Of a DNA stretch of 57,206 bases, positions 1 through 57,206 are shown piece after piece. The stretch lies in contig MHUV01000002.1 of NCBI GenBank assembly GCA_001823545.1, positions 1 through 57,206 on the forward strand, in the 5' to 3' direction. Under the pieces are notes generated by a model. It was not told where the DNA came from, ran no database searches, and saw only the letters and a program-made list of their open reading frames with translations. The DNA comes from Candidatus Yonathbacteria bacterium RIFCSPLOWO2_01_FULL_43_27. GTDB lineage: Bacteria; Patescibacteriota; Minisyncoccia; Phycocordibacterales; UBA1550. The position numbers were made by a program, and so were the translations under genes. Positions within the stretch are counted from its first letter, which is position 1. The number at the start of each line of letters is the position of its first letter.

Positions 1-317
1 CTGCACAAGGTACTGTAGGCCCTCTTACGAAAACCAAACTCAACCAACTCTACGGTTCCACTACCATCTCTACCACTTTCTATCGTAACCTCACCATTGG
101 TTCTAAAGGTGAAGATGTGAAGAAACTCCAACAGTTACTCAACACCGATATTGCTACCCGTATCTCTGCAACCGGTGCTGGTTCTCCAGGGAACGAAACG
201 ACGTACTTTGGTGCTGCTACCAGGGCTGCGGTAATCAAGTACCAAAAGAAGTACAACATCTCTCCTGCTTCTGGGTATGTGGGTCCATTGACGAGAGGGA
301 AGTTGGAAGGGAGGTAG
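1..317 (+). CDS. C-terminal part of a protein ending in a peptidoglycan-binding (PG_binding_1-like) domain; the 5' end lies outside the window
   Basis: The frame is open from position 3 to the stop at 317. The tail [18 protein letters not shown]...[35 protein letters not shown] matches the PG-binding repeat pattern (LQxxL...G.FG..T..AV..FQ....L..DG.VG..T). Confidence 0.55.
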
Positions 318-617
318 GGGAGGGAGAAAAGAGAAACGCATGAATTTCCCAGCTTATATGTCTCAATATTGTCATCCTGTAGGACAATGCATGTTGTCTG
401 TGTGTTGACTTTATTCTCCTATATGCTAGGATGCTCGTACTGGTTGAATAGATCAGTGATTCTGTTTCAATCCGTGTTTCTCCTTTTTGGTTCAATGATA
501 TTTGGTCTAAAAAGAATTAACGCGCGATATTAGACGGAACTATTCGTTAGGTGGTGAGCTGGTAAGGCTCGATGTAAGATTTTTTTGAACATTCCTTACC
601 GCAAACACTGTTTACTT

Positions 618-803
618 ATGGCAAAAACATCAACAATTGCACGCTCAGAGCGTAAACCAAAATTTAGTACACGTATCGTACGTCGTTGCTTTAAATGTGG
701 CCGCCGTCACGGCTATATGCGTGATTTCGATCTTTGTCGCATTTGTTTCCGTGAACTTGCTAATGAAGGTAAAGTTCCTGGAATTAAGAAGTCGTCATGG
801 TAA
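618..803 (+). CDS. rpsZ: 30S ribosomal protein S14 type Z (zinc-binding)
   Basis: MAKTSTIARSERKPKFSTRIVRRCFKCGRRHGYMRDFDLCRICFRELANEGKVPGIKKSSW has the CxxC...CxxC arrangement and the length of S14z. The track ORF at 585 is an upstream in-frame extension. Confidence 0.9.
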   Translation: MAKTSTIARSERKPKFSTRIVRRCFKCGRRHGYMRDFDLCRICFRELANEGKVPGIKKSSW

Positions 804-887
804 AGCTTATGAGCGATAAATAGAGAAGAATATAGTTTAAAAATATTTCATCGCGCATTGCTCCTAGAATTACCGTAGTAAAAAAAT

Positions 888-1274
888 ATGGATCATATCT
901 CAAACATGCTTATTGGTATCAAAAATGCAGGAAACGCCGGCAAGAGTTTTTCTTCAGTACCTTTTTCGAAGATGAAGGAGGAAATCGCATCAGTGCTTTT
1001 TAAACAGGGTTACATAGCTTCATATGCAAAGAAGGGAAAAAAGATTGCAAAGACGCTCGAGATTGGCATTGCGTATGATGGCAAGAAGCCACGTGTCGTC
1101 GAGGTTGCTCGTATGTCAAAGCCATCACTTCGTTCATACATAAAGGCGTCAGAGATTAAGCCAGTTAAACATAGTTTTGGTTTGATGGTGCTCTCAACCT
1201 CAAAAGGAATTATGACAGGAGAGGAGGCAAGAAAGGCACAGGTCGGCGGTGAGGCTTTATTTAAAATCTGGTAA
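888..1274 (+). CDS. rpsH: 30S ribosomal protein S8
   Basis: DHISNMLIGIKNA...FGLMVLSTSKGIMTGEEARKAQVGGEALFKIW is the S8 family signature. The gene sits in canonical S14-S8-L6 order. Confidence 0.95.
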   Translation: MDHISNMLIGIKNAGNAGKSFSSVPFSKMKEEIASVLFKQGYIASYAKKGKKIAKTLEIGIAYDGKKPRVVEVARMSKPSLRSYIKASEIKPVKHSFGLMVLSTSKGIMTGEEARKAQVGGEALFKIW

Positions 1275-1278
1275 TATT

Positions 1279-1812
1279 ATGTCACGACTTGGAAAAAAAG
1301 GAGTAAATATCCCGACGGGAGCTAACGTCACACAGGATGGAACAACCGTTACGGTAAAAGGCCCTTTGGGCGAGCTTACGCGAGATTTCCCTGGTTCAGT
1401 AGAGATCAAAATTGATGGTTCTGAGGTATCGTTTGTCCCTAAGAATAATTCAAAAGAATCACGTGCACTCTGGGGTACCTACGCATCACACGTTCTTAAT
1501 ATGGTGAATGGTGTAACCAAAGCATTCGAGAAGAAACTTCTTATTGAAGGTGTTGGATACAAGGTTGAAATGCAGGGTAGTACCTTGGTGTTCAGTTTGG
1601 GTTTTTCACACAAAGTTCCTCTTGAGATTCCTAAGGATGTGAAGGCGGTGGTAGAAAAGAACACCATCACGCTCTCGTCTCCAAACAAGGAGTCTGTAGG
1701 ACATTTTGCTGCAGTAATTCGTTCACACAAAAAGCCAGAACCATACAAAGGTAAAGGTATTCGTTACTCTGACGAAGTCGTTCGTCGCAAGCAGGGTAAG
1801 AAGTCCGCGTAA
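1279..1812 (+). CDS. rplF: 50S ribosomal protein L6
   Basis: MSRLGKKGVNIPTGANVTQDGTTVTVKGPLGEL is a typical L6 N-terminus. The in-frame start is downstream of the track ORF start at 1249. Confidence 0.95.
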   Translation: MSRLGKKGVNIPTGANVTQDGTTVTVKGPLGELTRDFPGSVEIKIDGSEVSFVPKNNSKESRALWGTYASHVLNMVNGVTKAFEKKLLIEGVGYKVEMQGSTLVFSLGFSHKVPLEIPKDVKAVVEKNTITLSSPNKESVGHFAAVIRSHKKPEPYKGKGIRYSDEVVRRKQGKKSA

Positions 1813-1829
1813 TAATACATTTATAAACC

Positions 1830-2180
1830 ATGACTATTAAACTTTCAAAAAACGAACAACGCCTCCGCCGTCATCGCCGTATTCGCGCAAAGGTCTCCGG
1901 TACCGCAGAGCGTCCTCGCCTCGCTATTTTCAAGTCACTCAACTACGTCTACGCGCAGATTATTGATGATACGAAGGGCGCAACACTTGTCGCAAGTTCT
2001 GATATGAGCGTAAAGGGTAAGACCAAGACCGAGCGCGCACGCCTCGCTGGTGAAGCACTTGCAAAAAGTGCAAAGGCAAAAGGAATCGCGAGTGTTGTCT
2101 TTGATCGTGGCGGATTTATTTACACAGGACGCGTTCGCTCCTTTGCTGAAGGCGCACGTGAAGGCGGTCTCGAGTTCTAA
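1830..2180 (+). CDS. rplR: 50S ribosomal protein L18
   Basis: RRHRRIRAKVSGTAERPRLAIFKSLNYVYAQIIDD...FDRGGFIYTGRVRSFAEGAREGGLEF matches L18. Confidence 0.9.
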   Translation: MTIKLSKNEQRLRRHRRIRAKVSGTAERPRLAIFKSLNYVYAQIIDDTKGATLVASSDMSVKGKTKTERARLAGEALAKSAKAKGIASVVFDRGGFIYTGRVRSFAEGAREGGLEF

Positions 2181-2196
2181 CTTTATATAATTTTTT

Positions 2197-2865
2197 ATGA
2201 CAGAAACTACGACACAACAGAATACACCAAACCAAACAGCTGCTCCTTCACCTGTGCGTGGAACATCGAGTCCTCGTTCTTTTGGTGGCCCTCGTGGTGG
2301 TGCACCTCGTGGAGGCGCACGTTCTGGCGGACCTGCAGGACGCGGAGGTGGCGCACGCGGTGGCGCTCCTCGCAAAGGTGGCCCACGTGGTGGCGGTTCT
2401 TTCGAACGTGTTCGTCCCGAGTACGATAGTAAACTCATTCAGATCCGTCGCGTAACACGTGTGGTCTCTGGTGGTCGTCGTTTCTCATTTTCTGTAGCGC
2501 TCGTTGCAGGGAATCGCAAGGGTTCTGTTGGTGTTGGTATCGGCAAGGCTGCAGATACTTCACTCGCTGTTGAAAAGGCAACAAAAAATGCAAAGAAAAA
2601 TATGATTAAGGTGCGCCTTACGAACGAGATGTCCATCCCTCACCGTGTTGAGGCAAAAGAAGCAAGTGCATGCGTAATGATTATGCCAGCACCAGGCCGT
2701 GGGATGGTGGCAGGAAGCTCGGTACGTAATGTCCTCGAACTCGCGGGTATTAAAAATGTAAGCGCAAAGATTCTTTCTGGTTCAAAAAATAAATTGAATA
2801 ATGCTCGCGCAGCGGTTAAGGCACTTGATCAGATTCAGACAAAGAAACCAGCTAAGACTGCATAA
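2197..2865 (+). CDS. rpsE: 30S ribosomal protein S5 with a roughly 70-aa N-terminal Arg/Gly/Pro-rich extension
   Basis: The core RFSFSVALVAGNRKGSVGVGIGKAADTSLAVEKATKNAKKNMIKV...GIKNVSAKILSGSKNKLNNARA is S5. The N-terminus (GGPRGGAPRGGARSGGPAGRGGGARGG) is an RGG-like low-complexity tail. Confidence 0.9.
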   Translation: MTETTTQQNTPNQTAAPSPVRGTSSPRSFGGPRGGAPRGGARSGGPAGRGGGARGGAPRKGGPRGGGSFERVRPEYDSKLIQIRRVTRVVSGGRRFSFSVALVAGNRKGSVGVGIGKAADTSLAVEKATKNAKKNMIKVRLTNEMSIPHRVEAKEASACVMIMPAPGRGMVAGSSVRNVLELAGIKNVSAKILSGSKNKLNNARAAVKALDQIQTKKPAKTA

Positions 2866-2882
2866 TATTCTTAGAGATTTTA

Positions 2883-3353
2883 TTGACGCTCAACTTATAC
2901 ACTACTATGCAAATTCATGAAGTAACATCAAAGACACAGTTTAAGACCAAGAAGGTTGTTGGTCGTGGCGGAAAACGCGGTAAAACTGCTGGTCGTGGAA
3001 CCAAAGGACAGAAGGCACGCGCAGGTCATCGCATCCGTCCTGCTATTCGTGACATCATTAAAAAGCTTCCTAAGCGCCGTGGTGAAGGTGTATCGGTTAA
3101 TCGTTTCAGTACACCGTACGCTCATACAGCAACAATCTACCTTGATGTACTCAGTGCTTCATTTGGTGCAGGTGAACGCGTAACTCCTAAGGCGCTTCTC
3201 GAAAAAGAACTTATTAAGAAGAGTGGTAATAAAATTCCTGCAGTAAAAATCCTCGTACGTGGTACGATTGATAAGAAGCTCATCGTGCGCGGATGTGCAG
3301 TTTCAGAAGGGGCAAAGACAGCAATCGAAAAGTTGGGTGGTACTGTTAAGTAG
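2883..3353 (+). CDS. rplO: 50S ribosomal protein L15. L30 is not encoded between S5 and L15.
   Basis: GRGGKRGKTAGRGTKGQKARAGHRIRPA is the L15 glycine-rich motif. The start may be the internal Met at 2907. Confidence 0.9.
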   Translation: MTLNLYTTMQIHEVTSKTQFKTKKVVGRGGKRGKTAGRGTKGQKARAGHRIRPAIRDIIKKLPKRRGEGVSVNRFSTPYAHTATIYLDVLSASFGAGERVTPKALLEKELIKKSGNKIPAVKILVRGTIDKKLIVRGCAVSEGAKTAIEKLGGTVK

Positions 3354-3359
3354 TCAATT

Positions 3360-4631
3360 ATGACAACTATCGTTCAAAAATTAAAACTTATTATCGGAGA
3401 CGCAACGCTCAGAAACCGAGTACTTTTTGTTCTTGGTGCGCTTGTTATTTTCCGCTTTTTTGCGAACATCCCAATTCCAGCTGCGCTCGGACAAAATCTC
3501 ACTGCACTCATTTCTCAGAATCAGGCACTTGGCTTCCTTAATCTTTTGACAGGAGGTGGCCTTTCTGCTGTTTCTCTCGTAATGCTTGGTGTTGGCCCCT
3601 ACATTACCGCATCGATTATTATGCAACTTCTTACGATGATGTCGCCAAAATTTAAGGCGATGCACAGTGAGGAAGGGGAATTGGGTCGTCGTAAGTTTAC
3701 TCAATATTCACGTTTACTTTCCGTTCCGCTTGCTATTACCCAAGGGTATGGACTTCTTGCGTACTTGAGCAGTCAGGGTATCCTTCCTGCACTCACACCA
3801 CTTGATTACTTAATCAATGTCTCGATCGTTGTAGGAGGTTCACTTTTCCTTATGTGGATAGGCGAGCTTATATCAGAGTTCGGTATTGGAAACGGTGTTT
3901 CACTGATTATCTTTGCAGGTATCATTGCACAACTCCCTACCACATTAGGACAACTTGTTTTTACGTTTGATGTGTCACAGATTCCTTTATACTTCGGCGC
4001 TCTTGTCGCTATTCTTTTAATTGTGCTCGCGGTGGTGTATATAACCGAAGCAGAGCGTCCGGTTCCTGTTACCTATGCAAAACAGTCGCGTGGGGGAAGA
4101 ACCACTGCTGGTGGAACAACATATCTTCCACTTCGTGTTAATCAGGCAGGCGTTATCCCTATCATCTTTGCGCTTTCAATACTCATTTTCCCTAACGTTA
4201 TTGCAAATGCGCTTGCTTCACTCGGAAATGAATCAGTGCAAGTTATTGCAACGTTTATTAAAGATGCACTCGCAAATATTTGGGTAAATGGCATTTTGTA
4301 CTTTGTCCTTGTTTTCATCTTTACGTATTTCTATACCGCTATCACCTTTGACCCTGACGCAATCGCTACCAACCTTCAAAAGAATGGCGCGTTTGTACCG
4401 GGTATTCGTCCTGGAACACATACTTCAGAATACCTTGCAAGGATTTTGACACGCCTCACACTCGTAGGTGCTGTATTCCTTGGTATCATTGCGGTGTTGC
4501 CACTCATTATGCAGGAGGTTACTAACGTGCAATCGCTTGCAGTTGGTGGTACAGGACTTCTCATCGTGGTGTCGGTAATCCTCGAACTCGTAAAGAAAGT
4601 GGATGCTCAGGTTTCAATGAGAGAATACTAA
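3360..4631 (+). CDS. secY: Preprotein translocase subunit SecY
   Basis: A 423-aa polytopic membrane protein with SecY motifs (LGQNLTALISQNQALGFLNLLTGGGLS...GVGPYITASIIMQLL), sited after L15. Confidence 0.95.
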   Translation: MTTIVQKLKLIIGDATLRNRVLFVLGALVIFRFFANIPIPAALGQNLTALISQNQALGFLNLLTGGGLSAVSLVMLGVGPYITASIIMQLLTMMSPKFKAMHSEEGELGRRKFTQYSRLLSVPLAITQGYGLLAYLSSQGILPALTPLDYLINVSIVVGGSLFLMWIGELISEFGIGNGVSLIIFAGIIAQLPTTLGQLVFTFDVSQIPLYFGALVAILLIVLAVVYITEAERPVPVTYAKQSRGGRTTAGGTTYLPLRVNQAGVIPIIFALSILIFPNVIANALASLGNESVQVIATFIKDALANIWVNGILYFVLVFIFTYFYTAITFDPDAIATNLQKNGAFVPGIRPGTHTSEYLARILTRLTLVGAVFLGIIAVLPLIMQEVTNVQSLAVGGTGLLIVVSVILELVKKVDAQVSMREY

Positions 4632-4648
4632 TTTAATATATTGTTTAC

Positions 4649-4690
4649 GGGGACGAAAAAAGGGAGCTATGGCTCCCTTTTTTCGTCCTC
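4649..4690. terminator. Rho-independent, probably bidirectional, terminator after secY
   Basis: GGGGACGAAAAAAGGGAGC-tat-GCTCCCTTTTTTCGTCCTC is an approximately 18-bp stem with one mismatch. An A-run and a T-run are built into the stem. Confidence 0.7.
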
Positions 4691-4926
4691 TCGGTTAATC
4701 TTCAAGGTAAAATGGGGATAGATACCATTATCATAACTTTTCTGGGTTTCAATATTACCTCATCTAATCATTTTTTGACGTCTCGGAGATTTCAGTGTTG
4801 ATTCAAGATGATTCCTTGATACTCATCTTTTCAACCCATGAGTTGCTGTCATGGGGGACATCCTTGTTTATTAAAACAAAGATCGCGTTGAGATCATCAG
4901 GTTTTTCACAATAATAACCCATTTTA

Positions 4927-4980
4927 TATATAACCCTAACGTATAAAATGCTATAGCATTTTATACGTTAGGGTTATATA
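4927..4980. repeat. 54-bp perfect palindrome in the secY-adk spacer
   Basis: TATATAACCCTAACGTATAAAATGC TATA GCATTTTATACGTTAGGGTTATATA was checked base by base and equals its own reverse complement. Confidence 0.9.
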
Positions 4981-5043
4981 GTTGAAGAATATGTGTGCGG
5001 GGACCACTTGCTCTAAAGGTTAAAAGCTAGTAAGCTGAGCATT

Positions 5044-5643
5044 ATGGACTTACAAACAATCATCTTTATTGGACGCTCTGGTGCGGGCAAAGGGGTTCAG
5101 TCGGCGCTCCTTCAAAAATTTCTCAATGAAAAAACTCCCGACGTTCCCATAATCTATTTTGAGACTGGTCAATATTTTAGAAAGTATATGCAGAGTGGTG
5201 GATACACATGGGATCGCGCGCGGGGTACTATTGTGAAAGGAGAGCGTCAACCTGATTTTCTCGCGGTGTGGATATGGGTAAATAATTTTATAGAAAAAGT
5301 TAAAGGGGGAGAACACCTGATTTTTGATGGTACACCTCGTTCGCTCTGGGAGGCAAAAATGCTTCATACGGCACTTCCTTTTTACGAGAGGATGCGTCCT
5401 ATGGTGATTCACCTAGAAATTTCGCGTGAAGAAGCTGAGAAACGTTTGCGAAATCGAGGGAGAGCTGATGATGTTGACGCTGATGCAATAGAGCGACGAT
5501 TTGCGTGGTATGAGCGTGATGTAGTCCCCGCAGTTGATTTTTACCGCGAGGACACAGCGTACCGTTTTCTTGAAATTAATGGTGAACAATCACCCGAAGA
5601 TGTTCATCAGGAAATCGTAGCGCGTTTGATGAGCGAGAAATAG
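5044..5643 (+). CDS. adk: Adenylate kinase (short type, no LID insertion)
   Basis: P-loop GRSGAGKG. ETGQYFRKYMQSG aligns with the STGDMLR NMP-binding motif. DGTPRS corresponds to DGFPRT. The gene sits after secY, as in the canonical operon. Confidence 0.8.
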   Translation: MDLQTIIFIGRSGAGKGVQSALLQKFLNEKTPDVPIIYFETGQYFRKYMQSGGYTWDRARGTIVKGERQPDFLAVWIWVNNFIEKVKGGEHLIFDGTPRSLWEAKMLHTALPFYERMRPMVIHLEISREEAEKRLRNRGRADDVDADAIERRFAWYERDVVPAVDFYREDTAYRFLEINGEQSPEDVHQEIVARLMSEK

Positions 5644-5656
5644 GGAACAGGGTGAT

Positions 5657-6466
5657 GTGTTTATGTTTGTGTCGGACTTTTCTATATTTATGAAACACGG
5701 AATGATAAAAACTCCAGAAGAGATTGCGATTTTGCGTGAGGGAGGTAAACACCTCGCGCGTATTTTGTATGCCGTAAAAGACAAGGTCGTGCCGGGTGTT
5801 TCTACGGGTTCGCTCGATGCTCTTGCAGAAAAACTTATTGAAGAATGTGGTGGTGTTCCCGCGTTTAAAAACTATACGCCTGAGGGTGCGCGCCATGCAT
5901 ACCCTGGGACGCTCTGTGTGTCGGTGAATGATGAGGTGGTGCATGGTATTGCTGGCGAGAAGGTTCTTAATGAGGGTGATATTATCGGTATCGATCTTGG
6001 TATGAGCTACAAAGGACTTTATGTGGATATGGCGATTACGGTTCCTGTGGGAAATGTTGATGCGCCAGCAAAAAAGCTTATGCAAGTTACCGAGAGCGCC
6101 CTCATGGTGGGTATTAATGAGGCACGTGAAGGGAAAACAGTTGGCGATATCGGATATGCTATTGAAGCGCACGTGAAGAAAAATAATTTTGTCGTCGTAG
6201 AGGAGCTTGGGGGACATGGGGTAGGGTATTCTCCACACGAAGATCCACATATTGCGAACTATGGCGAACGGGGGGAAGGGGTGAAGCTTCGTGCAGGGAT
6301 GGTGCTCGCCCTTGAGCCTATCGTGAATGAAGGAACGCGGTTTGTAAAAATTCTTTCTGATGGGTACACGTTTGTGACGCGCGACCACAAACGTTCCGCA
6401 CATTTTGAGCATACGATTCTTGTGACCGACGGAAATCCTGAAATTCTTACCAACGTTTCTTTTTAA
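5657..6466 (+). CDS. map: Type I methionine aminopeptidase
   Basis: ...GHGVGYSPHEDPHIANYG...MVLALEPIVNEGT... is the MetAP metal-ligand pattern. The true start is possibly at 5690 or 5702. Confidence 0.9.
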   Translation: MFMFVSDFSIFMKHGMIKTPEEIAILREGGKHLARILYAVKDKVVPGVSTGSLDALAEKLIEECGGVPAFKNYTPEGARHAYPGTLCVSVNDEVVHGIAGEKVLNEGDIIGIDLGMSYKGLYVDMAITVPVGNVDAPAKKLMQVTESALMVGINEAREGKTVGDIGYAIEAHVKKNNFVVVEELGGHGVGYSPHEDPHIANYGERGEGVKLRAGMVLALEPIVNEGTRFVKILSDGYTFVTRDHKRSAHFEHTILVTDGNPEILTNVSF

Positions 6467-6488
6467 TATTGTAATAATAAATTTATTT

Positions 6489-7760
6489 ATGAAATTTCAG
6501 AAAAAAGTGTTACCCAATGGGCTCAAGATGATTGTTGCTCCTATGGCAGACAACCCGACCGTAACGGTACTCGTGTTGGTGTCTGCTGGTTCGGACTATG
6601 AAGTAAAAGAAAAGAACGGCATTTCACATTTTCTTGAGCATATGTGTTTTAAAGGTACTACTACGCGCCCTAATACGAGCGATCTGTCGATAGAACTCGA
6701 TGCGCTTGGGTGTCAATATAATGCGTTTACCGGCAATGAATATACGGGATACTATGCGAAAGGGAAGAGTACCGACTTTGAGCATCTTCTTGATATTGTT
6801 TCCGATCTCTATCTCAACCCATTGTTAAAAAAAGAAGAAATTGAAAAAGAAAAAGGGGTAATTGTAGACGAAATCAATATGTATGAAGACCTTCCGATGC
6901 GCAAAGTACACGATGTATGGGCAGAGCTTCTTTATGGTAATACACCTGCGGGACGTTCTATTGCGGGAACTCGTGAGATCGTACGTGGGCTTAGTCGTGA
7001 GGATATCCTTAAGTATCGTACCGCGCACTATGTCGCACGCGCAACGACGGTGATTGTAGCGGGGAATGTAACGCCGAAAAACGCATTCAAGAGTATTACA
7101 AAGCAATTCAAGGGGATTCACGCAGGAAAGAAAAGTAGTAAAGAAAAAACAAAAGAGGTGCAGAGTTCACCAAATGTCGCAACACTCTATAAAGAAACCG
7201 ACCAAACTCACCTCGTTCTTGGGGTACGTTCGTTCTCGGTAAAAGATAAGAGAAATTTTGTGATGGCGGTACTTTCGGGTGTTTTGGGAAGTGGTATGTC
7301 GTCGCGTCTTTTTAGGAAACTCCGTGACGAGATGGGGGTAGGGTATTATGTGCGTGCCGAAAATTCATTGTTTACGGATCACGGACACCTTTCTGTTTCA
7401 GCAGGCGTTGCGAATGACCGCACGGAAGAAGTGGTACGCGCTATTCTCGCAGAGTTTGCGCTTTTAAAGAGTACACTCGTCGATGAATCCGAGCTCAATA
7501 AAGTAAAAGAACATCTCGTTGGACTGATGTATCTCGGGCTTGAGTCTTCTGATAGTATTGCAGAGTTCTGTGGCATCCAGGAGCTCCTTCTTGGGGAGAT
7601 TAAAACACCAAAAGAAAAAGAGCGCCTTATACGCGCGGTGACCGCCGTGGATGTAAGAACGATGGCGCGTAAAATTTTCACCGACAAGAACCTCAACCTT
7701 GCGCTTATCGGACCATTTAAAGACACTACTCAGTTTAAGAAAATGTTAACGTTGGCATAG
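6489..7760 (+). CDS. M16 family (insulinase/pitrilysin-like) zinc peptidase
   Basis: HFLEHMCFKGT is the inverted zincin motif HxxEH. There is a downstream E in NAFTGNEYTGYY. Confidence 0.85.
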   Translation: MKFQKKVLPNGLKMIVAPMADNPTVTVLVLVSAGSDYEVKEKNGISHFLEHMCFKGTTTRPNTSDLSIELDALGCQYNAFTGNEYTGYYAKGKSTDFEHLLDIVSDLYLNPLLKKEEIEKEKGVIVDEINMYEDLPMRKVHDVWAELLYGNTPAGRSIAGTREIVRGLSREDILKYRTAHYVARATTVIVAGNVTPKNAFKSITKQFKGIHAGKKSSKEKTKEVQSSPNVATLYKETDQTHLVLGVRSFSVKDKRNFVMAVLSGVLGSGMSSRLFRKLRDEMGVGYYVRAENSLFTDHGHLSVSAGVANDRTEEVVRAILAEFALLKSTLVDESELNKVKEHLVGLMYLGLESSDSIAEFCGIQELLLGEIKTPKEKERLIRAVTAVDVRTMARKIFTDKNLNLALIGPFKDTTQFKKMLTLA

Positions 7761-7772
7761 TATATTGAAATA

Positions 7773-7805
7773 AAAAAGCCCCGCGCAATCTCTGCGCGGG
7801 GCTTG
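7773..7805. terminator. Hairpin terminator between convergent genes
   Basis: AAAAAAGCCCCGCGCA-atctc-TGCGCGGGGCTTGTGTG. An A-run precedes the stem, so a T-run results on the minus strand. Confidence 0.7.
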
Positions 7806-7823
7806 TGTGACATTGCACATCAT

Positions 7824-8579
7824 TTACGTTGCCTCGAGGTAGGTAATTTCTACGGTGACAGGAACTCCTTCTAATTTATCTTCCGACGAAAAACCAACCC
7901 TCCTTACCCTTAAGAGCCCACGTACAGGACTTTCGCAGGGAAACACTTCTCCATCAGGACGAGCTTCGTGCACAATGACAGCGAGGCACCGTCCATTATA
8001 CCTGCTTGGAAAATCCCATCTGATATTGATGAGCTTTTCTGTTGGGGGAAGCGAAACTTCCTTGAAGGCGCCATACTCTGCGAGAATGGTCTCCTTCCTT
8101 GTTTTTTGTACCTCGACAGGTGCGTTCTGTGGAGCACGAGGCGCTGATACTTTCTTTGCAGGTTTGTTTTTGTCACCGCCTCCCTTAAACAAGTCTTTTG
8201 TCGCCGGTGTCGCCGCCAGAAGCGAAAAAATGATCATTGCGCTGATCGTGAAGATAAGCACCCTATCGATCTTTTTTCGCCATTTAGCGTCAACGAAGAG
8301 GATTACCCCGATGACAGCAAGAAGGGAGGGGAGGAATATTTTTGAATTCCACCACCACCTAAGTGCGTCCATCCAGTCCTCTCTTTTGCCGATGGCGTAG
8401 GAGAGGGTGAGGAGAAAGAGAATGAAGAGGAAGGTTGTATTCACCTGCCCGCTTCTCTTAAGAGATGAAAGAAGTTTTGGTCCCACTCCTCCAAACCCTG
8501 GTGTTGGTATTTTCCCCCCGTGCTTGATATAGAGAACGATCCCCAGCACAATAAGGAAAACGATAATTTGTATCAACAT
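7824..8579 (-). CDS. Membrane protein downstream of the SPFH protein; possibly an NfeD-like partner (speculative)
   Basis: Several N-terminal hydrophobic helices. A lysine-rich linker. A C-terminal beta-rich soluble domain. It is co-directional with, and 5 bp downstream of, the band-7 gene. Confidence 0.4.
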   Translation of the reverse strand: MLIQIIVFLIVLGIVLYIKHGGKIPTPGFGGVGPKLLSSLKRSGQVNTTFLFILFLLTLSYAIGKREDWMDALRWWWNSKIFLPSLLAVIGVILFVDAKWRKKIDRVLIFTISAMIIFSLLAATPATKDLFKGGGDKNKPAKKVSAPRAPQNAPVEVQKTRKETILAEYGAFKEVSLPPTEKLINIRWDFPSRYNGRCLAVIVHEARPDGEVFPCESPVRGLLRVRRVGFSSEDKLEGVPVTVEITYLEAT

Positions 8580-8584
8580 TTTCG

Positions 8585-9652
8585 TTACTCCTTTTTGTTT
8601 TTAAGTGCTTCTCCGAGGGCTGTTCCCATCGCCATGAGATCCTTGAATCCTTCTGATCCTACGATGATCGTTTTCTGTCCAGGGTTATTGGTGATTGCAC
8701 GCGCTGTTTCGGTGGAAAGGATCACCTCGGAGGGGAGATTAAGGTCTTCTTGCATTTTCTTTAGACCTAACGTCCTTCCGTCGAGTTCAGCTTTTATCGC
8801 GAATCCCTTACCTTCACCTTCGAGAATAGCTGCTTTCTTTCCAGCCTCTGCTTTGATCACACTCGCTTTGCCAAGTGCCGTTTCCTCAGCGATCTTTTGA
8901 ACGGTCTTATTAAGCTCATGTGAAAAGGAGATGTTTTTAATACGCACACTTTCGAGGACTATTCCCCATGTTGCAACGTTTGTTTGGATCTCCTCTGTTA
9001 GTTTTTTGTTGTAACTTTCGAAGTCTGCAATGACTTGAGCGGGGGTAACCTTGCCGAATTCTTCGCTCAAAACCGAAACACAGAGATCTTGAAGCTGGTT
9101 CAGTGCTTCGTCTACAGTCTTGATTACCGTAAGAAACGCGATGTAATCTGAAATACGGAACCTTACGATAGGGACTACCTCTTCAATCAGTCGCATATCA
9201 AGAGGGTCCTTTTCGAGAACGTCTTTAGGTGATCCTGTTGCAGTATCTTTTTTCTCTGGTTTTCCAAAGGGGATTCTGATCGGATGATATTTCCCCGCCG
9301 GAGGAAGACCTTCTCCTCGGTATATGTTCTCTGGATTATCGGGGAATTCCTTTTGTATGATCAGACGTGTTTCTTTGATAAGCTTGAAGAACCCAAACGG
9401 AACAAGTATGAACCCCGATGAGACTTGGTCAATGGGTCGACCAAGAAAGATCCGAGCTCCGAGTTCGGTTGGACCAACTTGATGGAGACTTACTGCAGTA
9501 TAGATTACCGCAGTAAGAGCAACCGCAAGTCCCCAGTTCCATTCAAGCTCCCCTCCAATAGTACTCGTGTAAAAGGCAAAAAAAACAGAAACAACAAGAA
9601 ATACAATGTAGATTATTGCGGTAATGCCCCAAAACTTTTTATTTATCTTCAT
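8585..9652 (-). CDS. SPFH/band-7 (stomatin/flotillin-like) membrane protein
   Basis: An N-terminal TM helix is followed by an SPFH-like domain. The C-terminal coiled region AEAGKKAAILEGEGKGFAIKAELDGRT resembles YqiK/flotillin. A GGGAGG Shine-Dalgarno precedes MKINKK, so the start is placed at 9652. Confidence 0.8.
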   Translation of the reverse strand: MKINKKFWGITAIIYIVFLVVSVFFAFYTSTIGGELEWNWGLAVALTAVIYTAVSLHQVGPTELGARIFLGRPIDQVSSGFILVPFGFFKLIKETRLIIQKEFPDNPENIYRGEGLPPAGKYHPIRIPFGKPEKKDTATGSPKDVLEKDPLDMRLIEEVVPIVRFRISDYIAFLTVIKTVDEALNQLQDLCVSVLSEEFGKVTPAQVIADFESYNKKLTEEIQTNVATWGIVLESVRIKNISFSHELNKTVQKIAEETALGKASVIKAEAGKKAAILEGEGKGFAIKAELDGRTLGLKKMQEDLNLPSEVILSTETARAITNNPGQKTIIVGSEGFKDLMAMGTALGEALKNKKE

Positions 9653-9807
9653 CTCCCTGCCTCCCTTAGAGTTTTTATATGATGTGCAATTGTCAAAGAA
9701 CGACAATTTATCCTATATATATTATAGCAAATTTATGTAAAATGTCAATAGTTCAATAAAGGTTAATGGATATTTCTTTCTTTAAGGATTTCATCAGATT
9801 ATTTGTG

Positions 9808-9887
9808 GGCACGGGGAGATTTGAACTCCCAACCCTTGCGGGATGCGCTTCTGAGACGCACGCGTATACCAATTCCGCCACGTGCCC
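9808..9887 (-). tRNA. tRNA-Leu (anticodon CAG), type II with a long variable arm
   Basis: The reverse complement reads GGGCACG-TG-GCGGAATTGGTATACGC-G-TGCGT[CTCAGAA]GCGCA-TCCCGCAAGGGTT-GGGAGTTCAAATCTCCC-CGTGCCC-A. The acceptor pairs fully. The D-arm matches bacterial tRNA-Leu. Confidence 0.8.
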
Positions 9888-10193
9888 ATATTGTATTTGT
9901 ATTGAAGAGGGAAGCGTGTCTATTTTTGTGCCGAGGAGAGGACTCGGTCAAGCGCTCGCTCGTCGTCACCACGTTTTTCGCTCTCTCCCTACAGGAGCAG
10001 TACACCTTTTGGCTCTTTTGTTTCGCCTGCTCACAAAACAGCTTAAAAGGTCTTGCGGAAGCTCCACGTATTCGCTTCCTTACCTGCTTGTGCGACCCAT
10101 CGAGCACGACGGGTACCCGCACTCGCTTTCGAGTCCTCTCCTCCGCCTACAAAATTTAGTTACGAAAAGCTACCACTTTTCGTTTCCAATTTT

Positions 10194-10236
10194 GTGCCGA
10201 GGAGAGGACTCGAACCTCCACAGGTTACCCCTTCCT
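10194..10236 (-). pseudogene. Orphan 3' portion of a Leu-type tRNA (variable arm, T-arm and acceptor 3' strand) with no contiguous 5' half
   Basis: The reverse complement reads ...GGGGTAACCTGTG-GAGGTTCGAGTCCTCT-CCTCGGC-A. It is nearly identical to the 3' part of tRNA-Leu(UAG). No matching GCCGAGG acceptor strand or valid anticodon stem lies in the adjoining 5' sequence. Confidence 0.5.
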
Positions 10237-10343
10237 AATGCCTGTTTCGCGTACGCTCAACAACGGCATTTGCGCATACGCGCACCGGATGAAAATCAAA
10301 GCAGTTTGATTTTCATTCCCGCGTCAGTTCGTCACGCGCAAAG

Positions 10344-10425
10344 TGCTGGGGAGAGGACTCGAACCTCCACAGGTTACCCCGACTGCTCCTAAGGCAGTTG
10401 CGTCTACCAATTTCGCCACCCCAGC
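10344..10425 (-). tRNA. tRNA-Leu (anticodon UAG)
   Basis: The reverse complement reads GCTGGGG-TG-GCGAAATTGGTAGACGC-A-ACTGC[CTTAGGA]GCAGT-CGGGGTAACCTGTG-GGAGGTTCGAGTCCTCT-CCCCAGC-A. Confidence 0.8.
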
Positions 10426-10437
10426 ACTTTAGGCGCG

Positions 10438-10467
10438 ACTTGCGTCTACCAATTTCGCCACCTCGGC
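10438..10467 (-). pseudogene. Orphan 5' portion of a Leu-type tRNA (acceptor 5' strand and D-arm only)
   Basis: The reverse complement reads GCCGAGG-TG-GCGAAATTGGTAGACGCAAG. The D-arm is identical over 21 nt to tRNA-Leu(UAG), then the sequences diverge. Its acceptor GCCGAGG is exactly complementary to the CCTCGGC of the 3' fragment at 10194-10236. Confidence 0.5.
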
Positions 10468-10957
10468 TTCTTCATAACAACTTACACTAAATAACAAGAA
10501 AAAGCGAGTTTTGAGATTGATCTGAATCTCGTTTAGTGACGTTTGTGGTCACAGATAATTTCCTCGCCGTCGCTCGGAAATTTCGCAGTCACAACTTTTT
10601 GCTCGACCGCCGTCTCGCAAAAGTCGCGACCCCTCCTCACTCGTTTTTCTTGCTAGAAAAACGAGTTCCGGCCTTGCGAAGCTCCATGTATTCGCTTCTC
10701 ACCTGGCTCGCTGTTTTGTTTTGCTAAACAAAACATGCTTCGCCTTGCACAAACTAAAAATCTGCCGCAGGCGCTGTTTTTCTTTACGTTTGAATTGCTA
10801 TTTTTGTGGTCACAAGTCACTAAGTCTACTCGTGCGAGTACGCACTGCGTGGACGTAAGTGCTCGCGACCCCGGCTCGTGGTTTTGTGTGCTCACAAAAC
10901 ATCACTGCGCCTTGCACAATGAGAAAATGGTGCGCAGGCACCATTTTCTTTTCATTG

Positions 10958-11030
10958 TGCACCCACCTGGACTCGAACCAGGGACCATCTCCTTAAGAGG
11001 GAGTTGCTCTACCAACTGAGCTATGGATGC
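10958..11030 (-). tRNA. tRNA-Lys (anticodon CUU)
   Basis: The reverse complement reads GCATCCA-TA-GCTCAGTTGGTAGAGC-A-ACTCC[CTCTTAA]GGAGA-TGGTC-CCTGGTTCGAGTCCAGG-TGGGTGC-A. The acceptor has one G-U pair. The anticodon stem has an A-A mismatch at 27-43. Confidence 0.7.
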
Positions 11031-11142
11031 AGACCTATATTCAAAGAGTATACACAAAAATAAAGATTTTGGAAGAGTTTGTGCTTTGAGTTTAATAATT
11101 AGAGGCAAGTAAGATTAACCTAAGTTTTTAAAATACACGAAA

Positions 11143-11205
11143 TCCGTATTAGCTCCTCGGCTCGGAAGTGAGAAAGATTACTTTCTCACTTCACTCGCTC
11201 TACGT
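11143..11205 (+). repeat. Dispersed roughly 60-nt repeat (family A), copy 1; it contains the hairpin GTGAGAAAG-atta-CTTTCTCAC
   Basis: GTATTAGCTCCTCGGCTCGGAAGTGAGAAAGATTACTTTCTCACTTCACTCGCTCTACGT. A near-identical inverted copy lies at 20281-20340. Confidence 0.8.
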
Positions 11206-11243
11206 CGCTAATAATATTGCTCGTAGTTCCTGATTTGTTTAGT

Positions 11244-11324
11244 GGGTCAGGAGGGAATCGAACCCTCAATCCTTTCGGCGGGAAATTTTAAGTTTCCTGT
11301 GTATACCATTCCACCACTGACCCT
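11244..11324 (-). tRNA. tRNA-Leu (anticodon UAA)
   Basis: The reverse complement reads GGGTCAG-TG-GTGGAATGGTATACAC-A-GGAAA[CTTAAAA]TTTCC-CGCCGAAAGGATT-GAGGGTTCGATTCCCTC-CTGACCC-A. Confidence 0.8.
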
Positions 11325-11326
11325 TT

Positions 11327-11803
11327 TTAGGATTTTTTCTTTCGATTAAGTCCTCGATGCGTTGGTTTTAAACTGTGGCAATTTGGACAAAGAATCCGAA
11401 GATTCTCTATTCTGTTGTCTGTTCTGTCCCCATTTATATGGTCAAGCTCAACTGGGATTCTACCATCAATCGACTTTTTCGCCCAGCCACATTCTTCGCA
11501 TTGTGAATTTTTTAAATTATCTTTGAAGAGTCGTCGTTTCAGCTTGTAGCTTTGGAAACGGCTATCTCTCGTAAGGATCTTATTGAGAGGTATGAGTGGC
11601 TTACCGATTCCCTTTAGTCCTTTACTCCATCCAATGCCAGTAAAGTGTTTAATATCCAGACCGTAATCTTTGACGGCATTGTTAATTTGCGCATAATTTC
11701 CTCCTGCCTCTTTTAGATTGAGTTTTTTGAGAACTTGCCGTACGCTTGTAGAGTTTTTAACAGCGACCCTCAATTGTTCTTCTGTCCAACTTCGTTTCCT
11801 CAT
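11327..11803 (-). CDS. HNH endonuclease (homing-endonuclease-like), free-standing within the tRNA island
   Basis: C-terminal ELDHINGDRTDNRIENLRILCPNCH is the classic HNH core, with an additional CEECGW zinc-finger pair. The N-terminal region (WTEEQLRVAVKNSTSVRQVLKKLNL...GGNY) looks like a small DNA-binding module. The start is placed at MRKRSW. The stop lies 3 nt from the tRNA-Leu(UAA) 3' end. Confidence 0.85.
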   Translation of the reverse strand: MRKRSWTEEQLRVAVKNSTSVRQVLKKLNLKEAGGNYAQINNAVKDYGLDIKHFTGIGWSKGLKGIGKPLIPLNKILTRDSRFQSYKLKRRLFKDNLKNSQCEECGWAKKSIDGRIPVELDHINGDRTDNRIENLRILCPNCHSLKPTHRGLNRKKKS

Positions 11804-11914
11804 GCATAAAAGTATACCATAATGGAAGGCATAGAGGAATACATGTACATAGTTGCCTACCTTTTTAATTAAGAAACTCAATTATATTGCAATTCTTTCT
11901 TGAGGCGTGGGCTC

Positions 11915-11980
11915 CTCTCGGTCACGAGTTACTAAGTGTGCTCGGGCGACTACGCCCTGTGCGCACTAAGTACTCTCGAC
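11915..11980 (+). repeat. Dispersed roughly 65-nt repeat (family R), copy 2
   Basis: GTCACGAGTTACTAAGTGTGCTCGGGCGACTACGCCCTGTGCGCACTAAGTACTCTCGACCCGGGCTCG. Its reverse complement recurs at 20641-20705 with a few substitutions. A diverged copy lies at 10806-10877. Confidence 0.8.
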
Positions 11981-12085
11981 CCGGGCTCGCTGTCGCTTTG
12001 CGACATGCTCCGCCTTTCGATTCTCGACGCAGGCAAAGCAGTTTGCCTGCTCCCACGCCAAGAAAATTCTCTAAGAATTTTCTTG

Positions 12086-12157
12086 AGGCGTGGGCGAGAA
12101 TCGAACTCGCGCATAGGGGATTTGCAGTCCCCCGCCTTACCACTTGGCCACCACGCC
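12086..12157 (-). tRNA. tRNA-Cys (anticodon GCA)
   Basis: The reverse complement reads GGCGTGG-TG-GCCAAGTGGTAAGGC-G-GGGGA[CTGCAAA]TCCCC-TATGC-GCGAGTTCGATTCTCGC-CCACGCC-T. The discriminator U73 is the Cys identity element. Confidence 0.85.
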
Positions 12158-12225
12158 GAACATTAATTTTTATAACCTAGAACCATTCTTCGCAATCAAG
12201 TTTGTATCAAAACCTAGCACTCATC

Positions 12226-12552
12226 TTATCCTTGATTGAGGAGCTCGTCAATTTTTTGACGATTGCGCTCACCTTCGTCAATTTTGATTTCAAGAACGGG
12301 GAGTGCGCGTAACTTTGCGTGCGTACCGATATACTCACGGAGCTCGGTACGCTTTCTTTTTGCAAATTCAAGCGCGTTTGCTTCTTCGCTGGTAGGGAAG
12401 GTAGTGATATAGATCGTTGCGCGCTTGAAGTCAGGCGAAATAGTTGCGTCGGTGATCGTGATGAGAGAACGTGGTCCTGCCTCGCGGGTAAAAAAGGTTG
12501 CCGCAAGTTCACGCAGAACCCCTCGCATTTTATCTTGTCGTTGAGAAGTCAT
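12226..12552 (-). CDS. rbfA: Ribosome-binding factor A
   Basis: RGVLRELAATFFTREAGPRSLITITDATISPDFKRATIYITTF matches the RbfA KH-like pattern. The gene lies downstream of infB. Confidence 0.85.
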   Translation of the reverse strand: MTSQRQDKMRGVLRELAATFFTREAGPRSLITITDATISPDFKRATIYITTFPTSEEANALEFAKRKRTELREYIGTHAKLRALPVLEIKIDEGERNRQKIDELLNQG

Positions 12553-12563
12553 ATAGATTGATC

Positions 12564-14087
12564 TTATTTTTCTATCATCATAAACGCCTCGAGGGTATCG
12601 CCCGGCGCAATTTCAATCTTTGATTCAACCATGAGCCCACACTCCATGCCTTCGCTTACTTTTTTGGCAGACACTTTTGATTGTTGAAGTTCGAGCACTT
12701 TGCCACGACCGACCTCGGTATCGCGACGAAGAATTTTAACCTGCGCATCAAGCACAAGTTCTCCCTTGGTAACCTTGCCTCCGATAACCTGCTTGTGTTT
12801 CATCGCACTAAAGGTCTTGAGGACTTTCAGCGCACCAACAGTTTCTTCACTCGTGAATTTTGGTGTACGACGAACAAGCTCTTCCTCAACCCATTCAAGA
12901 AGTTCGTAAATGATCGTGAATGTTTTAATTGTAGCGCCAAAACGAAGGGCGATATCTTGTGCGCTGCGCGAAACCTGTGTATTGAAGCCGATAATGATAG
13001 CACCGGGTGCACCCGACGCAAGTTTTGCATCATTTTCACCAACAGCTCCAATTCCTGAACTGATAATTTTGAGTGCTACACGTTCTTTTTTAATCTTGCT
13101 TAACTCCTTTTCTACTGCTTCGAGGGTTCCCGCAACATCTGTTTTGATAATTATCGGTACAACAAACACTCCGCTAGGGACAGAAGATGATGCCATTTCT
13201 TTTTTTGAAGACGGGGAAGCAACATCTGTTTGATTTTCTAAACGTGCTTTCTCCATTTCTTTTTTTGTTGCATACGCACGGAATGTTGCGCCTACACGAG
13301 GAAGAATGTCAAAACCTGTAATTTGGACAGGAGAAGAAAATGTTGCTTCAGGAATTTGTTTACCAAGGAAGTTTTCAATTGCGCGTACAGGAGCGGTACT
13401 ATCTTCGGCGACAATGAACATACCTTTTTTGAGGGTGCCGTTGGTGATAATGAGTGTTGCCGAGGTTCCACGAGCTGGTGCAACGTGTGATTCTACTACC
13501 ACACCTTCTGCCAGTAATTTGCTATCACCGAGGAGGTTGCTCATTTCGGCAACAAGGAGAACCATGTCGAGGAGTTCAGGAATGCCGGTGCCTGCTTTTG
13601 CGGAAACAGGAACAAACGGCACATCGCCACCAAATCCTTCGAGGTAAATTTCATTTTCAGCGAGATTTTGTTTCGTGCGCTCGATATTTGCGTTTGGCTT
13701 GTCGATTTTATTAATGGCGACAATGTAAGGTATGTTCGCCTCTTTGATAGCCGAGAGTGCTTCTTTTGTCTGCTCCTTAACGCCATCTTCTGCAGAAACA
13801 ACAAGAATAGCAATATCGGCAATACGAGCACCTCGTGCACGCATCTTTGAGAATGCGTGATGTCCGGGAGTATCGAGAAACGTAATACTGTCCGATTCGG
13901 CAGGAGTTTTTCCTTTGCGATAAACCTCATATGCAGAAAGATGTTGCGTGATACCGCCTGCTTCTCCTCCCACCACATTTGTTTTGCGAATGTAGTCCAA
14001 GAGTGTTGATTTTCCATGGTCAATATGCCCCATCACAACGACGATAGGAGGGCGGGGGATCAATGTTTGAGAAGTGGATTTTGTCAT
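12564..14087 (-). CDS. infB: Translation initiation factor IF-2 (short form lacking the long N-terminal domain)
   Basis: GHIDHGKSTLLD (G1), DTPGH (G3) and NKIDK (G4) are present. The C-terminal domains are typical of IF-2. Confidence 0.95.
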   Translation of the reverse strand: MTKSTSQTLIPRPPIVVVMGHIDHGKSTLLDYIRKTNVVGGEAGGITQHLSAYEVYRKGKTPAESDSITFLDTPGHHAFSKMRARGARIADIAILVVSAEDGVKEQTKEALSAIKEANIPYIVAINKIDKPNANIERTKQNLAENEIYLEGFGGDVPFVPVSAKAGTGIPELLDMVLLVAEMSNLLGDSKLLAEGVVVESHVAPARGTSATLIITNGTLKKGMFIVAEDSTAPVRAIENFLGKQIPEATFSSPVQITGFDILPRVGATFRAYATKKEMEKARLENQTDVASPSSKKEMASSSVPSGVFVVPIIIKTDVAGTLEAVEKELSKIKKERVALKIISSGIGAVGENDAKLASGAPGAIIIGFNTQVSRSAQDIALRFGATIKTFTIIYELLEWVEEELVRRTPKFTSEETVGALKVLKTFSAMKHKQVIGGKVTKGELVLDAQVKILRRDTEVGRGKVLELQQSKVSAKKVSEGMECGLMVESKIEIAPGDTLEAFMMIEK

Positions 14088-14166
14088 AATAGAAAAATTT
14101 CAAATACACACATAACATCTCGCGTGCGGCCTAAGATATTATTGGTGCTCGTTAACAACAGGATAG

Positions 14167-14631
14167 TTATTTCTTTGAAGCGCGCGTTACGGCTTCCTTT
14201 TCTTCTTCTGTCATTTCAAATTCAGAAGAAAAGTTTTTTACCGGTTTTGCAAAGACGCTGATGCGGTCACGTGCGTAAATGCTTGAAAGAACGGTACCGT
14301 CACCATTTTCAGAAAGAAGTGCGACGGCAAAGCTTTGATTGCCACCTTCGCCATTACCCTTGAATGCGTTGAAGCGAATTGTCTCGACACCCTGAATGCT
14401 TCGATGAAGGCGCTTTTCAATCGAGGCGATTTCTGTGTTTATAGAATCACGAAAAGTTTCAAGGGCGCGTACGTCCTTGCCGAGGGTACCAATAACATTT
14501 TCGAGACTCTCTGCGGTCTTGCCCGCAAGAAGCTTTTTTATGCGTTTTTCAAGTATATAGAGGCGCACACCCAACACAATGATAAAAAGGGTGAAAATAC
14601 CAATAACAACAAGACTGTTGAGAAACGTCAT
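14167..14631 (-). CDS. Membrane-anchored hypothetical protein (DUF4446-like)
   Basis: An N-terminal TM helix is followed by a coiled segment and the conserved RFNAFKGNGEGGNQSFAVALLSENGDGTVLSSIYARDRISVF block. The family name is from memory and not verified. Confidence 0.55.
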   Translation of the reverse strand: MTFLNSLVVIGIFTLFIIVLGVRLYILEKRIKKLLAGKTAESLENVIGTLGKDVRALETFRDSINTEIASIEKRLHRSIQGVETIRFNAFKGNGEGGNQSFAVALLSENGDGTVLSSIYARDRISVFAKPVKNFSSEFEMTEEEKEAVTRASKK

Positions 14632-14698
14632 ATACGCACCACAATACCTTATTTTCAAGCATTTTGCAAAGTTATCGGGGTGGGCTATGATAGGAACT

Positions 14699-15889
14699 AT
14701 GAAGAGAATATATATGGATTATGCGGCAGCAACCCCCGTTGACGAAAGGGTGGCACGGACGGTTTCTGTACTCAACAAGAAGCACTATGCCAACCCGAGT
14801 GGTCTTCACAAAGAAGGGCAGGAGACGCGCCGTGTTTTCGAGGAGGCGCGAGGTGCGGTTGCGCAGAATATGGGGGCGCACGCCGATGAAATCGTTTTTA
14901 CGAGTGGCGCGACTGAGGCAAATAATATCGCGATTCAGGGGGTCGTGCGCGCTGCGCGTGCGCGCGGTATTACACGCCCTCATATCATTGTTTCAGCGAT
15001 AGAGCACGCGTCTGTTCTCGAAACCGCGCGAATGCTTTCTGGAGAAGACGTGCGTGTTGAACTATTGCGCGTAGATCGTAAGGGAGTCGTGGATGTGCGT
15101 GAACTTCGTAAGATTATCACTCCTGAAACCGTGCTTGTTTCCGTGATGTATGCGAACAACGAGATCGGCACCATCCAACCTCTTCGTGAAATTGCAAAAG
15201 AAGTTCGTCATACACGGAAAATGCATGCTTCTCTTTATCCATATTTTCATACCGATGCTGCACAAGCATCCAACTATCTCGATACCAACGTTTTGCGATT
15301 GGGTGTTGACCTGATGACACTTTCGTCAGGCAAATCCTATGGTCCACGAGGTGTCGGTGTTCTTTTTGTAAAGCGTGGGGTGAACCTCGTGGCGCTTTCG
15401 TACGGCGGTGAGCATGAGCGGGGACGACGTCCAGGAACAGAGGTGGTGGCGCTTGCGTGCGGGTTTGCCGAAGCGCTCGTTCTTGCAGAGAACATAAAAC
15501 CCAAAGAAGTGCTACGAATAAAAAAACTCCGTGACACGCTTGCAGAAAAAATTCTCAAAAAAGTTTCAGGCGTAGTGGTTAATGGTGATCTCGCACATTC
15601 ACTTCCTAATCTTTTAAGCATTTCTCTCGAGGGGGTTGAGAGTGAAGCACTTATTATTTACCTCGACGCACAAGGGTTTGCAGTTTCAGGGGGAAGTGCG
15701 TGCAAGAGTGCTTCTGGTAAGATGTCGCACGTTTTGACGGCTATAGGATATACGAATGAAAAAAATATGGGGGCTATCCGTTTTTCACTCGGACGATTTA
15801 CCAAAAGTGAAGATATTACGCGTCTCGTGAAAGAACTTCCTGCGATGGTGAAGGTACTTCGTGACGCGCGAAAGAACAGTGATTTTTAA
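14699..15889 (+). CDS. Cysteine desulfurase (class V aminotransferase, IscS/NifS-like)
   Basis: MDYAAATPVDERV start. SGATEANNIAIQG. PLP-lysine region SSGKSYGPRGVG. Active-site cysteine region SGGSACKSAS. The start was moved to 14699 (MKRIYMDYAA). Confidence 0.9.
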   Translation: MKRIYMDYAAATPVDERVARTVSVLNKKHYANPSGLHKEGQETRRVFEEARGAVAQNMGAHADEIVFTSGATEANNIAIQGVVRAARARGITRPHIIVSAIEHASVLETARMLSGEDVRVELLRVDRKGVVDVRELRKIITPETVLVSVMYANNEIGTIQPLREIAKEVRHTRKMHASLYPYFHTDAAQASNYLDTNVLRLGVDLMTLSSGKSYGPRGVGVLFVKRGVNLVALSYGGEHERGRRPGTEVVALACGFAEALVLAENIKPKEVLRIKKLRDTLAEKILKKVSGVVVNGDLAHSLPNLLSISLEGVESEALIIYLDAQGFAVSGGSACKSASGKMSHVLTAIGYTNEKNMGAIRFSLGRFTKSEDITRLVKELPAMVKVLRDARKNSDF

Positions 15890-15946
15890 TAGAGAGAAAT
15901 TTTTAATTTCCTTTACAAACCACCGTGGCTTGTTACTATATTTAAT

Positions 15947-16519
15947 ATGTACGAAGCAAAAAATTACGAACAACTATTGGGTATCGAGGGGTTTTCTGAT
16001 TCATTACTCCGCAATCATTTCGTTCTTTACGAAGGGTATGTTTCCAATGTGAACAAGATTCTTGAATTTTTAAAAACTGCCGAGACAGGGACACCTCCAT
16101 TTAGTGAGATTAAACGCCGTTTTGGGTGGGAGTGGGATGGTATGCGTCTGCACGAACTTTATTTCGGCAATATGGGGAAGAATGGTAGTGAGCTTGATAA
16201 AAAGAGTGCATTCGTTAAAAAAATAACTGAAGATTTCGGTTCGTTTGAAGTATGGGAAAAAGATTTCAAAGCGATCGGTATGATGCGGGGAATTGGATGG
16301 GTTGCCCTTGTGCGAGATAATGAAACAAATCGTCTTTTTAATGTGTGGATTACCGAACACGATGGAGGTCACCTTACGGGAAGCACTATACTTCTCGTGA
16401 TGGATGTTTTTGAACACGCGTATGTTTCTGATTATGGTATCAAACGCCTTGATTATATTAATGTTTTTTGGAATGCGATACTATGGAGTGCGGTTGTTAG
16501 CCGGTTTTCTGGGAAGTAA
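15947..16519 (+). CDS. Fe/Mn superoxide dismutase family protein, with an apparently incomplete metal-ligand set
   Basis: C-terminal DVFEHAYVSDYGIKRLDYINVFWNAILW aligns with DVWEHAYYLxYQNRRPDYIxxFWNVVNW. The N-terminal HHxKHH region is replaced by LLRNHFVLYEGYV. The GGHxNH motif is absent. Confidence 0.7.
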   Translation: MYEAKNYEQLLGIEGFSDSLLRNHFVLYEGYVSNVNKILEFLKTAETGTPPFSEIKRRFGWEWDGMRLHELYFGNMGKNGSELDKKSAFVKKITEDFGSFEVWEKDFKAIGMMRGIGWVALVRDNETNRLFNVWITEHDGGHLTGSTILLVMDVFEHAYVSDYGIKRLDYINVFWNAILWSAVVSRFSGK

Positions 16520-16573
16520 ATTTGTGATATTATAAATGATAACAGTATTGTTTCTTGGCCAATGAACTAATAT

Positions 16574-17422
16574 ATGGAATACCTTACACGATCACAAATA
16601 ATACTCCTCGCACTCTTTGTGAGCTTCGTTTCCTCTATGGCAACGGGGGTGGTTGTGGTTACCCTGATGCAACAGTCACCCGAGCCTGTACGACAAATTA
16701 TTACGAACGTTGTAGAAAAGACCATTGAAAAAGTTGTTCCTACTATTGTAGAAAAACCCGGCAAAACGGTGGTGGTAAAAGATGAAGACTTGATGGTTTT
16801 AGCGATAGAGCGCAATGCAAAGAGTGTTGTTGCGTTTACTACTACGGGAGCAGAAGGGGAGATCTTTTCTGCTGGTGTGGGTGTCATTATTTCAAAGGAG
16901 GGGCTGATCATTACTGATAAAGCAAACTTCAATAGTGGACTTCTTGCGACAACGATCAATGATACGAAATACACTCTTGAGGTTGTACAAAATGCAAAAG
17001 AGGGTTCTTTGGTGCTCGGAAAGCTTGTACCGGCGACATCGCTCGCAAGTACGACTCCAGCACAGGTGTTCACTCCTGTTACCTTTGGTAATCCTGGGGT
17101 GCTCAAGGTAGGACAGACAGCAATCGTTATTGGTGGACGTGATGGCAAAACAGTTGCGACAGGGTTCATTAACCGCCTCGATACACACACCACCACCAAC
17201 AAGGAAACAAAAGAAGAAATTACTATTCTTGACAACATAGGACTTTCTCAGCGCTTCGCGGGAACTTCAAATGGTGCACCTATTATCACTCTTGCGGGGG
17301 AAGTAGTTGGTTTTGTAAGTCTTGACGAAGGTGCAGGAACACAGTCAGGCGTACTGGTTGTTGAGGCACAGAATTTACTTGACGAAGCGTCAAAATCAAG
17401 CGCACTTACCCCAAAACTATAG
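16574..17422 (+). CDS. Membrane-anchored trypsin-like (HtrA/S1C-like) domain protein, probably catalytically inactive
   Basis: GVGVIISKEGLIITDKANF aligns with GSGFIIS.DGYIVTNNHVV (the His is replaced). GTSNGAPIITLAGEVVGFVS aligns with GNSGGPLVNLNGEVIGIN. Confidence 0.55.
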   Translation: MEYLTRSQIILLALFVSFVSSMATGVVVVTLMQQSPEPVRQIITNVVEKTIEKVVPTIVEKPGKTVVVKDEDLMVLAIERNAKSVVAFTTTGAEGEIFSAGVGVIISKEGLIITDKANFNSGLLATTINDTKYTLEVVQNAKEGSLVLGKLVPATSLASTTPAQVFTPVTFGNPGVLKVGQTAIVIGGRDGKTVATGFINRLDTHTTTNKETKEEITILDNIGLSQRFAGTSNGAPIITLAGEVVGFVSLDEGAGTQSGVLVVEAQNLLDEASKSSALTPKL

Positions 17423-17525
17423 ATTGACAACTTTTTGTTTGAGTGCTACAGTTCATTTGTTAGCTCTATCGTTTTAAAGATATTTTGTGCGTTTTATTAG
17501 CGTTATCATAACACTCAATAATCTT

Positions 17526-20210
17526 ATGCCTCCAATAAACAATTTCACCACAAAGGCCCGCGATGTTATTCGCCGAGCGCATGAGCTTGCGGTAGAGCGG
17601 GGACAGAATCATGTGACGCCACTACATCTTTTGGCGGCTCTTTCGCTTGATGACGAAAGTGTTGTTATTTCACTTCTCGATAAACTTGGCGTGGATGGTA
17701 TCGCCCTTGCAGAAGAGCTTTTGGATACGATTGAGCCTTCTAAAGCACAAAATGTTATTTCACCTTCATATCAACTTTACCTTACTCAAGAACTCGGACA
17801 GATTTTGGGTGAGATTGCCCCTCGTCTTGCGAAAGAGATGAAAGATAGTCATATTTCATGCGAGCATCTGTTTCTCGCAATCTTCGACGTGCACGGACAA
17901 GCACGCGAGATTCTCATGAAGTATCGCGTCGAACGTGAGACAGTCGTAAAGGTTCTCGAAGAATTTCGTGAGCAAAATATTACCGACAGCACGCCACCAA
18001 AAAGAACAAAATCAATTTACAAATATACACGAAATCTCACCGAGCTTGCGTCTCAGGACAAACTCGACCCTGTTATTGGACGTGATAATGAAGTAGGACG
18101 TATTATTCAGATCCTCTCACGTCGTACAAAAAATAATCCAATTTTGATCGGTGAAGCGGGTGTGGGTAAAACCGCTGTAGCTGAGGGACTTGCTATTCGC
18201 ATGGCAAAAGGAGACGTGCCAGAGTCCCTTAAGGGTAAGGAGCTTGTTTCGTTGGATATTGGAGCACTTATTGCCGGCACAAAATACCGCGGTGAGTTTG
18301 AGGAACGCCTCAAGAAAATAATGAAGGAGGTTGAACAAGCTGAAGGGAAGATTATCCTTTTTATTGATGAGATTCATACGATTGTGGGTGCTGGTGCAGC
18401 TGAGGGTTCGATGGATGTATCTAATATGCTCAAACCAGCACTTGCGCGTGGTGAACTTCGTGCGATTGGCGCAACAACCTTGCGTGAATACCAAAAACAC
18501 ATAGAAAAAGATCCTGCGCTTACGCGTCGTTTCCAGCCGGTGTACGTGAATGAGCCATCTATTGAGGATGCCGTTGCTATCCTACGTGGACTTAAAGAAA
18601 AATACGAACTCTTTCATGGGGTTCATATTACGGATGATGCAATCATTTCTGCGGTCAGCTTGAGTAGCCGTTATATTTCAGACCGCTTTCTTCCTGACAA
18701 GGCAGTTGACCTCATTGATGAGGCAGCGTCTTCATTACGTATTTCATTGGAAAATAAACCACCGGTTCTTGAAGATGCACACCGTCGTATTATGCGCTTG
18801 GAGATAGAAAAAGAAGCGCTTAAGAAAGAATCAGAAAATACTGGCGAAACAGGAAAAAATGCAAAAGCACGCATTAAGAAAATTGATAATGAGATAAGTG
18901 ATCTTCGTGAAAAGACACAGGAAATAGAATTGAAATGGACGAACGAGAAAGAACTTGTGGTGGATATTCGCGCGATTAAGAAAAATCTCGAGACGGCACG
19001 TCTCGAAGCAGAGAATGCTGAAATGAAGGCCGACCTCGCGCTCGCCGCAGAGATTCGCTATGGACGTATCCCAGGATTTGAAAAAGAATTAGAACAAAAA
19101 ACATTGCGACTCAAGAAATTGCAATCATCTCGTCGTATTTTGAAAGAAGAAGTAACTGAGCAAGATATTGCGGAGGTGGTTGCGCGTTGGACAGGTATTC
19201 CCGTTACCAAGATGCTTGAAGAAGAAGCAGGTAAACTTGCTCAGATGGAGGAAGAAATAGGGAAGCGTGTGGTGGGGCAGAAAGATGCTATTCAAAGGGT
19301 TGCAGATGCGGTGAAGCGTTCGCGTGCTGGTATTGCCGACCCGAACCGCCCTATTGGCTCATTCCTCTTTTTGGGACCAACAGGTGTGGGTAAGACAGAA
19401 CTCTCAAAGGCGCTTGCGGAGTTTATGTTTAACGACGATAAGGCGCTCATTCGTATTGATATGTCAGAATATATGGAAAAGCATTCAGTTTCTAAAATGA
19501 TCGGCTCGCCTCCTGGATATGTTGGGCACGAAGAGAGTGGCAATCTAACTGAAATAGTGCGTCACCGCCCATACTCGGTACTTCTCTTTGATGAGGTTGA
19601 AAAGGCACACCCAGAAGTATTTAATATGTTGCTTCAAGTTCTCGATAACGGTCGCCTCACTGATTCGAAGGGTCGCGTGGTGAACTTTAAAAACACGGTC
19701 ATCATCCTCACGTCAAATATCGGCTCAGAGCACATTGATAAAATGCAATCAATAGGGTTTGGTGCACACAAGAGTGACACCGCTGATTATGCAGAAGCAA
19801 AAGAGCGCGTGAAAGAGTCCTTGAAAGATTTTTTTCGTCCCGAGTTCTTGAATCGCCTTGATGAGATTATCATTTTTGATATCTTGTCACCAGAGATCAT
19901 TCAGAAAATCGTTACACTTCAGATTGATATTGTAAAGAAGCGTCTCGTTGAAAAGGAAATCGTTATGAATGTTTCTCCCGAGGTGCTTGCGTATCTTTCA
20001 GAGAAGGGGTATGACCCACATTATGGTGCGCGCCCTCTCAAGCGTTTGATACAGAATAAAATTCTTACCCCGGTAGCGTCATTTATGATTTCTCAAGGTG
20101 TTCTTAAGGGAGGAAAAGTTTCTGTGACGATGGAAAAAGGGGAGATTGTTATCCGTGTCGAGAAAAAATCTGCCGTTAAGCCTCGCGGTCGCACAAAAGC
20201 AACCATGTAG
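17526..20210 (+). CDS. clpB: ATP-dependent chaperone ClpB
   Basis: Two AAA+ modules ([10 protein letters not shown] and [10 protein letters not shown]) are separated by a long coiled-coil M-domain, with a Clp N-domain upstream. The start was moved to [11 protein letters not shown]. Confidence 0.95.
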
Positions 20211-20247
20211 GGTACGGTTGAAAATCGAAGAAAAGTGTGATAAATTA

Positions 20248-20273
20248 AACAAGCGCTCTCGAGCGCTTGTTTA
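20248..20273. terminator. Perfect palindromic hairpin after clpB
   Basis: AAACAAGCGCTCTCGAGCGCTTGTTT. Confidence 0.7.
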
Positions 20274-20280
20274 ATTAGCG

Positions 20281-20340
20281 ACGTAGGACGAGTGGAGTGA
20301 GAAAGTAATCTTTCTCACTCCTGAGTCGAGGAGCTAATAC
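20281..20340 (-). repeat. Family A repeat, copy 2 (inverted), about 95 nt upstream of tRNA-Tyr
   Basis: The reverse complement of 20281-20340 matches 11143-11205 at roughly 90% identity, including the GTGAGAAAG/CTTTCTCAC hairpin. Confidence 0.8.
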
Positions 20341-20435
20341 AAGAGTGGATACCCAGCCCTCTGGGGCGGTAAATGTATGAGCGAAGCAAATACCTTTTGA
20401 AAGGGACTTATTCCCGGGTACACACTGCTTTTATT

Positions 20436-20519
20436 GCGTAGGTGGTAGAGCGGTCAATTACAACAGACTGTAAATCTGTCGCCCATTGGGCTACGCAGGT
20501 TCAAATCCTGCCCTACGCA
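20436..20519 (+). tRNA. tRNA-Tyr (anticodon GUA), type II
   Basis: GCGTAGG-TG-GTAGAGCGGTCAATTAC-A-ACAGA[CTGTAAA]TCTGT-CGCCCATTGGGCT-ACGCAGGTTCAAATCCTGC-CCTACGC-A. Confidence 0.85.
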
Positions 20520-20567
20520 CAATACAAAAAACGCCCCTCAAGGGGCGTTTTTTGTATTGTGCGTAGG
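20512..20567. terminator. Terminator hairpin embedded in a 56-nt perfect palindrome that includes the tRNA-Tyr 3' acceptor strand
   Basis: CCTACGCACAATACAAAAAACGCCCC-tcaa-GGGGCGTTTTTTGTATTGTGCGTAGG. The core hairpin plus T-run is at 20526-20553. Confidence 0.75.
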
Positions 20568-20640
20568 AGCGACTGAACTGCTTCAGTCGCGTGCAGGATT
20601 TGAAAGGCGGAACATGTTTTTGTAATCAAAAACAGTGAGC

Positions 20641-20705
20641 CGGGGTCGCGAGTACTTAGTGCGCGCAGGGCGTACCCGCCCGAGCACACTTAGTAACTCG
20701 TGACA
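20641..20705 (-). repeat. Family R repeat, copy 3 (inverted relative to copy 2)
   Basis: CCGGGGTCGCGAGTACTTAGTGCGCGCAGGGCGTACCCGCCCGAGCACACTTAGTAACTCGTGAC equals the reverse complement of 11915-11980 with a few substitutions. Confidence 0.8.
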
Positions 20706-20770
20706 AAATCCTACGCACAAAATCTTACCCCACAAAGCGAATGCTTTGCGGGGTAAGATTTTTGTAGCGT

Positions 20771-20801
20771 AACAAAAAACGCCCCTTAAAGGGGCGTTTT
20801 T
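20771..20801. terminator. Bidirectional rho-independent terminator (RNase J and the tRNA-Tyr-side element)
   Basis: AAAAAACGCCCC-ttaaa-GGGGCGTTTTT. It is a near copy of the hairpin at 20526-20553. Confidence 0.75.
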
Positions 20802-20818
20802 ATATACACGAGAATCTT

Positions 20819-22957
20819 TTACAATCCCAAAATCACAGGAATCACAATCGGGCGCTTTGCGGTTTCTTGGAAAAGGAAGCGTGCGACGGCGTCGGTGGTG
20901 TGGTCCTTGATGTAGTCAAAGTCAATCTGTTTTGAACCCGTAGAAAGCTCTTCGATAGAATTTTTTGCGATAACGCGTGCTTGGCGAAGAAGGTCTTGTG
21001 ATTCGCGAAGATAGACAAAACCACGTGAGATAATATCAGGGGACTTCGTAATTTTACCTGTAGTACGATCAATGGTGGCAATGATAACAAAGATACCGTC
21101 TTGTGAGAGCATTTGGCGATCGCGAAGCACCACCTCCTGAATACTGCCCACTGAGAATCCATCGACAAGCACCAGACCGCGTGGAGCAGTTTCTTTCAGT
21201 GCAACAATATTCTTTCCTTCGTTCTGAATCTCAATAACCATACTGTTGTCAGGAATAATGATGCGATCATCGGTCATTCCTGCCTCTTTCGCGATGTTGC
21301 CGTGTACGCGAAGGAGATAGTGGTATCCGTGAATAGGGATGAAGAAACGAGGTTTTACTTTCTGATGAATCCAGAGTGTTTCGTCGTGACATGCATGACC
21401 AGATGAGTGTACGTCAGCATTCTGGTAATGAATGATGGTTGCACCCTGTCGTGAGAGATTATCCTTGAGTTTCTGGACGCTCCTCTCGTTTCCAGGGATA
21501 ACGGAAGAAGAGAGGAGAATGGTATCACGTTTGTTAACTTTCAAGTATTTGTGGGTTTTGTTTGCTGCGCGCATGAGGGATGCAAACTCGTCTCCCTGTG
21601 CTCCTGTTACGAGCATAATAATGCGATCAGGTGGATAATTGTCCATTTCTTCGATAGGAATGAACGTCTCTTTCTTTGCGGTAAGGAACCCACTTTCACG
21701 CGCGATATCCACATTATTTTTCATACTGCGTCCATCAAGAACGATCTTTTTTCCGAGCACCTCTGCGGTGTCGATGATCTTGATAAGGCGCTCAAGAAGG
21801 GAAGCGAAGGTTGCTATAACGAGGCGTCCTTCAGTGTTGCGGATGATCGTTTCAATATTTTGAAGTACAATTCGTTCAGGGAATGAAAAGCCTGGGCGCT
21901 CTACGTTGGTTGAATCTGCCATAAGGAGAAGGTTTTGCGTATTCTCAATCCTTGCCCAATGATCTTCTTCGTCAAGTGTAGGCACACCATTATTGTGATC
22001 AAGCTTGAGGTCGCCTGTATGAATGATGTTACCGTACGGCGTTTCGATGATAGCCCCCATAGCATCAGGAATCGTGTGGGTCACCCCAAAGAACTCAACT
22101 TTGAAATCGCCAATCGTCGCACGCTCGTTTTTTTCTACCACGCGGATATCAAGTGCGGGAAGGTGAGGGAATTCATCTTGGCGCTTTTTGATGAGCAAGG
22201 TGCTGAGATTGCGTGAGTAAATAGGCGGGTTGCCGATTTTCTCCATAATGTAAGGGATGCTACCGATATGATCGAGGTGTCCGTGAGTAACGATAATCGC
22301 TTTTACTTTATGTTTGCGTTCCTCAAGATATTTGGTATTAGGAAGAATGTAGTCGACACCTGGGGTATTGTCCTCGCGGAACTGGAGGCCAGCGTCAATA
22401 ATAAGAATCGTATCTTTGTACTCAATACAGGTCATGTTGCGTCCGATTTCTTCAACGCCACCGAGTGGCACGATACGAATATCGCCGTCCTTAAGAGGGG
22501 GGATAATACTTTCGGTGTTTTGTGCAGGAAGTGGGATGCTCATACGTCGTGCATCAGCTTTCTCTCTTCCGGTAGTGTGCTTAACGCGTGAAGTGCTGCG
22601 AGGTATATTTTCTCCGTGGGAACCACGTGAACCGGGACGACTTCGAGAAGACATCCCTCCCTGAGGGCCCCTGCGCATGTCGCGCGGTTGACCGAGTGAT
22701 GCTCCACCACTTGGCGCCCTGTTGTCGTGTCGAGGGAACGAGCGATTATCCTGTGATGCAGGGAATGATGATCTCAATCCATGAGGTGCACTTGAAGACG
22801 CAGGTCGGTGACCTTCGTTTGTTGTTCCATATTGTGCCCTCTTTGATACCGCGCTTCGTGGTCCGCGCAGTGAGCGGTCTCGGCGGGGGAATCGACGTAC
22901 GTCATACCCGTCACCTTTAGGTCTCTGATTGTTTTGTCCTTCGTTGTTCGTCTCCAT
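20819..22957 (-). CDS. rnj: Ribonuclease J (metallo-beta-lactamase/beta-CASP) with a roughly 160-aa basic, RG/S-rich N-terminal extension
   Basis: IVPLGGVEEIGRNMTCIEYKDTILIIDAGLQF. HGHLDHIGSIPY. A beta-CASP region and a C-terminal domain. The N-terminus (NQRPKGDGYDVRRFPRRDRSLRGPRS...) is low complexity. Confidence 0.9.
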   Translation of the reverse strand: METNNEGQNNQRPKGDGYDVRRFPRRDRSLRGPRSAVSKRAQYGTTNEGHRPASSSAPHGLRSSFPASQDNRSFPRHDNRAPSGGASLGQPRDMRRGPQGGMSSRSRPGSRGSHGENIPRSTSRVKHTTGREKADARRMSIPLPAQNTESIIPPLKDGDIRIVPLGGVEEIGRNMTCIEYKDTILIIDAGLQFREDNTPGVDYILPNTKYLEERKHKVKAIIVTHGHLDHIGSIPYIMEKIGNPPIYSRNLSTLLIKKRQDEFPHLPALDIRVVEKNERATIGDFKVEFFGVTHTIPDAMGAIIETPYGNIIHTGDLKLDHNNGVPTLDEEDHWARIENTQNLLLMADSTNVERPGFSFPERIVLQNIETIIRNTEGRLVIATFASLLERLIKIIDTAEVLGKKIVLDGRSMKNNVDIARESGFLTAKKETFIPIEEMDNYPPDRIIMLVTGAQGDEFASLMRAANKTHKYLKVNKRDTILLSSSVIPGNERSVQKLKDNLSRQGATIIHYQNADVHSSGHACHDETLWIHQKVKPRFFIPIHGYHYLLRVHGNIAKEAGMTDDRIIIPDNSMVIEIQNEGKNIVALKETAPRGLVLVDGFSVGSIQEVVLRDRQMLSQDGIFVIIATIDRTTGKITKSPDIISRGFVYLRESQDLLRQARVIAKNSIEELSTGSKQIDFDYIKDHTTDAVARFLFQETAKRPIVIPVILGL

Positions 22958-23033
22958 TTTGTTCTTGTTATTTGATAATTTGATTTGTGTAATAATAATT
23001 TTCTATGACGTTTTGCAGATATTCATACGTACG

Positions 23034-24815
23034 TTATCTTGTAAATATGCTCCATACACTATCTGTCTCAATGTACCACCGATACACATTAAGGAAGCGT
23101 TCCGAGGGGATGGTGACAGATTCGAGGGAAACGCCGTTAATTTTTTGTGGTAGTAAATAGATAAATTCTGGTGCGTATAGCGGTATTGCGGGATTGTCGG
23201 TTGATGTCTCTTTAATAAAGCTTTTATAAAGTTTTAAGCGATCTTCCTCATCTTCTTCTCCGCGTGCATCCGTCAAGATGGTGTCCACACGCGTGTTGGC
23301 GTACAAGGCAATATTGAGACCAGGGTCACTTCGTTGACTTGAATGCCAGAACGGATAAGGGTCACTGTCGCGTCCGAGTACTTGTCCAAAGAAGAGCGCA
23401 TCAAACTTGCGGGGACGTACGATTGTTTCTTTAAAATCTCCGGTAGCAAATACCCGTATGTCGACAGGAACGCCTAGTTTTGCCCATGATGTTTTGAGTT
23501 CCTCAACTACTGCTCTTAGTTCAGGTGCTTCAGAAGTTGCGAGGGTAAAGCGGAGTACCAAGGTTTCTTTACTGGTTTTCTTTTGCCATACACCTTGTTG
23601 CTCGCTGAATGACCAACCTGCTTTCTGAAGAATCGTACGTGCTGTCGTGAGACGCTCTTCGAGAGGTTTTTGTTCCTTGGTTTTTTCATACCCAAGTGCA
23701 CCAGGGGGGAGGAGGGTGTCGAGAAGGACTCCGTACCCAGCAAGCGCTTTGTTAATGATTTCTTGTTTATCAATACTAAGGCCAAGTGCTTCGCGTACGG
23801 CGCTTTCCGCAAAGATAGGTGCTTCGTTTTGGTTAAAGAATACTGCAAGCACACGGGGGAGTGGAGTATGTTCTACACGGTAACCACTTTCTGAAAGTAT
23901 TTTTCCCTGCTCATGAGAAATTGAATTTATTGCATCAACGGTTCCATCTTTGAGCATTTTTACAAGGTCGTCCTCACTTTTTGCAAAAACAAATTTAATG
24001 GTGTTGACATAGGGTCTACCAAGGGCAAATTTTTTGAAAGAATTAAGCGTGTAGGAGACTGGAATTTCGTCACCGTCTTGGTTGGTTGTTTTAATAGCGT
24101 CAATCTTGTAGGGTCCCGAACCAATAGGTTCGCGGTTATATTTATTGGTATCAAAGCGATTAAAGTCAACATTTTCCCAAATGTGTTTTGGGAGTATTCC
24201 CATCGTAGTGTTTTCAAGGAAAGGGACGTAGGGTTTCTTGAGGGTAAAGAGCACAGTGAGGTCGTTTATTTTCTCAACTCCTACGCCATCCCAACTTGCA
24301 CGTTTGGGGCTTTTCATACGGCTGTCTTGTGCCGTTTTGATGGTAAAGACGATGTCGTCTGCGGTAATTTTTTCGCCATCGTGCCATTCAAGGTCTTCTT
24401 TGAGCCAAAATGTATAAGAAAGACCATCGTCTGATATTTCATAGCGCTCTGCAAGGTCAGGTACAAAATTTCCGTTTGCACCTGCGCGAAGGAGCCCTGA
24501 GTACACCAGCGCTGAAATATCGCGGTCTGCCTCTGAGCCGATTTCACCTCCTGCGAGAAGAGGATTTATGTGTGCAGGAGTGTTGAGTACTCCTTCAATA
24601 AGTGTTCCACCGTATGTTGGTACAGGAACAATGTATGATTTATTAACCCAGAGCATGAGTACAATGGTCGTCCCTACCAACACACCCATAGCGCCAAAGA
24701 AAATTTGTTTCTCTCTGTTTGAAAATGCAGCAAGCGCAAGTGTAAAACGTCCTTCGAATGGAAGAATGAATCGTTTACTGAATATTCTATTGAGTGATGA
24801 GAGAAGATTTTTCAC
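23034..24815 (-). CDS. ABC transporter substrate-binding protein, family 5 (oligopeptide/nickel type), with an N-terminal membrane anchor
   Basis: GTLIEGVLNTPAHINPLLAGGEIGSEADRDISALVYSGLL and the overall 590-aa architecture match SBP_bac_5. Confidence 0.8.
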   Translation of the reverse strand: MKNLLSSLNRIFSKRFILPFEGRFTLALAAFSNREKQIFFGAMGVLVGTTIVLMLWVNKSYIVPVPTYGGTLIEGVLNTPAHINPLLAGGEIGSEADRDISALVYSGLLRAGANGNFVPDLAERYEISDDGLSYTFWLKEDLEWHDGEKITADDIVFTIKTAQDSRMKSPKRASWDGVGVEKINDLTVLFTLKKPYVPFLENTTMGILPKHIWENVDFNRFDTNKYNREPIGSGPYKIDAIKTTNQDGDEIPVSYTLNSFKKFALGRPYVNTIKFVFAKSEDDLVKMLKDGTVDAINSISHEQGKILSESGYRVEHTPLPRVLAVFFNQNEAPIFAESAVREALGLSIDKQEIINKALAGYGVLLDTLLPPGALGYEKTKEQKPLEERLTTARTILQKAGWSFSEQQGVWQKKTSKETLVLRFTLATSEAPELRAVVEELKTSWAKLGVPVDIRVFATGDFKETIVRPRKFDALFFGQVLGRDSDPYPFWHSSQRSDPGLNIALYANTRVDTILTDARGEEDEEDRLKLYKSFIKETSTDNPAIPLYAPEFIYLLPQKINGVSLESVTIPSERFLNVYRWYIETDSVWSIFTR

Positions 24816-24945
24816 GAGAGTAATTATATAAAATCATTCTCTTTTTTCTAGGAGCTCACTAATATGAGCGCATAAAAAAACCTAGGATTTTATAATGATG
24901 GTTGGTGAGATAAAATACTAAACCTCCAGTTGTAGCTAAAAAGAG

Positions 24946-25179
24946 CTAACGGGAGATGTAAAGCATTACCAAAGCTGAACACGCAAAAAGTGTTGCGGTA
25001 ATGATGGTGAGGTAGAATAATACCTTCTCTGTCCCTCGACGAGTATAGTGAATACTGTCGTCGCTTCCTCCCATTGCGCCACCTACACCTGCTCCTGTTT
25101 GTTGGAGAAGGATTGATGCGATAAGTATAATTGAGAGAATGATCTGCGTCCATGGCAGAATCTTAACCAGAAATTCCAT
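24946..25179 (-). CDS. secG: Preprotein translocase subunit SecG
   Basis: ILSIILIASILLQQTGAGVGGAMGGS matches the SecG core (LLQ..KG.G.G..FGGG) between two TM helices. The track ORF extends to 25215. Confidence 0.75.
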   Translation of the reverse strand: MEFLVKILPWTQIILSIILIASILLQQTGAGVGGAMGGSDDSIHYTRRGTEKVLFYLTIITATLFACSALVMLYISR

Positions 25180-25232
25180 AAACCAAAGTATAGCAGAGAG
25201 TTGGGTAATGTGCAAGTCTTCTGTGTGTCTTC

Positions 25233-25709
25233 ATGAAAAGTTTTCCACACATTTTTATTCATCATACAAGAAAATTTGTTACACTATCTTGTATGGAAGG
25301 AGAACTTTATCAAACGATACAAAAACAAGAGCTACAAGGAATGCCCGTTACTGCCGTTGCGCCAGCGTTTCCAGATATTTCTTTCACGCCTCCTATGGAG
25401 GGAAAAGGAGCTTCCCATCGTCGTGAGGTTTGCGCCAAGATTGGTATCGCCGTGGGTGGCATTGCAATTATTTCATGGTTTGTTATCGCACTTGGAATTG
25501 TGTTCGCCATTTTAGGGACACTGTTTTCGTATTTTGGGTTACAGTCATCGCGTACAAAATATGCACGCATTGGTTTGTACTTGTCTTTAGTTGGAGGATT
25601 GCTCTCTCTCGTTTATGTGTTCGTGGTGTATGCAGGGTTCATAAATTATAATTTTTTTACGAACGAGCTCTGGGGAATTCCCTCAGGTGGGGTACAAAAG
25701 TTTGAATAA
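25233..25709 (+). CDS. Small membrane protein with two TM helices, hypothetical
   Basis: Hydrophobic helices (IGIAVGGIAIISWFVIALGIVFAILGTLFSYF and IGLYLSLVGGLLSLVYVFVVYAGF). The start is uncertain: internal Met residues lie at 25293 and 25341. Confidence 0.45.
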   Translation: MKSFPHIFIHHTRKFVTLSCMEGELYQTIQKQELQGMPVTAVAPAFPDISFTPPMEGKGASHRREVCAKIGIAVGGIAIISWFVIALGIVFAILGTLFSYFGLQSSRTKYARIGLYLSLVGGLLSLVYVFVVYAGFINYNFFTNELWGIPSGGVQKFE

Positions 25710-25728
25710 TTGATTAAAGAAAAGGGTA

Positions 25729-25773
25729 GGGGTAAAAACAAGGTCCGCGTTATGCGGACCTTGTTTTTACCCC
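25729..25773. terminator. Perfect 20-bp-stem hairpin terminator upstream of gyrA
   Basis: GGGGTAAAAACAAGGTCCGC-gttat-GCGGACCTTGTTTTTACCCC. Confidence 0.75.
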
Positions 25774-25840
25774 ATTTCACCTTATTTTCTAAACTTTAGA
25801 TCGTTTTAATTTTTACTTTTTTGTGATATAATAGTCATAT

Positions 25841-28315
25841 ATGGCACGAAAAGAAGGACAATCAAAATCCGCAGGAGAGGCTCCTCTCGATGCGGAACGG
25901 GTTTCTATTGTACCCATGGACATTAGTAAAGAGATGCGAGATTCGTATCTTGACTATGCTATGTCCGTTATTACCTCACGCGCCCTCCCTGATGCACGTG
26001 ATGGATTAAAGCCAGTACATCGTCGCATTCTTTTTTCTATGCACGAGATGGGGCTCACGGCTTCGGCAAAGTTTCGTAAATCAGCTGCTGTCGTTGGAGA
26101 TGTGTTGGGAAAGTATCACCCGCACGGCGATTCTTCGGTGTACGATGCTATGGTTAAACTCGCACAGGAGTTTGCCACACGCTACCCATTGGTTATTGGG
26201 CAAGGAAACTTTGGCAGTATCGACGGAGATTCTCCCGCAGCAATGCGTTACACCGAGGCAAAAATGTCGCGCGTCTCAGCAGAACTGTTGCGTGACCTTG
26301 AAAAAGAAACCGTAGACTTTCGTCCAAACTATGACGGTACCCGCAAAGAACCCGTAGTATTTCCTTCTTCGGTGCCAAACCTTCTCTTGAACGGTACCCT
26401 TGGTATTGCTGTTGGTATGGCGACCAACATTCCGCCTCATAATTTGGGTGAGCTTGTGGATGCAACTATTCACCTCATTGATGAACCTCAAGCAACCTCA
26501 GAAGATCTCCTTGCGTATGTAAAAGGTCCAGACTTTCCTACGGGTGGTATTGTGTTTGGGGAAAAAGATATGCATCATGCGTATACGACGGGTCGTGGTG
26601 GCGTGGTGGTCCGTGGAGAAGCAGAGATTATTGACGAAAAGAACACAAGTCAGATTATCATTACGTCACTCCCATATCGCGTTAACAAAGCAGAGCTCAT
26701 TGTTAAGATTGCGGATCTTGTTCGTGAAAAAAAGCTCGAGGGTATCAGAGGGTTGCGTGATGAATCCACCAGAGACATCCGCGTTGTCATCGATCTGAAA
26801 AACGGAGCATACCCGCAGGCGGTGTTAAATTTCCTCTATAAGCACACCGATCTTGAAAATTCGTTTCACTATAATATGGTGGCGCTCGTGGATGGTGTTC
26901 CTCAGACACTTTCACTCAAAGGACTTCTCTCAACCTTTATTGGGCATCGTCAGGTGGTGGTGCGTCGACGCACGGAGTATGATCTTCGTAAAGCAGAAGA
27001 GCGCGAGCATATTTTGCTTGGTCTTAAGAAGGCACTCGACCATATCGATCGCGTTATTACCATCATTCGTGGTTCAAAAGATACCGTTACCGCAAAAGTA
27101 AATTTGATAAAAGAATTCAAATTCTCTGATATTCAGGCAGTCGCCATTTTGGAGATGAGACTTCAGAAGCTCGCAGGACTTGAACGCAAAAATGTAGAAC
27201 TTGAGCTCAAGGAAAAACAAGAATTCATCAAGGAATGCAAAGAACTTCTTGCAAGTCCTAAGAAAATTTTGACTATTGTTAAAAAGGAGCTCGGGGAAGT
27301 GAAGGAAAAATATGGTGATGCACGCAAAAGTCGCGTAGTGAAGCATGGCGCGCAATCTATTTCCTTAGAAGATATGATTCCTGACGAGGAGTCGATGCTC
27401 GTGTATACAAAGGGCGGATACGTCAAACGAACGAATCCTTCTGAATACCGCAAACAAAATCGTGGTGGGGTAGGTGTCGTCGATCTCAATACCAAAGACG
27501 AGGATTTCATCACGCTCTTTATGTCAGCAACGACACATAGCGATATGCTCTTTTTCTCGGATCGTGGCAAGGCATACCAAATCAAGATGTACGATATTCC
27601 CGAAGGTAAGCGTGCTACCCGTGGCAAGTCTATTATGAACTTCATTGCGCTTTCTGGCGAAGAGAAAGTAACTTCAATTCTTGCAATGCCAAAGAGTGTA
27701 AAAGAAGGCAAACTTGCACTGTTTATGGTAACCAAGCAGGGAACTATCAAGAAAAGTTCCGCGGAAAGTTTCAAGGACGTACGCAGAAGCGGTATTATTT
27801 CAATCAAACTCGATCAGGGAGACGAACTTCTTGCTGCGCTCTTTACGGAAAAGGGTGATGATATTATTTTGACGACCGCAAAAGGTCAGGCTATTCGTTT
27901 TAAAGAATCTGATGTTCGCGAAATGGGACGCACGGCAGGTGGCGTACGCGGTATGAAGCTTGGTAAGAATGATTTCATTATCGGTGCTGATGTGGTAAAG
28001 AAAGACGCGGAAAAACCAGAACTTTTGGTTATGAGTGAAAATGGTTACGGCAAGAAAACCGCCATTAAGGAATATAAAATACAGAAACGTGGTGGTTCAG
28101 GTATTAAAACAGCAAAGATTACGGCAAAAATTGGTGCGCTTATGACGGCAAAGGTAGTAACCCCCGCATACGAAGAACTCGTTGCTATCTCTAAAAAAGC
28201 ACAGGTGATTCGCATTGATATTAAGGATGTGCCGACACTCGGTCGTGACACACAGGGTGTACGTATTATGAAATTATACGAAGGAGACGGTATTGCATCG
28301 CTCACGTGTTTGTAG
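25841..28315 (+). CDS. gyrA: DNA gyrase subunit A
   Basis: [26 protein letters not shown] has the active-site Tyr region. The QRDR-like segment and C-terminal beta-pinwheel repeats are present. Confidence 0.97.
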
Positions 28316-28333
28316 GGTCCCCACTTTGATATT

Positions 28334-29203
28334 ATGAAGAATCCTAATTTTAACAATGAAGGTTATGAGTCACTCAAAGTATCTGAAGTAGAGAATATTA
28401 CAAAAGTCGAATGGGAGAACATTAAGATTTTTCGAGTTCGTCATGGCGATACTCTATACAAGGAGCAATTGGGCGGTCTCAGTGAAGGTGTAATTGATCT
28501 TACAGAAAAAGGGATTCAGCAATTAGAAGATGCAGCTGATAAGATCGCTGAAAGGCTGGATAAGAAGACGGATGTTATTTCCATTATTTCAAGTCCTCGG
28601 CAAAGAACTAAAGACTCTGCTGGTATTATTAAGCGCGTTCTGACAGAGAGAGGATTTAGTGTTTGGGAGGATCCGAAAGCACGAGTAGAGCAAGATAGAA
28701 TTAGGAGCACTGATCTGTTTAATTCTGATGATGAAGTAATCCATGTTAGCGATCCTGAGTATGTTGAAGGCTGGTCAAAAATAGCCACAGATATGTCTCA
28801 GAAATTACAGCCAGGAGAGACAGGCGTTCAACTCTGGAAGCGAGGAGCCATTCCTTCTACTGAGAAAGCTGAAGATGTTAGTAATCGTTCCCGAGATCAG
28901 TTGACTTTTTTGACTCGAATAGCGCGACAGATACAACCTAAACTTGATAAGCATATTATTATTGTTCAAGTGGAGCACGAGGAGACTATGGATGATTTGT
29001 TAGAGTTTGCAAGTGAGGGGAAGTTGGGAATTGCGGCTGGTAATGGAGTGGAGAAAGGTGAAGTTATTGAACTTGATATACCTGTAAAAGGTAATGACAT
29101 CGTGGTCACCCCCATTTCAAGAGGTCTAGAGCCAACTACTGTTACGGTGGAGTTTGATCATTTAAAGCGCAAATTTAGAAGTAAAAAACATGAAATTGAA
29201 TGA
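28334..29203 (+). CDS. Histidine phosphatase superfamily (PGAM-like) N-terminal domain protein with a long C-terminal extension
   Basis: FRVRHGDT (the RHG catalytic motif) and SSPRQRTKDSA (equivalent to SSPLxRAxxTA). The remainder is unassigned. Confidence 0.5.
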   Translation: MKNPNFNNEGYESLKVSEVENITKVEWENIKIFRVRHGDTLYKEQLGGLSEGVIDLTEKGIQQLEDAADKIAERLDKKTDVISIISSPRQRTKDSAGIIKRVLTERGFSVWEDPKARVEQDRIRSTDLFNSDDEVIHVSDPEYVEGWSKIATDMSQKLQPGETGVQLWKRGAIPSTEKAEDVSNRSRDQLTFLTRIARQIQPKLDKHIIIVQVEHEETMDDLLEFASEGKLGIAAGNGVEKGEVIELDIPVKGNDIVVTPISRGLEPTTVTVEFDHLKRKFRSKKHEIE

Positions 29204-30206
29204 ACAAATCTATAGTTATTTCTCTGTAAAAAAGGAATCAGATGACGATTTCTTTATTAGTCTCCCTCCACTTCAAGAAGTTAAGGAAATCGGGAAAGGA
29301 TTGCAAAACGTAAATTACGAGCTACTCTTTGAGGGTAACTTAAAATATATTCTTCGCTTCAATACATGGAAAGGAGAAGATGTATACGGAGAAGTAGTTA
29401 GTATAAGAGATGAATTTGAAATATTAAAAGCATTAGAGTCATACTGCATAGCCCCAAAAGTTTTTTACTGTGATACTACGCGAAAAGCTTTGCCGTTCGA
29501 CTTTCTCATAGAGGAGTATTTATATAATGACGGAGAAAAAACTATTGAAGATTTTGAGAACTCTGTGAAGGTCGTTAAAAAAATACATAGTCTTACGCTG
29601 GATGATAAGGCACGGAAATTATTCAAAAGGAGTCCAGATGCCCCCCATAAAATTAATCGATATAAAAGATGGCAAGAAATAATTTTAAACGAGAGTGGTG
29701 ATCCTTTGGCTTTGTTGCTTGAGACGAATAAAGAGGTTTATTTTAAGTATGTTAATGAGCACGCATCTCTCTTAGAGGGGGACACCCCACTTCATTGCGA
29801 CTTATTTCCAGAGAACTTTCTTCATTATAATAATTCTTGGTTCTTAATTGACTGGCAAACCCCAGGGTTGGGTAATAAATATTGGGACATAGCTTTTCTT
29901 TTATGGAATTTTTCCTATCAATTTAGCTTGGGACGAGAATTGACGAACGAGGAAGAAAAGAAAATCATTAGCGCTTATTTTGAAGATGAAGGTGATCAAA
30001 AAGTCGCGCTACAAGAAATTAAAAAGTTATTACCAATTTTATATATTGACCTTTTTCAATTTTTACTTTACAAAAGTGTAGTCTTCAAGAGAGAGAAGCT
30101 CCCACTCTGGCTAAGGGATTTCCTTCAAAAACGACTCGAGGTGGCAAAAGACTTAATTTTAAAAGAAAAAACAGTTTCATACTGGTTTTTGCAGATGAAA
30201 CGCTGA
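29190..30206 (+). CDS. APH/choline-kinase-like phosphotransferase family protein
   Basis: The Brenner motif HCDLFPENFL (HxDxxxxN) and IDWQ (the D[FW]E metal-binding motif). It overlaps the upstream gene by 14 nt. Confidence 0.6.
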   Translation: MKLNEQIYSYFSVKKESDDDFFISLPPLQEVKEIGKGLQNVNYELLFEGNLKYILRFNTWKGEDVYGEVVSIRDEFEILKALESYCIAPKVFYCDTTRKALPFDFLIEEYLYNDGEKTIEDFENSVKVVKKIHSLTLDDKARKLFKRSPDAPHKINRYKRWQEIILNESGDPLALLLETNKEVYFKYVNEHASLLEGDTPLHCDLFPENFLHYNNSWFLIDWQTPGLGNKYWDIAFLLWNFSYQFSLGRELTNEEEKKIISAYFEDEGDQKVALQEIKKLLPILYIDLFQFLLYKSVVFKREKLPLWLRDFLQKRLEVAKDLILKEKTVSYWFLQMKR

Positions 30207-30329
30207 TTCGTAAGAAATTGATAGATCTTTTTCTTAAAAACAACTTACAAAACAAGAGTATCCTTATATAGGGTCATCTTTTTTTGATTGCGATGACATG
30301 AGTACTACGGTATACTGTAGTTACATAAT

Positions 30330-30869
30330 ATGAACGTAGAAAATTTTGCTAACCCGGAAGTAAACATTCGAGAGCTTGGTGTGTACGAAGGACAGGTTGC
30401 TGTCGATTTTGGCGCAGGGACTGGTACGTACACAATGTTGCTTGCTGAACGTGTAGGGGAGGGTGGTCGTGTGATAGCGGTTGAAGTGCAAAAAGAATTT
30501 CTTACAAATATCAAAAATGACGCTACGGCGCGCGGGTTCAAAAATATCGAAGTTATTTGGGGCGACATTGAACGTTCTCAAGGAACAAAAATTAAGGACG
30601 CTATTGCAGATGTAGCCGTTGTTTCTAACGTGCTTTTTCAAGCAGAGGATAAGGAGGGGCTTGTTCGTGAGGTAAAGCGTGTTTTAAAAACTCAAGGGAA
30701 GCTATTATTGATAGATTGGAAGGAATCTTTTGGTAACCTTGGTCCCACAGCAGACGCTGTTGTTTCAGAACGCACCGCCCTTGAGTTGTGTGAGCGCGAA
30801 GGATTTGTGGTGAAAAAAACATTTGCTGCCGGCGAGCATCATTATGGGATAGTGCTATATAAATCATAA
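30330..30869 (+). CDS. Class I SAM-dependent methyltransferase
   Basis: VAVDFGAGTGTYTMLLAERVGEGGRVIAVEV (motif I and post-I) and VVSNVLFQAE. Confidence 0.75.
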   Translation: MNVENFANPEVNIRELGVYEGQVAVDFGAGTGTYTMLLAERVGEGGRVIAVEVQKEFLTNIKNDATARGFKNIEVIWGDIERSQGTKIKDAIADVAVVSNVLFQAEDKEGLVREVKRVLKTQGKLLLIDWKESFGNLGPTADAVVSERTALELCEREGFVVKKTFAAGEHHYGIVLYKS

Positions 30870-30878
30870 GTTTAAGAT

Positions 30879-32192
30879 ATGAAATCTCCTAAATTATTTC
30901 AAATCGTGCTCATTGGTATTTTTGTAGTGTTCCTCGGTATTGGCATGCTTGCGTTTTCAGGTTATTTACCTACCCCAAGCGACCCGAAGGATGTTAACTA
31001 TGGTGAGGTGACCATGTGGGGCGTTTTACCATCGAGTGTCATGGATCCGCTCCTTTCATCGACGGGTCCAATTCGTAATGAAAAAATTATTATCAAATAT
31101 GTAGAAAAGAAAAAAGAAACGCTTGATCAGGAATTCATCGAAGCGCTTGCAAGAGGAGAGGGTCCTGACCTTATAGTACTTCCGCATTATAGTGTTGCGA
31201 AAAATCTCGACAAACTTACTATTATTCCGTTTGAGTCAGTGACGGAAAATTATTTTAAAAATACTTTTCTTGAGGAAGGAGAATTGTTCCTTCAGTCCAA
31301 GGGTACCGTAGCGCTTCCTTTTGTCATTGATCCAATTGTGATGTATTGGAATCGAGATATCTTTACGAACCTCTCTATCGTTACCCCTCCTACGAAATGG
31401 AAAGAATTTTATACCCTCGCGCCACGCGTTACCGTGCGTGATACCTCAGGAAACATTAAACAGAGTTTCGTGTCGTTTGGTGAGTACACTAATGTAAACA
31501 ATGCAAAAGATATTTTATCAATGCTCGTTTTACAATCGGGGAGCAAGATTGTTGAAGGTAATGAAGATTATATTTATTCTACGATTGGAAGATCGTCGAG
31601 CTCTGATGTTCCTCCTCCTGCGATGGGGGCAGTGCGCTTCTTTATGGAATTTTCTAAGCCAGATAAGGATTCATACTCTTGGAACCGTTCACTTCCAAAT
31701 TCACGCCGAATGTTTGAGGCGGGTAATCTTGCACTCTATTTTGGATATGCGAGTGAGTATGTGCCTATCGCACAAAAAAATCCCCACCTCAATTTCAGTG
31801 TAGCGGTGGTGCCTCAAGCAGAACAAACGACAGTAAAGAGTACTTTTGGAAAAATGGATGGCCTTGCGGTAGTGAAGGCGGGGAAGAACCAAAGTGGTGC
31901 ACTGTATGCTGCGCTCCTTCTTTCGCGCGCTGATGTACAGCAGGCTCTTGCGGAGAACATAAAACTTCCCCCTGTGCGCCGTGATCTTGTTTCTGTTCGT
32001 CCAAATGACGCCGTATCAGTTGCGTTTTATGATTCTGCGATCATTGCGCGAGGTTGGCGTGACCCATCACCAAAAGAAACTGACCAGATTTTCCGTGCGA
32101 TGGTCGAGGGTATTAGCTCAGGGAAGGTGCAAATTACCGAGGCACTCACCCTTGCACAGGGCGGTATCGATAAACTTTTACAGGGTAGGTAG
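30879..32192 (+). CDS. Extracellular solute-binding protein, family-1-like (orphan; no permease or ATPase adjacent), N-terminally anchored
   Basis: PFVIDPIVMYWNRDIFTNLSIVTPPTKWKEF aligns with the P....LyYNkDlf...G...PPkTWdEl region of SBP family 1. It has an N-terminal TM helix. Confidence 0.55.
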   Translation: MKSPKLFQIVLIGIFVVFLGIGMLAFSGYLPTPSDPKDVNYGEVTMWGVLPSSVMDPLLSSTGPIRNEKIIIKYVEKKKETLDQEFIEALARGEGPDLIVLPHYSVAKNLDKLTIIPFESVTENYFKNTFLEEGELFLQSKGTVALPFVIDPIVMYWNRDIFTNLSIVTPPTKWKEFYTLAPRVTVRDTSGNIKQSFVSFGEYTNVNNAKDILSMLVLQSGSKIVEGNEDYIYSTIGRSSSSDVPPPAMGAVRFFMEFSKPDKDSYSWNRSLPNSRRMFEAGNLALYFGYASEYVPIAQKNPHLNFSVAVVPQAEQTTVKSTFGKMDGLAVVKAGKNQSGALYAALLLSRADVQQALAENIKLPPVRRDLVSVRPNDAVSVAFYDSAIIARGWRDPSPKETDQIFRAMVEGISSGKVQITEALTLAQGGIDKLLQGR

Positions 32193-32209
32193 TACAGATC
32201 ATCATTGAT

Positions 32210-32590
32210 ATGAATAATATTTTACGAAAAACAGGAGGGGTAGTGCTTGCGAGTGGGATACTTGCTCTACCGTTGTTATCAATAGGTGCGAGTGATTTGA
32301 TTGTTTGTGGGGGTCTCGATTGTGGTTTTTATGATTTAATTAAATTGGCAAACGCTATCGTTAAGTTTCTTTTTATTGACATAGCAATTCCTCTCGTGGC
32401 GTTGGGGATTATGTATGCGGGTGCACGACTCATTATTTTTCAAAATAAAGAAAAGGAAAAAACAGCAGCAAAAGAAATGCTCACGAATATTGGATATGGT
32501 TTCGCGCTTATGCTCGGGGTATTTGTACTCGTAAAGTTTGTCCTCGCTCAGTTCCTTTCAGAGGGATTCACTACATTCCTCCTTGAATAG
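32210..32590 (+). CDS. Putative VirB2/TrbC-like pilin paralog 1
   Basis: Signal-peptide-like N-terminus, a hydrophobic helix, a charged loop (QNKEKEKTAAKEM) and a second hydrophobic helix. It is paralogous to the next four genes. Confidence 0.45.
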   Translation: MNNILRKTGGVVLASGILALPLLSIGASDLIVCGGLDCGFYDLIKLANAIVKFLFIDIAIPLVALGIMYAGARLIIFQNKEKEKTAAKEMLTNIGYGFALMLGVFVLVKFVLAQFLSEGFTTFLLE

Positions 32591-32623
32591 GAGTAGGGGC
32601 AGGGTGTATACTATTTATATTAT

Positions 32624-32959
32624 ATGAAAAAAATATTAGTGTCGCTAATTACCTTTTGTGCCGTGAGCGTTCCTGGTTCATTCGTTTTTGCTGAGGTGCT
32701 CAAAAATCCTATTAAGTACAACACATTTTCAGCGTTTGTTGCAGCAGTAACCAAGACGGCAGTTCAGGTTCTCATGCCGTTTGTTGTACTCGCATTTATT
32801 TATGCTGGGTTTTTGTTTGTGAAAGCGCAAGGAAATGATAAGACGTTAGGCGAAGCCAAGAAAGCGATGACATGGAGCGTGGTCGGAGCCCTCATTCTTT
32901 TTGGTGCATGGGGTTTTGCAGAGATGATTGGCAAAACTGTTGAGACATTTACTAAGTAA
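32624..32959 (+). CDS. Putative VirB2/TrbC-like pilin paralog 2
   Basis: MKKILVSLITFCAVSVPGSFVFA signal peptide. Helix, then loop KAQGNDKTLGEAKKAM, then helix WSVVGALILFGAWGFAEMIGKTV. Confidence 0.45.
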   Translation: MKKILVSLITFCAVSVPGSFVFAEVLKNPIKYNTFSAFVAAVTKTAVQVLMPFVVLAFIYAGFLFVKAQGNDKTLGEAKKAMTWSVVGALILFGAWGFAEMIGKTVETFTK

Positions 32960-32973
32960 CCTCATTATACTTT

Positions 32974-33396
32974 ATGAACATTGCTAAAAAAGTTTTTTCG
33001 ATAAGTTTAGTTGGGGTTCCTTCCGTTACTCTTGCGGCAGTGAATATTGGTACGCTTGATTTTAAAGGTCTTGTTGCGTATGTTCTTGAGGATTTTATTA
33101 AACCGATAACGGTAGTTATTCTTTCTTTGGCGGTAGTATATTTTCTTTGGAATATTTTTAATATAATTCGTGCGAGTAAAAAAGGGGAGGAACTTGCTGA
33201 CCTTAAAAGTAAAGCGTTGTGGGGGGTTATCGCTATTTTTGTAATGGTATCAATGTGGGGGCTCGTGAGTATTTTGGTAAACACACTTGCGCCAGGGGCA
33301 GGTATCCCTGTGGGGGGTGGTCCGGCAAACATTAACTTTAGTGGTTTTGATAATGAGGGTACGAGTACAGGAGGGGTTAAAAATTTTTTGAAGTAA
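32974..33396 (+). CDS. Putative VirB2/TrbC-like pilin paralog 3 (Gly-rich C-terminal tail)
   Basis: Signal peptide. Helix, then loop RASKKGEELADLKSKA, then helix LWGVIAIFVMVSMWGLVSILVNTLAPG. Confidence 0.45.
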   Translation: MNIAKKVFSISLVGVPSVTLAAVNIGTLDFKGLVAYVLEDFIKPITVVILSLAVVYFLWNIFNIIRASKKGEELADLKSKALWGVIAIFVMVSMWGLVSILVNTLAPGAGIPVGGGPANINFSGFDNEGTSTGGVKNFLK

Positions 33397-33493
33397 CTAT
33401 ACGGAGTCCTTGCCCTTTCGGGGTGGGTTTTATATAATTACCTAAAGACAAAATTAACGTCTGAATAATTATTAGTTAATAGTTTATACATAT

Positions 33494-33838
33494 ATGAAAA
33501 AAGTTATTGCACTTGGTTTAGCGCTTGCTCCTTCGTTTGCTTTTGCGGCAATTACAGACGTAAATAGCATTCTTAGTTTTGCTATGTCGCTCTTGAACTC
33601 AGCTACGGTGCTTATTATGGCGGCAGCGGTAGTATGGTTTCTTATTGGCGTGTTCCAGTTTATCAAAGCTGCGGGTGACGCAGCAGGAAAATCTGAGGGA
33701 CGTAACAAAATAATCTACGGTATCGTTGGTCTTGCTGTGATGGCTTCGGTATATGGTCTCGTAAATATTTTGGTTAACACCGTAGGTCCTGACAATAGAC
33801 CGATTACCCCACCTTCACTCCCCATACTTCCTCGATAA
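33494..33838 (+). CDS. Putative VirB2/TrbC-like pilin paralog 4
   Basis: MKKVIALGLALAPSFAFA signal peptide. Helix, then loop KAAGDAAGKSEGRNK, then helix IIYGIVGLAVMASVYGLVNILVNTVGPD. Confidence 0.45.
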   Translation: MKKVIALGLALAPSFAFAAITDVNSILSFAMSLLNSATVLIMAAAVVWFLIGVFQFIKAAGDAAGKSEGRNKIIYGIVGLAVMASVYGLVNILVNTVGPDNRPITPPSLPILPR

Positions 33839-33867
33839 TAGGTATTCTAAATAAATAATTTTTTACT

Positions 33868-34113
33868 GTGGACATTATTGAAAAAATCCAATCTGAAATC
33901 CTTGATCCCATCATCGTACTCCTTTTTGGTGTTGCTGTTGTTTATTTCCTGTATGGACTTTTAAAGTTTATACAGAATGCAGACAACGAAACTGCACAAA
34001 AGGAGGGTAGACAACATATGTTGTGGGGGGTAATCGGTATTTTCTTTATGATTGCGGTGTATGGAATATTGAATTTTGCTGCTAACGTTGTTGGCGCGCC
34101 ACGACCGTACTAG
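33868..34113 (+). CDS. Putative VirB2/TrbC-like pilin paralog 5 (no signal peptide, shortest)
   Basis: Helix, then loop QNADNETAQKEGRQH, then helix MLWGVIGIFFMIAVYGILNFAANVVGAP. Confidence 0.4.
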   Translation: MDIIEKIQSEILDPIIVLLFGVAVVYFLYGLLKFIQNADNETAQKEGRQHMLWGVIGIFFMIAVYGILNFAANVVGAPRPY

Positions 34114-34127
34114 AGAACGTTAGTGAG

Positions 34128-34179
34128 CTACAAACATAAAAGCGAGAATTCGTTAGAATTCTCGCTTTTATGTTTGTAG
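34128..34179. terminator. Long perfect-palindrome bidirectional terminator between the pilin array and tmk
   Basis: CTACAAACATAAAAGCGAGAATTC-gtta-GAATTCTCGCTTTTATGTTTGTAG (24-bp arms). Confidence 0.8.
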
Positions 34180-34184
34180 CGTCA

Positions 34185-34823
34185 TTATTTCCATCCACAA
34201 AGTTCACTTATAGCCTGGTACACTTCTTCATGAATTTCTTTAGGGTCACGATCTCCGCTAATGAGTAGAGTTTCATTCGGTAATTTTTCGGCGAAGGTTC
34301 TAAACCCCGCACGTGCGCGTTCGAAAAATTCAATAGGTTCTACGTCAAACAATGAGCGGGTACGCACCGCATCAGTGTTTACACGACGCTTTGCTTCAAC
34401 TGCAGATACGTCAAAGATGAGGTACAGAACGGGGTGATATTCCCCAAAAATATTATTGCGAATTTCCCAAAATAAATTTTCAAGTTCAAATCGTTGTTTC
34501 GTATGAATCTGGTATGCAAACAATGAAGAGTCTCCGCGTTCAGAAATTACGGGTGTTCCTTCTTTGAGGTTGGGAAGCGCGACTTCTTCGAGCCAGTGTG
34601 AGTGCGCCGCGGACAAGAGGAGAAACTGTGTACGTGCACTTGCTTGAACACCTTCGGGGGTAGAAAAAATCTGCCTAATTTTTTCTGAAAGGGGAGATCC
34701 GCCGGGTTCGCGGGTAAAGCAAATTTTATGCTCATCTTTCAAGCGTTCTTTAAGAAGTGCAGCTTGGGTGCTTTTCCCTGAACCATCAATGCCGTCAAAA
34801 ATAATAAGTGGTGTTTTTTTCAT
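34185..34823 (-). CDS. tmk: Thymidylate kinase
   Basis: IIFDGIDGSGKSTQAALLKERL P-loop and dTMP kinase family layout. Confidence 0.9.
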   Translation of the reverse strand: MKKTPLIIFDGIDGSGKSTQAALLKERLKDEHKICFTREPGGSPLSEKIRQIFSTPEGVQASARTQFLLLSAAHSHWLEEVALPNLKEGTPVISERGDSSLFAYQIHTKQRFELENLFWEIRNNIFGEYHPVLYLIFDVSAVEAKRRVNTDAVRTRSLFDVEPIEFFERARAGFRTFAEKLPNETLLISGDRDPKEIHEEVYQAISELCGWK

Positions 34824-34839
34824 AATGGTTATTATAACA

Positions 34840-36423
34840 TTACATTTTTCCTGGCGCAGAGATACCTAGTGTTGAAAGAACCTCCTCTAATGTTTTCTTT
34901 GCGGAACGCGCAAGGAGGAGTGCACCTTCGTCGTATTGTTCGTTTTCTATGATACGTACATCGCGATAAAATGCATTCGTAGCGCTCGCAAGTTCGGTTG
35001 CATATACGGTAAGTGTGTTTACGTTATACGTGAGCGCAATATCGGTAATCACTTCTTGAAATTCAATAATACGGGAGGCGAGTGTGTGTGCAGAAGGAAT
35101 GTTCATAAGTTCCAGAAACGTTGTTCTTGTATGTGGCGTCAGAAGACGAGTTTTTTCTTCAATCGATGCAATGCGTGCGTGTGCGTATTGCACGTAGTAT
35201 ACAGGGTTTTTCTCTGATTTTTCGCGTGCAAGTGCCATATCGAACGTCATTTGTGTCGAGAGAGCTTTTTCGTTAAAGAACCATCTCACAATATCTATAC
35301 CAAATTCTTCTACGAGATCGCGTAGTAATATTACGTTACCGGCGCGTTTAGACATTTTTTTTGAGACCCCATCTTCCTTGAGGGACACCATTTGAGCACA
35401 GAACACTATTGGCTGGAGCGTATCTCCATGAGGAGCCTTTGGCCAACCAAGGATTTGTCCTGCGGCTTGCATGCGCTTGATGTGACCGTGGTGGTCTGAA
35501 CCCCATACGTCAATAACAGTCGTGAATCCTCGTTCAAATTTCTTTTGATGGTAGGAGATATCGGCGACAAAATAAGTCATTGTGCCATCGGAGCGTACGA
35601 CGACACGATCCTCGTCATCGCCATACGCACTCGTCTTGAGCCAGAGCGCCCCTTCTTTTTCGTAGGTAACACCATGTTCTTTAAGGAGTGCGAGCATCTT
35701 TTCGTTAACTCCTGCACCGCGAAGTTCTGCATCCTCTGAATACCATACGTCAAAGTGCACACCGAGATTGTTCTCTATAAATGCGCGGTTGCTTGCTTGT
35801 ACTAACCCTGCGAGTTTCACCCCTGCTTCTTTAGGGGATAATCCTTCTACGTTAAGAGTACGCATTTTTTCTTCAAGTTCAGGAGTTTTATATTGCTCGC
35901 CAAGCCCGAGTGCTGTTTTACCGAGTTCATTGATTTGATTGCTGTCGCGCGAATCGTTGATATAAAATTCACGCGTTACGTTTGCGCCGGCGAGGGTAAG
36001 TACGCGTGCAAGTGTGTCACCATAAAAAGCACTTCGCGCGTGGCCAATATGGAGTTCGCCTGTGGGATTGGTCGAGATGAATTCAATATTAATGTTCTCA
36101 TTTTTACGAACCAACTCCTTTTCTTGTTCTTGCATGACCTCTTGCTCTAGGGTAGTGGGGGTGAGAAAAAAGTTCAAGAACCCAGGTCCTGCAACTTCTA
36201 TTTTTTCTATTTCTGGAGCAGGAATACGCATAAGATTTTCAGTGAGGCTTCCCGCAAGATCGCGCGGAGAAATACCCATCTTTTTACCATAGACGAGCGC
36301 TACGTTGGTGGTGTAGTCACCGTGAGAAGATGTCGTAGGACGTTCGATTTTTACCTTATGTACCTCGATACCTTGAGATTCTAGTGCTTCTGTGACGAGT
36401 GTTTCTATTCGTTTTCGTATCAT
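34840..36423 (-). CDS. argS: Arginine--tRNA ligase
   Basis: A class I HIGH region (NPTGELHIGHARSAFYGD). The N-terminal Arg_tRNA_synt_N-like domain and C-terminal DALR-type anticodon-binding region are consistent with ArgRS. Confidence 0.9.
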   Translation of the reverse strand: MIRKRIETLVTEALESQGIEVHKVKIERPTTSSHGDYTTNVALVYGKKMGISPRDLAGSLTENLMRIPAPEIEKIEVAGPGFLNFFLTPTTLEQEVMQEQEKELVRKNENINIEFISTNPTGELHIGHARSAFYGDTLARVLTLAGANVTREFYINDSRDSNQINELGKTALGLGEQYKTPELEEKMRTLNVEGLSPKEAGVKLAGLVQASNRAFIENNLGVHFDVWYSEDAELRGAGVNEKMLALLKEHGVTYEKEGALWLKTSAYGDDEDRVVVRSDGTMTYFVADISYHQKKFERGFTTVIDVWGSDHHGHIKRMQAAGQILGWPKAPHGDTLQPIVFCAQMVSLKEDGVSKKMSKRAGNVILLRDLVEEFGIDIVRWFFNEKALSTQMTFDMALAREKSEKNPVYYVQYAHARIASIEEKTRLLTPHTRTTFLELMNIPSAHTLASRIIEFQEVITDIALTYNVNTLTVYATELASATNAFYRDVRIIENEQYDEGALLLARSAKKTLEEVLSTLGISAPGKM

Positions 36424-36538
36424 AAAAACATCATAGCATAGGGCATACTAAAATTAAAAACCAATAAATAAAGATCTTTTGCCAGTCTTGCCGTAGATTT
36501 TTTGTGTTATTGCATATCGCGTGGTAGAATAATATATT

Positions 36539-37600
36539 ATGCAAGACAGTAAAAAAAATACCGTCATCTCTATTACTACCGGCACCCTCATTAAGGGGCT
36601 TGCGGTCATTGCTGGTTTTTGGGTGCTATACATTCTTCGTGATCTTATTCTTGTGGTGCTTACTGCGGTGATACTTGCATCTTCTATTGAGCCTGCCGTA
36701 AAGTTTTTTAAACGATATCGTATTCCTCGAATCCCGGCAGTGCTTACTATTTATCTCACCTTGGTGGGGTTTGTGGTGGGAATTGCGTATATCTTTATTC
36801 CTCCACTCTTCGGTGATTTTGCTGATTTTGCTCAAAAGCTTCCTGCTATTGCGTCTGAAGTTAATAGCAGTATTTTTGGCGAAAATCCAGAAGTGTACAA
36901 GAAGAGCCAGACGCTCATTACGCAAGTCTCTCAAGAAATTACGCCAAATGACCTTATCTCATCCTTGGGAGATATTTCTGATGCATCAAAAAGTATTACC
37001 GGTACTATTCGTGTTGTGTTTGGGGGAATCTTTAGTTTTATTTTAATTGTCATCCTTTCGTTTTATTTTGCAATGCAGGAGCGTGGAATTGAGAATTTTT
37101 TAAGAATTATTATTCCTTTTAGTAAGGAAGCGTACGCGATCGATCTCTGGGAGCGCTCAAGAAATAAGATTGGCAAGTGGATGCAGGGACAACTTCTTCT
37201 GGGTGTACTCATCTTTGTGCTGGTATATCTCGGGCTTACCATATTCGGGGTACCGTATGCACTTACCTTAGCGCTCCTTGCGGGGGTTCTCGAATTGATT
37301 CCTATTTTTGGCCCTATTATTGCGGCAATTCCTGCAGTTGCTATCGCATATACTTCAGGAGGAGCGGGCCTCTCGCTTATTATCGTCGGTTTTTATGTCT
37401 TAGTTCAGCAATTTGAAAGTCATTTGATTTATCCGCTCGTTGTGCGTAAAGTGGTAGGTGTGCCGTCTATCCTTGTTATTCTCGCGCTTATCATCGGGTC
37501 TAAACTTGCAGGTTTCCTCGGCATCCTAATTGCTATTCCTGTTGCTGCGGCGCTCATGGAAATAGTTGAAGATATTGAGAGAAAGAAGGGAATGAAATAG
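36539..37600 (+). CDS. AI-2E family transporter (UPF0118/PerM-like)
   Basis: Eight predicted TM helices and the conserved LELIPIFGPIIAAIPAVAIA segment. Confidence 0.8.
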   Translation: MQDSKKNTVISITTGTLIKGLAVIAGFWVLYILRDLILVVLTAVILASSIEPAVKFFKRYRIPRIPAVLTIYLTLVGFVVGIAYIFIPPLFGDFADFAQKLPAIASEVNSSIFGENPEVYKKSQTLITQVSQEITPNDLISSLGDISDASKSITGTIRVVFGGIFSFILIVILSFYFAMQERGIENFLRIIIPFSKEAYAIDLWERSRNKIGKWMQGQLLLGVLIFVLVYLGLTIFGVPYALTLALLAGVLELIPIFGPIIAAIPAVAIAYTSGGAGLSLIIVGFYVLVQQFESHLIYPLVVRKVVGVPSILVILALIIGSKLAGFLGILIAIPVAAALMEIVEDIERKKGMK

Positions 37601-37684
37601 GGTTTCTAAACGTTCGATATTTTGTAGTAGTAACATTTTGTCCGTCATCGTACGGCAGTATAGTAATGTGCGGTTAATTATTTT

Positions 37685-39226
37685 ATGAAATTTTATATTA
37701 CGACACCAATTTTTTATGCAAATGCGCGCCTCCATATGGGGCACACGTACACACTTGTTCTTGCGGATATTTTAGCGCGTTACCATCGCACCATTGGCGA
37801 TCAAACTTTTTTCTTAACAGGTTCTGATGAGCACGGCGAGAAGATTGCACGCGCAGCACAAAAGGAAGGTCTCGGACCTCAAGTTTTTGTAAACGGTAAA
37901 GCTGAATTGTTTCAAGAATTATTAAAAGAGCTTCATATTTCCAACGATACGTTTATTCGTACATCCGATCAGAAAAGACACTGGCCTGGCGCGGTGAAGC
38001 TCTGGCGTGCACTGGAAGCGTCGGGTGATATCTATCAGGGAATCTATCATGGTCTCTATTGTGTTGGATGTGAAGCATTCGTTACAGAAAAAGAACTCGT
38101 ACACGGAAAATGTGTACTCCATGATATGGTTCCAGAAAAAATCGAAGAGGAAAATCTGTTCTTTAAACTTTCTCGTTATTCGACAGAACTCAAACGACTT
38201 ATTGAAAGCGGGGAATTAAAAATTACGCCAGAAAGTCGAGGGCGTGAAATGCTCGCGCTTATTGGTGAAGGTCTTGCCGATGTGAGCATTTCACGTTTGA
38301 TGGGTGGGGTACCATGGGGTGTACCATTACCCTCTGACCCAAGTAAGGTTATGTATGTGTGGTGTGATGCGCTTTCGAGTTATCTCTCGGCGCTTGGATA
38401 CGGAAGTGATGACGAGACAAACGTGAACCTTTATTGGCCAGCAGATGTGCAAATTCTCGGCAAAGATATTTTGCGATTTCATGCACTTCTCTGGCCAGCA
38501 CTTCTTCTCTCGGCGCACCTTGCCCCACCTAAAGAGCTCCTGGTACACGGATTTATTACCTCTGGGGGTGCCAAGATGTCAAAGACACTCGGTAATGTTC
38601 TCGACCCAGAAGAATTCATCAAAGAGTACGGCATCGATGCACTCAGGTACTATCTTGCCCGTGAAGTATCTACTACGGAAGACGGTGATCTTACGCGAGA
38701 GAAATTTAAAGAAACCTATAATGCGAATCTTGCGAATGGGTTAGGGAATCTCGTTTCGCGTACGCTGAAAATGGCAACGCAGTATTTTAATGGCACCATA
38801 ACGAGCGAGCCATCGCGTGTGCCGCCACTTCGTGTGGACAATGCCACTCTGTCGGTTATTGGTGATCTCGAGGGGGTAAATATTCCCTATGTGATTATGA
38901 ATGATATTTTGCCACGCTACCATGCGCTGTTGCGTGCACATGAAATACCTAAAGCGATGGATGTCGTGTGGGAGTTGATAGGATACCTTGATGGATATAT
39001 TACGAGCTATGAACCATTCAAGCTTATTAAAACTGACCCGGAAATGACCGAGCGTGTTATTTGGGGTCTTGTGTACGGGCTCCACGAAATTGCAGAAATG
39101 CTTTTCCCAATGATGCCACTCACCGCAGGGAAAATCAAAGAACTCATTACCGTAAAAGAGGAGGAAGGTATTGTTACGTTTACTACTGCTTCGTTGTCCG
39201 CGCCGTTATTTATGAGAAAAGAATAA
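37685..39226 (+). CDS. metG: Methionine--tRNA ligase
   Basis: PIFYANARLHMGHTY (HIGH region), the zinc knuckle CVGCEAFV...HGKC and KMSKTLGN (the KMSKS motif). Confidence 0.95.
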   Translation: MKFYITTPIFYANARLHMGHTYTLVLADILARYHRTIGDQTFFLTGSDEHGEKIARAAQKEGLGPQVFVNGKAELFQELLKELHISNDTFIRTSDQKRHWPGAVKLWRALEASGDIYQGIYHGLYCVGCEAFVTEKELVHGKCVLHDMVPEKIEEENLFFKLSRYSTELKRLIESGELKITPESRGREMLALIGEGLADVSISRLMGGVPWGVPLPSDPSKVMYVWCDALSSYLSALGYGSDDETNVNLYWPADVQILGKDILRFHALLWPALLLSAHLAPPKELLVHGFITSGGAKMSKTLGNVLDPEEFIKEYGIDALRYYLAREVSTTEDGDLTREKFKETYNANLANGLGNLVSRTLKMATQYFNGTITSEPSRVPPLRVDNATLSVIGDLEGVNIPYVIMNDILPRYHALLRAHEIPKAMDVVWELIGYLDGYITSYEPFKLIKTDPEMTERVIWGLVYGLHEIAEMLFPMMPLTAGKIKELITVKEEEGIVTFTTASLSAPLFMRKE

Positions 39227-39236
39227 TATTTATTCT

Positions 39237-40055
39237 ATGGCACCTCGTTTTTTTGATATTCATACCCACCTTAACGATAAGACTTTTCACAATGACCGTG
39301 AGGCGGTTCTTTCAAGGATGCACGCACGCGATGTATGGGGAATTGTTGTTGGCACTGACTACAAGAGTTCTCAGGATGCGGTTATGATTGCATCGTTCTC
39401 TGGAGAGGGGATATTTGCAACCATCGGTGTGCATCCTATCGATACGCATACAGAAAATTTTAGAGAGCATTTTTTTGAGGAGCTTATCCAAAAGAAAAAC
39501 GTCATTGCGATAGGGGAGTGCGGGCTGGATTATTCTCATATCAGCAATGTTCCCGATATTGAAAAAGAAAAAGCGCGTCAGAAAAAACTTTTTGAAGATC
39601 AGATAGATTTTGCCATCACGCACGATCTTCCGTTGATGATTCATTGTCGCGATAGTGACAAGAGTCTTCAAGATGCCCACCATGACACCTTGGCACTTTT
39701 CCAAGAGAAGAAAAAAACTGCTGGCGAGCGCTTGCGGGGGAATGTTCACTTTTTTTCACAAACAATAGACATTGCGCGTGAGTATTTTGCGCTTGGTTTT
39801 ACTATTTCATTTACGGGCGTGATTACATTTTCTCGCGAATATGATGAAGTTGTTCGTGAGTCACCTCGTGATTTTCTTATGGTAGAGACAGATTGTCCCT
39901 ACGTTACGCCGGTGCCCCATCGTGGTACCCGTAATGAGCCGATATATGTAGAAGAGGTTGTTAAGAAAATTGCTGAAATTCGCGGGGAGGACTATGAGCT
40001 CGTCCGTGAATCTTTGGTCAAAAATGCGCTCAGAGTTTTTAATATTAACGAATAA
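39237..40055 (+). CDS. tatD: TatD family metal-dependent hydrolase
   Basis: FDIHTHLN, GECGLDY, HCRD, and the VETDCPY metal ligands. Confidence 0.9.
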   Translation: MAPRFFDIHTHLNDKTFHNDREAVLSRMHARDVWGIVVGTDYKSSQDAVMIASFSGEGIFATIGVHPIDTHTENFREHFFEELIQKKNVIAIGECGLDYSHISNVPDIEKEKARQKKLFEDQIDFAITHDLPLMIHCRDSDKSLQDAHHDTLALFQEKKKTAGERLRGNVHFFSQTIDIAREYFALGFTISFTGVITFSREYDEVVRESPRDFLMVETDCPYVTPVPHRGTRNEPIYVEEVVKKIAEIRGEDYELVRESLVKNALRVFNINE

Positions 40056-40097
40056 ATTGTGCACCTTTGCGTGAAAGAACGCAGGCCCCTTCGAACG

Positions 40098-40126
40098 TTG
40101 ACTTAGCAGACTTCTTCTGGTAGTAT
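40098..40126 (+). promoter_or_regulatory. Sigma-70-like promoter for the rpsF-ssb-rpsR operon
   Basis: TTGACT, a 17-nt spacer, then TAGTAT, about 60 nt upstream of the rpsF start. Confidence 0.45.
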
Positions 40127-40183
40127 GTGCGGGTTATTAGCGGATTATCAGGTAGTGGGGCATACCCCCAAATAAAGTAATAT

Positions 40184-40696
40184 ATGAATCATAACGAACA
40201 CACGGAGCCACGCATTTATGAGCTTGGCTACCACCTTGTACCGACGATTGCAGAGGAGCAGATCCCGCAGGTGTCGGGCGCCGTGCGTGGGATGATTGAG
40301 GCGATTTCCGGCAACATTATTGCCGAAGAAACACCTATATTCATTGATCTCGCGTACCAGATTGTTAAAACGGTAGAGCATAAGCACTATCGTTTCGACG
40401 ATGCGTATTTTGGTTTCATCAAGTTTGAGGCAAGTCCCGAGGGAATTGCGACACTTGAAGAGGCACTCAAGAAAGACGATAACGTTCTACGTTATTTAGT
40501 TGTTAAAACACTCAAGGAAAACACATTCCTTTCTAAAAAGTTTCCTTCAGCAAAAGTAAAAGAGCGTGAAGAAGAGGCAGTACCTCCCGTTGCGGAAGAG
40601 CAAATTCTTGTTTCAGAAGAAGCTTCGCTTGAGGTAGAGGCTCCTGCTGTTGCTTCTGATGAGCTCGACAAGGCTATTGATGAATTGGTTGCATAG
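40184..40696 (+). CDS. rpsF: 30S ribosomal protein S6 with an acidic C-terminal extension
   Basis: YELGYHLVP...LAYQIVKTVEHKHYRFDDAYFGFIKFEA follows the S6 pattern. It is the first gene of the rpsF-ssb-rpsR operon. Confidence 0.8.
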   Translation: MNHNEHTEPRIYELGYHLVPTIAEEQIPQVSGAVRGMIEAISGNIIAEETPIFIDLAYQIVKTVEHKHYRFDDAYFGFIKFEASPEGIATLEEALKKDDNVLRYLVVKTLKENTFLSKKFPSAKVKEREEEAVPPVAEEQILVSEEASLEVEAPAVASDELDKAIDELVA

Positions 40697-40758
40697 GAGA
40701 GAAGCATAGTGGTATCATGAAGAATAAAGGAAATTATTAACTATTAACTCATCTCATT

Positions 40759-41223
40759 ATGTACCTCAACAAAGCAATCGTGTACGGCAACCTTACGCGC
40801 GACCCAGAGCTTAAGGCGCTTCCTACGGGAAATAAGGTTACCAGTTTTTCTGTCGCGACAAATCGTGTTTGGAAGGACAAGAATGGTGCAAAGCAGGAAA
40901 GTGTTGATTATCACAATGTTGTTCTTTACGGAAAAATTGCAGAGCTTGCTGCACAGTATCTCAAGAAAGGTAATTCAGTATTGATTGAAGGACGTATGCA
41001 GACAAGAAGTTGGGATGACGCTTCCGGCAAAAAATACCGCACCGAGATCATTGCAGACAATATGCAGTTTGGCCCACGTGGTGGCGGAACGAGTACAGGA
41101 GGAAGCGGTCCATCAACAGGTTCTCCTTCCAGCGCTAAAGCAAATACTCCTTCAGTTCCCGAGCCACTTGAAACGATTGAATATCCCGAAGAGGATATCA
41201 ACCCAGATGACATTCCATTCTAA
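40759..41223 (+). CDS. ssb: Single-stranded DNA-binding protein
   Basis: An OB-fold N-terminus (MYLNKAIVYGNLTRDPELK...), a Gly-rich linker and the C-terminal DDIPF tip. Confidence 0.9.
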   Translation: MYLNKAIVYGNLTRDPELKALPTGNKVTSFSVATNRVWKDKNGAKQESVDYHNVVLYGKIAELAAQYLKKGNSVLIEGRMQTRSWDDASGKKYRTEIIADNMQFGPRGGGTSTGGSGPSTGSPSSAKANTPSVPEPLETIEYPEEDINPDDIPF

Positions 41224-41269
41224 GTAAAGAAAGAAATTATTTATTAGGTATTATTACATCATTAAAATT

Positions 41270-41470
41270 ATGACCCAATGTTACTTTTCAGCAAACAATG
41301 TAAAGCTTATTGATTACAAAGATGCTGAGATCTTGAAGAAATACATCAACCCCCACGGACGTATGATTGCAAGCAAGCATACTGGTGTGTGTGCAAAGCA
41401 CCAGCGCCAGTTGGCAAATGCAGTCAAGCGTGCGCGTTTTATGGCATTGCTTCCGTTTGTCGCAAAATAA
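41270..41470 (+). CDS. rpsR: 30S ribosomal protein S18
   Basis: IDYKDAEILKKYINPHGRMIASKHTGVCAKHQRQLANAVKRARFMALLPF. Confidence 0.9.
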   Translation: MTQCYFSANNVKLIDYKDAEILKKYINPHGRMIASKHTGVCAKHQRQLANAVKRARFMALLPFVAK

Positions 41471-41482
41471 AGATTGTTTACT

Positions 41483-41520
41483 AGCGGTGCGCCAATTACT
41501 ATAGTAATTGGCGCACCGCT
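41483..41520. terminator. Perfect 38-bp palindrome hairpin after rpsR
   Basis: AGCGGTGCGCCAATTACTA/TAGTAATTGGCGCACCGCT. Confidence 0.7.
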
Positions 41521-41555
41521 ATTTATTGAAACAGGACGAATTAATACAAAATATT

Positions 41556-42032
41556 ATGGCACATCCAAAAGAAGAAAAAACACTTATTATTATTAAGCCT
41601 GACGCTATCCACCGCGGGCTTCTTGGTGAGATCGTTACTCGTTTTGAGCGCAAGGGATTGAAAATTGTGGGGATGAAGATGCTTCAGCTTGAAGATGCCC
41701 TTCTTGAGGCGCACTACGCACATATTAAAGACAAGCCATTCTTTGTAGGAATAAAAAACTACATGAAATCTTCTCCTGTTGTGGTGATGGTACTCTCGGG
41801 TATCAATGCGGTATCCGCAACTCGCATCATTGTAGGTCCAACCAAGGCATATGAGGCAGATGCAGGTAGTATTCGTGGCGACCTCTCACTCTCAATGCAA
41901 TCAAACGTAGTGCATTCTTCAGATTCTGTGGAGTCTGGCGTAGCAGAAGTAACTAGATTTTTCTCTGAAGAAGAACTTTTTGATTACAAGAAAACAGATT
42001 TTGATTACATTTATGCAGACGAAGTATTTTAA
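41556..42032 (+). CDS. ndk: Nucleoside diphosphate kinase
   Basis: LIIIKPDAIHRGLLGEIVTRFERKGLKIVGMKM and the NVVHSSDS active-site region (NxxHxSD). The start was moved to MAHPKEEK. The track ORF start overlaps the terminator. Confidence 0.9.
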   Translation: MAHPKEEKTLIIIKPDAIHRGLLGEIVTRFERKGLKIVGMKMLQLEDALLEAHYAHIKDKPFFVGIKNYMKSSPVVVMVLSGINAVSATRIIVGPTKAYEADAGSIRGDLSLSMQSNVVHSSDSVESGVAEVTRFFSEEELFDYKKTDFDYIYADEVF

Positions 42033-42057
42033 ATTTATATTATAAATATTTTTTCTA

Positions 42058-42086
42058 CAAAATCCTTGCACATCGCAAGGATTTTG
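42058..42086 (+). terminator. Terminator after ndk
   Basis: CAAAATCCTTGC-acat-CGCAAGGATTTTG followed by a T-run. Confidence 0.7.
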
Positions 42087-42375
42087 TTTTCTAGTTACAT
42101 TTTCTTATTGCAAAAAATGTAATAGTGCGTATAGTTAGAGTAGGGTTATTTGATATATTGACTCCATAGTTATTGGCAAGGGATCCTGTATTTGTGTGCG
42201 CCGTGGTGCATACGTGAGGGAACCCACCTAGATTTTACTAGGGCCAGTATCCCTCAAATAGCCCCAAGAAAAACCCCTGCGCCTCTGCGAAGGGGTTTTT
42301 CTAATATAAGGGGTGCGCGGGGAATTATCAGCTATTTTGCTAGCTCCTTTTTATTCCTTTGTGTATACTGCTCAT

Positions 42376-42783
42376 ATGACACAAAGAAAATTTCCTTGGT
42401 TTCTTGCGGTAGCTCTTTTTATTATTACAGGAGTTAATAGTGTGGCGAATTATTATTCATGGTATTGGACCATTCGGTGGTTTGATATGCCTATGCATTT
42501 TGCGGGTGGTGCGTGGCTTGCGGGTGTTACCATATGGTGGAAGTTTTTTTCAGGTAGGCAGGATATGTCTTCGGTGGCGCCCACCATTACACGTTTGATC
42601 GTGTGGGGCGTGGGAGGAGCTTTTGTTATAGGATTAGGTTGGGAAGTATACGAATCTGTTGTTTCTTTTTTAACACAGGGACATATTAATAATATACAAG
42701 ACACCATCAGCGACCTATTCTTGGATATGGCGGGAGGAACGCTCGTGGCAATCTTGTATAATATAAGAAAACGTTATGCTTAA
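42376..42783 (+). CDS. Hypothetical integral membrane protein (Trp-rich, four TM helices)
   Basis: MTQRKFPWFLAVALFIITGV... then WLAGVTIWW... then LIVWGVGGAFVIGLGW... The track ORF starts at 42313, but an upstream hairpin suggests a start at 42376. Confidence 0.45.
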   Translation: MTQRKFPWFLAVALFIITGVNSVANYYSWYWTIRWFDMPMHFAGGAWLAGVTIWWKFFSGRQDMSSVAPTITRLIVWGVGGAFVIGLGWEVYESVVSFLTQGHINNIQDTISDLFLDMAGGTLVAILYNIRKRYA

Positions 42784-44131
42784 ACTTGGCTTTTACGGTG
42801 CTGCAGGGGAGGTGACTGGTTCAAATCATCTTTTAGAAGGTGCGGGTGCAAAAATTTTGATTGATTGTGGATTTTTTCAAGGGGTGAAGGTGTGTGATGA
42901 TAAAAATAGTGATCCTTTCCCCTACGACCCAAAAACAATTGATGCACTCTTTGTTACCCATGCGCACCTCGATCACATTGGGCGTATCCCTAAGCTCGTC
43001 TTGGATGGATTCAAAGGTAAAATATATTCTACGCCACCAACGAAACAAATTGCGCAGCTTATGCTCGAAGATACGTTGCGGGTTATTGCGCGTGAGGCAA
43101 AAGCGGACAACCACGAGCCACTCTATCTCGAAGAATCCGTACGGCAAACAATGTCCCGCTGGGAGACCGTGCCGTATGATCAAGAAGTTGTTATCGGGGA
43201 ACTCCATATACGATTTCGTGATGCAGGGCATATCCTCGGATCAGCGATGCTTGAGATAGAACATAATGGTAAAAAACTCGCATACTCAGGCGACCTCGGT
43301 AATTCTCCTGCGCCACTTCTTATGGATACAAAGTTACTTTCTGGTATTGATTATCTTGTCATGGAGGCGGTGTACGGTGATCGTACACACGAAGATCGCG
43401 AAAAACGCGTACATTTATTGGAAGAAATCATCAAAGAAACAATTGCTCGCGGAGGTACACTGATGATCCCTGCGTTTTCCATAGAGCGCACGCAGGATCT
43501 ACTATACGAATTGAATGAGCTTGTGGAAGGTCAAAAAATTCCAGAAATTCCTGTTTTTGTGGATTCACCACTCGCGATTAGAGTAACAGAGGTGTATCGA
43601 AAAAATGGTTCGTACTTTAATAAAGAAACCAAGGACGATATTAAAGGAGGGGATGATATTTTCAAGTTTCCCCGACTTCGTTTTACGGAACGCACTGAGG
43701 ATTCTATTGCAATCAAAGATGTCCCTGCTCCTAAAATAGTTATTGCGGGGTCCGGTATGTCAAACGGAGGCCGTATTCTCCATCATGAGCGTAATTATTT
43801 GGGTGACCCCAAAAGCATCTTGCTCCTTATTGGCTATCAGGCAGTCGGCACGATGGGACGTGCACTCCAAGAAGGGGTAACCTCAGTGCGAATTTTTGAT
43901 GAAGATGTTTCTGTACGCGCAAAAATAGCGGTAATTAACGGATATTCTGCGCACAAGGATACGAATGCACTCCTTGAATTTGTGGGAACAATGCAGGACA
44001 CGGTGAAAAAAGTGTTTGTGGTGCACGCTGAACCTGGCGCTGCGTTGTTTTTTGCCCAGCGTGTTCGCGACTACCTTGCAATCGATACGCGTATTCCAAA
44101 AGCAGGTGAGGTGGTGGAGATTGATATGTAA
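42776..44131 (+). CDS. MBL-fold metallo-hydrolase with a beta-CASP RNA-metabolising domain (CPSF73/RNase J-like)
   Basis: ILIDCGFFQG, THAHLDHIGRIPKL (HxHxDH), a beta-CASP region and an RMMBL-like C-terminus. Confidence 0.85.
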   Translation: MLKLGFYGAAGEVTGSNHLLEGAGAKILIDCGFFQGVKVCDDKNSDPFPYDPKTIDALFVTHAHLDHIGRIPKLVLDGFKGKIYSTPPTKQIAQLMLEDTLRVIAREAKADNHEPLYLEESVRQTMSRWETVPYDQEVVIGELHIRFRDAGHILGSAMLEIEHNGKKLAYSGDLGNSPAPLLMDTKLLSGIDYLVMEAVYGDRTHEDREKRVHLLEEIIKETIARGGTLMIPAFSIERTQDLLYELNELVEGQKIPEIPVFVDSPLAIRVTEVYRKNGSYFNKETKDDIKGGDDIFKFPRLRFTERTEDSIAIKDVPAPKIVIAGSGMSNGGRILHHERNYLGDPKSILLLIGYQAVGTMGRALQEGVTSVRIFDEDVSVRAKIAVINGYSAHKDTNALLEFVGTMQDTVKKVFVVHAEPGAALFFAQRVRDYLAIDTRIPKAGEVVEIDM

Positions 44132-44157
44132 TTAATAAGTAAATTAATTTTAAAAAT

Positions 44158-44547
44158 ATGGACACAAACAATAAAATCAAATGGATATTGCGCGTTGCCA
44201 TTTTTGGTGTGTTTTTTGGGCATGCAATGTTTGCACTCGATGGAAATCCAAAGTGGGTACAGTGGATAATGGATTTTGGCGGATGGGAAAAAGAGCTCGC
44301 AACGCAACTTCTTTTTATGGTTGGATTACTCGACACCTTTGTTGCCTTTGCTGTGTTAATAAAACCAATTCGTATTATCTTACTGTGGGCGGTGATATGG
44401 ACGACATGGACAGCTTTTATGCGGGTGTTGCCATTTATTGGTGATCCTATTTGGGATTTTGTGGAACGTTGGGCAAATATTGGCGCTCCACTTGCACTCC
44501 TTCTTCTTATTGGATGGCCAAGAAATTGGAAAGAATGGTTCAAGTAG
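44158..44547 (+). CDS. Hypothetical membrane protein (four TM helices, Trp-rich)
   Basis: Hydrophobic helices throughout. No recognisable catalytic motif. Confidence 0.45.
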   Translation: MDTNNKIKWILRVAIFGVFFGHAMFALDGNPKWVQWIMDFGGWEKELATQLLFMVGLLDTFVAFAVLIKPIRIILLWAVIWTTWTAFMRVLPFIGDPIWDFVERWANIGAPLALLLLIGWPRNWKEWFK

Positions 44548-44574
44548 GTTATAAATTTGTAAGAGTCATCTTTC

Positions 44575-45243
44575 TTGCTATACTGCACACATATGGGAAA
44601 CGAAAAACATCAGCATTTTAAATTGAAAATTTGTATATCAGGTGCAGCAGATACTACCTATTGTGGTGAGTCTGCAATGGAGGCAGCAAAAGAGCTCGGA
44701 CGAGAGATCGTACGACAAGGAGCAATTTTGGTAACAGGGGCGACAACAGGATTTCCTCTTTGGGCGGCAATGGGCGCAAAGGAAGCAGGAGGTATCTCAA
44801 TCGGGCTTTCACCTGCATCAACGGAAAAGGAACACGTCGAGGTGTATGGCTTACCGCTAGATTATTTGGATATTATTGTGTATACCGGTTTTGGATATTC
44901 AGGACGCAATTTACTCCTTACACGTGCCTCGGATGCCGTCGTGGTGGGTTGTGGACGTATTGGTACGGTGAATGAGTTTACGATCGCATTCGAAGATCAC
45001 AAGCCTCTCGGTGTCCTTCGCGGTCCATGGGATATGGATGAAGTACTAGAAGATATGCTTGAGAAAAGTCATCGTCGCGAAGAGGGAACGGTGGTCTTTG
45101 AAGAAACCCCTAAAGAACTTATTTCTAAAGTAATTGAGGTGGTTCAGACCACAAAAACGTGCGACTTGGGTGGGAAATGCCCCGTCTATGTATATGAAAA
45201 TAATGACGGCGTAGGAGGAAAGACAGGGGAGCGCATAATGTAA
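44575..45243 (+). CDS. TIGR00725/LOG-like (SLOG) Rossmann-fold protein
   Basis: ICISGAADT...GREIVRQGAILVTGATTGFPLWAAMGAKEAGGISIGLSP...VVVGCGRIGTVNEF matches the conserved core of the LOG/DprA-like Rossmann family. The start is uncertain. Confidence 0.55.
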   Translation: MLYCTHMGNEKHQHFKLKICISGAADTTYCGESAMEAAKELGREIVRQGAILVTGATTGFPLWAAMGAKEAGGISIGLSPASTEKEHVEVYGLPLDYLDIIVYTGFGYSGRNLLLTRASDAVVVGCGRIGTVNEFTIAFEDHKPLGVLRGPWDMDEVLEDMLEKSHRREEGTVVFEETPKELISKVIEVVQTTKTCDLGGKCPVYVYENNDGVGGKTGERIM

Positions 45244-45415
45244 AATAAATGCGGGTTTTGGCGATTGCGTGTGTTTTATCACTCTTGTATACTTTAACAA
45301 GTAAGAAGTTGCATAGTTCAGCGTCTTATGTAGTACGTATATTGTGCGTAATTTAATTACATTAAGGGATTAGATATGAGGTCATTATGACCATATATCT
45401 TGTCTGGTATATATT

Positions 45416-46378
45416 ATGAAAAAAGAACATATGGTATTGGTTGCAACGCTTGGTTTGGCACTGGTGGCAATCCCTGCTTTTGCAGATGATAGAATCAATT
45501 CGCTTCCTACGACAACGATAGGAACTTCAACAAACCACGTACAGGCTCCCGTTGTTAAACAAAAGAAATTGCAAGAGGTAAAACGTGAAATCGAAGAAGC
45601 GCGCAAAGAAACACGAAGCGAGGTGAAGGATATTCGTGAAAAAGCGCTCAAAGAGACCCACGAGGCACGCGAAGGGCTCCATGATGAAGTAAAAACACTT
45701 CGTCAGGGTGTGGCAAGTTCTACGGCAACGGGGACTGCTCCAATGTTCAAAAAACTCATCGAAGAGCGTCGAGAGCATTTTAAAAATCAACTCGAAGAAA
45801 GAAAGGATGAAGTAAAGAAAAAGATTGAAATTGAAAAACTCCGCCTTAACGAAAAACTTAAAACAATAAAGGACGAGCGAAAGAAACAAACGGTGCAGAA
45901 AGTTAATGCTGAGATTCAGGTAATCAACACACGAAAGCTCGAGCATTATTCAAATGTTCTCAATCAGATCGAGGAAGTATTGAAGAAGGTGGGAACTCGT
46001 GTGGATAATGCAGCAGTACGTGGGCTTAACGTAAGTAACGTACGAACAAATATCACTGCGGTAGAAACTGCAATTGCTACAGCACGTGCATCTATCGTAA
46101 CTCAGTCTTCAAAGGTCTACACGGTTACCGTTACCACCGAAGGAAACCTCAAGAATGATACAGGGGTAACTCGCAAAGCACTCCAGAAAGATCTCTCTGT
46201 GGTACAGGATTTGGTAAAGGCTGCCCATGATGCACTTCGCAAAACTGCGGTAAGTTTGGCGCAGGTACCTCGTATTAATGATACGAACGGCTCAGCAACA
46301 TCAACAGCTACCTCGATAGGACAGACCGAAACTACTACTACCGCAACATCAACAGCGACCTCGACTGCAACTAATTAA
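45416..46378 (+). CDS. Secreted coiled-coil protein with a C-terminal (T-A-T-S)n repeat tail
   Basis: Signal peptide MKKEHMVLVATLGLALVAIPAFA. A long K/E-rich heptad-like region. The tail is TSTATSIGQTETTTTATSTATSTATN. Confidence 0.6.
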   Translation: MKKEHMVLVATLGLALVAIPAFADDRINSLPTTTIGTSTNHVQAPVVKQKKLQEVKREIEEARKETRSEVKDIREKALKETHEAREGLHDEVKTLRQGVASSTATGTAPMFKKLIEERREHFKNQLEERKDEVKKKIEIEKLRLNEKLKTIKDERKKQTVQKVNAEIQVINTRKLEHYSNVLNQIEEVLKKVGTRVDNAAVRGLNVSNVRTNITAVETAIATARASIVTQSSKVYTVTVTTEGNLKNDTGVTRKALQKDLSVVQDLVKAAHDALRKTAVSLAQVPRINDTNGSATSTATSIGQTETTTTATSTATSTATN

Positions 46379-46401
46379 TAACTAACGAAGATACTTCTTA
46401 T

Positions 46402-46623
46402 ATGAACAACAAGATAATTTTTCTCATCGTAATCATCGCGCTCGCCGTGTTAGGGTATGTGTATCAGGATAAACTAGGAACCTATTTTACCCCTACGACA
46501 AAGGTTGAAATTACTATTCCAGCGGATACGACCGAAGTAATTAACACCGAGGTTCAGAATATCAATATTGGTGATCTTAATAGTGATTTCCAGTCAATCG
46601 ACAAGGACATTAGCACGCTCTAA
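46402..46623 (+). CDS. Small single-TM hypothetical protein
   Basis: A 73-aa ORF with an N-terminal TM helix (IIFLIVIIALAVLGYVY) immediately after the coiled-coil gene. Only the terminator at 46646-46681 follows. Confidence 0.4.
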   Translation: MNNKIIFLIVIIALAVLGYVYQDKLGTYFTPTTKVEITIPADTTEVINTEVQNINIGDLNSDFQSIDKDISTL

Positions 46624-46645
46624 TAATACGTCATTGTCTTATACC

Positions 46646-46681
46646 ACAGAAAAAGCGCATCATTTGATGCGCTTTTTCTGT
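46646..46681. terminator. Bidirectional perfect hairpin terminator
   Basis: ACAGAAAAAGCGCATCA-tt-TGATGCGCTTTTTCTGT. Confidence 0.8.
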
Positions 46682-46698
46682 ATCGAACGTGCTTTGTG

Positions 46699-47043
46699 TT
46701 ATTTTACCTCGTTTACAATGTTTGCAAATGTTTCTGGATTCTTCTCTGCAAGGAGTGCCATGATCTTTCGGTCAAGAATGATATTTTTTTTCTTGAGCGC
46801 GTCAATGAATTTTGAGTAGGAAAAACCAAGTGGGCGAAGTGCGGCATTCATCTTTACCGTCCATAAGCGACGAAAATCTGCTTTCTTGTCACGGCGGTGT
46901 GCAAATGCATATGCTCCAGCGTGTGAAATAGCATCCTGTGCCTGCACTTCTTTCTTGCTACGTCCAAAACGGTATCCCTTTACCTGTGAAAGGATGTTAC
47001 GTCGTGATTTTGCGGTGGTTGTTCCTCGTTTTACTCTTGTCAT
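46699..47043 (-). CDS. rplT: 50S ribosomal protein L20
   Basis: MTRVKRGTTTAKSRRNILSQVKGYRFGRSK. Confidence 0.95.
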   Translation of the reverse strand: MTRVKRGTTTAKSRRNILSQVKGYRFGRSKKEVQAQDAISHAGAYAFAHRRDKKADFRRLWTVKMNAALRPLGFSYSKFIDALKKKNIILDRKIMALLAEKNPETFANIVNEVK

Positions 47044-47064
47044 AGTAGTAGTGTTAAAAAATTA

Positions 47065-47253
47065 TTATACAAGTCCCGGTAAAAAGCGCGCCTGTTCCTT
47101 GTGGGTCATCTTGAGACTTGCAAGACGTTTCCCCGCGAGCTGGCTTGAGCGACTTGCTTTTGCGTTAAAGTGGTTCTGTCCTGGTACACGGCTAAGAATT
47201 TTGCCGGTTTTTGTTACCTTGAGACGGCTGGTGAATGATTTATTTGTTTTCAT
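47065..47253 (-). CDS. rpmI: 50S ribosomal protein L35
   Basis: MKTNKSFTSRLKVTKTGKILSRVPGQNHFNAKASR. Confidence 0.9.
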   Translation of the reverse strand: MKTNKSFTSRLKVTKTGKILSRVPGQNHFNAKASRSSQLAGKRLASLKMTHKEQARFLPGLV

Positions 47254-47283
47254 AAGCTTATGTAAGTAAAAACGTTAGTGTAC

Positions 47284-47823
47284 CTATTTTTTTGACGCTC
47301 GTTCCAGAATTACGGTAAGGCCTTTAGGACTTTTAAGAGGCTCTCCAGCGACTTTGTAGTCTTCGCTAATAAGATTCAAGATTCTTTCGAGACGCTCTTT
47401 TTTGAAATCCATATCCGTAAACTTTGAACGTCCAGTAAGGAAAAGGTCTACTTTAACCCGATGTCCTTCCTTAAGCCATTTTGAAGCATTTTTTGCTTTT
47501 AGCTCAAGGTCGTGCTCGGAAGTGCCAATCTTAACCTGAAGGGACTTTGTTTCGGTGGTATGAGTTCGCGCTTTTGCCTCCTTTTGTTTCTTATTCTGCT
47601 GATACTGAAACTTACCATAATCCATTATTTTTGCAATAGGGGGCACAGCCGCAGGGGAGATCTCGATAAGATCAAGTCCTAATGCTTGCGCTTTTGCTAG
47701 TGCTTCTGAGAGAGAGATAATTCCAAGGTTATCACCGGTTTCGGTAATAACGCGGAGCTCTTTCGCTCTAATGTGATGATTGATTTTTATTGAAGGAGTC
47801 AACGTGAATTGTTCAAACCGCAA
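47284..47823 (-). CDS. infC: Translation initiation factor IF-3
   Basis: INHHIRAKELRVITETGDNLGIISLSEALAKAQALGLDLIEISPAAVPPIAKIMDYGKFQYQ. IF-3 genes commonly use an AUU/AUA start, so the exact 5' end is uncertain. Confidence 0.9.
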   Translation of the reverse strand: MRFEQFTLTPSIKINHHIRAKELRVITETGDNLGIISLSEALAKAQALGLDLIEISPAAVPPIAKIMDYGKFQYQQNKKQKEAKARTHTTETKSLQVKIGTSEHDLELKAKNASKWLKEGHRVKVDLFLTGRSKFTDMDFKKERLERILNLISEDYKVAGEPLKSPKGLTVILERASKK

Positions 47824-47990
47824 GGAACCTGCGGAATGCTATATAATATATGGCATTTTGAATTAAAAGTCAATGGTAGCGTTTGTCGTTGATGGAAGGA
47901 GGAAGGGAGTAGAAAAATGTGTTTGAGGCGAGTTTTTTGATTGTTTTAGGATGGTGAATGAAAATAGAATAAATATTATGCTTTAAAAAC

Positions 47991-48102
47991 TTGACTTTTT
48001 CGTAATATTTGTTATATTGTATGTATGTGAGTGCGCGAGGGCAACCTCGGGCGATTCAACAAACGAATGTCTGCAAAAACCTCCGCGCAAGCGGAGTTTT
48101 TT
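47991..48102 (+). ncRNA. Candidate small RNA: a sigma-70-like promoter followed about 75 nt later by an intrinsic terminator, divergent from infC
   Basis: TTGACT (47991-47996), a 16-nt spacer, then TATATT (48013-48018). Then GUGAGUGCGCGAGGGCAACCUCGGGCG... ends in CTCCGC-gcaa-GCGGAG plus T6 (48081-48102). No ORF follows. Confidence 0.4.
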
Positions 48103-48254
48103 GTTTCTGTTTTTTCTTGGTATGTTTTGCTATACTCTTAATAAAGTTCCTGTGTTCTTTTGACTAGCGACTGCACTCACATATTTAGACATTTGTTGGA
48201 GTTCGCACTCGCTAGTCAAAAGAGTACGGGAAAAATATTTACATAAAGAATTAT

Positions 48255-48293
48255 AAAAAATTGCGCACAGATATCTGTGCGCAATTATTTTTT
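48255..48293. terminator. Perfect 28-bp palindrome flanked by an A-run and a T-run (bidirectional terminator)
   Basis: AAAAAATTGCGCACAGAT/ATCTGTGCGCAATTATTTTTT. Confidence 0.75.
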
Positions 48294-48414
48294 AATACGT
48301 GTACATTAAAATTATTTTTTAATTAATAAAAAATATTGAGAAATAAAATTAATTAATTTTTTATTTTTTTATTTTGTAAAAATATTTTAATAAATTTTTT
48401 TTACAAAAAAAAGT

Positions 48415-48423
48415 TATCCACAG
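48415..48423 (+). promoter_or_regulatory. Single consensus DnaA box inside a tract of about 90% AT
   Basis: TTATCCACA is an exact match to the DnaA-box consensus. The surrounding tract at 48300-48480 is almost entirely A/T. Confidence 0.3.
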
Positions 48424-48643
48424 TTTTTTTACAAAAAAGTATTGTAAATGATTTTCATATGCGTGATAATAATAGTAGATCAGTACACAGAGTATGAAAA
48501 ATATTTTCATACACGAATGATCCAATGATCAAACATGACAACACATTTTATTTTAATATATGTTGTCGGTCGAAGATTATTGTAAAAAATAATTTGCATA
48601 CAAATGTACATACATACGTGTATGTACATACGTACATAAAACA

Positions 48644-48715
48644 ATGGCAGCAAAAAAGAAGGCAAAGAAGGCAGCAAAGAAAGTAGCAAAGAAAGCAGCT
48701 AAGAAGCGCAAATAG
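48644..48715 (+). CDS. 23-codon micro-ORF encoding a Lys/Ala-only peptide (MAAKKKAKKAAKKVAKKAAKKRK), followed by a terminator
   Basis: Read directly from the sequence. A hairpin (AACCGCCC-cag-GGCGGTT plus T-run) lies at 48743-48765. There is no obvious Shine-Dalgarno. It could instead be the 5' region of an RNA. Confidence 0.3.
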   Translation: MAAKKKAKKAAKKVAKKAAKKRK

Positions 48716-48786
48716 TTTTTCAAGCACATAGTGTGCAGCAATAACCGCCCCAGGGCGGTTTTTGTTTTTTCCAGAGAAGCCTTACG

Positions 48787-51594
48787 TTGCTTGTGAAATA
48801 TGGTATACTTTATACATATATGGCACTATGGGGAGCACAACATCATGAAAGAGGGGAGCAAGGTAACTCTTTAGGGAATACAAAAAAATTTGAAACTCCC
48901 CACGAGGAGATTGCATATTTACGCGCACGTATCGAAGAACAGGAACAGGTGATGACACAAAATGGTCATACTATTGAACGACCGCATGTCGCGAAAGAAA
49001 AGATTTTAGAATATCGCGAGGAGGTTCCTGAAAAAATATTAAAGGAAACATATCAGATTAAGGCACAGGAAATAGAAGAGCGTGTACTTGGATTAGATAA
49101 AGAGCGTTCAGAAATGATTGATGAACTCGTGCGCATTATGATGGAACGTGGTATTAAAAATACACTCACCATACTTGAAAAGTTGCACAACCCTCGCCTC
49201 GAAGACGACTTCCATCGTTTTCTCGTGCAGTTTCTTTCAGACACATCGTTCACTTCAATAGTAAAAGAACGCGTACTCTTTCGTGCGCTTCGTATGCGTT
49301 TGTACGAGATCACCTTACCGCCGATTAATCAAAAAGGTGAAGCAAGAAGTTTTGCAGACCTCGTAACAGGAATGGAACAGTTTTATGCAGGAATGCTTTC
49401 CGTAGAGGCGACATCTTCTGTGTGGGGCGAAGTAAAAAATTACTTTACTCTTGAGCTCGCACTTTCAAATATTTCAAGCGAAGTGGTGTTTTATGCGGCA
49501 GTGCCTTTTGAATACAGCGACTTATTTGAAAAGCAAATACTTTCTGCATATCCAGATGCAAAAATTCGTGAGCATAAAGAAGACTACAATCCATTTAATG
49601 AAGCGGGAGTAACGCTTGCTTCTGTTGCTGAACCAGTAGGAAATCAGGTTTTTGCCATGAAGACGTTTGAAAAGTTTTCCCAGGATCCGTTAAATACACT
49701 TCTTGGTGCCTTTAGTAAGATAGAGCACGCAGGAGAGGGTGTTGCGATACAGTTTGTTATTGAGCCACAAGGAAAGGCGTTTAATGATGTCTATAAAAAT
49801 GCGAGAGAGGAAATTAAAAAAGGTATACCGGTAAAAAAAGCGCTTGAGAGTACCACGATGCGTTTTGCTACGGGTTTTGCCTCGGTAGCCAAAGAACTCA
49901 TGTTTGGTATTAAGAAGAATGAAGAACATATTGACCAAGAAGCGGTTGAGAGTATTACAGAAAAAATCTCTTCACCGGTAGTGGATACCAATATTCGCAT
50001 TGTGGTGTCGGCGGGGGATGAAGCACGCGCGACAGCACTTTTGAATGAACTTGAATCCACGTTTAATCAATTCAATAAACCACACGCTAACGGTATTAAA
50101 TGGCGTCGCCTTACGACGGGTGCAGAACTTGCAAAAACTATTTCTCAGTACTCGTTCCGTATATTTGAGAAGAATCAAAGTTTTCCGTTGAATCTTAAAG
50201 AGCTTACAACGATATTCCATTTCCCCGTAACAGAAGTATCCTCTCCTGAGCTCAAAGAATCCCGCGCGGGAGTTGCGCCAGCACCGCTCACACTTTCTTC
50301 TGAGGGTGTCGTACTTGGTGTAAATCGTTATCATAATAAAGAAACACAGGTGCATATGGGGCGCGAGGATCGCATGCGTCATTTATATGTCATTGGACAG
50401 ACGGGAACTGGGAAGACGAGCATTTTGAAAAATATGATTGTGCAGGATATCCGCAATGGTGACGGCGTCTGTTTCATTGATCCGCATGGTTCTGACATAC
50501 AGGATATTCTTGCCCTTGTGCCACCTGAACGTGCAGATGACGTCATTTATTTTGATCCTGCTGATACAGCGCGTCCTATGGGGCTCAATATGCTTGAGTA
50601 TGATAGAGAGAAGCCCGAACAAAAAACGTTTGTGGTGAACGAGATGATGAATATCTTCAATCAACTCTTTGATATGAAGGTTGGTGGTGGGCCAATGTTT
50701 GATCAGTATTTTAGAAATGCAGCAGCGCTCGTGATGGAGCATCCAGAATCTGGCTCTACGCTTCTCGAGATTACCCGTGTACTTGCGGATAAGGATTTTC
50801 GTGCAATGAAGCTTGCGCACTGTAAAAATCCTATCATCGCACAGTTTTGGACAAGCGCAGAAAAAACTACCGGAGATCAAGGGCTCGCAAATTTTGTGCC
50901 CTACATCTCGAGTAAGTTTGATAACTTTATTTCCAACGATATTATGCGTCCGATTGTGCTCCAGCAGAACTCGACGCTTAATTTTAGAAAGATTATGGAC
51001 GAGAAAAAGATTCTCCTCGTCAATCTTTCAAAAGGACGCTTGGGTGATATCAACGCCAATTTCATCGGGCTTTTGCTCGTAGGGAAAATAATGATGGCAG
51101 CTCTTTCGCGGGTAGATATGTTTGGTACGGGTACCACGCCAAAGGATTTTTATTTGTATATCGACGAATTCCAAAATGTGACGACGCCTTCTATCGCAAC
51201 TATTCTTTCCGAAGCGCGCAAGTATCGTCTCTCGCTCACCGTAGCGCACCAATTTATTGCACAACTTACCGATGAAATAAAAAATGCGGTATTTGGTAAC
51301 GTGGGTTCGATGGCGGTGTTCCGTGTTGGTCCCGATGATGCAAAATATCTCGAGAGTAAGTTTGCACCTACCTTTAGCGCTGAGGATATAACACGCCTCG
51401 ATAACTATCAAGCGTATCTGAGTCTTTTAATTAACGGTCAGCCAGGGAAGTCGTTCAATATTGCTACGTTGTCACCAGAAAAGGGTGACGCGTCTTCCGC
51501 AGAGCACATAAAAGAACTCTCTCGTTCGAAGTATGGACTTTCTCGAGAGATAGTTGAAGCGGAAATTTTTTCGCGTTTTGAGGCAGGGAAGTGA
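48787..51594 (+). CDS. VirD4/TraG-like (type IV coupling protein family) ATPase. It is soluble, with a roughly 500-aa N-terminal extension and no TM anchor.
   Basis: Walker A GQTGTGKT, then FIDPHGSD (compare the v.DPKGE motif). DVIYFDPADTARPMGLNMLE (compare the NPL motif). Walker B LYIDEFQNV. C-terminal EARKYRLSLTVAHQFIAQL resembles the TraG-D_C pattern RKyg..l....Q...QL. The start could be 48820 or 48952 (AGGTG before MTQNGH). Confidence 0.65.
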   Translation: MLVKYGILYTYMALWGAQHHERGEQGNSLGNTKKFETPHEEIAYLRARIEEQEQVMTQNGHTIERPHVAKEKILEYREEVPEKILKETYQIKAQEIEERVLGLDKERSEMIDELVRIMMERGIKNTLTILEKLHNPRLEDDFHRFLVQFLSDTSFTSIVKERVLFRALRMRLYEITLPPINQKGEARSFADLVTGMEQFYAGMLSVEATSSVWGEVKNYFTLELALSNISSEVVFYAAVPFEYSDLFEKQILSAYPDAKIREHKEDYNPFNEAGVTLASVAEPVGNQVFAMKTFEKFSQDPLNTLLGAFSKIEHAGEGVAIQFVIEPQGKAFNDVYKNAREEIKKGIPVKKALESTTMRFATGFASVAKELMFGIKKNEEHIDQEAVESITEKISSPVVDTNIRIVVSAGDEARATALLNELESTFNQFNKPHANGIKWRRLTTGAELAKTISQYSFRIFEKNQSFPLNLKELTTIFHFPVTEVSSPELKESRAGVAPAPLTLSSEGVVLGVNRYHNKETQVHMGREDRMRHLYVIGQTGTGKTSILKNMIVQDIRNGDGVCFIDPHGSDIQDILALVPPERADDVIYFDPADTARPMGLNMLEYDREKPEQKTFVVNEMMNIFNQLFDMKVGGGPMFDQYFRNAAALVMEHPESGSTLLEITRVLADKDFRAMKLAHCKNPIIAQFWTSAEKTTGDQGLANFVPYISSKFDNFISNDIMRPIVLQQNSTLNFRKIMDEKKILLVNLSKGRLGDINANFIGLLLVGKIMMAALSRVDMFGTGTTPKDFYLYIDEFQNVTTPSIATILSEARKYRLSLTVAHQFIAQLTDEIKNAVFGNVGSMAVFRVGPDDAKYLESKFAPTFSAEDITRLDNYQAYLSLLINGQPGKSFNIATLSPEKGDASSAEHIKELSRSKYGLSREIVEAEIFSRFEAGK

Positions 51595-51605
51595 CTCTCG
51601 GTTCC

Positions 51606-52181
51606 TTAGAAATTATTTTTTCCAACACGTTCTGTATATTCTCCTGAATCGGTATTGATACGAAGCACGTCGCCTTCATTGATAAAGAGAGGCACTAATA
51701 CTGTTGCGCCTGTTTCTAGCACAACTTGCTTCGAAGCACCTGTTGCGGTGTTGCCACGAACTGCAGGAGCAGCTTCTTTCACGAGAAGGTCTACTTTAAT
51801 AGGAAGGCGGACGCCGATAATTTTTTCATCAAAGATGACGGCAGTCACGATGGAGTTTGCTTTCAAAAATCCTTCCTTGCCTTCAAGAAGTTCTGTGTTA
51901 AGTGCAAAACGGTCTGATGGTTTTTCTGGGTCGCAGAACCAGGACTCGTTTTTGCTCGTATAGAGATATTTTACTTCGCGCGTTTCGATGTCAGCCTCTG
52001 GTACTTTGTCTGATGCATGAAAGGTTGCGGGAATAATTTTCCCCGAGAGGAGATTGCGAATCTTTGCTTGGTTCTGTGGTTTGCGCTGTTGCGTGCGTGC
52101 AATGTGAGCCTCGATCACTTCGTAAGGTTCATTTTCGAGGACAATATATTTTTTAGGTAGTATTTCATTGTAATTTAGCAT
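51606..52181 (-). CDS. efp: Elongation factor P
   Basis: Three-domain EF-P pattern (...VRGNTATGASKQVVLETGATVLVPLFINEGDVLRINTDSGEYTERV). Confidence 0.95.
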   Translation of the reverse strand: MLNYNEILPKKYIVLENEPYEVIEAHIARTQQRKPQNQAKIRNLLSGKIIPATFHASDKVPEADIETREVKYLYTSKNESWFCDPEKPSDRFALNTELLEGKEGFLKANSIVTAVIFDEKIIGVRLPIKVDLLVKEAAPAVRGNTATGASKQVVLETGATVLVPLFINEGDVLRINTDSGEYTERVGKNNF

Positions 52182-52289
52182 AATGGGGATATTTTATAGT
52201 TATAAAGGGAAAAAGTAAAGGATTGACTTTTGGTTTAATATATGCTACAATTGAATAAGATAAAAACTTATAATCAAAGGGGGTCGAAA

Positions 52290-52511
52290 ATGCAGCGTAC
52301 AGTACTTATCCCTGAAAAGGGAGGTAATGGGTCAGCAGTAGCACGAGAAAATATAGAGGAGGTGAAAGAGGTAACCTCAGAACATGAGTGCAACGAACGT
52401 CTCATGAATGGCTGGGGCCTTCTTGGTATTGTCCCTAAGGAATATTGGGACAATGACCGCGGGATCATAGTGCGTGGCATAGTGTATGTTATGTATCATA
52501 CTGTTATGTAG
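52290..52511 (+). CDS. Small hypothetical protein (73 aa) with a strong RBS and its own terminator
   Basis: AAGGGGGTCGAAA precedes the ATG. A hairpin lies immediately after the stop. The sequence MQRTVLIPEKGGNGSAVARENIEEVKEVTSEHECNERLMNGWGLLGIVPKEYWDNDRGIIVRGIVYVMYHTVM has no recognised motif. Confidence 0.45.
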   Translation: MQRTVLIPEKGGNGSAVARENIEEVKEVTSEHECNERLMNGWGLLGIVPKEYWDNDRGIIVRGIVYVMYHTVM

Positions 52512-52526
52512 TACGTTATCCCATAC

Positions 52527-52564
52527 ACAAAAGGTCGAGCAGAACATCTGCTCGACCTTTTTTA
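52527..52564. terminator. Bidirectional terminator between the small ORF and recA
   Basis: AAAAGGTCGAGCAG-aacat-CTGCTCGACCTTTTTT. Confidence 0.8.
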
Positions 52565-53590
52565 CTATTCCGTTTCTTTTAGTTTCTCTTTAATCTGTTT
52601 CAAGAGCTCGTTGCGTACCGCTTTGTTTTCTTTGTCTGCAAGGAATTGACACGCTGAGTCATAGCCACGACCGATTTTTACCTCGCCGTAGGTGTATGAG
52701 GATCCAGATTTTTGTAGAATCTCAAACTTTTCACCGAGTCCAAGAATTTCACCCTCCTGTGAGATACCTTTGTTGTACAAGAGGTCAAACTCTGCTTGTT
52801 TGAATGGTGCAGCGACTTTGTTTTTAACAACTTTTACCTTGATGCGCCCGCCAATGACGTCCTCACCTTTTTTTATTTGTGCGGTACGACGGATATCGAG
52901 ACGAACCGAGGTGTAAAACTTGAGTGCTTTGCCACCCGGCGTTGTTTCAGGATTGCCAAACATCACGCCAATTTGCATACGAATTTGGTTGATGAAAATA
53001 ACAATCGTTTTTGATTTGTCGACGATCGCGGTGAGTTTGCGGAGTGCCTGCGACATCAAACGTGCTTGTTTACCGACGTGGTGCGCGCCCATGTCACCTT
53101 CTATTTCATCTTTTGGGGTGAGCGCGGCAACAGAGTCAACGACGATAACATCGATTTTCCCCGAACGAACAAGGGATTCGGTAATTTCGAGTGCTTGTTC
53201 ACCGGTGTCTGGCTGAGAGATGAGCAAGTTATCGATGTTCACGCCGAGCTTGCGCGCATAATCGGGGTCCATTGCGTGTTCTGCGTCAACAAACGCACAA
53301 ATACCACCCATCTTTTGTGCTTCCGCAACGACGTGGAGCGAAAGCGTGGTTTTTCCAGATGACTCTGGTCCAAAGATTTCTACGATACGACCACGAGGAA
53401 GCCCGCCGACGCCAAGTGCATAGTCGAGGCCGATCGAACCTGTAGGAATGGCGTCTACTCCAACCTTTGGTTTGTCTCCAAGCTTCATAATAGAACCTTC
53501 ACCAAACTTTGCCTGAATGGCCTTGATGGTGTCTTCGATATTCGAGCTAGTTCCTTTTGGTTCTTTAGGAGCTTTTTTTGCTAGTGCCAT
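52565..53590 (-). CDS. recA: Recombinase RecA
   Basis: [17 protein letters not shown] (Walker A), IVVDSVAAL, and the L1/L2 loop regions. Confidence 0.97.
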
Positions 53591-53608
53591 AATATGTTTG
53601 TTGTGTTA

Positions 53609-54046
53609 TTAATTTGTTCCCGTTGATGTTGTAGTCGATGTTGCCGTTCCTCCTGTCTCGATAGTTTCAGTGATTGTGCTGGTACTTGCGGATGTTGCCA
53701 CCTTGGGTATCAGTATCATTTCTATTACTTCACTACCCGTGCGTCCGTAGCGGTCCCGTGCTTCAAGGGTCATTATATTATACCCCGAGGATAGGAGCAA
53801 TTGTTCGCTAAAATTTCCATCGAGATCAATGGTTGTGGTGGCGTTGTTGATAAAAAAGAGGTTTCCTCTGAGTACCCTTCCGGCAATAGTTATCATTGGT
53901 GTAGTGGTCGCGTATCCGGTTTGCGGGGTCGTGATATCAATACGTGGTCTGCGCAAGACGTCTTTTAATGCAAAGAATGAATACCCTACTACCATAAGTA
54001 TGCCGAGTATGATAAGTATTCTAATAATAAGATTTCGGGAGAGCAT
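53609..54046 (-). CDS. Membrane-anchored hypothetical protein with a Thr/Ser-rich C-terminal tail
   Basis: An N-terminal TM helix (IIRILIILGILMVVGYSFFAL), a soluble domain, and the tail TSASTSTITETIETGGTATSTTTSTGTN. Confidence 0.5.
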   Translation of the reverse strand: MLSRNLIIRILIILGILMVVGYSFFALKDVLRRPRIDITTPQTGYATTTPMITIAGRVLRGNLFFINNATTTIDLDGNFSEQLLLSSGYNIMTLEARDRYGRTGSEVIEMILIPKVATSASTSTITETIETGGTATSTTTSTGTN

Positions 54047-54065
54047 ATGGTTAGTGTCTTATATG

Positions 54066-56330
54066 TTAGATCCCGTCCGTCTCTTCCCCTGCTTTTATGA
54101 GAACTTGGCGTGGTTTTGCGCCGTCACCTGGTCCAATGATGTTGCGTTCCTCAAGCATATCCATAAGGCGTGCAGCGCGTGCATAACCGACTTTGAGGCG
54201 CCGTTGGAGATAGGAAGTTGATGCCTTACCTGCTTCAATGACAATCATTCGTGCATCTTCATATAAATCATCGTCATCGCCACCGTTATTGTCATCAAGC
54301 GTTGCTTCAAAAAGAGGGTCGCGATCGGTACTAATAGATCCTTGCGAGAAATTAATCTCGTCAGGAAGCTTGTCAGTTTCGAGGCCGGCAAGATATTTCA
54401 CAACAGATTTCACTTCCCCTTCGGACATAAAGGCAGATTGAATACGGGTCGGCTTCGACATTTCTCCCGATATATAGAGCATATCGCCGGCACCGAGAAG
54501 TTTCTCTGCACCCGAGGCGTCGAGAATGGTGCGTGAGTCTATCTGTGAGGCAACCTGAAGGGCAACACGGGCCGGGACGTTGGCTTTGATGAGACCGGTG
54601 ATGACATTCACCGAAGGACGCTGGGTTGAGAGAATGAGGTGAATACCGACAGCGCGACTCATTTGTGCGAGACGAACAATAGCACTTTCGAGTTCGCGAG
54701 GATAGCTCTGCATAATATCAGCAAGCTCGTCCAATATGATGACGATGTAGGGCATGCGCTCGGGTATCGTGACATCCATATCTGCACCCGCACTTGTTTT
54801 GTTGTTAGTTGTTTGTTGTTGGTTGTTTGTTTTCTTGAGTGCCGGTTCGAGGACATTCTTGTGGTATGAACTAATGTCGCGCACGGACTCGGCTTCGAGA
54901 ATATTGTAGCGACGATCCATTTCCTTTGCTGCCCACTTGAGCGCAAGGATTGCTTTTTTTGCATCCGTGATGACCGGCGTGAGGAGGTGAGGAATTTTGT
55001 TGTAGAGGGTCAGCTCGACACGCTTAGGGTCGATCATAATGAAGCGAAGATTTTCAGGTGCGTTCCTGTAAAGGAGGGAGTTTACGATGGCGTGAATCGT
55101 TACCGACTTACCTGAACCCGTAGCGCCTGCGATGAGCACGTGAGGCATCTTGGCGAGGTCCGCATAGTACAGTTTCCCAGAGACACCACGACCAAGAGCA
55201 AGAAGGAGTGGCTTTGGAGAATCGCGGTATTCTTCAGACGAAAAGAGGGTCCTCAAACCGACGACTGTTTTCGTGGAATTAGGAACTTCGATACCGACGA
55301 GTGATTGACCAGGGATCGGTGCTTCAATACGAATTGGGTGTGCGGCGAGTGCGTACGAGAGCTCGCTCTGCAGTCCTACGATGCGTGAAAGTTTTACTCC
55401 CTCGGCGGGTTTGAGTGCGTATCTTGTTACCGACGGACCGATGGAAACTTCGTCCATCTCGACCGTGATCCCGTACTGTCCGAGGGTGCGTTTGATGATG
55501 TTCGCGTTTGCTTTGATGTCACCAACACCGGGCTTTCCGCGATCGCCTTCAAGAAGTGAAAGTGGGGGAGGTGTGTAGCTTGTTCCAGAGAGTTCTTTAA
55601 AAGAAATTCCACCACCAAGTCCTTCAGTTTTTTTATCACTAATTTTTTGAACTGCCTGCGCAAGTTTTGATTGTTTTGGGTCCTCTTCTTTTGTCGGAAG
55701 GGGGAGGGTTGGGGCTTCCTCAGGAATGTCGATAATAACTTCCTCGTCTTCCTCTGCTCCTTCGTCATCCGCGCGCTTTCTCCAAAAGAGAAGTGAAGAA
55801 AAATTTGGTCGCGTATTGAACATGACGATGAACGAGATAAGGAGAAATGCGAGAAGGAGGATTACCGTAATGTAGGCATCAAAGAGTGCAATGAGGGGAG
55901 TCGAGATTGCCCATCCAATGATCCCCGCAGTGTCGTTGCCGGAGAAAATGTTAATGAGTCCAAGTGAAGAAAAAAGAAATAGAAATGCACCGACGGCAGA
56001 GGTGGTGGCGATGCTGGGACGCGTGCTACGAAAGAGAGAAATACTGAGAAGAAAAAAGAGGGTAGGGAGGATAAAATATCCGACACCAAAGAGATAGTTG
56101 AGCCCACCATAGAGTGTCTGTCCAAAGATCCCTGCCTTCCCAAAAGGAGCAGAAGAAAGTGCGATACCAAGTACTAAAAAGATAATAGCGAATACGGTAT
56201 GACGAATCTCATCTGCGAGCCCATTCATAAATGAGAGTGGTTTAAATGAAGTATCTTTTTTTGCTTCCCGTGGTTCTTTAACCGTTTGTTTTTTTGAGGA
56301 GCTCCCTTTCTTTCCTTGAGTGTTTGCCAT
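54066..56330 (-). CDS. ftsK: DNA translocase FtsK/SpoIIIE
   Basis: N-terminal TM helices, a linker, Walker A GATGSGKS, Walker B IVIILDELADI, and the C-terminal gamma winged helix (LYEDARMIVIEAGKASTSYLQRRLKVGYARAARLMDMLE). Confidence 0.95.
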   Translation of the reverse strand: MANTQGKKGSSSKKQTVKEPREAKKDTSFKPLSFMNGLADEIRHTVFAIIFLVLGIALSSAPFGKAGIFGQTLYGGLNYLFGVGYFILPTLFFLLSISLFRSTRPSIATTSAVGAFLFLFSSLGLINIFSGNDTAGIIGWAISTPLIALFDAYITVILLLAFLLISFIVMFNTRPNFSSLLFWRKRADDEGAEEDEEVIIDIPEEAPTLPLPTKEEDPKQSKLAQAVQKISDKKTEGLGGGISFKELSGTSYTPPPLSLLEGDRGKPGVGDIKANANIIKRTLGQYGITVEMDEVSIGPSVTRYALKPAEGVKLSRIVGLQSELSYALAAHPIRIEAPIPGQSLVGIEVPNSTKTVVGLRTLFSSEEYRDSPKPLLLALGRGVSGKLYYADLAKMPHVLIAGATGSGKSVTIHAIVNSLLYRNAPENLRFIMIDPKRVELTLYNKIPHLLTPVITDAKKAILALKWAAKEMDRRYNILEAESVRDISSYHKNVLEPALKKTNNQQQTTNNKTSAGADMDVTIPERMPYIVIILDELADIMQSYPRELESAIVRLAQMSRAVGIHLILSTQRPSVNVITGLIKANVPARVALQVASQIDSRTILDASGAEKLLGAGDMLYISGEMSKPTRIQSAFMSEGEVKSVVKYLAGLETDKLPDEINFSQGSISTDRDPLFEATLDDNNGGDDDDLYEDARMIVIEAGKASTSYLQRRLKVGYARAARLMDMLEERNIIGPGDGAKPRQVLIKAGEETDGI

Positions 56331-56417
56331 AAGTAATATTTTTGTATTGTATCAAAAAAACACTATAAAACAAAGGCTTTTATATATAAAAGACATATGT
56401 AAAGGACAAAAAATCAC

Positions 56418-56447
56418 TTGACTTTTTACCCCACTGTCCTTTATAAT
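56418..56447 (+). promoter_or_regulatory. Sigma-70-like promoter (TTGACT, 17 nt, TATAAT) overlapped by an inverted TAAAGGACA motif
   Basis: TTGACTTTTTACCCCACTGTCCTTTATAAT. The spacer and -10 element contain TGTCCTTTAT. Confidence 0.5.
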
Positions 56448-56623
56448 AAGAAAAGAATAAATGTCCGATAAGGACATACACTCAGTATTGTAAAGGACAC
56501 ATAAAAGACACGAATTAAGCAACAAATATTCTGCTTCTAAAAACAAAAAGACATTGAATATGGGATTTCAATATAGACGTTATTTTTAATAGTAAACAAC
56601 CGTAAAGCGAGATTTTTTTAAAC

Positions 56624-57206
56624 AATTTTCCAATGCCTCCTAAAGGACATAACTTACAGAACCAAGGTCAGTCACTCACTCCACATAAGGGGTCCTTTCT
56701 GAATTCTGGAAGCATGGATTCCTTCTCTATTTCTCTCGCAAAAAAATGTGAGCGCCTCGCGACTGCTGAATATCTCGTGACAAGTTTTTTATCAGACACG
56801 GAACCACTCAAGGCACGCCTTCGTGTCCTTTCACTCGATCTTGTGCGTGACGCATCACTCCTCCGGTTTGGTACGGTTGTGAGTGAGCTCGGTGCCTTCG
56901 AAACCCTCCGTGCGAATATCAGTGAGACGCTCTCTCTCCTTGAGCTCGCCTTCATTAATGGTCTCGTTTCAGAAATGAATTTCTCAATTCTCAAGCGTGA
57001 ATATGTCCACCTTCGTGACGCTATTGAGGTCAAAAAAGTTTCTCGCGAATCACGTTCGGATACCGCACTTGGGGATAATTTTTTTGAGAGCACGCAAGCA
57101 CTGTATTCTGCACAAAGTTCCACACTTCCTCTGGCTCCGCAGAACGTTCCGTTTGCAGGGAAGGAACGTGAGAATAATACACCATCTTCTATTGGACATT
57201 CTAAAG
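56624..57206 (+). CDS. 5' part of an unterminated ORF (at least 194 codons) running off the window end. It is not in the supplied track. Hypothetical, possibly a regulator.
   Basis: In frame from ATG 56624 (MPPKGHNL...MDSFSISLAKKCERLATAEYLVTSFL...LSLLELAFINGLVSEMNFSILKREYVHLRDAIEV...) with no stop to 57206. Its composition is protein-like. The listed antisense ORF 56668-57123 is Ser/Arg-rich. An alternative start is the Met at 56705. Confidence 0.4.

Follow-up and report, generated by a model that had tools for sequence, protein, structure and literature searches.

The dispersed repeat R is one hairpin, H3, of a structured RNA module of 150-230 nt that is joined to tRNA 3' ends at many loci in Patescibacteria. 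These bacteria, whose genomes are tiny, account for a large part of bacterial diversity, and their RNA biology is poorly understood. The element is outside every known family, and its architecture is without a described counterpart. Judged from sequence, the module may regulate how tRNAs mature, or it may represent a novel class of insertion element directed at tRNAs. A conserved, multi-copy RNA wired to individual tRNAs would be new whichever reading holds, either as a control or processing layer of tRNA maturation or as a DNA route for targeting tRNA genes.

The window, the whole stretch of 57,206 nt that was analysed, is bacterial chromosome, carrying the genes for IF-2, RbfA, ClpB, RNase J, and GyrA (Pfam/NCBIfam profiles, 8 window ORFs). 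R was originally described as a dispersed family of 65-nt repeats, and all three of its copies were recovered, at 10806-10877, 11915-11980, and 20641-20705. A 17-mer, GTCACGAGTTACTAAGT, searched with up to 3 mismatches, matches 10809-10825 and 11921-11937 on the plus strand and 20688-20704 on the minus strand, against a shuffle expectation of 0.03. The repeat finder pairs the Cys and Tyr copies as two 73-nt arms that are 92% complementary (11921-11993 and 20632-20704). The placement is fixed, as had been proposed: R lies downstream of, and on the same strand as, tRNA-Lys, tRNA-Cys, and tRNA-Tyr (ARAGORN, Rfam). The same long imperfect hairpin, also anticipated, forms in each of the three copies (z = -3.6 to -4.5). 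In the diverged Lys copy, GGGCG/CGCCC has become GUGCG/CGCAC, and these two-sided changes preserve the fold. GGGCG/CGCCC indeed belongs to a hairpin, but rather than its core it is merely the tip of an apical extension of H3. This extension is present in the window lineage and in L059, whose apical stem covaries with that of the window; most members have a short apex instead, GAGCGAAGCGA. The ACTAAGT "direct repeats" reported within R are the two strands of one helix segment, mutually paired around a U.U mismatch. The 65-nt unit size was likewise too small, since R is only one hairpin of the larger module.

The membership of R in a dispersed family has been borne out, with dozens of covarying homologues in other Patescibacteria genomes. 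Thus, the copies in the window are not the only ones, nor is their similarity limited to terminator-like hairpins, two outcomes that would have undone the original proposal. R was also correctly set apart from CRISPR. Its copies are single, 1-9 kb apart, and one of them is inverted; there are no direct repeats at regular spacing with unique spacers, and the tandem units that do occur are whole modules of about 170-220 nt. The preliminary description further suggested a mobile element, a tRNA-processing or termination signal, or an sRNA. These broad categories are right, but none is specific, and R itself is no terminator: H3 lacks a T-run and lies 80-120 nt past the tRNA, and a terminator scan made no call on the tRNA strand at R, its sole call being a 6-bp stem on the opposite strand (10863-10881). 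The terminator-like hairpin of the module is the apex of P1, a part separate from R. What had been missed is the anatomy of the module, in which three helices are flanked by an antisense and a sense copy of the 3' end of the neighbouring tRNA.

On the tRNA strand, the parts of the module follow in the order P1, H1, anti-T arm, core junction, H2, H3, and sense copy. P1 is formed by the tRNA acceptor 3' strand and trailer, paired with an antisense copy downstream. In the guide arm, Watson-Crick complementarity to the module's own tRNA extends from T54 past the discriminator into the trailer, and H1 (consensus AGCAAGCNAACUGCUUNGCUUGCGU) splits this arm at the T-stem/acceptor boundary. There follows a highly conserved three-way junction, GAAAGGCGGARCAUG-H2-AGYGAGCC-GGGG-H3-GACC, and then the 3' sense copy, which repeats the tRNA from C56 to a few nt beyond the tRNA end.

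The Cys module displays each of these parts. tRNA-Cys(GCA) is encoded on the minus strand at 12085-12157 (ARAGORN, Rfam), and the module arms copy its final ~20 nt (T54 to U73) together with the trailer. P1 (12052-12093, minus strand) pairs the acceptor 3' strand and trailer (CCCACGCC-U-CAAGAAAAUUCU) with the anti-trailer and anti-acceptor segments (AGAAUUUUCUUG-GCGUGGG). The H1 hairpin, AGCAGGCAAACUGCUUUGCCUGCG (12028-12051, minus strand), stands between the anti-acceptor and anti-T arms, and all 9 of its pairs covary. The anti-T arm, CGAGAAUCGAA (12016-12026, minus strand), complements the tRNA exactly over positions 54-64, the T-loop and T-stem 3' strand. The junction AAGGCGGAGCAUG, H2, and AGCGAGCC (11984-12016, minus strand) contain a GGC/GCC helix, a GGA/GA internal loop, and a covarying R:Y pair. 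H3, which is R, occupies 11920-11982 (minus strand) and bears the GC-rich apical extension. The 3' sense copy or "decoy", GCCCACGCCUCAAGAAA (11896-11912, minus strand), reproduces the tRNA-Cys 3' end and trailer and is a 17-nt exact direct repeat of 12079-12095.

The Tyr module, on the plus strand, is built alike. tRNA-Tyr(GUA) (20436-20520; ARAGORN, Rfam) runs into a P1 (20512-20567) that is a perfect 27-bp hairpin of tRNA 3' end, terminator-like apex, and anti-trailer plus anti-acceptor (UGCGUAGG). H1 (20568-20592) and the anti-T arm GCAGGAUUUGAA (20593-20604) lead to the junction AAGGCGGAACAUG, H2, and AGUGAGCC (20604-20641) and then to H3, again R (20645-20704; repeat finder, pattern match, and fold). 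The 3' sense copy, AAAAUCCU-ACGCACAA (20705-20721), is degenerate, having a 5-nt deletion relative to the tRNA.

Two units stand in tandem behind tRNA-Lys(CUU), all on the minus strand (tRNA at 10957-11030; ARAGORN, Rfam). Lys module 1 (10785-10962; covariance-model match of 55.5 bits, and fold) is of a short-arm type: its guide is just UUGUGCA plus anti-trailer, it has no H1, its sense copy has shrunk to CACAAAAAU, and its H3 is the diverged R copy (10808-10871). Lys module 2 (10564-10775) has the core AAGGCGAAGCAUG at 10734-10746, an H2 of type B, and two additional hairpins between GAGCC and H3. The covariance model places its matches in the window at 11897-12066, 20553-20724, and 10785-10962, and detects an additional diverged copy, the fourth, at 10564-10714. 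The trailer of tRNA-Leu(UAG) (9930-10342, minus strand) holds a related mosaic, in which the core is of a third type. It includes an unbroken antisense arm, GGAGGAGAGGACUCGAA, a sense copy starting from C56, and a lone H1-like hairpin at 10292-10313. The window also contains a free-standing HNH homing endonuclease ORF; such genes occur sporadically near modules, for example also in L060.

The arms obey strict rules. The inner antisense block begins exactly at T54 in 17 of 18 distinct first units and spans the T-loop and the T-stem 3' strand, while the outer block spans the acceptor 3' strand, discriminator, and trailer; H1 sits at the 65/66 boundary, within 1 nt either way. Complementarity to the module's own tRNA averages 23.8 nt versus 6.9 nt for other isotypes, and because it reaches into the gene-specific trailer, pairing in cis is implied. 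A decayed tandem tRNA duplicate (pseudogene) would have arms that copy tRNA 5' strands and a T-loop in sense orientation. This origin is excluded because, wherever tRNA stems contain G.U (5/5 cases), the guide complements the 3' strand rather than copying the 5' strand; in addition, the T-loop is antisense (AUUUGAA for UUCAAAU). In L036 the guide complements even the encoded CCA, and the sense copy there reads CAA. Guide and sense copy are both short in the short-arm units. The match of the guide persists despite a decayed sense copy (window Tyr, L023, and L025) or a chimeric one (L002). Overall, 3 of 18 first units (L002, L021, and L023) have a degenerate decoy or none, and other decoys, those of window Tyr and L025 among them, are shortened. 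A conserved G.U at the base of H3 points to function on the tRNA-sense strand. GC-skew was dropped as an argument for the acting strand because local skew tracks gene orientation.

Scanning one genome per species for the exact pattern gave 33 loci. About 14 of these belong to Patescibacteria (Yonath-, Nomura-, and Adlerbacteria, Paceibacterota, and Saccharibacteria), and in all of them the pattern lies 40-90 nt behind a tRNA. The matches outside Patescibacteria are due to chance or, in Acidobacteria, to a conserved protein-coding stretch, with no tRNA nearby; the exact-pattern scans gave no real copy in genomes outside Patescibacteria. A metagenome scan added 14 further real loci. Two exact-pattern scans of viral contigs (IMG/VR) produced 0 matches and 1 chance match in GC-rich coding DNA, and without a real copy in either, a phage origin was rejected.

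Covariation is extensive. The free R and Y positions of the search pattern are Watson-Crick matched in every Patescibacteria match. In an alignment of 12 sequences, pairing holds in 96.2% of cells, and 23 of the 33 consensus pairs are compensatory; shuffled alignments yield 10.6 +/- 1.8 such pairs, with none of 500 attaining 23, and sliding the register yields no more than 9. A covariance model built from this alignment found 47 significant matches within 247 kb of Patescibacteria DNA, and across 32 matches, in an alignment fitted to the model, 30 of 33 pairs show double changes. Wherever the flank is long enough, a match of the model either follows a tRNA on its strand or is a later tandem unit. 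First units start from -12 to +46 nt relative to the tRNA end and are followed by up to three tandem units. Modules are carried by at least 16 tRNA isoacceptors, including intron-containing tRNAs missed by the default mode of ARAGORN. The cores of first units are 85-94% identical whatever the isotype or Patescibacteria class. Core clustering by genome versus by locus, a comparison meant to tell mobility from vertical descent, gives a mixed pattern, with diverged units pairing by locus.

Searches for a known relative were negative. When the window and the compact modules alone were compared with Rfam 15, only tRNAs passed, and nothing credible appeared over the modules at E<=10. Self-cleaving ribozymes, group I and II introns, T-boxes, Y RNA, and IS605/HEARO RNAs were thereby rejected as identities. 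A literature search found no description of such a tRNA-trailing module, and a 2026 preprint on intergenic features does not mention tRNAs.

Predicted folds give the guide two partners. By themselves, the Cys and Tyr modules are multi-branched and closed by the helix between antisense and sense copy (z = -7.4 and -8.3). In the minimum-energy fold of tRNA-Tyr plus module (z = -15), the guide instead captures tRNA positions 54-73 plus trailer, leaving the sense copy to pair with the 5' acceptor strand of the tRNA. At 7 of 7 loci this captured state is favoured over "tRNA alone + module alone" by 5.7-21.2 kcal/mol, energies that leave out tRNA tertiary structure and the order of folding. As for transcription, the Cys module is located within a tRNA polycistron, in L023 about 30 nt ahead of tRNA-Leu, and therefore must be transcribed there. 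Many copies (Tyr, His, Lys, Ser, and Arg) have an intrinsic-terminator-like hairpin between tRNA and guide, and most transcripts may therefore stop ahead of the module. A simple scan predicted no promoter ahead of the modules.

Orthologous sites span genera: clpB-tRNA-Tyr-module is found in four lineages and infB-rbfA-tRNA-Cys-module-tRNA-Leu(UAA) in eight. The Cys site is empty in the relatives L061 and L038, and the filled site of L057 is the empty L061 site with about 165 nt added, bordered by a 16-nt direct repeat, GCCCACGCCTCAAGAA. Exact direct repeats that start from C56 measure 13-33 nt, and repeat length overall varies from 5 to 33 nt. The insert (150-230 bp) has no ORF, and its neighbours are housekeeping genes. 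Among relatives, the H2/H3 type at the Cys site varies while the Cys-specific arms stay constant: the window, L057, and L023 have type A, L059 has an extension variant, and L060 and L004 have type B. Further core types, again with this arm logic, are found in L061, L023, and the Leu(UAG) trailer of the window. DNA-level conversion would keep the arms matched to the tRNA, and cores would be swapped between paralogous modules. No recombinase, transposase, integrase, reverse transcriptase, or nuclease was found to recur beside modules. Likewise, there is no strain-level insertion polymorphism among six contigs of the window population, which are 100% identical across the region.

We tentatively favour, at somewhat less than even odds, a cis-acting two-state RNA on the tRNA precursor, in which capture of the tRNA 3' third would compete with pairing to the module's own decoy. 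This preference follows from two considerations: the core behaves as a functional RNA, and the guide has two exclusive partners. The module would be transcribed within the tRNA precursor or a read-through transcript. In state 1, pairing of the guide with the 3' third of its own tRNA would open the T-arm and acceptor stem, so that 3' maturation is blocked. In state 2, the guide would pair with the downstream decoy, so that the junction closes and the tRNA is left free. Which state prevails would be governed by the conserved junction, probably together with a protein or small ligand bound to it. To judge from the alignments, the core behaves like a functional RNA in its covarying helices, conserved G.U, invariant junction, co-orientation with the tRNA, location in a polycistron, and retention. 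A conserved junction with covarying helices is found together with a strand having mutually exclusive pairings in two competing predicted folds, as in a riboswitch. Further support comes from the maintenance of modules at orthologous sites in very small genomes, and this retention is notable because flanking direct repeats should favour deletion. The unrelated-looking cores with identical arm logic may be likened to varied riboswitch aptamers on one expression platform. Several features nevertheless argue against a switch. Degenerate, lost, or shortened decoys would not be tolerated by a strict two-state switch, and the perfect antisense blocks of 21-25 nt look like DNA-level templating rather than selection for RNA pairing. 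The direct repeat, empty sites (L061 and L038), tandems, chimera, and orphans would be traces of an insertion element. Finally, we know of no precedent for regulation directed back at a tRNA that has already been transcribed. A more specific version, which we consider somewhat unlikely, is that the modules would be a new class of tRNA-programmed cis RNA switches whose junction senses a ligand or protein and gates tRNA folding and maturation. If so, ultra-small CPR bacteria would possess riboswitch-like, gene-by-gene control of tRNA supply, with the core types as different sensors. An alternative of equal novelty would be an insertion element free of protein genes that locates tRNA T-loops by base pairing.

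The insertion traces would fit a miniature, non-autonomous integrative cassette, aimed at tRNA genes and moved through site-specific recombination by a recombinase in trans. Crossover would occur in the T-loop (at the 3' end for short-arm units), as for genomic islands; the element would supply a new tRNA 3' end, and the displaced original would be the downstream copy. The antisense copy would fold the single strand into a duplex recombination site, as in integron attC or CTX-phage attP. Besides the L057/L061 comparison and the likewise empty L038, a cassette fits the tandem arrays, in which the best-conserved unit adjoins the tRNA, the chimera in L002 (a His module with a Ser-type copy), and the orphans L043 and L035. 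T-loop integration at tDNA att sites leaves an identity block from the T-loop past the tRNA 3' end, and the long-arm repeats from C56 past the 3' end are the block expected. Direct-repeat length and guide length also go together, downstream copies behind CCA-encoding tRNAs lack the CCA, and the core identity across classes is compatible with horizontal spread. Nevertheless, we regard the cassette as unlikely. In addition to the absence of a recurring integrase, transposase, or reverse transcriptase and of strain-level polymorphism, it leaves arm specificity unexplained: the same core families bear arms for 16 different tRNAs, and we know of no mechanism that would tailor both the att copy of an element and its complement to each target. 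The "mobile" part is interrupted by H1, which separates one variable arm segment from the other; at one site the core type switches while the site-specific arms stay; and orthologous sites extend across genera. Nor does an att site need a conserved junction with RNA-type covariation and G.U pairs.

The same junction could instead belong to the gene for a stable small RNA expressed by way of the tRNA transcript, with the H2-H3 core released to act in trans, for example as a protein scaffold through tandem G.A-type loops. The arms would then be a processing stem or a tRNA-like acceptor/T minihelix for RNase P, RNase Z, or RNase III. Such processing has known precedents in tRNA-linked snoRNAs and mascRNA. 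The closure of isolated modules by the guide:copy helix (z = -7 to -8), the exit of H1 exactly where the D and anticodon arms leave the acceptor/T stack of a tRNA, and the conservation of junction and loop sequences across classes all agree with this idea. It is, however, quite unlikely, as several conserved copies have lost the closing helix or retain a degenerate one, and with its anti-T-loop pairing the helix exceeds the 12-bp minihelix measured by tRNA-processing enzymes. Moreover, any helix would do, which leaves the exact identity to the neighbouring tRNA and trailer unexplained; many paralogous copies per genome are unusual for a trans-acting RNA, and no partner protein was identified. 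We find it improbable that the modules are a REP/BIME-like mosaic of intergenic hairpins, without specific function beyond extending terminators or stabilising transcripts and generated and homogenised by template switching and gene conversion in tRNA clusters. Reusable hairpins are indeed present (I2, the GAAGCGAAUACRUGGAGCUUC hairpin, H1 alone, and nested insertions), tRNA fragments are frequent within the cluster, and perfect palindromes are typical of template-switch correction. Yet a mosaic would account neither for junctions 80-94% conserved between classes with 30/33 pairs covarying, nor for placement at T54, C56, and the 65/66 boundary, nor for the keeping of modules in genomes under strong reduction.

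Comparison with described systems reveals partial resemblances. Genomic islands and prophages at tDNA (tyrosine integrase, T-loop class) share with the modules an intact tRNA, an insert, and a partial copy from the T-loop to the 3' end, as well as empty and filled alleles and tandem occupancy, and a direct repeat of the tRNA 3' segment does surround the module insert. However, no integrase gene lies inside this insert near the attachment site; the insert is only 150-230 bp with no gene of any kind, and it contains an antisense copy, a covarying three-helix core, and one core family for at least 16 tRNAs. Short, hairpin-rich, multi-copy, non-coding, intergenic elements of mosaic or nested form with direct-repeat flanks recall REP/BIMEs and MITEs. 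Modules differ from these in lying strictly at tRNA 3' ends in one orientation, in having no cognate transposase, in terminal inverted repeats that copy the neighbouring tRNA, and in RNA-type covariation across classes. A MITE was rejected, given terminal inverted segments that differ per site, a repeat of 5-33 nt, and sites that are all tRNA 3' ends. With riboswitches and T-boxes, the module has in common a junction closed by a helix whose guide strand has an exclusive alternative partner; a three-way junction with very conserved nucleotides is also riboswitch-like, and a tRNA-specific programmable segment is T-box-like. Unlike them, it has no Rfam match and lies downstream of its target tRNA rather than upstream of an mRNA, and it pairs with the T-loop, T-stem, and acceptor 3' strand, not with the anticodon or NCCA as a T-box does.

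Group I introns interrupt tRNA genes of Patescibacteria in the anticodon loop, at position 35/36 (PMC13011429). They too are structured RNAs found at tRNA loci in this phylum; their internal guide complements the flanking tRNA, and free-standing homing endonuclease genes occur nearby (PMC13011429). Modules, by contrast, are outside an intact tRNA, have a guide of at least 20 nt versus 4-6 nt, and are about 100 nt shorter than the smallest group I introns. With the upstream tRNA complete, no RF00028 match at E<=10, and a conserved part of only about 100 nt, a group I intron was rejected. Two guides around a conserved hairpin, and G.A-rich loops, are shared with IS110 bridge RNA, TIGR tigRNA, and box C/D and H/ACA RNAs, and TIGR systems occur in CPR bacteria (PMC12045711). 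In contrast to these tandem-guide RNAs (PMC12045711), the module arms pair contiguously with one strand and are longer (8-13 nt each plus trailer), and there are no box C/D motifs or arrays. TIGR-Tas, IS110 bridge RNA, and box C/D RNA were rejected because both arms are antisense to one strand and a partner gene is absent; no Nop-domain or DEDD gene was seen near modules, with Pfam/NCBIfam profiles covering the 8 window ORFs. mascRNA, tRNA-snoRNA genes, and 3'ETS-leuZ also yield a non-coding RNA from a tRNA transcript, with a closing helix that copies the acceptor stem and discriminator. The mimic in the module differs in being a literal copy of the neighbouring tRNA 3' strand paired to its complement, and the module has no T-loop but has a conserved core and many copies per genome.

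The arm rules (antisense from T54, sense from C56, H1 at 65/66) are readable and thus directly testable in vitro, and the module could be useful as a programmable tRNA-binding scaffold. It accounts for long "empty" spacers, tRNA fragments, and spurious ORF calls in CPR tRNA clusters, for the annotation of which the covariance model is now at hand. The window sequence is identical to contig MHUQ01000003.1 of MAG GCA_001825065.1, and the element is also present in Yonathbacteria MAGs of the same deposit series.

Some trailing modules, here called type D, differ from the other modules in their core; copies lie at 4081-4205 and 4416-4575 of locus L061 and at 7616-7800 of L023. In type D, the tRNA 3' end is copied in antisense over 21-22 nt without interruption, and this arm is followed by the core (..AGGC.C.CACCAUUUU...AAAAUGGAU.GUCUCGACCGAAGGAAGAGGCGA), after which comes a sense copy starting from C56.

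Two modules are orphans, lacking an intact tRNA upstream. At L043 (10300-10520; the same as L050), only the final 5 nt of a tRNA-His remain. At L035 (2066-2216), the upstream translation, judged by eye, reads like a fragment of a subtilisin-type peptidase, and the anti-acceptor arm coincides with the final codons of this putative fragment. Other modules directly follow tRNAs whose anticodon loop is interrupted by an intron of about 226-244 nt (L041:1128-1425, minus strand; L011/L040); ARAGORN detects these tRNAs in intron mode only. Such introns fit reports that group I introns are abundant in the tRNAs of Patescibacteria.

In the window, the terminator-like hairpin behind tRNA-Tyr (20524-20557) is present a second time downstream of the module (20772-20805; 82% identical). 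Because this hairpin is duplicated beyond the module, the copy of the tRNA-Tyr end reaches through the original terminator, with an extra hairpin inserted. A second structured repeat family, I2, comprises copies of about 67 nt that are 91% identical; each folds into a hairpin (z = -5 and -6.5) whose internal loops are G/A-rich. Of the two window copies (11146-11212, minus strand; 20274-20340, plus strand), one lies 25 nt downstream of tRNA-Leu(UAA) and the other within the interval between clpB and tRNA-Tyr. A covarying I2 copy is also found at L027 (215-330), nested in the apex of H3, the third hairpin of that module.

The intact tRNA-Leu(UAG) of the window is flanked by duplicated tRNA-Leu pieces, one 5' and two 3' (9928-9965, 10194-10231, and 10440-10467; minus strand). 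The 5' and 3' fragments have in common the acceptor stem GCCGAGG/CCUCGGC, whereas the stem of the intact tRNA is different. The fragments look like parts of an older tRNA-Leu that was split.

In the window, tRNA-Leu(UAA) and the module behind tRNA-Cys are separated by a free-standing HNH endonuclease ORF (11327-11881, minus strand; Pfam HNH_3/HNH). L060 carries an HNH_3 ORF of similar size at the same position (weak Pfam match), and L057, L059, L061, L062, L023, and L004 lack the ORF. Such sporadic occurrence is typical for a homing endonuclease gene. Finally, the intergenic DNA of the window contains two perfect palindromes, one of 27+27 nt without a spacer (4927-4980) and one of 25+25 nt with a 4-nt spacer (34127-34180).

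Follow-up and report, generated by a model that had tools for sequence, protein, structure and literature searches.

The locus lies at 32210-34113 of the window, by which we mean the whole 57,206-nt stretch of DNA that was analysed. It comes from a metagenome-assembled genome of the Parcubacteria/Paceibacteria, probably close to Candidatus Yonathbacteria. The ORF list showed five ORFs in tandem on the + strand, with products of 126, 111, 140, 114 and 81 aa, and thus bore out the first-pass annotation, which had described five co-directional ORFs of 81-140 aa as a tandem array of VirB2/TrbC-like pilin genes. The array, its surroundings and one distant gene comprise the following features:

30330-30869, + strand: class I SAM-dependent methyltransferase, 179 aa (Pfam Methyltransf_31/11/25)
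30879-32192, + strand: membrane-anchored MalE-like (family 1) solute-binding protein (SBP), 437 aa (Pfam SBP_bac_1, SBP_bac_8)
32210-32590, + strand: pilin paralogue 1, 126 aa, with signal peptide, a Cys-x4-Cys stretch and two hydrophobic helices
32624-32959, + strand: pilin paralogue 2, 111 aa, the array member nearest to TrbC/VirB2
32974-33396, + strand: pilin paralogue 3, 140 aa, with a Gly/Pro/Ser-rich C-terminal tail
33409-33438, + strand: small hairpin and T-run overlapping a promoter-like TTGCCC-17-TATAAT, between genes 3 and 4 (consensus scan)
33494-33838, + strand: pilin paralogue 4, 114 aa, with a Pro-rich C-terminal tail
33868-34113, + strand: pilin paralogue 5, 81 aa, GTG start, leaderless
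34127-34180, no strand assigned: bidirectional intrinsic terminator between the convergent pil5 and tmk, a 25-nt perfect inverted repeat with a 4-nt loop
48787-51594, + strand: VirD4/TraG-like coupling-protein ATPase, 935 aa (PF02534 31.3, PF12696 24.5 and PF10412 22.2 bits, all above their cut-offs)

Hydropathy analysis showed that each of the five pilins has two long hydrophobic segments with a short Lys/Arg/Glu-rich loop between them. The AF2 models had the shape of a helix-turn-helix hairpin, with helices at residues 23-58 and 63-97 in the product of gene 4 and at 2-36 and 41-75 in that of gene 5. This is the arrangement of hydrophobic helix, charged loop and hydrophobic helix that had been proposed beforehand, and all four C-terminal motifs quoted with it were found in the pilin sequences. 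Pairwise identity among the five proteins was 21-38%. The first-pass annotation had also given every protein a signal-peptide-like N-terminus. This held for genes 1-4, the leaders of which were read by eye as ordinary Sec-type leaders with A-x-A-like ends, but not for gene 5 (81 aa), which is without a signal peptide and starts immediately N-terminal of its first hydrophobic helix (MDIIEKIQSEILDPIIVLLF...). Read by eye, none of the five sequences showed a class III prepilin motif, in which a short basic leader with a terminal Gly precedes F/M-T-L-I-E (Glu at +5); a type IV pilin identity was therefore rejected, as the annotation had already proposed.

Family membership was assessed with the Pfam model PF18895 (T4SS_pilin), which has 71 positions and a gathering score of 26.6 bits. 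The products of genes 1 to 5 scored 19.1, 32.1, 24.6, 28.5 and 36.6 bits, which places genes 2, 4 and 5 above the gathering score and genes 1 and 3 just under it, yet PF18895 was the top match of the latter two as well, and the matches spanned the whole model. Orthologues of gene 1 in three related loci (L011, L012 and L013) passed the cut-off with 34.2, 27.7 and 38.6 bits, and an orthologue of gene 3 (50% identical, locus L009) carries PF18895. When 33 paralogues from six genomes were compared at E <= 0.01, PF18895 was matched by 32, the NCBIfam model NF045849 (Mbov_0395 pilin-like conjugal transfer protein) by 27 and the TrbC/VirB2 model PF04956 by five. Gene 5 scored 34.6 bits against NF045849 (positions 9-78 of 80) and genes 2-4 scored 21.8-27.5 bits, all under the cut-off of 40; by these scores the pilins are relatives of the NF045849 proteins, but not equivalogs. 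The Pfam check thus gave a PF18895 match for all five proteins and upheld, in substance, their earlier assignment to a T4SS pilin family. Together, the profile matches identify the five predicted proteins as divergent paralogues of the Patescibacterial VirB2-like pilin family PF18895.

The narrower label VirB2/TrbC-like stood in so far as it denotes this family; direct likeness to the canonical VirB2 was weak. Like TrbC/VirB2 proteins (e.g., the Agrobacterium VirB2), the pilins are small and combine a signal peptide with a pair of hydrophobic helices joined by a short basic loop, and orthologues of genes 1 and 2 gave weak TrbC matches. All of these remained below the PF04956 gathering score of 27.9 bits: gene 2, with the best PF04956 score in the window, reached 12.6 bits, the orthologues at position 2 reached 21-23.6 bits (E 6e-5 to 4e-4) and the gene 1 orthologue of locus L009 reached 18.6 bits. 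The pilins also differ from TrbC/VirB2 in having a monoderm host and in showing no profile-profile similarity to the Agrobacterium-type VirB2, as the gene 4 family, when compared by hhalign with eight annotated VirB2/TrbC proteins of alphaproteobacterial plasmids, gave a probability of 0.6%, a weak negative result given the shallow VirB2 alignment. The Agrobacterium-type VirB2 sequence had first been checked against plasmid records, in which annotated virB2 matched it with 99% identity. Searched as a profile against PDB sequences, the gene 4 family retrieved no VirB2, TraA or pilin and only chance membrane matches with E > 0.2, and Foldseek yielded nothing significant for the pilins. The best structural match was a conjugative pilin from Aeropyrum pernix (PDB 8dfu), which belongs to an archaeal system and is only 8-16% identical; for so simple a fold, numerous unrelated hairpins scored nearly as high.

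A large part of bacterial diversity belongs to the Patescibacteria, whose members apparently live on other cells. Tandem arrays of VirB2-like genes have been described in this group, with 441 arrays of 2-11 genes in 383 assemblies and an identity within arrays of 25% on average and 54% at most (PMC12102498). An array was defined there as at least two PF18895/PF04956 genes, in tandem or one gene apart, with low identity (PMC12102498), and the five tandem genes of 21-38% identity found here fall within this definition. They resemble the Patescibacterial arrays in being small, co-directional genes of the PF18895/PF04956 type with low mutual identity and structurally alike products in a monoderm CPR host. 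Such arrays being published already, the locus taken on its own amounts to a known family correctly annotated. In Candidatus Southlakia epibionticum ML1, the only species tested genetically, a T4SS with an array of six pilins in its gene cluster is essential for epibiotic growth (PMC10633639; PMC12857230), and in co-cultures of Paceibacteria the T4SS pilins rank among the highest-expressed secreted genes (PMC10936435). The array analysed here differs from that of S. epibionticum in its position, since it belongs to a methyltransferase-SBP-pilin block beside gyrA and away from virB4. We found no report in the literature of an observed pilus made of PF18895 proteins, nor of a substrate of the system. 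A further likeness is that to the Mbov_0395/MMCAP2_0565 genes of Mycoplasma ICEs, the proteins behind NF045849, with which the pilins share a wall-less or monoderm host; the Mycoplasma T4SS belongs to the MPF-FATA type, and the Patescibacterial VirB4 is a relative of this type (PMC12102498). In contrast to those genes, which are carried by mobile elements, the present array lies in the core chromosome and scores below the NF045849 cut-off.

The search for T4SS machinery, recommended in the first-pass annotation, succeeded in part. The window encodes a VirD4-like ATPase, 14.7 kb downstream of the array between infC-rpmI-rplT and efp, the N-terminus of which corresponds to DUF8128 in precomputed annotation, and which is a possible partner of the pilin array. 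VirB4 and VirB6 were absent from the window, as was VirB3, in a Pfam scan of all its large ORFs, and none of the three was found in the 10 kb past its right end. Nor did any of them appear among the large ORFs up to 7 kb from the array in 80 related species, where ten unexplained large ORFs from the 80 loci were scanned with Pfam. In this respect the array is unlike the plasmid VirB2 loci used for comparison, as neither virB1, virB3 nor virB4 adjoins it. Separation of this kind has been recorded in Patescibacteria, where the pilin gene lies away from virB4 in 813 of the 1948 assemblies that contain both (∼40%; PMC12102498).

We consider that the five PF18895 paralogues are probably Patescibacterial VirB2-like pilins which form a surface pilus or conduit by means of a T4SS-type machine. 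The products of genes 1-4 would be inserted by the Sec pathway and cleaved after their AxA-like sites, while that of gene 5, with its short and acidic N-terminus, would insert as a leaderless hairpin. All five pilins would end up with both termini outside and with the Lys/Arg-rich loop in the cytoplasm, as expected from the positive-inside rule. The subunits would then be drawn from this membrane pool by a machine of the VirB4/VirB6 type, with genes in another part of the genome, and assembled as a pilus or conduit at the surface of the monoderm cell. If the filament is of the VirB2 type, its outer surface would carry the two variable parts of the mature subunit, namely its N-terminal stretch and C-terminal tail.

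The array directly follows the SBP gene, the stop codon of which is 17 nt upstream of pilin gene 1, and the methyltransferase gene ends 9 nt upstream of the SBP start. The SBP scored 54.6 bits against SBP_bac_1 (cut-off 26), and its profile search of the PDB retrieved sugar-binding SBPs, of which 4r9f_A was the best match over the full length (E 8.5e-17). In all 65 species with enough downstream sequence (65/65), 4-8 pilin-like ORFs came directly after the SBP gene, which often overlapped the first of them or was a few bases away from it. In 69 of 79 loci of related species, a methyltransferase homologue immediately preceded the SBP gene. The SBP-pilin block is usually preceded by the SAM methyltransferase and by gyrA, which is thus also part of the conserved neighbourhood. 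One relative encodes a subtilase fused to a pilin domain directly after the SBP gene. Genes for an ABC permease or ATPase were found beside the SBP gene neither here nor in the related loci inspected. The N-terminal anchor of the SBP has a conserved FQ..F..G..F pattern, and the conservation of these residues suggests that the membrane anchor may make a specific helix contact. A class III signal on the SBP was considered and rejected, as no Gly or Ala precedes the conserved FQ. The literature contained no earlier description that we could find of a methyltransferase-SBP-pilin operon; the position of the array, always behind the gene for a sugar-binding protein, is apparently a new detail.

Gene order of this kind may also be read in another way, namely that the pilins are not filament subunits, but stay in the membrane and form together with the SBP a surface or uptake module independent of any T4SS, be it bindosome-like or an unconventional importer. 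The invariable and close linkage to the SBP gene, the conserved anchor residues and the absence both of ABC permease and ATPase genes beside the SBP gene and of virB4 within 7-10 kb at every locus are consistent with such a module, and the subtilase fusion indicates that a pilin domain can anchor a surface enzyme in the membrane. We nevertheless regard it as unlikely, because the PF18895 family is named and used as T4SS pilin, the pilin gene is near virB4 in 1135 of the 1948 Patescibacteria assemblies having both (PMC12102498), and it was a conjugative pilin that matched best in structure. Moreover, gene order does not demonstrate physical interaction, and gyrA is equally part of the conserved neighbourhood.

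With the five proteins taken as T4SS-type pilins, the presumably co-transcribed sugar-type SBP could act as their cell-surface partner in the recognition or capture of host glycans, which is the least supported step of the proposed mechanism. In the Sulfolobus bindosome (Bas system), sugar-binding proteins are assembled at the cell surface with small pilin-like proteins, with signal peptides like those of type IV pilins and with the ATPase of a type IV pilus. The present locus is similar by analogy only, in that the gene for a sugar-type binding protein stands together with those for several small membrane proteins resembling pilins; it differs in that the class III signal was, by eye, absent from both the pilins and the SBP. 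Tentatively, the methyltransferase, SBP and 4-8 pilins might constitute a dedicated operon of the Paceibacteria, of which the pilin array would be one half and not a stray part of the T4SS, and that builds a surface structure presenting or feeding a carbohydrate-binding protein and, as part of the same tentative proposal, might be the secretion-pilin counterpart of the archaeal bindosome, recognising or harvesting the envelope glycans of the host.

The evolution of the array was examined through its orthologues. Each array position had its own orthologue in distant genomes that are only 34-56% identical, so that the array is evidently old, with paralogues that keep positional orthologues across distant genomes. 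Compared with a relative 79-94% identical, dN/dS of the five pilin genes was 0.03-0.15 (gene 1, 0.03; gene 2, 0.09; gene 3, 0.075) and that of the neighbouring tmk 0.04; the values were obtained from two more distant relatives and are rough, since dS was ∼0.5-1.5 and hence near saturation. All five pilin genes are under purifying selection, and this, together with the retention of the array in 65 species, indicates that they are real genes and not chance ORFs. Six contigs, from five samples and from 23 contigs bearing an identical gene 4, were 100% identical over the five genes. The second helix was the most conserved region of the pilins, and the mature N-terminal stretch and the C-terminal tail were the most variable. 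The last gene of the array was short in 65/65 species (median 89 aa), and the N-termini that were inspected were mostly leaderless.

Close to the idea of a diversified surface filament in the first-pass annotation is the reading of the array as a set of interchangeable surface variants serving antigenic or host-range variation, as has been proposed for the VirB2 paralogues of Bartonella and Anaplasma. In both of these a T4SS pilin gene has likewise been amplified in tandem and has diverged, and the VirB2 paralogues are thought to serve antigenic variation, a possibility which the survey of arrays also raised for Patescibacteria (PMC12102498). The low identity within the array and the variability of the termini, which are predicted to be surface-exposed, would agree with this. 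However, unlike those of Bartonella and Anaplasma, the copies here are ancient, with orthologues at matching positions, and purifying selection acts on them; their dN/dS resembles that of a housekeeping neighbour, the contigs compared are identical and the special form of the last gene is fixed in 65 species. These observations indicate fixed, distinct roles and not turnover, and make a set of interchangeable variants very unlikely. They lend no support to 'diversified' in the sense of ongoing diversifying selection, and the loop, for which such selection had been suggested as the object of a paralogue alignment, varies less than the two terminal regions of the mature protein. As each paralogue is separately conserved, distinct and non-redundant structural roles (e.g., major, minor, base and tip subunits) would be the most likely explanation for the five pilins.

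That the genes encode generic two-helix membrane proteins (holin-like or other) unrelated to secretion, with a Pfam match due to hydrophobic composition, would accord with the modest Pfam scores (19-37 bits), the weak matches to many unrelated membrane families and the negative hhalign result against VirB2, but is scarcely credible given that PF18895 tops the matches of every paralogue and of 32/33 relatives over the full 71-position model, that the independent NCBIfam conjugal pilin-like model matches 27/33, that phage genes are absent nearby, on which ground a holin identity was rejected, and that the proteins are conserved in the core genome across a whole bacterial class.

Besides the arrays within T4SS clusters, the locus represents a second and very widespread arrangement, found in at least 65 species of Paceibacteria, in which 4-8 pilins are encoded in a fixed order, with a short and usually leaderless last member, and in which the pilin set is tied to a sugar-type binding protein and not to virB4. 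The fixed pilin set favours a heteromeric structure, in which each subunit has a set role, over antigenic variation. Candidates for the cargo or contacts of the filament are the SBP, the variable termini and the subtilase-pilin fusion of the one relative.

Two intergenic elements were observed. Between genes 3 and 4, a terminator-like hairpin (33409-33427) overlaps the promoter-like site (33410-33438). Its stability was no better than that of shuffled sequence (z = 0.42), and 33409-33438 is therefore only a weak candidate for an internal transcript boundary. The long palindromic terminator that had been noted at the end of the array was substantiated by its inverted repeat and by its folding energy (34127-34180; -46 kcal/mol, z = -13.6 relative to shuffles). 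Its core stem, GCGAGAATTC / GAATTCTCGC, encloses the loop GTTA and is flanked by A-rich and T-rich tracts. The core is retained in the related locus L024, and in L026 a different palindrome with A and T tracts occupies the same place.

The five co-directional ORFs reported by the first-pass annotation were borne out by the ORF listing, with all five on the + strand:

32210-32590, + strand, gene 1, 126 aa
32624-32959, + strand, gene 2, 111 aa
32974-33396, + strand, gene 3, 140 aa
33494-33838, + strand, gene 4, 114 aa
33868-34113, + strand, gene 5, 81 aa, GTG start

Each protein had the described two-helix architecture, with a Lys/Arg/Glu-rich loop of 13-16 residues between two long hydrophobic segments, and the four motifs quoted earlier were found in the protein sequences. 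A signal peptide had been ascribed to every protein, and this held for genes 1-4. Their N-termini began with basic residues, continued into a hydrophobic core and closed on an A-x-A-like sequence (SIGAS, VFA, LAA and AFA), and the leaders, judged by eye, are read as Sec signal peptides. Gene 5 was leaderless and started with MDIIEKIQSEILDP directly before its first helix, so the claim was wrong for one of the five; otherwise the original observation as a whole was correct. As had been stated, the class III prepilin motif was absent from all five protein sequences. The AlphaFold2 models of genes 4 and 5 were helix-turn-helix hairpins (pLDDT 72 and 88.8, respectively). Among the ORFs of the window, these five alone were matched by a family-derived profile. 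In gene 1, two Cys residues were located just ahead of the first helix (residues 29-38, 32294-32323), and the pattern C-x(2-14)-C-x-F occurred in the position-1 pilins of 29 of 65 species; this pair could be part of a disulphide-closed surface loop. No GGAGG-type Shine-Dalgarno sequence was visible in the 25 nt preceding any of the five starts (32185-32209, 32599-32623, 32949-32973, 33469-33493 and 33843-33867), and these stretches were AT-rich.

The assignment to the T4SS pilins was supported at the family level. PF18895 (T4SS_pilin) was the top Pfam match for all five proteins, with 19.1, 32.1, 24.6, 28.5 and 36.6 bits for genes 1 to 5 (gathering score 26.6 bits), and it was matched by 32 of the 33 paralogues collected from six genomes. 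TrbC/VirB2 (PF04956) was also matched by 5 of the 33 at E <= 0.01; orthologues of gene 2 scored 21-23.6 bits and an orthologue of gene 1 scored 18.6 bits, all under the cut-off of 27.9. An NCBIfam model for a pilin-like conjugal protein of Mycoplasma ICEs was matched by 27 of the 33 paralogues, and gene 5 reached 34.6 bits against it (cut-off 40). Direct comparison with canonical VirB2 was negative: a search of PDB sequences with the gene 4 family profile returned no VirB2 and no TraA, hhalign against eight annotated plasmid VirB2/TrbC proteins gave a probability of 0.6%, and Foldseek gave no significant structural match. The family was large, with 78,885 cluster representatives at E <= 0.001 among 1.84 billion proteins. 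The best matches in the representative library (P0173-P0318) were single polypeptides of up to 1775 aa with 2-16 tandem pilin domains, which could be genuine fusions, or else arrays that the gene caller joined, for example under an alternative genetic code.

Pairwise identity within the array was 21-38%, and the best cross-genome match of each gene was usually the gene at the same position. Gene 1 matched position 1 in the related loci L009, L011 and L012 best, and in four of the other five genomes gene 2 did so for position 2; the best matches were in L008, L009 and L013 for gene 4, and in L008 and L009 for gene 5. The duplications are therefore older than the split of these lineages. Compared with a relative with 79-94% identical proteins, dN/dS was 0.03-0.15 across the five genes and 0.04 for the convergent housekeeping neighbor tmk, values that are rough as dS was near saturation. 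Within the gene 4 family, variability was highest in the mature N-terminal stretch and the C-terminal tail and intermediate in the loop, and the second helix was most conserved. Given these values and this pattern, ongoing diversifying selection, in the loop especially, was unsupported.

Directly upstream of the array was a gene for a 437-aa SBP_bac_1 family solute-binding protein (SBP) with an N-terminal membrane anchor, which resembled MalE-type sugar-binding proteins most. No permease or ATPase gene adjoined it, and it was preceded by a small SAM methyltransferase gene. The order gyrA, methyltransferase, SBP, pilin array was seen in every distant relative examined, and the downstream flank of the array was variable among related loci. 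An SBP profile scan with one genome per species gave at least 595 matches, of which the best 80 loci were analyzed. Among these 80, the SBP gene was followed directly by 4-8 same-strand pilin-like ORFs (mode five) at all 65 loci with at least 3.3 kb downstream, and the methyltransferase was directly 5' of the SBP gene at 69 of 79. The last pilin gene in this best-80 set was always short (median 89 aa vs 118-141 for the others). The last-pilin N-termini inspected were mostly leaderless, of the type M-x-I-I-x-K-I-x-x-x-I-L-x-P, and some more distant ones had a short leader with an A-Y-A end. At L065:4722-6347, in one MAG of the Patescibacteria (UBA2135), the gene immediately following that for the SBP encoded a 541-aa subtilase (Peptidase_S8) with a C-terminal T4SS_pilin domain, showing that the pilin hairpin can carry a large extracellular domain. 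The SBP anchor pattern FQ..F..G..F was conserved; within residues 1-27 (30879-30960), F7, Q8, F15, G22 and F26 were each shared by at least 80% of 78 homologues. A simple signal anchor does not usually show such conservation, which may point to a specific contact made by the helix. Assignment of the anchor as a class III or lipoprotein signal was rejected.

The claimed palindromic terminator at the array end was confirmed as a perfect 25-nt inverted repeat with a 4-nt loop (34127-34180), 13 nt past the gene 5 stop and 4 nt ahead of the convergent tmk stop. Its fold had -46 kcal/mol (z = -13.6 vs shuffles), and its core, GCGAGAATTC-GTTA-GAATTCTCGC, was bordered by A-rich sequence on one side and by T-rich sequence on the other, as in a bidirectional intrinsic terminator. 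The core was retained in the relative L024, and at the same site L026, the closest species representative, had another palindrome, again with A and T tracts, so the element is kept by function and not by sequence. The stretch between genes 3 and 4 contained a promoter-like site and a small hairpin with its T-run; the stability of this hairpin was no greater than that of shuffled sequence.

The best-supported reading is that the array encodes five structurally distinct VirB2-like subunits of a Patescibacterial T4SS-related surface apparatus, for which the family, fold, topology features, selection and linkage were observed here. Following the VirB2 paradigm and the cited papers, the pilins would insert into the membrane with the loop inside and both termini outside, and would be assembled into a filament by a VirB4/VirB6 machine encoded elsewhere. 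The main weakness of this reading is that no VirB4, VirB6 or VirB3 was found in the window, where housekeeping genes were present throughout; VirB4 was likewise not found among the large ORFs of the best 80 SBP-matched loci. In the chief rival reading, the SBP would constitute a module of its own together with the small proteins.

Pilin arrays are already published for Patescibacteria, and the array thus adds another case of a known class. A series of predicted, essential pilins is located within the T4SS cluster of Southlakia epibionticum (Wang et al., 2023; PMC10633639). When 3,035 genomes were searched with PF04956 and PF18895, 383 assemblies carried 441 arrays in total, with 2-11 pilin genes each and a mean identity of 25% (Quinonero-Coronel et al., 2025; PMC12102498). 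According to a 2025 review, VirB2 is absent from monoderm systems with these arrays as the sole exception (PMC12857230). Among the secreted genes of Paceibacteria in co-culture, those for T4SS pilins ranked with the most highly expressed (PMC10936435). No description of the SBP-pilin linkage or of the methyltransferase-SBP-pilin block (30330-34113) was found in the literature searched, and the conserved SBP-pilin operon of Paceibacteria is, modestly, a new observation worth following. Contigs of two MAGs, GCA_000997715.1 and GCA_001825055.1, and several aquifer metagenome assemblies encoded an identical gene 4 protein, and the right part of the window was also present on a 168-kb contig of GCA_001825065.1. 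Homologues carried the names Minisyncoccia, Taylorbacteria, Zambryskibacteria and Nomurabacteria, and for the SBP the nearest relatives with a name were from Candidatus Yonathbacteria (55-57% identity). The genome belongs to the Parcubacteria/Paceibacteria.

The window also encoded a 935-aa VirD4/TraG-like ATPase (48787-51594). This coupling-protein homologue had an N-terminal region of ~500 residues annotated as DUF8128 but lacked an obvious transmembrane start, and its gene stood alone between infC-rpmI-rplT and efp. Nearly all Patescibacteria have VirD4-like homologues, which mostly lie apart from virB4, and that of S. epibionticum is not essential (PMC12102498). The ~960 bases upstream of the gene (47824-48786) contained no ORF of at least 60 aa apart from a single short antisense one, and gave no Rfam match at the gathering threshold. 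A second orphan solute-binding protein gene (SBP_bac_5, 593 aa, 23034-24815, - strand) lay between RNase J and secG with no adjoining transporter genes, and five tRNA genes (three Leu, Lys and Cys) were clustered at 9805-12157 on the - strand. Beyond the right end of the window (L106:1-9617), genes for a 1087-aa protein without a Pfam match, a Y1 transposase and a 1360-aa Bact_surface_Ig-like protein were located beside ftsK and are candidate surface or host-interaction genes.

Follow-up and report, generated by a model that had tools for sequence, protein, structure and literature searches.

The locus examined here is a gap of 1 kb that separates two housekeeping genes in a groundwater bacterium of ultra-small size (Candidatus Yonathbacteria-like). 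It raises the question of what kind of element combines a strongly A+T-rich island, a DnaA box and a 23-codon open reading frame (ORF) made almost entirely of lysine and alanine codons. The initial annotation had put forward three possibilities: (i) an unwinding element or origin remnant; (ii) the gene of a nucleoid-associated micro-protein; and (iii) the cargo boundary of an integrated element carrying the downstream ATPase. No other non-coding stretch of the window (i.e., the whole stretch of DNA that was analysed, 57,206 nt) is as large as this gap, which is filled by three conserved small transcription units, none of which has been described in any database. The leading reading sees in the interval a small gene, complete in itself and specific to its lineage, whose product would be a polycationic peptide similar to a histone H1 tail; this reading is given a probability of about 0.5.

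The interval contains an autonomous transcription unit of ~293 nt with its own promoter, folded leader, Lys/Ala ORF and terminator. Its elements follow one another in a simple order: 94% A+T spacer, GTTATCCACAG, promoter, 166-nt leader, 23-codon ORF and intrinsic terminator (Table 1). To judge from its sequence, the palindrome on the left terminates the small RNA that precedes it (sRNA-B) and shields the unit; relatives have a different palindromic terminator at the matching position. Two further small structured RNAs lie directly upstream of the unit. All the features listed in the initial annotation exist, while some coordinates were 1-3 nt off: the palindrome is indeed perfect but had been placed at 48262-48289, and the exact DnaA box had been placed at 48415. 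In the alternating CATAC/GTATG element, given as 48600-48640, the alternation is perfect from 48604 to 48638.

Table 1. Features of the unit and of its borders (positions in the window; helices as 5' strand/3' strand).
Feature	Position	Strand	Remarks
Perfect palindrome, 28 nt, AATTGCGCACAGATATCTGTGCGCAATT	48259-48286	.	Scored as bidirectional intrinsic terminator
A+T-rich spacer between terminator and promoter-upstream box	48287-48412	.	~93-94% A+T; composition outlier
GTTATCCACAG with exact DnaA-box consensus TTATCCACA (48414-48422)	48413-48423	+	Invariant in all lineages
Sigma-70-type promoter TTGTAA-17 nt-GATAAT	48442-48470	+	Both hexamers invariant in relatives
Predicted transcription start	~48478	+	Deduced from promoter
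Structured 5' leader, 166 nt	48478-48643	+	Fold statistics, covariation
Helix P1	48478-48482/48518-48522	+	Predicted
Helix P1a	48492-48500/48504-48512	+	Predicted
Helix P2	48523-48530/48575-48582	+	Predicted
Helix P2a	48536-48546/48558-48568	+	Covaries
Helix P3, 5' strand AAAAAUAAUUUGC	48585-48597	+	Predicted long-range pairing with GCAAAUAGUUUUU at 48708-48720
Helix P4	48599-48615/48618-48634	+	Covaries; purine/pyrimidine-alternating CATAC/GTATG element
Micro-ORF MAAKKKAKKAAKKVAKKAAKKRK, 23 codons + TAG	48644-48715	+	ATG at 48644
Transcript 3' end: small covarying hairpin (48725-48728/48732-48735), then intrinsic terminator and U-tract	48725-48772	+	
Terminator stem	48743-48760	+	7 pairs, 5 G-C; followed by TTTTTGTTTTTT
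TGGTATACT, extended -10 promoter of downstream ATPase gene	48801-48809	+	Right-hand boundary of unit

Four lineages keep the whole unit: that of the window (with strain L004), L094, L090 and L091, with ATPase identities of 100, 88, 92 and 80%, respectively. The comparison covers only five sequence variants, all of one narrow clade. The four independent lineages have in common the box and its spacing to the promoter, as well as promoter, leader, ATG, TAG and terminator; the ORF has 23 codons in the window, and 18, 23 or 26 codons in its orthologues. Four-fold sites of the adjacent ATPase gene, used as neutral benchmark, are near saturation (identities of 0.48, 0.62 and 0.40); in the same comparisons the leader shows identities of 0.97, 0.86 and 0.77, and the junction blocks 0.88-1.0. 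Beside the ATPase gene of 85 relatives at 75% ATPase identity or less, the cassette is absent; on these sequences, the unit appears to be lineage-specific and kept in the closest relatives only.

As regards the A+T-rich island, the tract 48300-48480, described as about 90% A+T, has 87.8% by calculation, and its core (48284-48403) reaches 94.2%, far ahead of any other 120-nt stretch of the window (next best, 78%). That an exact and conserved DnaA-box consensus adjoins such a tract speaks for an origin of replication, a remnant of one, or a DNA-unwinding element. However, the box stands alone. The window contains two exact DnaA boxes, 48414-48422 (+) and 46000-46008 (-), the latter inside a coding ORF; with two exact copies in 57 kb, the single nonamer at the unit can be a chance occurrence. 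Matches with at most one mismatch amount to 20 in the window (13.6 +/- 3.5 expected), and those nearest to the box are 2.4 kb off on both sides. Likewise, the three sites with at most two mismatches found between 47800 and 48900 (~2.7/kb, versus a window mean of 3.2/kb) are no denser than elsewhere, so that none of these scans of the window (exact, one or two mismatches) reveals a cluster at the site. The cumulative GC skew climbs from 0 to 4.8 across the window, steadily through the site and without extremum or turn at 48.3 kb; the skew is positive at 44-46 kb, dips slightly below zero (-0.04) at 46-47 kb and is positive again at 47-53 kb. No frame of the window contains a DnaA-type Walker motif, and dnaA does not lie within it; neither iterons nor similarity to plasmid or phage records were found. 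Besides, the spacer sequence is not conserved (it is unalignable between lineages and, in L091, shorter and interrupted by GC), while the box keeps a fixed distance of 19 nt to the -35 hexamer, centred at about -60 of the predicted start, even where its flanks diverge. Finally, an origin would persist in the relatives at 75% ATPase identity or less, and the absence of the cassette from them therefore indicates that it is not one. The origin reading is already strongly disfavoured, to the point of deserving hardly any credence, and this combination of DnaA box and A+T island should not anchor replication analyses of these genomes.

The fixed position of the box is reminiscent of DnaA-controlled promoters. 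In promoters of the dnaA, nrdAB and sda types, a DnaA box near the promoter serves as operator. The unit is similar to them in that an exact consensus box precedes the -35 hexamer at a constant distance, and differs from them in having a single box, a putative DnaA site.

A second possibility is that the gap marks the junction or scar of an element, mobile or integrated, whose cargo would be the cassette or the ATPase. In agreement with this, the gap is a synteny breakpoint carrying lineage-specific insertions (upstream lies infC in the window and a TPR gene in L091; more distant relatives have threonine synthase, map or other genes there), and the distribution of the cassette is very narrow. 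Nevertheless, the downstream ATPase (DUF8128 plus a VirD4/TraD-like P-loop; ATG at 48820) has hundreds of orthologues across Paceibacteria, and is a vertically conserved core Paceibacteria gene that does not form part of the unit. This gene has its own promoter, and the synteny 3' of it (efp, recA, ftsK) is common to relatives, which speaks against the proposed cargo boundary. Moreover, there is no integrase, repeat or tRNA at the borders, viral, phage and plasmid collections gave no matches, and conservation is site-specific instead of uniformly high, against a recent transfer. A mobile junction is very unlikely.

The vicinity of the ATPase gene raises another question, namely whether the ORF, as an upstream ORF or a leader peptide of Lys codons, regulates this gene by attenuation: 12 of its 23 codons are Lys, and a hairpin and a terminator follow it before the ATPase gene. 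An antiterminator is, however, lacking (the best alternative pairing, between the 5' arm of the terminator and an upstream partner, has -5.1 kcal/mol, versus -15.5 kcal/mol for the terminator). The ATPase gene has an extended -10 promoter of TGnTATAnT type 10 nt upstream of its ATG and an essentially leaderless start; a similar element precedes it in relatives with and without the cassette. The ATPase also has no link to lysine metabolism. Attenuation is highly improbable.

The predicted transcript is a folded RNA. The fold of the leader has a z-score of -5.6, and 95% of cells are paired. Eleven pairs are changed on both sides, compared to 3.7 +/- 1.5 in shuffles (none of 500 reaches 11) and to 0-4 when the partners are slid, a covariation that rests on five variants and concerns helices other than P1, P1a, P2 and P3, which have no compensatory change. 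In strain L004, four clustered transitions convert Watson-Crick into G-U pairs, which holds for the + strand only, and the terminator stem has compensatory changes in L094. With compensatory or wobble changes and a fold stabler than shuffles, the leader belongs among structured RNAs under selection; the RNA of the unit is clearly under selection. The alternating element of helix P4 is perfect over 35 nt and the longest run of its kind in the window (the next longest has 18 nt, and 200 shuffles reach 22 nt at most). P3 (12 pairs, none of which varies; -8.5 kcal/mol) would enclose P4 and the ORF, its 3' strand running from the last codon across the stop codon to 5 nt beyond; because both strands are invariant, this helix is a prediction only. 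At the gathering threshold of Rfam 15, only tRNAs pass in the window; the best match in 47700-48950 has an E-value of 0.04 (a microRNA model on a hairpin), and a match to RsmY (12 bits) spans a terminator only.

The encoded peptide MAAKKKAKKAAKKVAKKAAKKRK contains 12 Lys, 1 Arg (13 basic residues) and 8 Ala in 23 residues, and has a pI of ~11.6 and a calculated monoisotopic mass of 2378.6 Da without Met or 2509.7 Da with it; no other ORF or protein segment of the window is rich in Lys and Ala. Several signals are those of a coding sequence: (i) the A-rich start context (ATGGCA) is typical of this genome, and the start region is mostly unpaired (0.60-0.73); (ii) the frame is kept in all four lineages that have the unit, contrary to the refuting outcome named in the initial annotation (a frame not conserved in related genomes); (iii) all Lys codons remain Lys across lineages, with AAA/AAG changes only, and changes at first and second codon positions are confined to the spacer residue (Ala/Ser/Val); and (iv) all ORF length changes are multiples of 3 (+9 nt, -15 nt), in contrast to the 1-nt indels of the leader and 3' UTR. 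An SD-like motif precedes only 6 of the 52 ORFs of this genome, and since the genome does not use Shine-Dalgarno sites, translation of the micro-ORF is plausible. Eight of the 12 Lys codons are AAG (36% genome-wide; P = 0.03), an over-use which limits A-runs. An overlapping 53-codon frame of the + strand and hydrophobic frames of the - strand are not conserved among lineages. The conserved frame, ATG, TAG and Lys codons have to be read together with the presence of only ~4 substitutions, a 3-nt-periodic repeat and over-conserved synonymous sites: as the repeats consist of 3-nt-periodic units, 3n indels are weak evidence for coding. Neither NCBIfam nor PDB sequences contain a match to the peptide, and a set of 5.8 billion proteins, queried with the 40-aa stop-to-stop frame, gave none either; low complexity and short length weaken all these searches, and gene callers rarely report ORFs of less than 30 codons.

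The main rival is a small RNA that is non-coding or has a dual function. In it, the single-stranded purine tract itself, with its (GCA)AAGAAG units in 3-5 copies, would be functional (e.g., by offering an RNA-binding protein, or a pyrimidine-rich RNA, a sponge or landing pad), P3 would close it, and the ATG...TAG frame would be incidental or secondary. Over the 18 codons aligned with L091 there is one third-position difference, while four-fold sites differ by 60%; synonymous sites are thus far more conserved than neutral sites, which indicates that selection acts on the RNA as such, and the leader likewise has long, nearly invariant stretches where neutral sites are 40-60% diverged. A leader of 166 nt, so structured, is unusual in this genome, many genes of which have a -10-like box at most 15 nt from the ATG. 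Open frames on both strands are to be expected, as the tract has almost no T; the predicted P3, invariant on both strands, encloses the tract; and the two small structured RNAs that adjoin it upstream make the locus an RNA-gene cluster. CsrB/RsmY-type sponge RNAs have repeated single-stranded motifs, with GGA motifs in hairpin loops. The unit shares with them a short, repeated, unpaired purine motif whose copy number varies (here between close lineages), a stable scaffold and a strong terminator. It differs from them in that its hairpin loops lack GGA motifs, no other known protein-binding repeat is present, no Rfam family matches, and the repeats keep the ATG-TAG frame. Furthermore, ATG, TAG, Lys codons and 3n indels are preserved in a start context like that of real genes, P3 does not covary, and a complementarity to the sRNA-B loop noted by eye is not conserved in L091. 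Altogether, the RNA reading is a serious possibility but a less likely one than the peptide gene.

The opposite strand offers one more alternative, i.e., a type I toxin-antitoxin-like pair in which the - strand of the purine tract would encode a small hydrophobic peptide (..FLAAFFATFFAAFFAFFFAAIV..) and the + strand RNA would act as antisense. The - strand frame is open in all lineages and resembles a membrane helix. Yet its start codon varies (only the window and L091 have ATG), the substitutions seen put Asp in place of Ala within the "helix", frameshifts separate the lineages in the C-terminal part, the - strand has no promoter-like site to the right of the frame, and the G-U-preserving changes fit an RNA of the + strand only. 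There is very little, then, to recommend this pair.

If the interval is a gene for a polycationic peptide, RNA polymerase would start at ~48478 from TTGTAA-17-GATAAT, with the DnaA-consensus site at about -60 and, after the terminator of the preceding small RNA, the A+T-rich spacer upstream. The paired 5' end and the hairpins of the leader would probably stabilise and/or regulate the ~293-nt message. An A-rich, weakly structured start region would be followed by the ORF of 18-26 codons (Lys, Ala, few Val/Ser/Arg) and the terminator, and translation would most likely dispense with a Shine-Dalgarno site, in keeping with the usual pattern of this genome. The resulting polycation of 2-3 kDa, with 11-15 basic residues, would bind polyanions (DNA, RNA/ribosomes, polyphosphate) by charge, like a free H1 tail or protamine. 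[quoted passage not shown] If true, no smaller dedicated polycation that condenses nucleic acids or associates with ribosomes would be known in bacteria, and this one would have arisen recently in a single genus-level lineage. CPR bacteria are uncultivated and have tiny genomes, and annotation pipelines discard ORFs of less than ~30 codons and recognise hardly any RNA of these bacteria. Should the peptide be made, a charge-only, histone-tail-like polycation could exist as an independent bacterial gene product and could originate recently by repeat expansion, and a candidate DnaA-regulated gene would be added in a group whose regulation is essentially unknown; should it not be made, the locus would be a new structured RNA with a purine-repeat module.

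Among known proteins, several groups invite comparison with the peptide. Bacterial histone-H1-like proteins with Lys/Ala repeats include Pseudomonas AlgP and chlamydial Hc1/Hc2. Very small and highly basic ribosomal proteins (20-35 residues, at least half of them basic) are also known, such as eL41, Thermus Thx and mycobacterial bL37/bS22, and a long, conserved, structured 5' leader before the gene of an RNA-binding protein is a hallmark of ribosomal-protein feedback. The unit has such a leader and a small, basic predicted product; unlike these ribosomal proteins, which are of fixed length, Arg-rich, non-repetitive and widely distributed, its ORF varies between 18 and 26 codons and is found in one narrow clade. 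Mycobacterial HupB and HBHA are listed as nucleoid-associated proteins (PMC5676037, PMC10665949). With AlgP, Hc1/Hc2, the HupB tail and HBHA, the peptide shares AKKA/KKAA-type repeat units, a very high pI and a presumed charge-driven binding of DNA or other polyanions, although a sequence relationship to a described family was not detected. These proteins have at least 100 aa or carry the repeats as tails on a folded domain, whereas the peptide would consist of 18-26 residues alone, and its message also carries a long structured leader, unlike those of H1-like proteins. Lastly, Parcubacteria have a specific, Ala/Lys-rich C-terminal extension of uS19 of ~25 residues (PMC9297842). The peptide comes from the same phylum-level group and has the same length class (~25 aa) and Ala/Lys composition, a likeness by composition, the host uS19 gene lying outside the window; it would stand alone, in contrast to the extension, which is part of uS19. 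By analogy, this parallel suggests that Ala/Lys segments contact RNA in these organisms.

Upstream of the gene for the DUF8128/VirD4-like ATPase lies a unit composed of (i) a DnaA-consensus box; (ii) a promoter; (iii) a 166-nt leader; (iv) a Lys/Ala micro-ORF; and (v) a terminator. This element, undescribed so far, is well delimited and clearly under selection, and its best reading, albeit unproven, is that of a micro-protein gene. The features listed in the initial annotation are confirmed with small coordinate corrections. The A+T-rich island has a core with 94.2% A+T, vs. 78% for the second most A+T-rich 120-nt stretch of the window. The DnaA box is an exact TTATCCACA and the 28-nt palindrome, which scores as a bidirectional terminator, is perfect; the positions of both had to be slightly corrected. 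Purine/pyrimidine alternation is unbroken over 35 nt, compared with 18 nt for the longest run elsewhere in the window and a maximum of 22 nt in 200 shuffles. The micro-ORF encodes MAAKKKAKKAAKKVAKKAAKKRK; no other ORF or protein segment of the window is rich in Lys/Ala. The terminator downstream of it is indeed clean.

Coordinates, in the window, of the unit, its predicted RNA helices and the neighbouring features
Feature	Position	Strand	Remarks
Five tRNA genes	within 9805-12157	minus	Leu-CAG, Leu-TAG, Lys-CTT, Leu-TAA, Cys-GCA
tRNA-Tyr	20436-20520	plus	apart from the five-tRNA cluster
320-aa ORF	45416-46378		secreted-looking, coiled-coil-like, no Pfam match
Second exact DnaA box	46000-46008	minus	within the 320-aa ORF
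infC-rpmI-rplT	left of gap	minus	IF3 domains confirmed
Non-coding gap	47824-48819		996 nt
Odd gene call, JGI record	47870-48192	minus	4726-5048 in the record
Candidate sRNA-A	47991-48103	plus	promoter TTGACT-16-TATATT with upstream TG, called strong
sRNA-A intrinsic terminator	48081-48096
Candidate sRNA-B	48128-48295	plus
sRNA-B extended -10 promoter	48128-48136		TGCTATACT
sRNA-B hairpin	48147-48232		86 nt
Palindrome	48259-48286		predicted 3' end of sRNA-B
A+T-rich island	48300-48480		87.8% A+T
Core of A+T-rich island	48284-48403
DnaA box	48414-48422
Predicted transcript	48478-48772
P1	48478-82 with 48518-22	plus	consensus fold
P1a	48492-48500 with 48504-12	plus	consensus fold
P2	48523-30 with 48575-82	plus	consensus fold
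P2a	48536-46 with 48558-68	plus	consensus fold
Odd gene call, JGI record	48577-48817	minus	4101-4341 in the record
P3 (hypothesis only)	48585-48597 with 48708-48720		12 pairs
P4	48599-48615 with 48618-34	plus	consensus fold; the CATAC/GTATG element of the initial annotation
Alternating tract	48604-48638
Micro-ORF	48644-48715
Small 3' hairpin		plus	consensus fold
Terminator	48743-48760	plus	consensus fold
ATPase extended -10 promoter	48801-48809	plus	TGGTATACT; 10 nt upstream of ATG
ATPase gene, 924 aa	48820-51594	plus	DUF8128 and VirD4/TraD-like P-loop domain
efp, recA, ftsK	downstream of ATPase gene

Searching with the ATPase retrieved more than 1,600 homologues across Paceibacteria, and only three clusters are at least 80% identical to the ATPase of the window. 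The contigs of all three were fetched and carry the unit upstream of the ATPase gene: L090 (92% ATPase identity; ORF product MAAKKKAKKVAKKSKKVAKKAAKKRK, 26 aa), L094 (88%; MAAKKKAKKSAKKVAKKAAKKRK, 23 aa) and L091 (80%; MAAKKKAKKAKKAAKKRK, 18 aa). The same arrangement is present in L004/L104, a near-identical strain variant. More distant contigs with 73-75% ATPase identity (L092, L095, L100, L101 and L102) have other upstream genes and short gaps, with no cassette, and a scan with the ATPase profile of 80 Paceibacteria genome loci of 49-73% identity found no Lys/Ala micro-ORF within 4 kb. Using the transcript and the two upstream RNAs as queries, nhmmer gave no match in these 80 loci and none outside the close clade. 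Among metagenomes, the invariant leader 20-mer had one true match, identical to the window, and three chance matches. Viral contigs did not match the ORF and leader patterns, blastn against plasmid and phage records found no match, and a search for contig fragments with the first 180 residues of the ATPase recovered a single one, 59% identical. Since the unit is found in close relatives and is missing elsewhere, the element is a genus-level novelty.

In the neighbouring ATPase gene, identity at four-fold degenerate sites amounts to 0.62 (L090), 0.48 (L094) and 0.40 (L091), the last value being near saturation. In the unit, the following parts are invariant or nearly so: (i) the 11-mer GTTATCCACAG and its 19-nt spacing to the -35 hexamer; (ii) the promoter hexamers TTGTAA and GATAAT; (iii) long leader blocks such as GAATGATCCAATGATCAAACATGAC, GTCGGTCGAAGAT and TAATTTGCATACA; and (iv) nine codons at the start and six at the end of the ORF, plus the post-stop sequence. 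The A+T spacer and the arms and loops of the hairpins have diverged. This site-specific pattern rules out recent transfer as the cause of the similarity.

The predicted transcript folds more stably than its dinucleotide shuffles (z = -5.6), and in the consensus fold over five variants paired cells amount to 95%. Double-sided pair changes number 11, a count that none of 500 column shuffles attains (3.7 +/- 1.5); sliding the partners by 1-3 columns leaves 0-4. This covariation is located in P2a, P4, the 3' hairpin and the terminator; in P1, P1a and P2 no pair has changed on both sides, so these helices are uninformative either way. Only five changes in 1.2 kb separate the co-occurring L004/L104 strain from the window, namely one A inserted in a junction (48515) and a cluster of four transitions on the 5' side of P2a (48539-48544). 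At least three of these transitions convert C-G or A-U pairs to U-G or G-U, replacements that fit plus-strand RNA alone, and the variant amounts to a compact natural experiment in favour of the RNA fold.

RNAalifold also places a long-range helix, P3, around P4 and the ORF, its 3' strand comprising the last codon, the stop and five bases beyond; P3 is put forward as a hypothesis only, because both strands are invariant. Along both arms of P4, purines and pyrimidines alternate strictly in all lineages despite the differing sequences (GTACATAC.., GCACATAC.., GTACGTACGC..), which exceeds what a hairpin requires. The alternation may correspond to a Z-form or supercoiling-sensitive element or to a tetranucleotide-repeat mutational bias, two causes that are indistinguishable here. 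No credible Rfam family was found in the whole window at gathering thresholds or in 47700-48950 at E-values up to 10.

The micro-protein reading was one of the options raised in the initial annotation, and the micro-ORF is estimated to be slightly more likely translated than not. Relatives carrying the unit keep both the ATG and the TAG. Length changes of the ORF (+9 and -15 nt) are multiples of three, and 1-nt indels occur in the leader and the 3' UTR. Lys codons all stay Lys, with just AAA/AAG swaps, and first- and second-position changes are confined to the spacer residue (Ala, Ser or Val). AAG accounts for 8 of the 12 Lys codons vs. 36% genome-wide (P = 0.03), a preference that keeps slippery A-runs in check. 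Most of the start region is free of pairing in each variant (0.60-0.73), and its A-rich ATGGCA context agrees with other genes of the window. The lack of a Shine-Dalgarno site is normal here; the genome has essentially no such sites, and an SD-like motif precedes only 6 of the 52 long ORFs. According to a published survey, part of Parcubacteria has lost the anti-SD motif (PMC9297842).

Several observations weigh against translation. With hardly any T in the tract, open frames are easily obtained; codon-sized units make up the repeats and, hence, indels of three are weak evidence; only about four substitutions are available for judging the ORF; and its synonymous sites are far more conserved than neutral sites. 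In the main alternative, a possible but rather unlikely one, the RNA itself would be the product, or one of two, and its purine repeats would act as a binding platform. A protein search with the 40-aa stop-to-stop frame returned one meaningless match (E = 9), and PDB and NCBIfam yielded nothing resembling the peptide. Other frames were discarded: a 1-nt indel disrupts a 53-codon plus-strand frame that reaches into the leader, and a hydrophobic minus-strand frame has a non-conserved start, Ala-to-Asp changes and no promoter-like site; none of the three minus frames checked across relatives is conserved. As to the leader, a -10-like hexamer ends 0-15 nt upstream of the start codon in 14 of the 39 genes that begin with ATG. 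Genes with a very short 5' leader, or none, thus seem common in this genome, and the 166-nt leader of the micro-ORF stands out.

An origin remnant or unwinding element had also been considered, given the A+T tract and the box, and this reading is rejected. The gap holds one DnaA box, with the nearest boxes of at most one mismatch 2.4 kb away; the 20 such boxes of the whole window are within chance (13.6 +/- 3.5 expected), and boxes with at most two mismatches occur at about 2.7/kb in the gap vs. a window mean of 3.2/kb. GC skew is positive on either side of the site and the cumulative curve rises steadily across it, with no extremum. A DnaA-type Walker motif is absent from every frame of the window, and no iteron-like direct repeats were found. 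Furthermore, the A+T tract is unalignable between lineages (in L091 it is shorter and GC-interrupted), and relatives only slightly further removed lack the cassette, in which an origin would persist. A second exact box, inside a 320-aa ORF, is probably fortuitous, as a total of two in 57 kb only mildly exceeds expectation.

The suggestion that the unit marks the cargo boundary of an integrated element carrying the ATPase does not hold either, nor does a leader-peptide or attenuator role, because a terminator lies between the unit and the ATPase gene and the latter has its own promoter, with or without the cassette. No antiterminator competes with the terminator (best alternative -5.1 vs. -15.5 kcal/mol). 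Cassette-free relatives have a similar TGnTATAnT-type motif at the same place; in the relatives examined, with or without the cassette, such a motif lies about 10-13 nt before the ATPase ATG, so close that a near-leaderless ATPase mRNA is predicted. The ATPase is, in addition, a conserved core gene of Paceibacteria, present in at least 580 genomes.

To the anatomy, conservation, RNA structure, preserved frame and independence from the ATPase gene, all of them demonstrated, a mechanism can be tentatively added. The palindromic terminator would stop the preceding small RNA, and the A+T tract would serve as insulating spacer and upstream promoter context. The consensus box, about 60 nt upstream of the start, would be an operator for DnaA or another factor reading TGTGGATAAC. 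The promoter would then yield a stable RNA of about 293 nt, its 5' end base-paired at once, and the ORF a peptide of 2.0-2.9 kDa with 11-15 positive charges, which could bind DNA, RNA/ribosomes or polyphosphate in the manner of a free histone-H1 tail. For the peptide of the window, the calculated monoisotopic mass is 2378.62 Da once Met is removed and 2509.66 Da with it; the variants of related populations come to 2012 and 2881 Da. The drifting number of AKK-type units fits a charge-dependent function and not a fixed fold. The peptide might even bind its own message in a feedback loop; the long conserved leader is reminiscent of those that mediate feedback in ribosomal-protein mRNAs.

Among proteins, the closest analogues are bacterial Lys/Ala-repeat proteins or tails of histone-H1 type (AlgP, Hc1/Hc2, the HupB tail and HBHA) and very small basic ribosomal proteins such as eL41, Thx and bL37. 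A further one is the Parcubacteria-specific, Ala/Lys-rich extension of uS19, about 25 residues long (PMC9297842). With each of these, the micro-ORF product has composition or size in common, a likeness from which homology is not demonstrable; unlike them, it is a stand-alone, repeat-only product of variable length in one narrow clade. The locus is therefore classed as a small basic-protein gene or small-RNA locus outside any described family. The element is narrowly distributed, and the function proposed for it is read from composition alone.

Two candidate small RNAs precede the unit. The predicted sRNA-A transcript, of about 75 nt and located at about 48025-48103, has a GNRA-capped hairpin (GCGCGAGG-GCAA-CCUCGGGC) and a conserved single-stranded stretch (AUUCAACAAACGAAUGUCUGCAAAAA); it is about 90% identical in L091, with G-U-compatible changes, has no Rfam match and was not found at other loci. 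In sRNA-B, predicted to be transcribed from about 48143 to about 48295, the apical ~25 nt of the hairpin (ACUCACAUAUUUAGACAUUUGUUGGAG) are 100% conserved, and the stem differs from that of L091 by two compensatory changes, three wobble changes and two broken pairs. Together with the micro-ORF unit, both form a three-gene RNA cluster which accompanies the ATPase gene in L091. Two further relationships were dismissed: 8 nt of the sRNA-B loop are complementary to the leader in the window but, judged by eye, no longer so in L091, and a 19-nt likeness of sRNA-A to the ORF start (repeat D5) has no conserved frame. For Patescibacteria, no paper was found that deals with small RNAs or Lys-rich micro-ORFs; the uS19 tail and the anti-SD loss in part of Parcubacteria were the sole pertinent items.

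The gap that houses the micro-ORF unit is the longest non-coding stretch of the window and a synteny breakpoint, where the upstream gene differs in almost every lineage. The window belongs to a Candidatus Yonathbacteria-like member of Parcubacteria/Paceibacteria (candidate phyla radiation), an organism also present in JGI 3300002502 and 3300025015 and in several ENA/SRA assemblies. Identical L20 and EF-P genes in an unchanged neighbourhood occur in GCA_000997715.1 (LCJQ01000005.1), GCA_001825065.1 and several groundwater metagenome contigs; exact look-ups with both led only to the same strain or the near-identical L004/L104 variant. In a JGI record (L001/L109), two odd gene calls over the RNA cluster are 241 and 323 nt long, yet the listed products have just 11 and 20 residues; they are probably a pipeline artefact. 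Apart from a lone tRNA-Tyr, the tRNA genes listed are clustered, and the tRNA-Lys(CTT) among them decodes AAG, the Lys codon preferred by the micro-ORF.

Follow-up and report, generated by a model that had tools for sequence, protein, structure and literature searches.

A sizeable fraction of bacterial diversity lies within the Patescibacteria, which are epibionts. The type IV secretion systems (T4SSs) of these bacteria belong to the monoderm MPF-FATA class, and the chromosomal T4SS is essential in the one species examined (PMC12102498). Among 3,035 Patescibacteria genomes, 2,918 encode homologues of VirD4-type coupling proteins (T4CPs), usually a long way from virB4, and VirB4 is found in fewer genomes (2,417) (PMC12102498). 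S. epibionticum can do without its t4cp homologue but not without other T4SS genes (PMC12102498); that homologue may or may not be a member of the DUF8128 family treated here. Relaxases turned up in only 103 of the 3,035 genomes of a published survey, which makes classical conjugation unlikely. A gene in a 57,206-nt stretch of Candidatus Yonathbacteria DNA (hereafter, the window) raises the question of what a T4CP-like ATPase without a membrane anchor does in these bacteria. We lean, with some reserve, towards the account that it is a soluble core-gene ATPase of the VirB4/VirD4 clade and probably the coupling-type second ATPase of the Patescibacterial T4SS.

The gene, its start codon and the upstream DNA

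The open reading frame is present in the window ORF list at 48787..51594 (+) and opens at TTG 48787. A start at this codon is unlikely. ATG 48820 is probably the start, giving a protein of 924 aa, because close homologues begin at the residue that matches M12 ('MALWG...') in the alignment; the homologue P0001, 92% identical, is also 924 aa long. From the ORF list and the homologue starts, we place the gene for the DUF8128/T4CP-like ATPase at 48820..51594 (+), with the stop codon TGA at 51592-51594, and residues are numbered on the 924-aa protein unless stated otherwise. The protein database holds 2,223 homologues at E ≤ 1e-5, the best 120 of which are 55–92% identical, and this number and identity place the ORF far beyond chance. 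All named homologues in the database searches were from Patescibacteria.

No Shine–Dalgarno sequence is visible ahead of ATG 48820, and a putative extended −10-like element, TGgTATACT (48801..48809, +), recognized by reading the sequence, ends 10 nt 5' of this codon. Taken together, the two features predict an mRNA whose leader, if any, would be very short. The consensus promoter scan did not call this element because its −35 region is poor. An intrinsic-terminator-like hairpin with a T-run (48743..48775, +), detected by a terminator scan, is predicted to close the upstream mini-ORF unit and set the ATPase gene apart. The preliminary description of this DNA noted an extremely AT-rich spacer upstream of the gene, and the base composition agrees: GC content is 0.328 in 48001-49000, compared with about 0.43 for the remaining window. 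Across the ATPase gene it is 0.40–0.45, like the rest of the window. The spacer is also terminator-dense, and Rfam gave no credible match to it. A Lys-rich mini-ORF upstream of the gene is not a conserved neighbor and is missing from 89 other loci compared.

Domain architecture

The gene product is a soluble ATPase that belongs to the VirB4/VirD4 clade of type IV secretion ATPases. As had been supposed, it lacks a TM helix: the top 19-residue Kyte–Doolittle mean before Walker A is 1.23, and an in-frame stop 14 codons upstream of TTG 48787 means that no anchor is hidden upstream. A TM helix masked by start-codon misassignment was thus rejected on the grounds of this stop and the later starts of the homologues. 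The TM-anchored sister proteins have one TM helix.

The protein comprises three modules: a helical module (aa 22-139), DUF8128 (aa 150-470) and a P-loop motor (aa 497-885). All structures used here are predictions. The N-terminal helical extension (48883..49236, +) is modeled as helices with a pLDDT of about 80, is matched by the HMM of a small partner protein described below, and contains the motif NPRLEDDFHRFLVQ at aa 124-137. It is followed by the alpha/beta DUF8128 domain (49267..50229, +), which is closed by a conserved LNLKELTTIFHFP motif and is predicted to fold like the N-terminal domain of VirB4. In the fold comparison this domain matched VirB4 only, at 8% sequence identity. The N-terminal 480 aa had been described as lacking any recognizable motif; structure prediction and HMM comparison instead resolve them into the helical extension, which is a fused partner-protein module, and the VirB4-like alpha/beta domain, with no beta-barrel in the model. 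The N-terminal 480 aa had no match in the Pfam release searched, which predates PF26449 (DUF8128). This family is precomputed on all of the best 120 homologues (55–92% identity), and the region aligns with them throughout; membership of the window protein rests on these annotated homologues and the alignment. On that basis, the N-terminal region is catalogued as DUF8128, though the family has no assigned function.

The motor domain, a P-loop ATPase of the VirB4/VirD4 clade (50308..51474, +), carries a Walker A motif, GQTGTGKT, read from the sequence at aa 526-533 (50395..50418, +). Neither subfamily varies at G526, T528, G529, G531 or K532 of this motif; at least 90% of sequences have Q527 and T530, and position 533 is T or S. 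FIDPHGSD follows at aa 552-559. An insertion at aa 601-727 (50620..51000, +) consists of helices only according to DSSP on the AF2 model and may, judging by its position, be equivalent to the all-alpha domain of TrwB, to which 351 residues align in the structure comparison. The Walker B motif, FYLYIDEF (aa 777-784; 51148..51171, +), contains D782 and E783, both invariant in both subfamilies. The TraG-D_C-type stretch SEARKYRLSLTVAHQ (aa 797-811; 51208..51252, +), identified by the Pfam TraG-D_C match and the TrwB alignment, aligns to KGRKAGLRVVAGLQ of TrwB; R800 and Q811 are conserved in it, and R800 is a candidate arginine finger. The motor has the VirB4-type C-terminal ATPase fold, and its structure does not discriminate VirB4 from VirD4.

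Sequence affinity of the motor

By sequence, the motor appears closest to the coupling proteins VirD4, TraD and TrwB. Three Pfam T4CP models passed narrowly: T4SS-DNA_transf (PF02534; 31.3 bits, cut-off 20.1), TraG-D_C (PF12696; 24.5 bits, cut-off 22) and TrwB_AAD_bind (PF10412; 22.2 bits, cut-off 20.5). The best PDB sequence match was TrwB. These results uphold the earlier reading of the C-terminal half as a T4CP-like ATPase, placed in the VirB4/VirD4 clade, although with margins of 2–11 bits the affinity to canonical T4CPs is marginal. The NCBIfam models all fell below their cut-offs: SXT_TraD (53.4 bits vs 366), TOL_TraD (38.9 vs 648), F-type TraD (14.3 vs 521) and CD1115 VirD4-like (46.4 vs 250, matching across 521-848 in the 935-aa numbering). 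For VirB4, the Pfam models AAA_10, CagE_TrbE_VirB and TraC_F_IV gave no match at E ≤ 1, and NCBIfam VirB4_plasma scored 16.1 bits against a cut-off of 590. The family HMM did not match F TraC, pCF10 PrgJ or a Bacillus AAA_10 protein, and hhalign gave the family a probability of 42% against F TraD and 11% against TraC; the HMM and hhalign comparisons with F TraD, TraC, pCF10 PcfC and PrgJ are too weak to place the motor with either VirD4 or VirB4.

The protein shares with T4CPs the series of Walker A, DPxG, Walker B and R...Q motifs and the three Pfam matches, and its helical insertion may correspond in place to the TrwB all-alpha domain. It differs from them in lacking the N-terminal TM domain (two helices in TrwB), in having a VirB4-like domain of 320 aa ahead of the motor, in its distance from the NCBIfam cut-offs (53 vs 366 bits) and the hhalign probability of 42% to F TraD, and in having no relaxase or T4SS in its neighborhood. 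T4CPs without a TM domain form class iii of Llosa and Alkorta as described in PMC7431656, where TraJ of pIP501 pairs with the membrane protein TraI. Like these, the window protein is a coupling-type ATPase without its own anchor, which a partner could in principle bring to the membrane. The window protein carries a VirB4-like domain, which TraJ is not known to have, and its conserved partner is soluble, helical and fused; no membrane partner was found.

The suggestion that the protein might be HerA-like did not hold, since DUF87 (PF01935) scored 20.2 bits, below the cut-off of 23.2, and the model has no beta-barrel, hence no HAS barrel. FtsK_SpoIIIE (PF01580) was also below its cut-off (14.7 bits vs 24, over Walker A only), and the 4TM, alpha and gamma domains of FtsK are absent. 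An anti-phage defense component akin to MADS mad8, DndH or HerA is very unlikely: PADLOC mad8 matched at E 2.3e-17 over the motor domain only, and the likeness to these ATPases and to the DndH C-domain is limited to the shared ATPase fold. No other MADS, Dnd or Sir2/NurA-type partners lie nearby; the neighbors are housekeeping genes, and the gene has the spread of a core gene with fixed synteny, unlike a defense island.

Two architectures and a small partner protein

In Patescibacteria, the family occurs in two mutually exclusive architectures. One is a two-gene module, in which a partner of ~135 aa accompanies a TM-DUF8128-ATPase that crosses the membrane once and measures about 820 aa. The window protein belongs to the other, a fused, anchor-less form of about 920 aa. 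An N-terminal TM segment was found in 113 members, which lack the DDFH motif, and 144 members have no TM segment, 132 of them carrying DDFH. When 25 free-standing partner ORFs were made into an HMM, it matched aa 22-139 of the window protein (model 6-124 of 135) with 39.8 bits, and the reverse search, from the module to the partner ORFs, also matched. Since this segment is homologous to a separate upstream gene of its relatives, the window protein is, by sequence homology, partner and ATPase in one chain, with the anchor replaced.

The partner ORF was directly upstream of the TM-type gene in all seven genome and contig loci read by eye, and an HMM search of 35 metagenome loci detected it in 23; a second pass over the metagenome locus set with the partner HMM found it in 29 loci. 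It is the main recurrent neighbor of TM-type genes across 87 loci, among which no conserved neighbor other than this small helical protein was seen. Pfam assigned no family to the partner module or to the free-standing partners, and a database search with the partner returned unannotated hypothetical proteins only.

Genomic setting in Patescibacteria

The usual gene order is secY-adk-map-[gene]-ndk, at the end of the ribosomal-protein/secY/adk/map cluster. The arrangement map-[gene]-ndk was seen in 27 surveyed loci and in four annotated contexts, and synteny held in dozens of genomes at 45–92% identity. The gene is inherited vertically as part of the chromosomal core of Paceibacteria-type genomes and is not mobile-element cargo. 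The earlier idea that it is part of an integrated element is contradicted by this setting among ribosomal and housekeeping genes and by its ordinary GC content, and that it encodes a canonical coupling protein on an integrated conjugative or mobilizable element is the least probable explanation we considered. The T4CP-type motifs would fit such an element, and the AT-rich, terminator-dense spacer could pass for its boundary, but no integrase, relaxase or VirB4 gene was found near the gene or in the window ORFs scanned (3-57 kb), and distant relatives in IMG/VR numbered only 9.

Relaxase or VirB4 genes did not adjoin the gene in the Patescibacterial loci examined. No VirB4, VirB6, VirB3, pilin or relaxase gene was next to the fused-type gene in the four annotated contexts and a marker survey, no T4SS gene or relaxase was among the recurrent neighbors of the 87 TM-type loci, and none adjoined the gene in the window ORFs scanned. 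The VirB2-like pilins reported at 32–34 kb were recovered as four ORFs at 32210-33838 matching Pfam T4SS_pilin, of which two pass the curated cut-off and two fall short of it; they lie 15 kb from the ATPase gene, with housekeeping genes between. A complete FtsK with 4TM, alpha, motor and gamma domains is encoded 2.5 kb away (54066-56330), and we therefore discarded the possibility that the ATPase replaces FtsK.

Relatives outside Patescibacteria and comparison with VirB4

In the Tcp-type conjugation clusters of Bacillus plasmids, the place of the coupling protein is taken by DUF8128-ATPases. On two B. subtilis plasmids, a TM-less DUF8128-ATPase gene immediately precedes those for Replic_Relax, TcpC, TcpD/TcpE and an AAA_10 VirB4-like ATPase; the N-domains of the two DUF8128-ATPases are only 32% identical to each other. 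Among the family loci, linkage to relaxase-like or T4SS genes, a T4CP-like trait, was seen here only. The Bacillaceae plasmid proteins, such as those of 886 aa (NZ_CP032854) and 913 aa (NZ_OX419581), have the same two domains (65 bits with the DUF8128 HMM, 229 bits with the whole-family HMM) and no TM helix, and are true homologues over their full length. They differ from the window protein in lacking the N-terminal partner module, in a motor identity of about 27%, and in being encoded on plasmids, where they head conjugation modules made up of Replic_Relax, TcpC, TcpE and VirB4-like genes.

The profile phrog_5156 matched at E 5.6e-81 (protein 206-919, profile 76-807 of 824), thus spanning DUF8128 and the motor. 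Its members include D6E ORF23, Carmen17 gp15 and Bacillus phage G gp156, and the two checked, D6E ORF23 and Carmen17 gp15, have no TM helix. They differ in belonging to Bacillus and Geobacillus phages, where they lie in lysogeny or replication regions without an assigned function, and in lacking the partner module; no T4SS was annotated near the Bacillus phage two-domain homologues. The DUF8128 HMM did not match the best proteobacterial plasmid relatives, which have the motor alone in common. Most of the closest stand-alone motor domains are encoded by non-mobilizable plasmids, in some cases next to CHAT/TPR genes.

The comparison with VirB4 was made with TrwK of R388 (PDB 7o42 and 8rtd; C-terminal domain, 4ag5). 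In both, the N-terminal domain is of the alpha/beta type and precedes a RecA-like motor that includes a helical bundle. VirB3–VirB4 fusions are known, and the TM-anchored relatives resemble them in their order of TM helix, N-domain and motor. Such fusions are also mentioned in PMC12102498. Together with the exclusive fold match of the N-domain and the four T4SS_pilin paralogues in the window, this resemblance would suit a divergent two-domain VirB4 paralogue acting in assembly, for example by extracting VirB2-like pilins for a pilus. We consider this improbable, because no VirB4 sequence model matches, whereas T4CP models do. Moreover, the Bacillus DUF8128-ATPase coexists with a genuine AAA_10 VirB4-like protein and sits in the T4CP position by the relaxase-like gene, and a canonical VirB4 is already present in Patescibacteria (PMC12102498). 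Other differences from VirB4 are the low N-domain identity, the absence of VirB3, VirB6 or VirB8-like genes next to the window-type gene, and the extra fused partner module of its product.

Proposed role

The coupling position of the Bacillus homologues, together with the descent of the chromosomal T4SS of Patescibacteria from conjugation systems of monoderms, makes a coupling-type role most likely: we infer a hexameric ATP-driven motor that would serve the Patescibacterial T4SS, with a T4SS-independent role as a serious rival. The protein would assemble into a ring, probably a hexamer, as do TrwB, VirB4, HerA and FtsK, and ATP would be hydrolyzed at subunit interfaces by Walker A and B of one subunit and R800 of its neighbor. 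The VirB4 N-terminal domain contacts VirB3 and VirB8; the VirB4-like domain may likewise provide a surface for docking and oligomerization on the cytoplasmic side of the membrane, and the fused partner module could be a built-in adaptor or regulator. As a second, coupling-type ATPase of the T4SS, the protein might recruit some substrate or energize its export.

Several observations speak against a T4SS role. The anchor-less form has no evident route to the membrane, no T4SS gene was seen beside the gene in the Patescibacterial loci examined, the pilins are 15 kb off, and the two-domain homologues of Bacillus phages have no annotated T4SS nearby. T4CP homologues also occur in more genomes than VirB4, the one in S. 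epibionticum is dispensable, and the sequence affinity to canonical T4CPs is marginal. The rival would be a motor exapted from a conjugative coupling-type ATPase that works, with its small partner, independently of the T4SS, as a cytoplasmic or membrane-peripheral translocase or remodeler with a housekeeping role, acting on DNA (as do FtsK, HerA and TrwB) or on protein. We regard this as a possible but less probable explanation. It gains from the lack of T4SS linkage at every Patescibacterial locus examined, the conserved place ending the ribosomal-protein/secY/adk/map cluster, the loss of the anchor in a large clade, the Bacillus phage homologues without an annotated T4SS nearby and the occurrence of the closest stand-alone motors mostly on non-mobilizable plasmids, and exaptation of t4cp, which is non-essential and more widespread than VirB4, is allowed for in PMC12102498. 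It loses from the complete FtsK, which already covers chromosome segregation, from the VirB4-like N-domain and the sister TM anchor, which point to a membrane machine, from the location of the Bacillus homologues inside conjugation clusters, and from the small helical protein being the sole conserved partner.

Literature searches for 'DUF8128' and 'PF26449' returned no papers, and the VirB4-like domain, the partner module and the two architectures have no record in the literature searchable by these terms. We tentatively raise the idea that DUF8128-ATPases are a third, undescribed branch intermediate between VirB4 and VirD4, with a VirB4 N-domain and a coupling-like motor, which in Patescibacteria became a domesticated, near-universal core gene with a dedicated small partner, here fused and freed from the membrane, and drives a process other than conjugation. 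If so, it might export protein or other cargo to the host cell, or act on nucleic acids independently of the T4SS. The near-universal 'T4CP homologue' of Patescibacteria appears to carry a VirB4-like domain and, with its small partner protein, to make up a conserved module that is found both anchored and, when fused, anchor-less. The partner and the two domains are concrete handles for studying this ATPase, by which its service to the T4SS becomes testable. The combination of a VirB4-type N-domain and a T4CP-like motor in the coupling slot of the Bacillus clusters also bears on the origin of VirD4 from VirB4-like ancestors.

Gene boundaries and start codon

The ORF at 48787..51594 (+) had been proposed as a gene encoding a soluble ATPase. 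It is a real gene: it is present in the ORF list and has 2,223 homologues at E ≤ 1e-5 in a database search, and the best 120 of these are 55–92% identical across 80–99% of the length. In the alignment, close homologues start at the residue matching Met-12 ("MALWG..."), and the 92%-identical homologue has a length of 924 aa. The frame is closed by a stop 14 codons 5' of the TTG at 48787, which excludes a transmembrane (TM) helix concealed by a wrong start, and the stretch between this stop and the TTG is the stem of a terminator hairpin; judging from the sequence, the TTG is an unlikely start. Because the homologues begin at Met-12 and the stop and hairpin stem lie upstream, ATG 48820 was taken as the start of a 924-aa protein. 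The start at 48820 would have an extended −10-like element (TGgTATACT) just upstream, ending 10 nt 5' of the ATG, and no Shine-Dalgarno sequence is visible before it.

The N-terminal half contains DUF8128 and a helical module

The preliminary description regarded the region preceding the motor as novel and motif-less, but two modules were resolved in it: DUF8128 (Pfam PF26449; aa 150–470) and a helical module (aa 22–139) with the conserved motif NPxxxDDFHxxLV. The PF26449 assignment was precomputed on every one of the best 120 of the 2,223 homologues. The AlphaFold2 model of the DUF8128 domain was confident (pLDDT 87.3, pTM 0.87). Because the VirB4 entry comprising only the C-terminal domain and all other RecA-like ATPases were absent from its structure-match list, the model must match the N-terminal domain of VirB4, the fold predicted for DUF8128. 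Foldseek with the same model agreed independently: TrwK chains took all of the top 12 places (E 1e-6 to 2e-3), and no other match was significant. The full-length model aligned 489 residues to TrwK, which is consistent with a fold of the VirB4 N-terminal type. These fold relationships were established by computation on predicted models.

Two architectures: partner fused or separate

When the N-terminal 477 aa were searched against 1.84 billion cluster representatives, 962 clusters were found, and aa 1–150 were matched by the closer clusters only. In shorter relatives of ~800 aa, DUF8128 directly follows a single N-terminal TM helix. Among 257 full-length members, 113 have an N-terminal TM segment (TM-type; median 820 aa) and none of these carries the DDFH motif, whereas 144 have no TM segment (median 918 aa) and 132 of the 144 carry it. 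The window protein lacks the N-terminal TM anchor, as had been noted: the 19-residue Kyte-Doolittle mean before Walker A never exceeds 1.23, and the single hydropathy peak (1.75 at aa 744) lies within the ATPase core.

At every TM-type locus read by eye (L005, L006, L007, L085, L086 and L089), a small same-strand ORF ends just 5' of the ATPase gene and carries NPxxxDDFHxxLV; at L088, such an upstream partner was flagged by HMM search only. An HMM built solely from the first 150 residues of anchor-less, fused-type proteins matches ORFs upstream of TM-type ATPase genes, and in an independent metagenome sample it detected the partner in 23 of the 35 TM-type loci with enough upstream DNA. A second pass with an HMM of the partner itself found it in 29 loci of the same set. 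In the reverse direction, an HMM of 25 free-standing partners (115–174 aa, with one 70-aa fragment) matches the window protein at aa 22–139 (model positions 6–124 of 135; 39.8 bits); its seeds were picked with the fused-protein HMM, which brings some circularity, and the reciprocal match nonetheless covers the whole module. Neighbour clustering of 87 TM-type loci gave the partner as the main recurrent neighbour. No Pfam domain was found in the partner family, whose members are unannotated hypothetical proteins. From the reciprocal HMM and neighbour evidence, the window protein is therefore partner and DUF8128-ATPase in one chain, with the anchor absent; the direction of the change, fusion or fission, is one that we infer.

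In 12 TM-type loci (L095 3347–3853 and 11 others), a second small helical ORF of ~169 aa, which looks unrelated to the partner, lies directly 5' of the ATPase gene and may encode an alternative partner. In a single instance (L007), a 500-aa PilM_2 (type IV pilus assembly) protein at 12539–14041 and small membrane proteins are encoded 3' of the TM-type ATPase gene.

The motor domain

Every motif of type IV coupling proteins (T4CPs) previously claimed for the C-terminal part was found in the sequence. The Pfam models T4SS-DNA_transf, TraG-D_C and TrwB_AAD_bind scored narrowly above their curated cut-offs; DUF87 fell below its cut-off, as did FtsK_SpoIIIE and the generic AAA models. The top-ranked NCBIfam models were TraD and VirD4-type, yet far below the family cut-offs, and the VirB4, CedB/CedD and EccC models scored much lower still. 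TrwB was the sole match in a PDB sequence search (E 7e-4), and the family profile added DotL. In structural comparison, the predicted motor scored 28.8 with the VirB4 C-terminal domain (4ag5), 27.9 with the DndH C-domain, 26.7 with TrwB (351 residues aligned), 25.8 with HerA, 23.1 with DotL, 20.6 with Cag-beta, 17.8 with TcpA and 17.4 with FtsK. Together, the sequence and structural comparisons place the motor in the VirB4/VirD4 branch of the FtsK-HerA superfamily. Modelled structure alone gives no separation between VirB4 and VirD4, and the sequence profiles lean toward VirD4.

Walker A K532, Walker B D782 and E783, R800 and Q811 are invariant in both the fused and TM-type subfamilies; with these catalytic motifs intact, nothing in the sequence suggests a dead enzyme. 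The predicted model has a helices-only insertion (aa 601–727) at the apparent position of the TrwB all-alpha domain.

Genomic context

The window is part of a Patescibacterial, Paceibacteria-like chromosome and carries housekeeping genes; the best named relatives are from Yonathbacteria and Nomurabacteria. The window genes include secY, gyrA, clpB, argS, metG, tmk, rpsF, ssb, ndk, a beta-CASP RNase, rplT-rpmI-infC, efp, recA and a complete FtsK. In annotated contigs and 27 loci of a marker survey, the homologue is flanked by map and ndk where the ribosomal-protein/secY/adk cluster ends; one annotated contig differs, with the homologue after rplB and before ndk. The efp-recA-ftsK side is as in the window in a few loci (L047, L050, L052 and L059). 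Given this core-gene synteny, and since no integrase, relaxase, VirB4 or VirB6 gene was seen beside family members in the Patescibacterial loci examined, the earlier suggestion of an integrated element was rejected. IMG/VR held nine distant relatives only.

Four tandem small ORFs at 32210–33838 (+), of 126, 111, 140 and 114 aa, match T4SS_pilin (PF18895), with two scoring above the Pfam cut-off and two under it. They are flanked by a solute-binding protein gene and tmk/argS, have no other T4SS genes near them, and lie 15 kb from the ATPase gene, beyond the arginyl- and methionyl-tRNA synthetase and other genes. The complete FtsK (4TM, alpha, motor and gamma domains; 54066–56330 (−)) lies 2.5 kb downstream of the ATPase gene and adjoins recA and efp, so that the window has genes for two different ATPases of the FtsK-HerA superfamily. 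The window also encodes two beta-CASP/metallo-beta-lactamase RNases, at 20819–22957 (−) and 42776–44131 (+): one is a complete RNase J, C-terminal domain included, and the other, a shorter Beta-Casp/RMMBL protein, is a conserved neighbour of the ATPase gene in related genomes (ndk - beta-CASP - LDcluster4). Two predicted envelope proteins, at 45416–46378 (+) and 53609–54046 (−), have N-terminal hydrophobic segments, belong to no Pfam family and have similar C-terminal tails rich in Thr, Ser and Ala (...TATSTATSTATN and ...TATSTTTSTGTN), which may be a shared sorting or glycosylation signal.

Relatives on plasmids and phages

A tblastn search of the motor against 72,556 plasmids matched 350 records, with identities reaching 33%; 287 of these lie on plasmids typed non-mobilizable. 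The best matches were a 395-aa stand-alone motor of Sulfitobacter and a 708-aa Bradyrhizobium protein with a different N-terminus, encoded beside CHAT/TPR genes; the DUF8128 HMM found no such domain in either. A 24.7-kb plasmid of B. subtilis encodes an 886-aa protein without a TM helix that has both DUF8128 (65 bits) and the motor (229 bits to the family HMM). Its gene lies directly 5' of those for Replic_Relax, TcpC, TcpE and an 848-aa AAA_10 (VirB4-like) protein, where a Tcp/ICEBs1-type conjugation module has its coupling protein. The same gene order recurs in a second plasmid lineage whose N-domain is just 32% identical, and 18 Bacillaceae plasmids carry this N-domain. The module DUF8128-ATPase, Replic_Relax, TcpC, (TcpD), TcpE, AAA_10 occurs in NZ_CP032854 (B. 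subtilis; L185 6032–14355) and NZ_OX419581 (L186 12001–21850); both are typed "non-mobilizable" despite this compact module and may be overlooked conjugative plasmids with a DUF8128-type coupling protein.

Phage records matching aa 224 to about 907 numbered 55, of which 48 were Bacillus phages. ORF23 of D6E (L183 5746–8004) matches the DUF8128 HMM (52 bits) and has no TM helix, and phrog_5156, a family of unassigned function, matches the window protein over aa 206–919 (E 5.6e-81). Soluble DUF8128-motor proteins of Bacillus/Geobacillus phages include D6E ORF23, Carmen17 gp15 (L184 5908–8046) and Bacillus phage G gp156; their genes are found in lysogeny or replication regions, and none of the genes annotated nearby belongs to a T4SS.

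Proposed role and classification

According to Quinonero-Coronel et al. 2025 (PMC12102498), 2,918 of 3,035 Patescibacteria genomes contain 5,713 VirD4-type T4CP homologues, only 148 of which are near virB4; VirB4 occurs in 2,417 of the 3,035 genomes and relaxases in 103. The window protein is very probably within this T4CP set. Our leading interpretation, to which we give somewhat less than an even chance, is that the protein serves the Patescibacterial T4SS as a second, coupling-type ATPase, with a substrate that is probably non-DNA or non-relaxase. The same paper reports, citing Wang et al. 2023 (PMC10633639), that S. epibionticum can dispense with its t4cp homologue while other T4SS genes are essential, and it leaves open exaptation of t4cp; a motor exapted to work independently of the T4SS is a rather unlikely but serious rival to the coupling-type ATPase.

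The window protein fails several defining features of canonical VirD4, namely TM domain, genetic linkage and family cut-offs; T4CPs that lack a TM domain form an accepted class, e.g., TraJ/TraI of pIP501 (PMC7431656). With VirB4 it shares, in the predicted models, the two-domain fold, but it fails the sequence definition of VirB4, and we consider a VirB4-like assembly or pilin ATPase improbable. Minor options share the remaining probability. By analogy with TrwB, VirB4, HerA and FtsK, the protein would work like a T4SS ATPase: subunits would assemble into a ring (hexamer) with ATP sites between them, to which R800 would contribute in trans, the VirB4-like domain would provide a docking and oligomerisation platform at the membrane face, and the partner module may act as an adaptor or regulator.

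The protein is a member of Pfam DUF8128 and phrog_5156, two families without assigned function, and the gene itself falls in a family that had been catalogued and counted before. The architecture, a VirB4-type N-domain and a T4CP-like motor with the partner fused or separate, appears to be undescribed: text searches of PMC12102498 and PMC10633639 found no description of the two architectures, the partner or the VirB4-like domain, and no paper in the searchable literature was found for "DUF8128" or "PF26449".

The upstream spacer

The spacer upstream of the ATPase gene is AT-rich, as described (GC 0.33 over 1 kb). At 47824–48786 it contains 7 terminator-like hairpins (0.6 expected), a good promoter-like site at 47991–48018 (TTGACT-16-TATATT with TG) and a long inverted repeat at ~48160–48222, which points to two or three short units transcribed independently, perhaps as small RNAs; an Rfam search of the spacer gave nothing credible. 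A 23-codon ORF at 48644–48715 (+), absent from the 89 related loci compared, encodes MAAKKKAKKAAKKVAKKAAKKRK, almost pure Lys/Ala; it may be a gene for a tiny basic protein or may be spurious. It is followed, just 5' of the ATPase gene, by a terminator at 48743–48775 with a strong hairpin and T-run.
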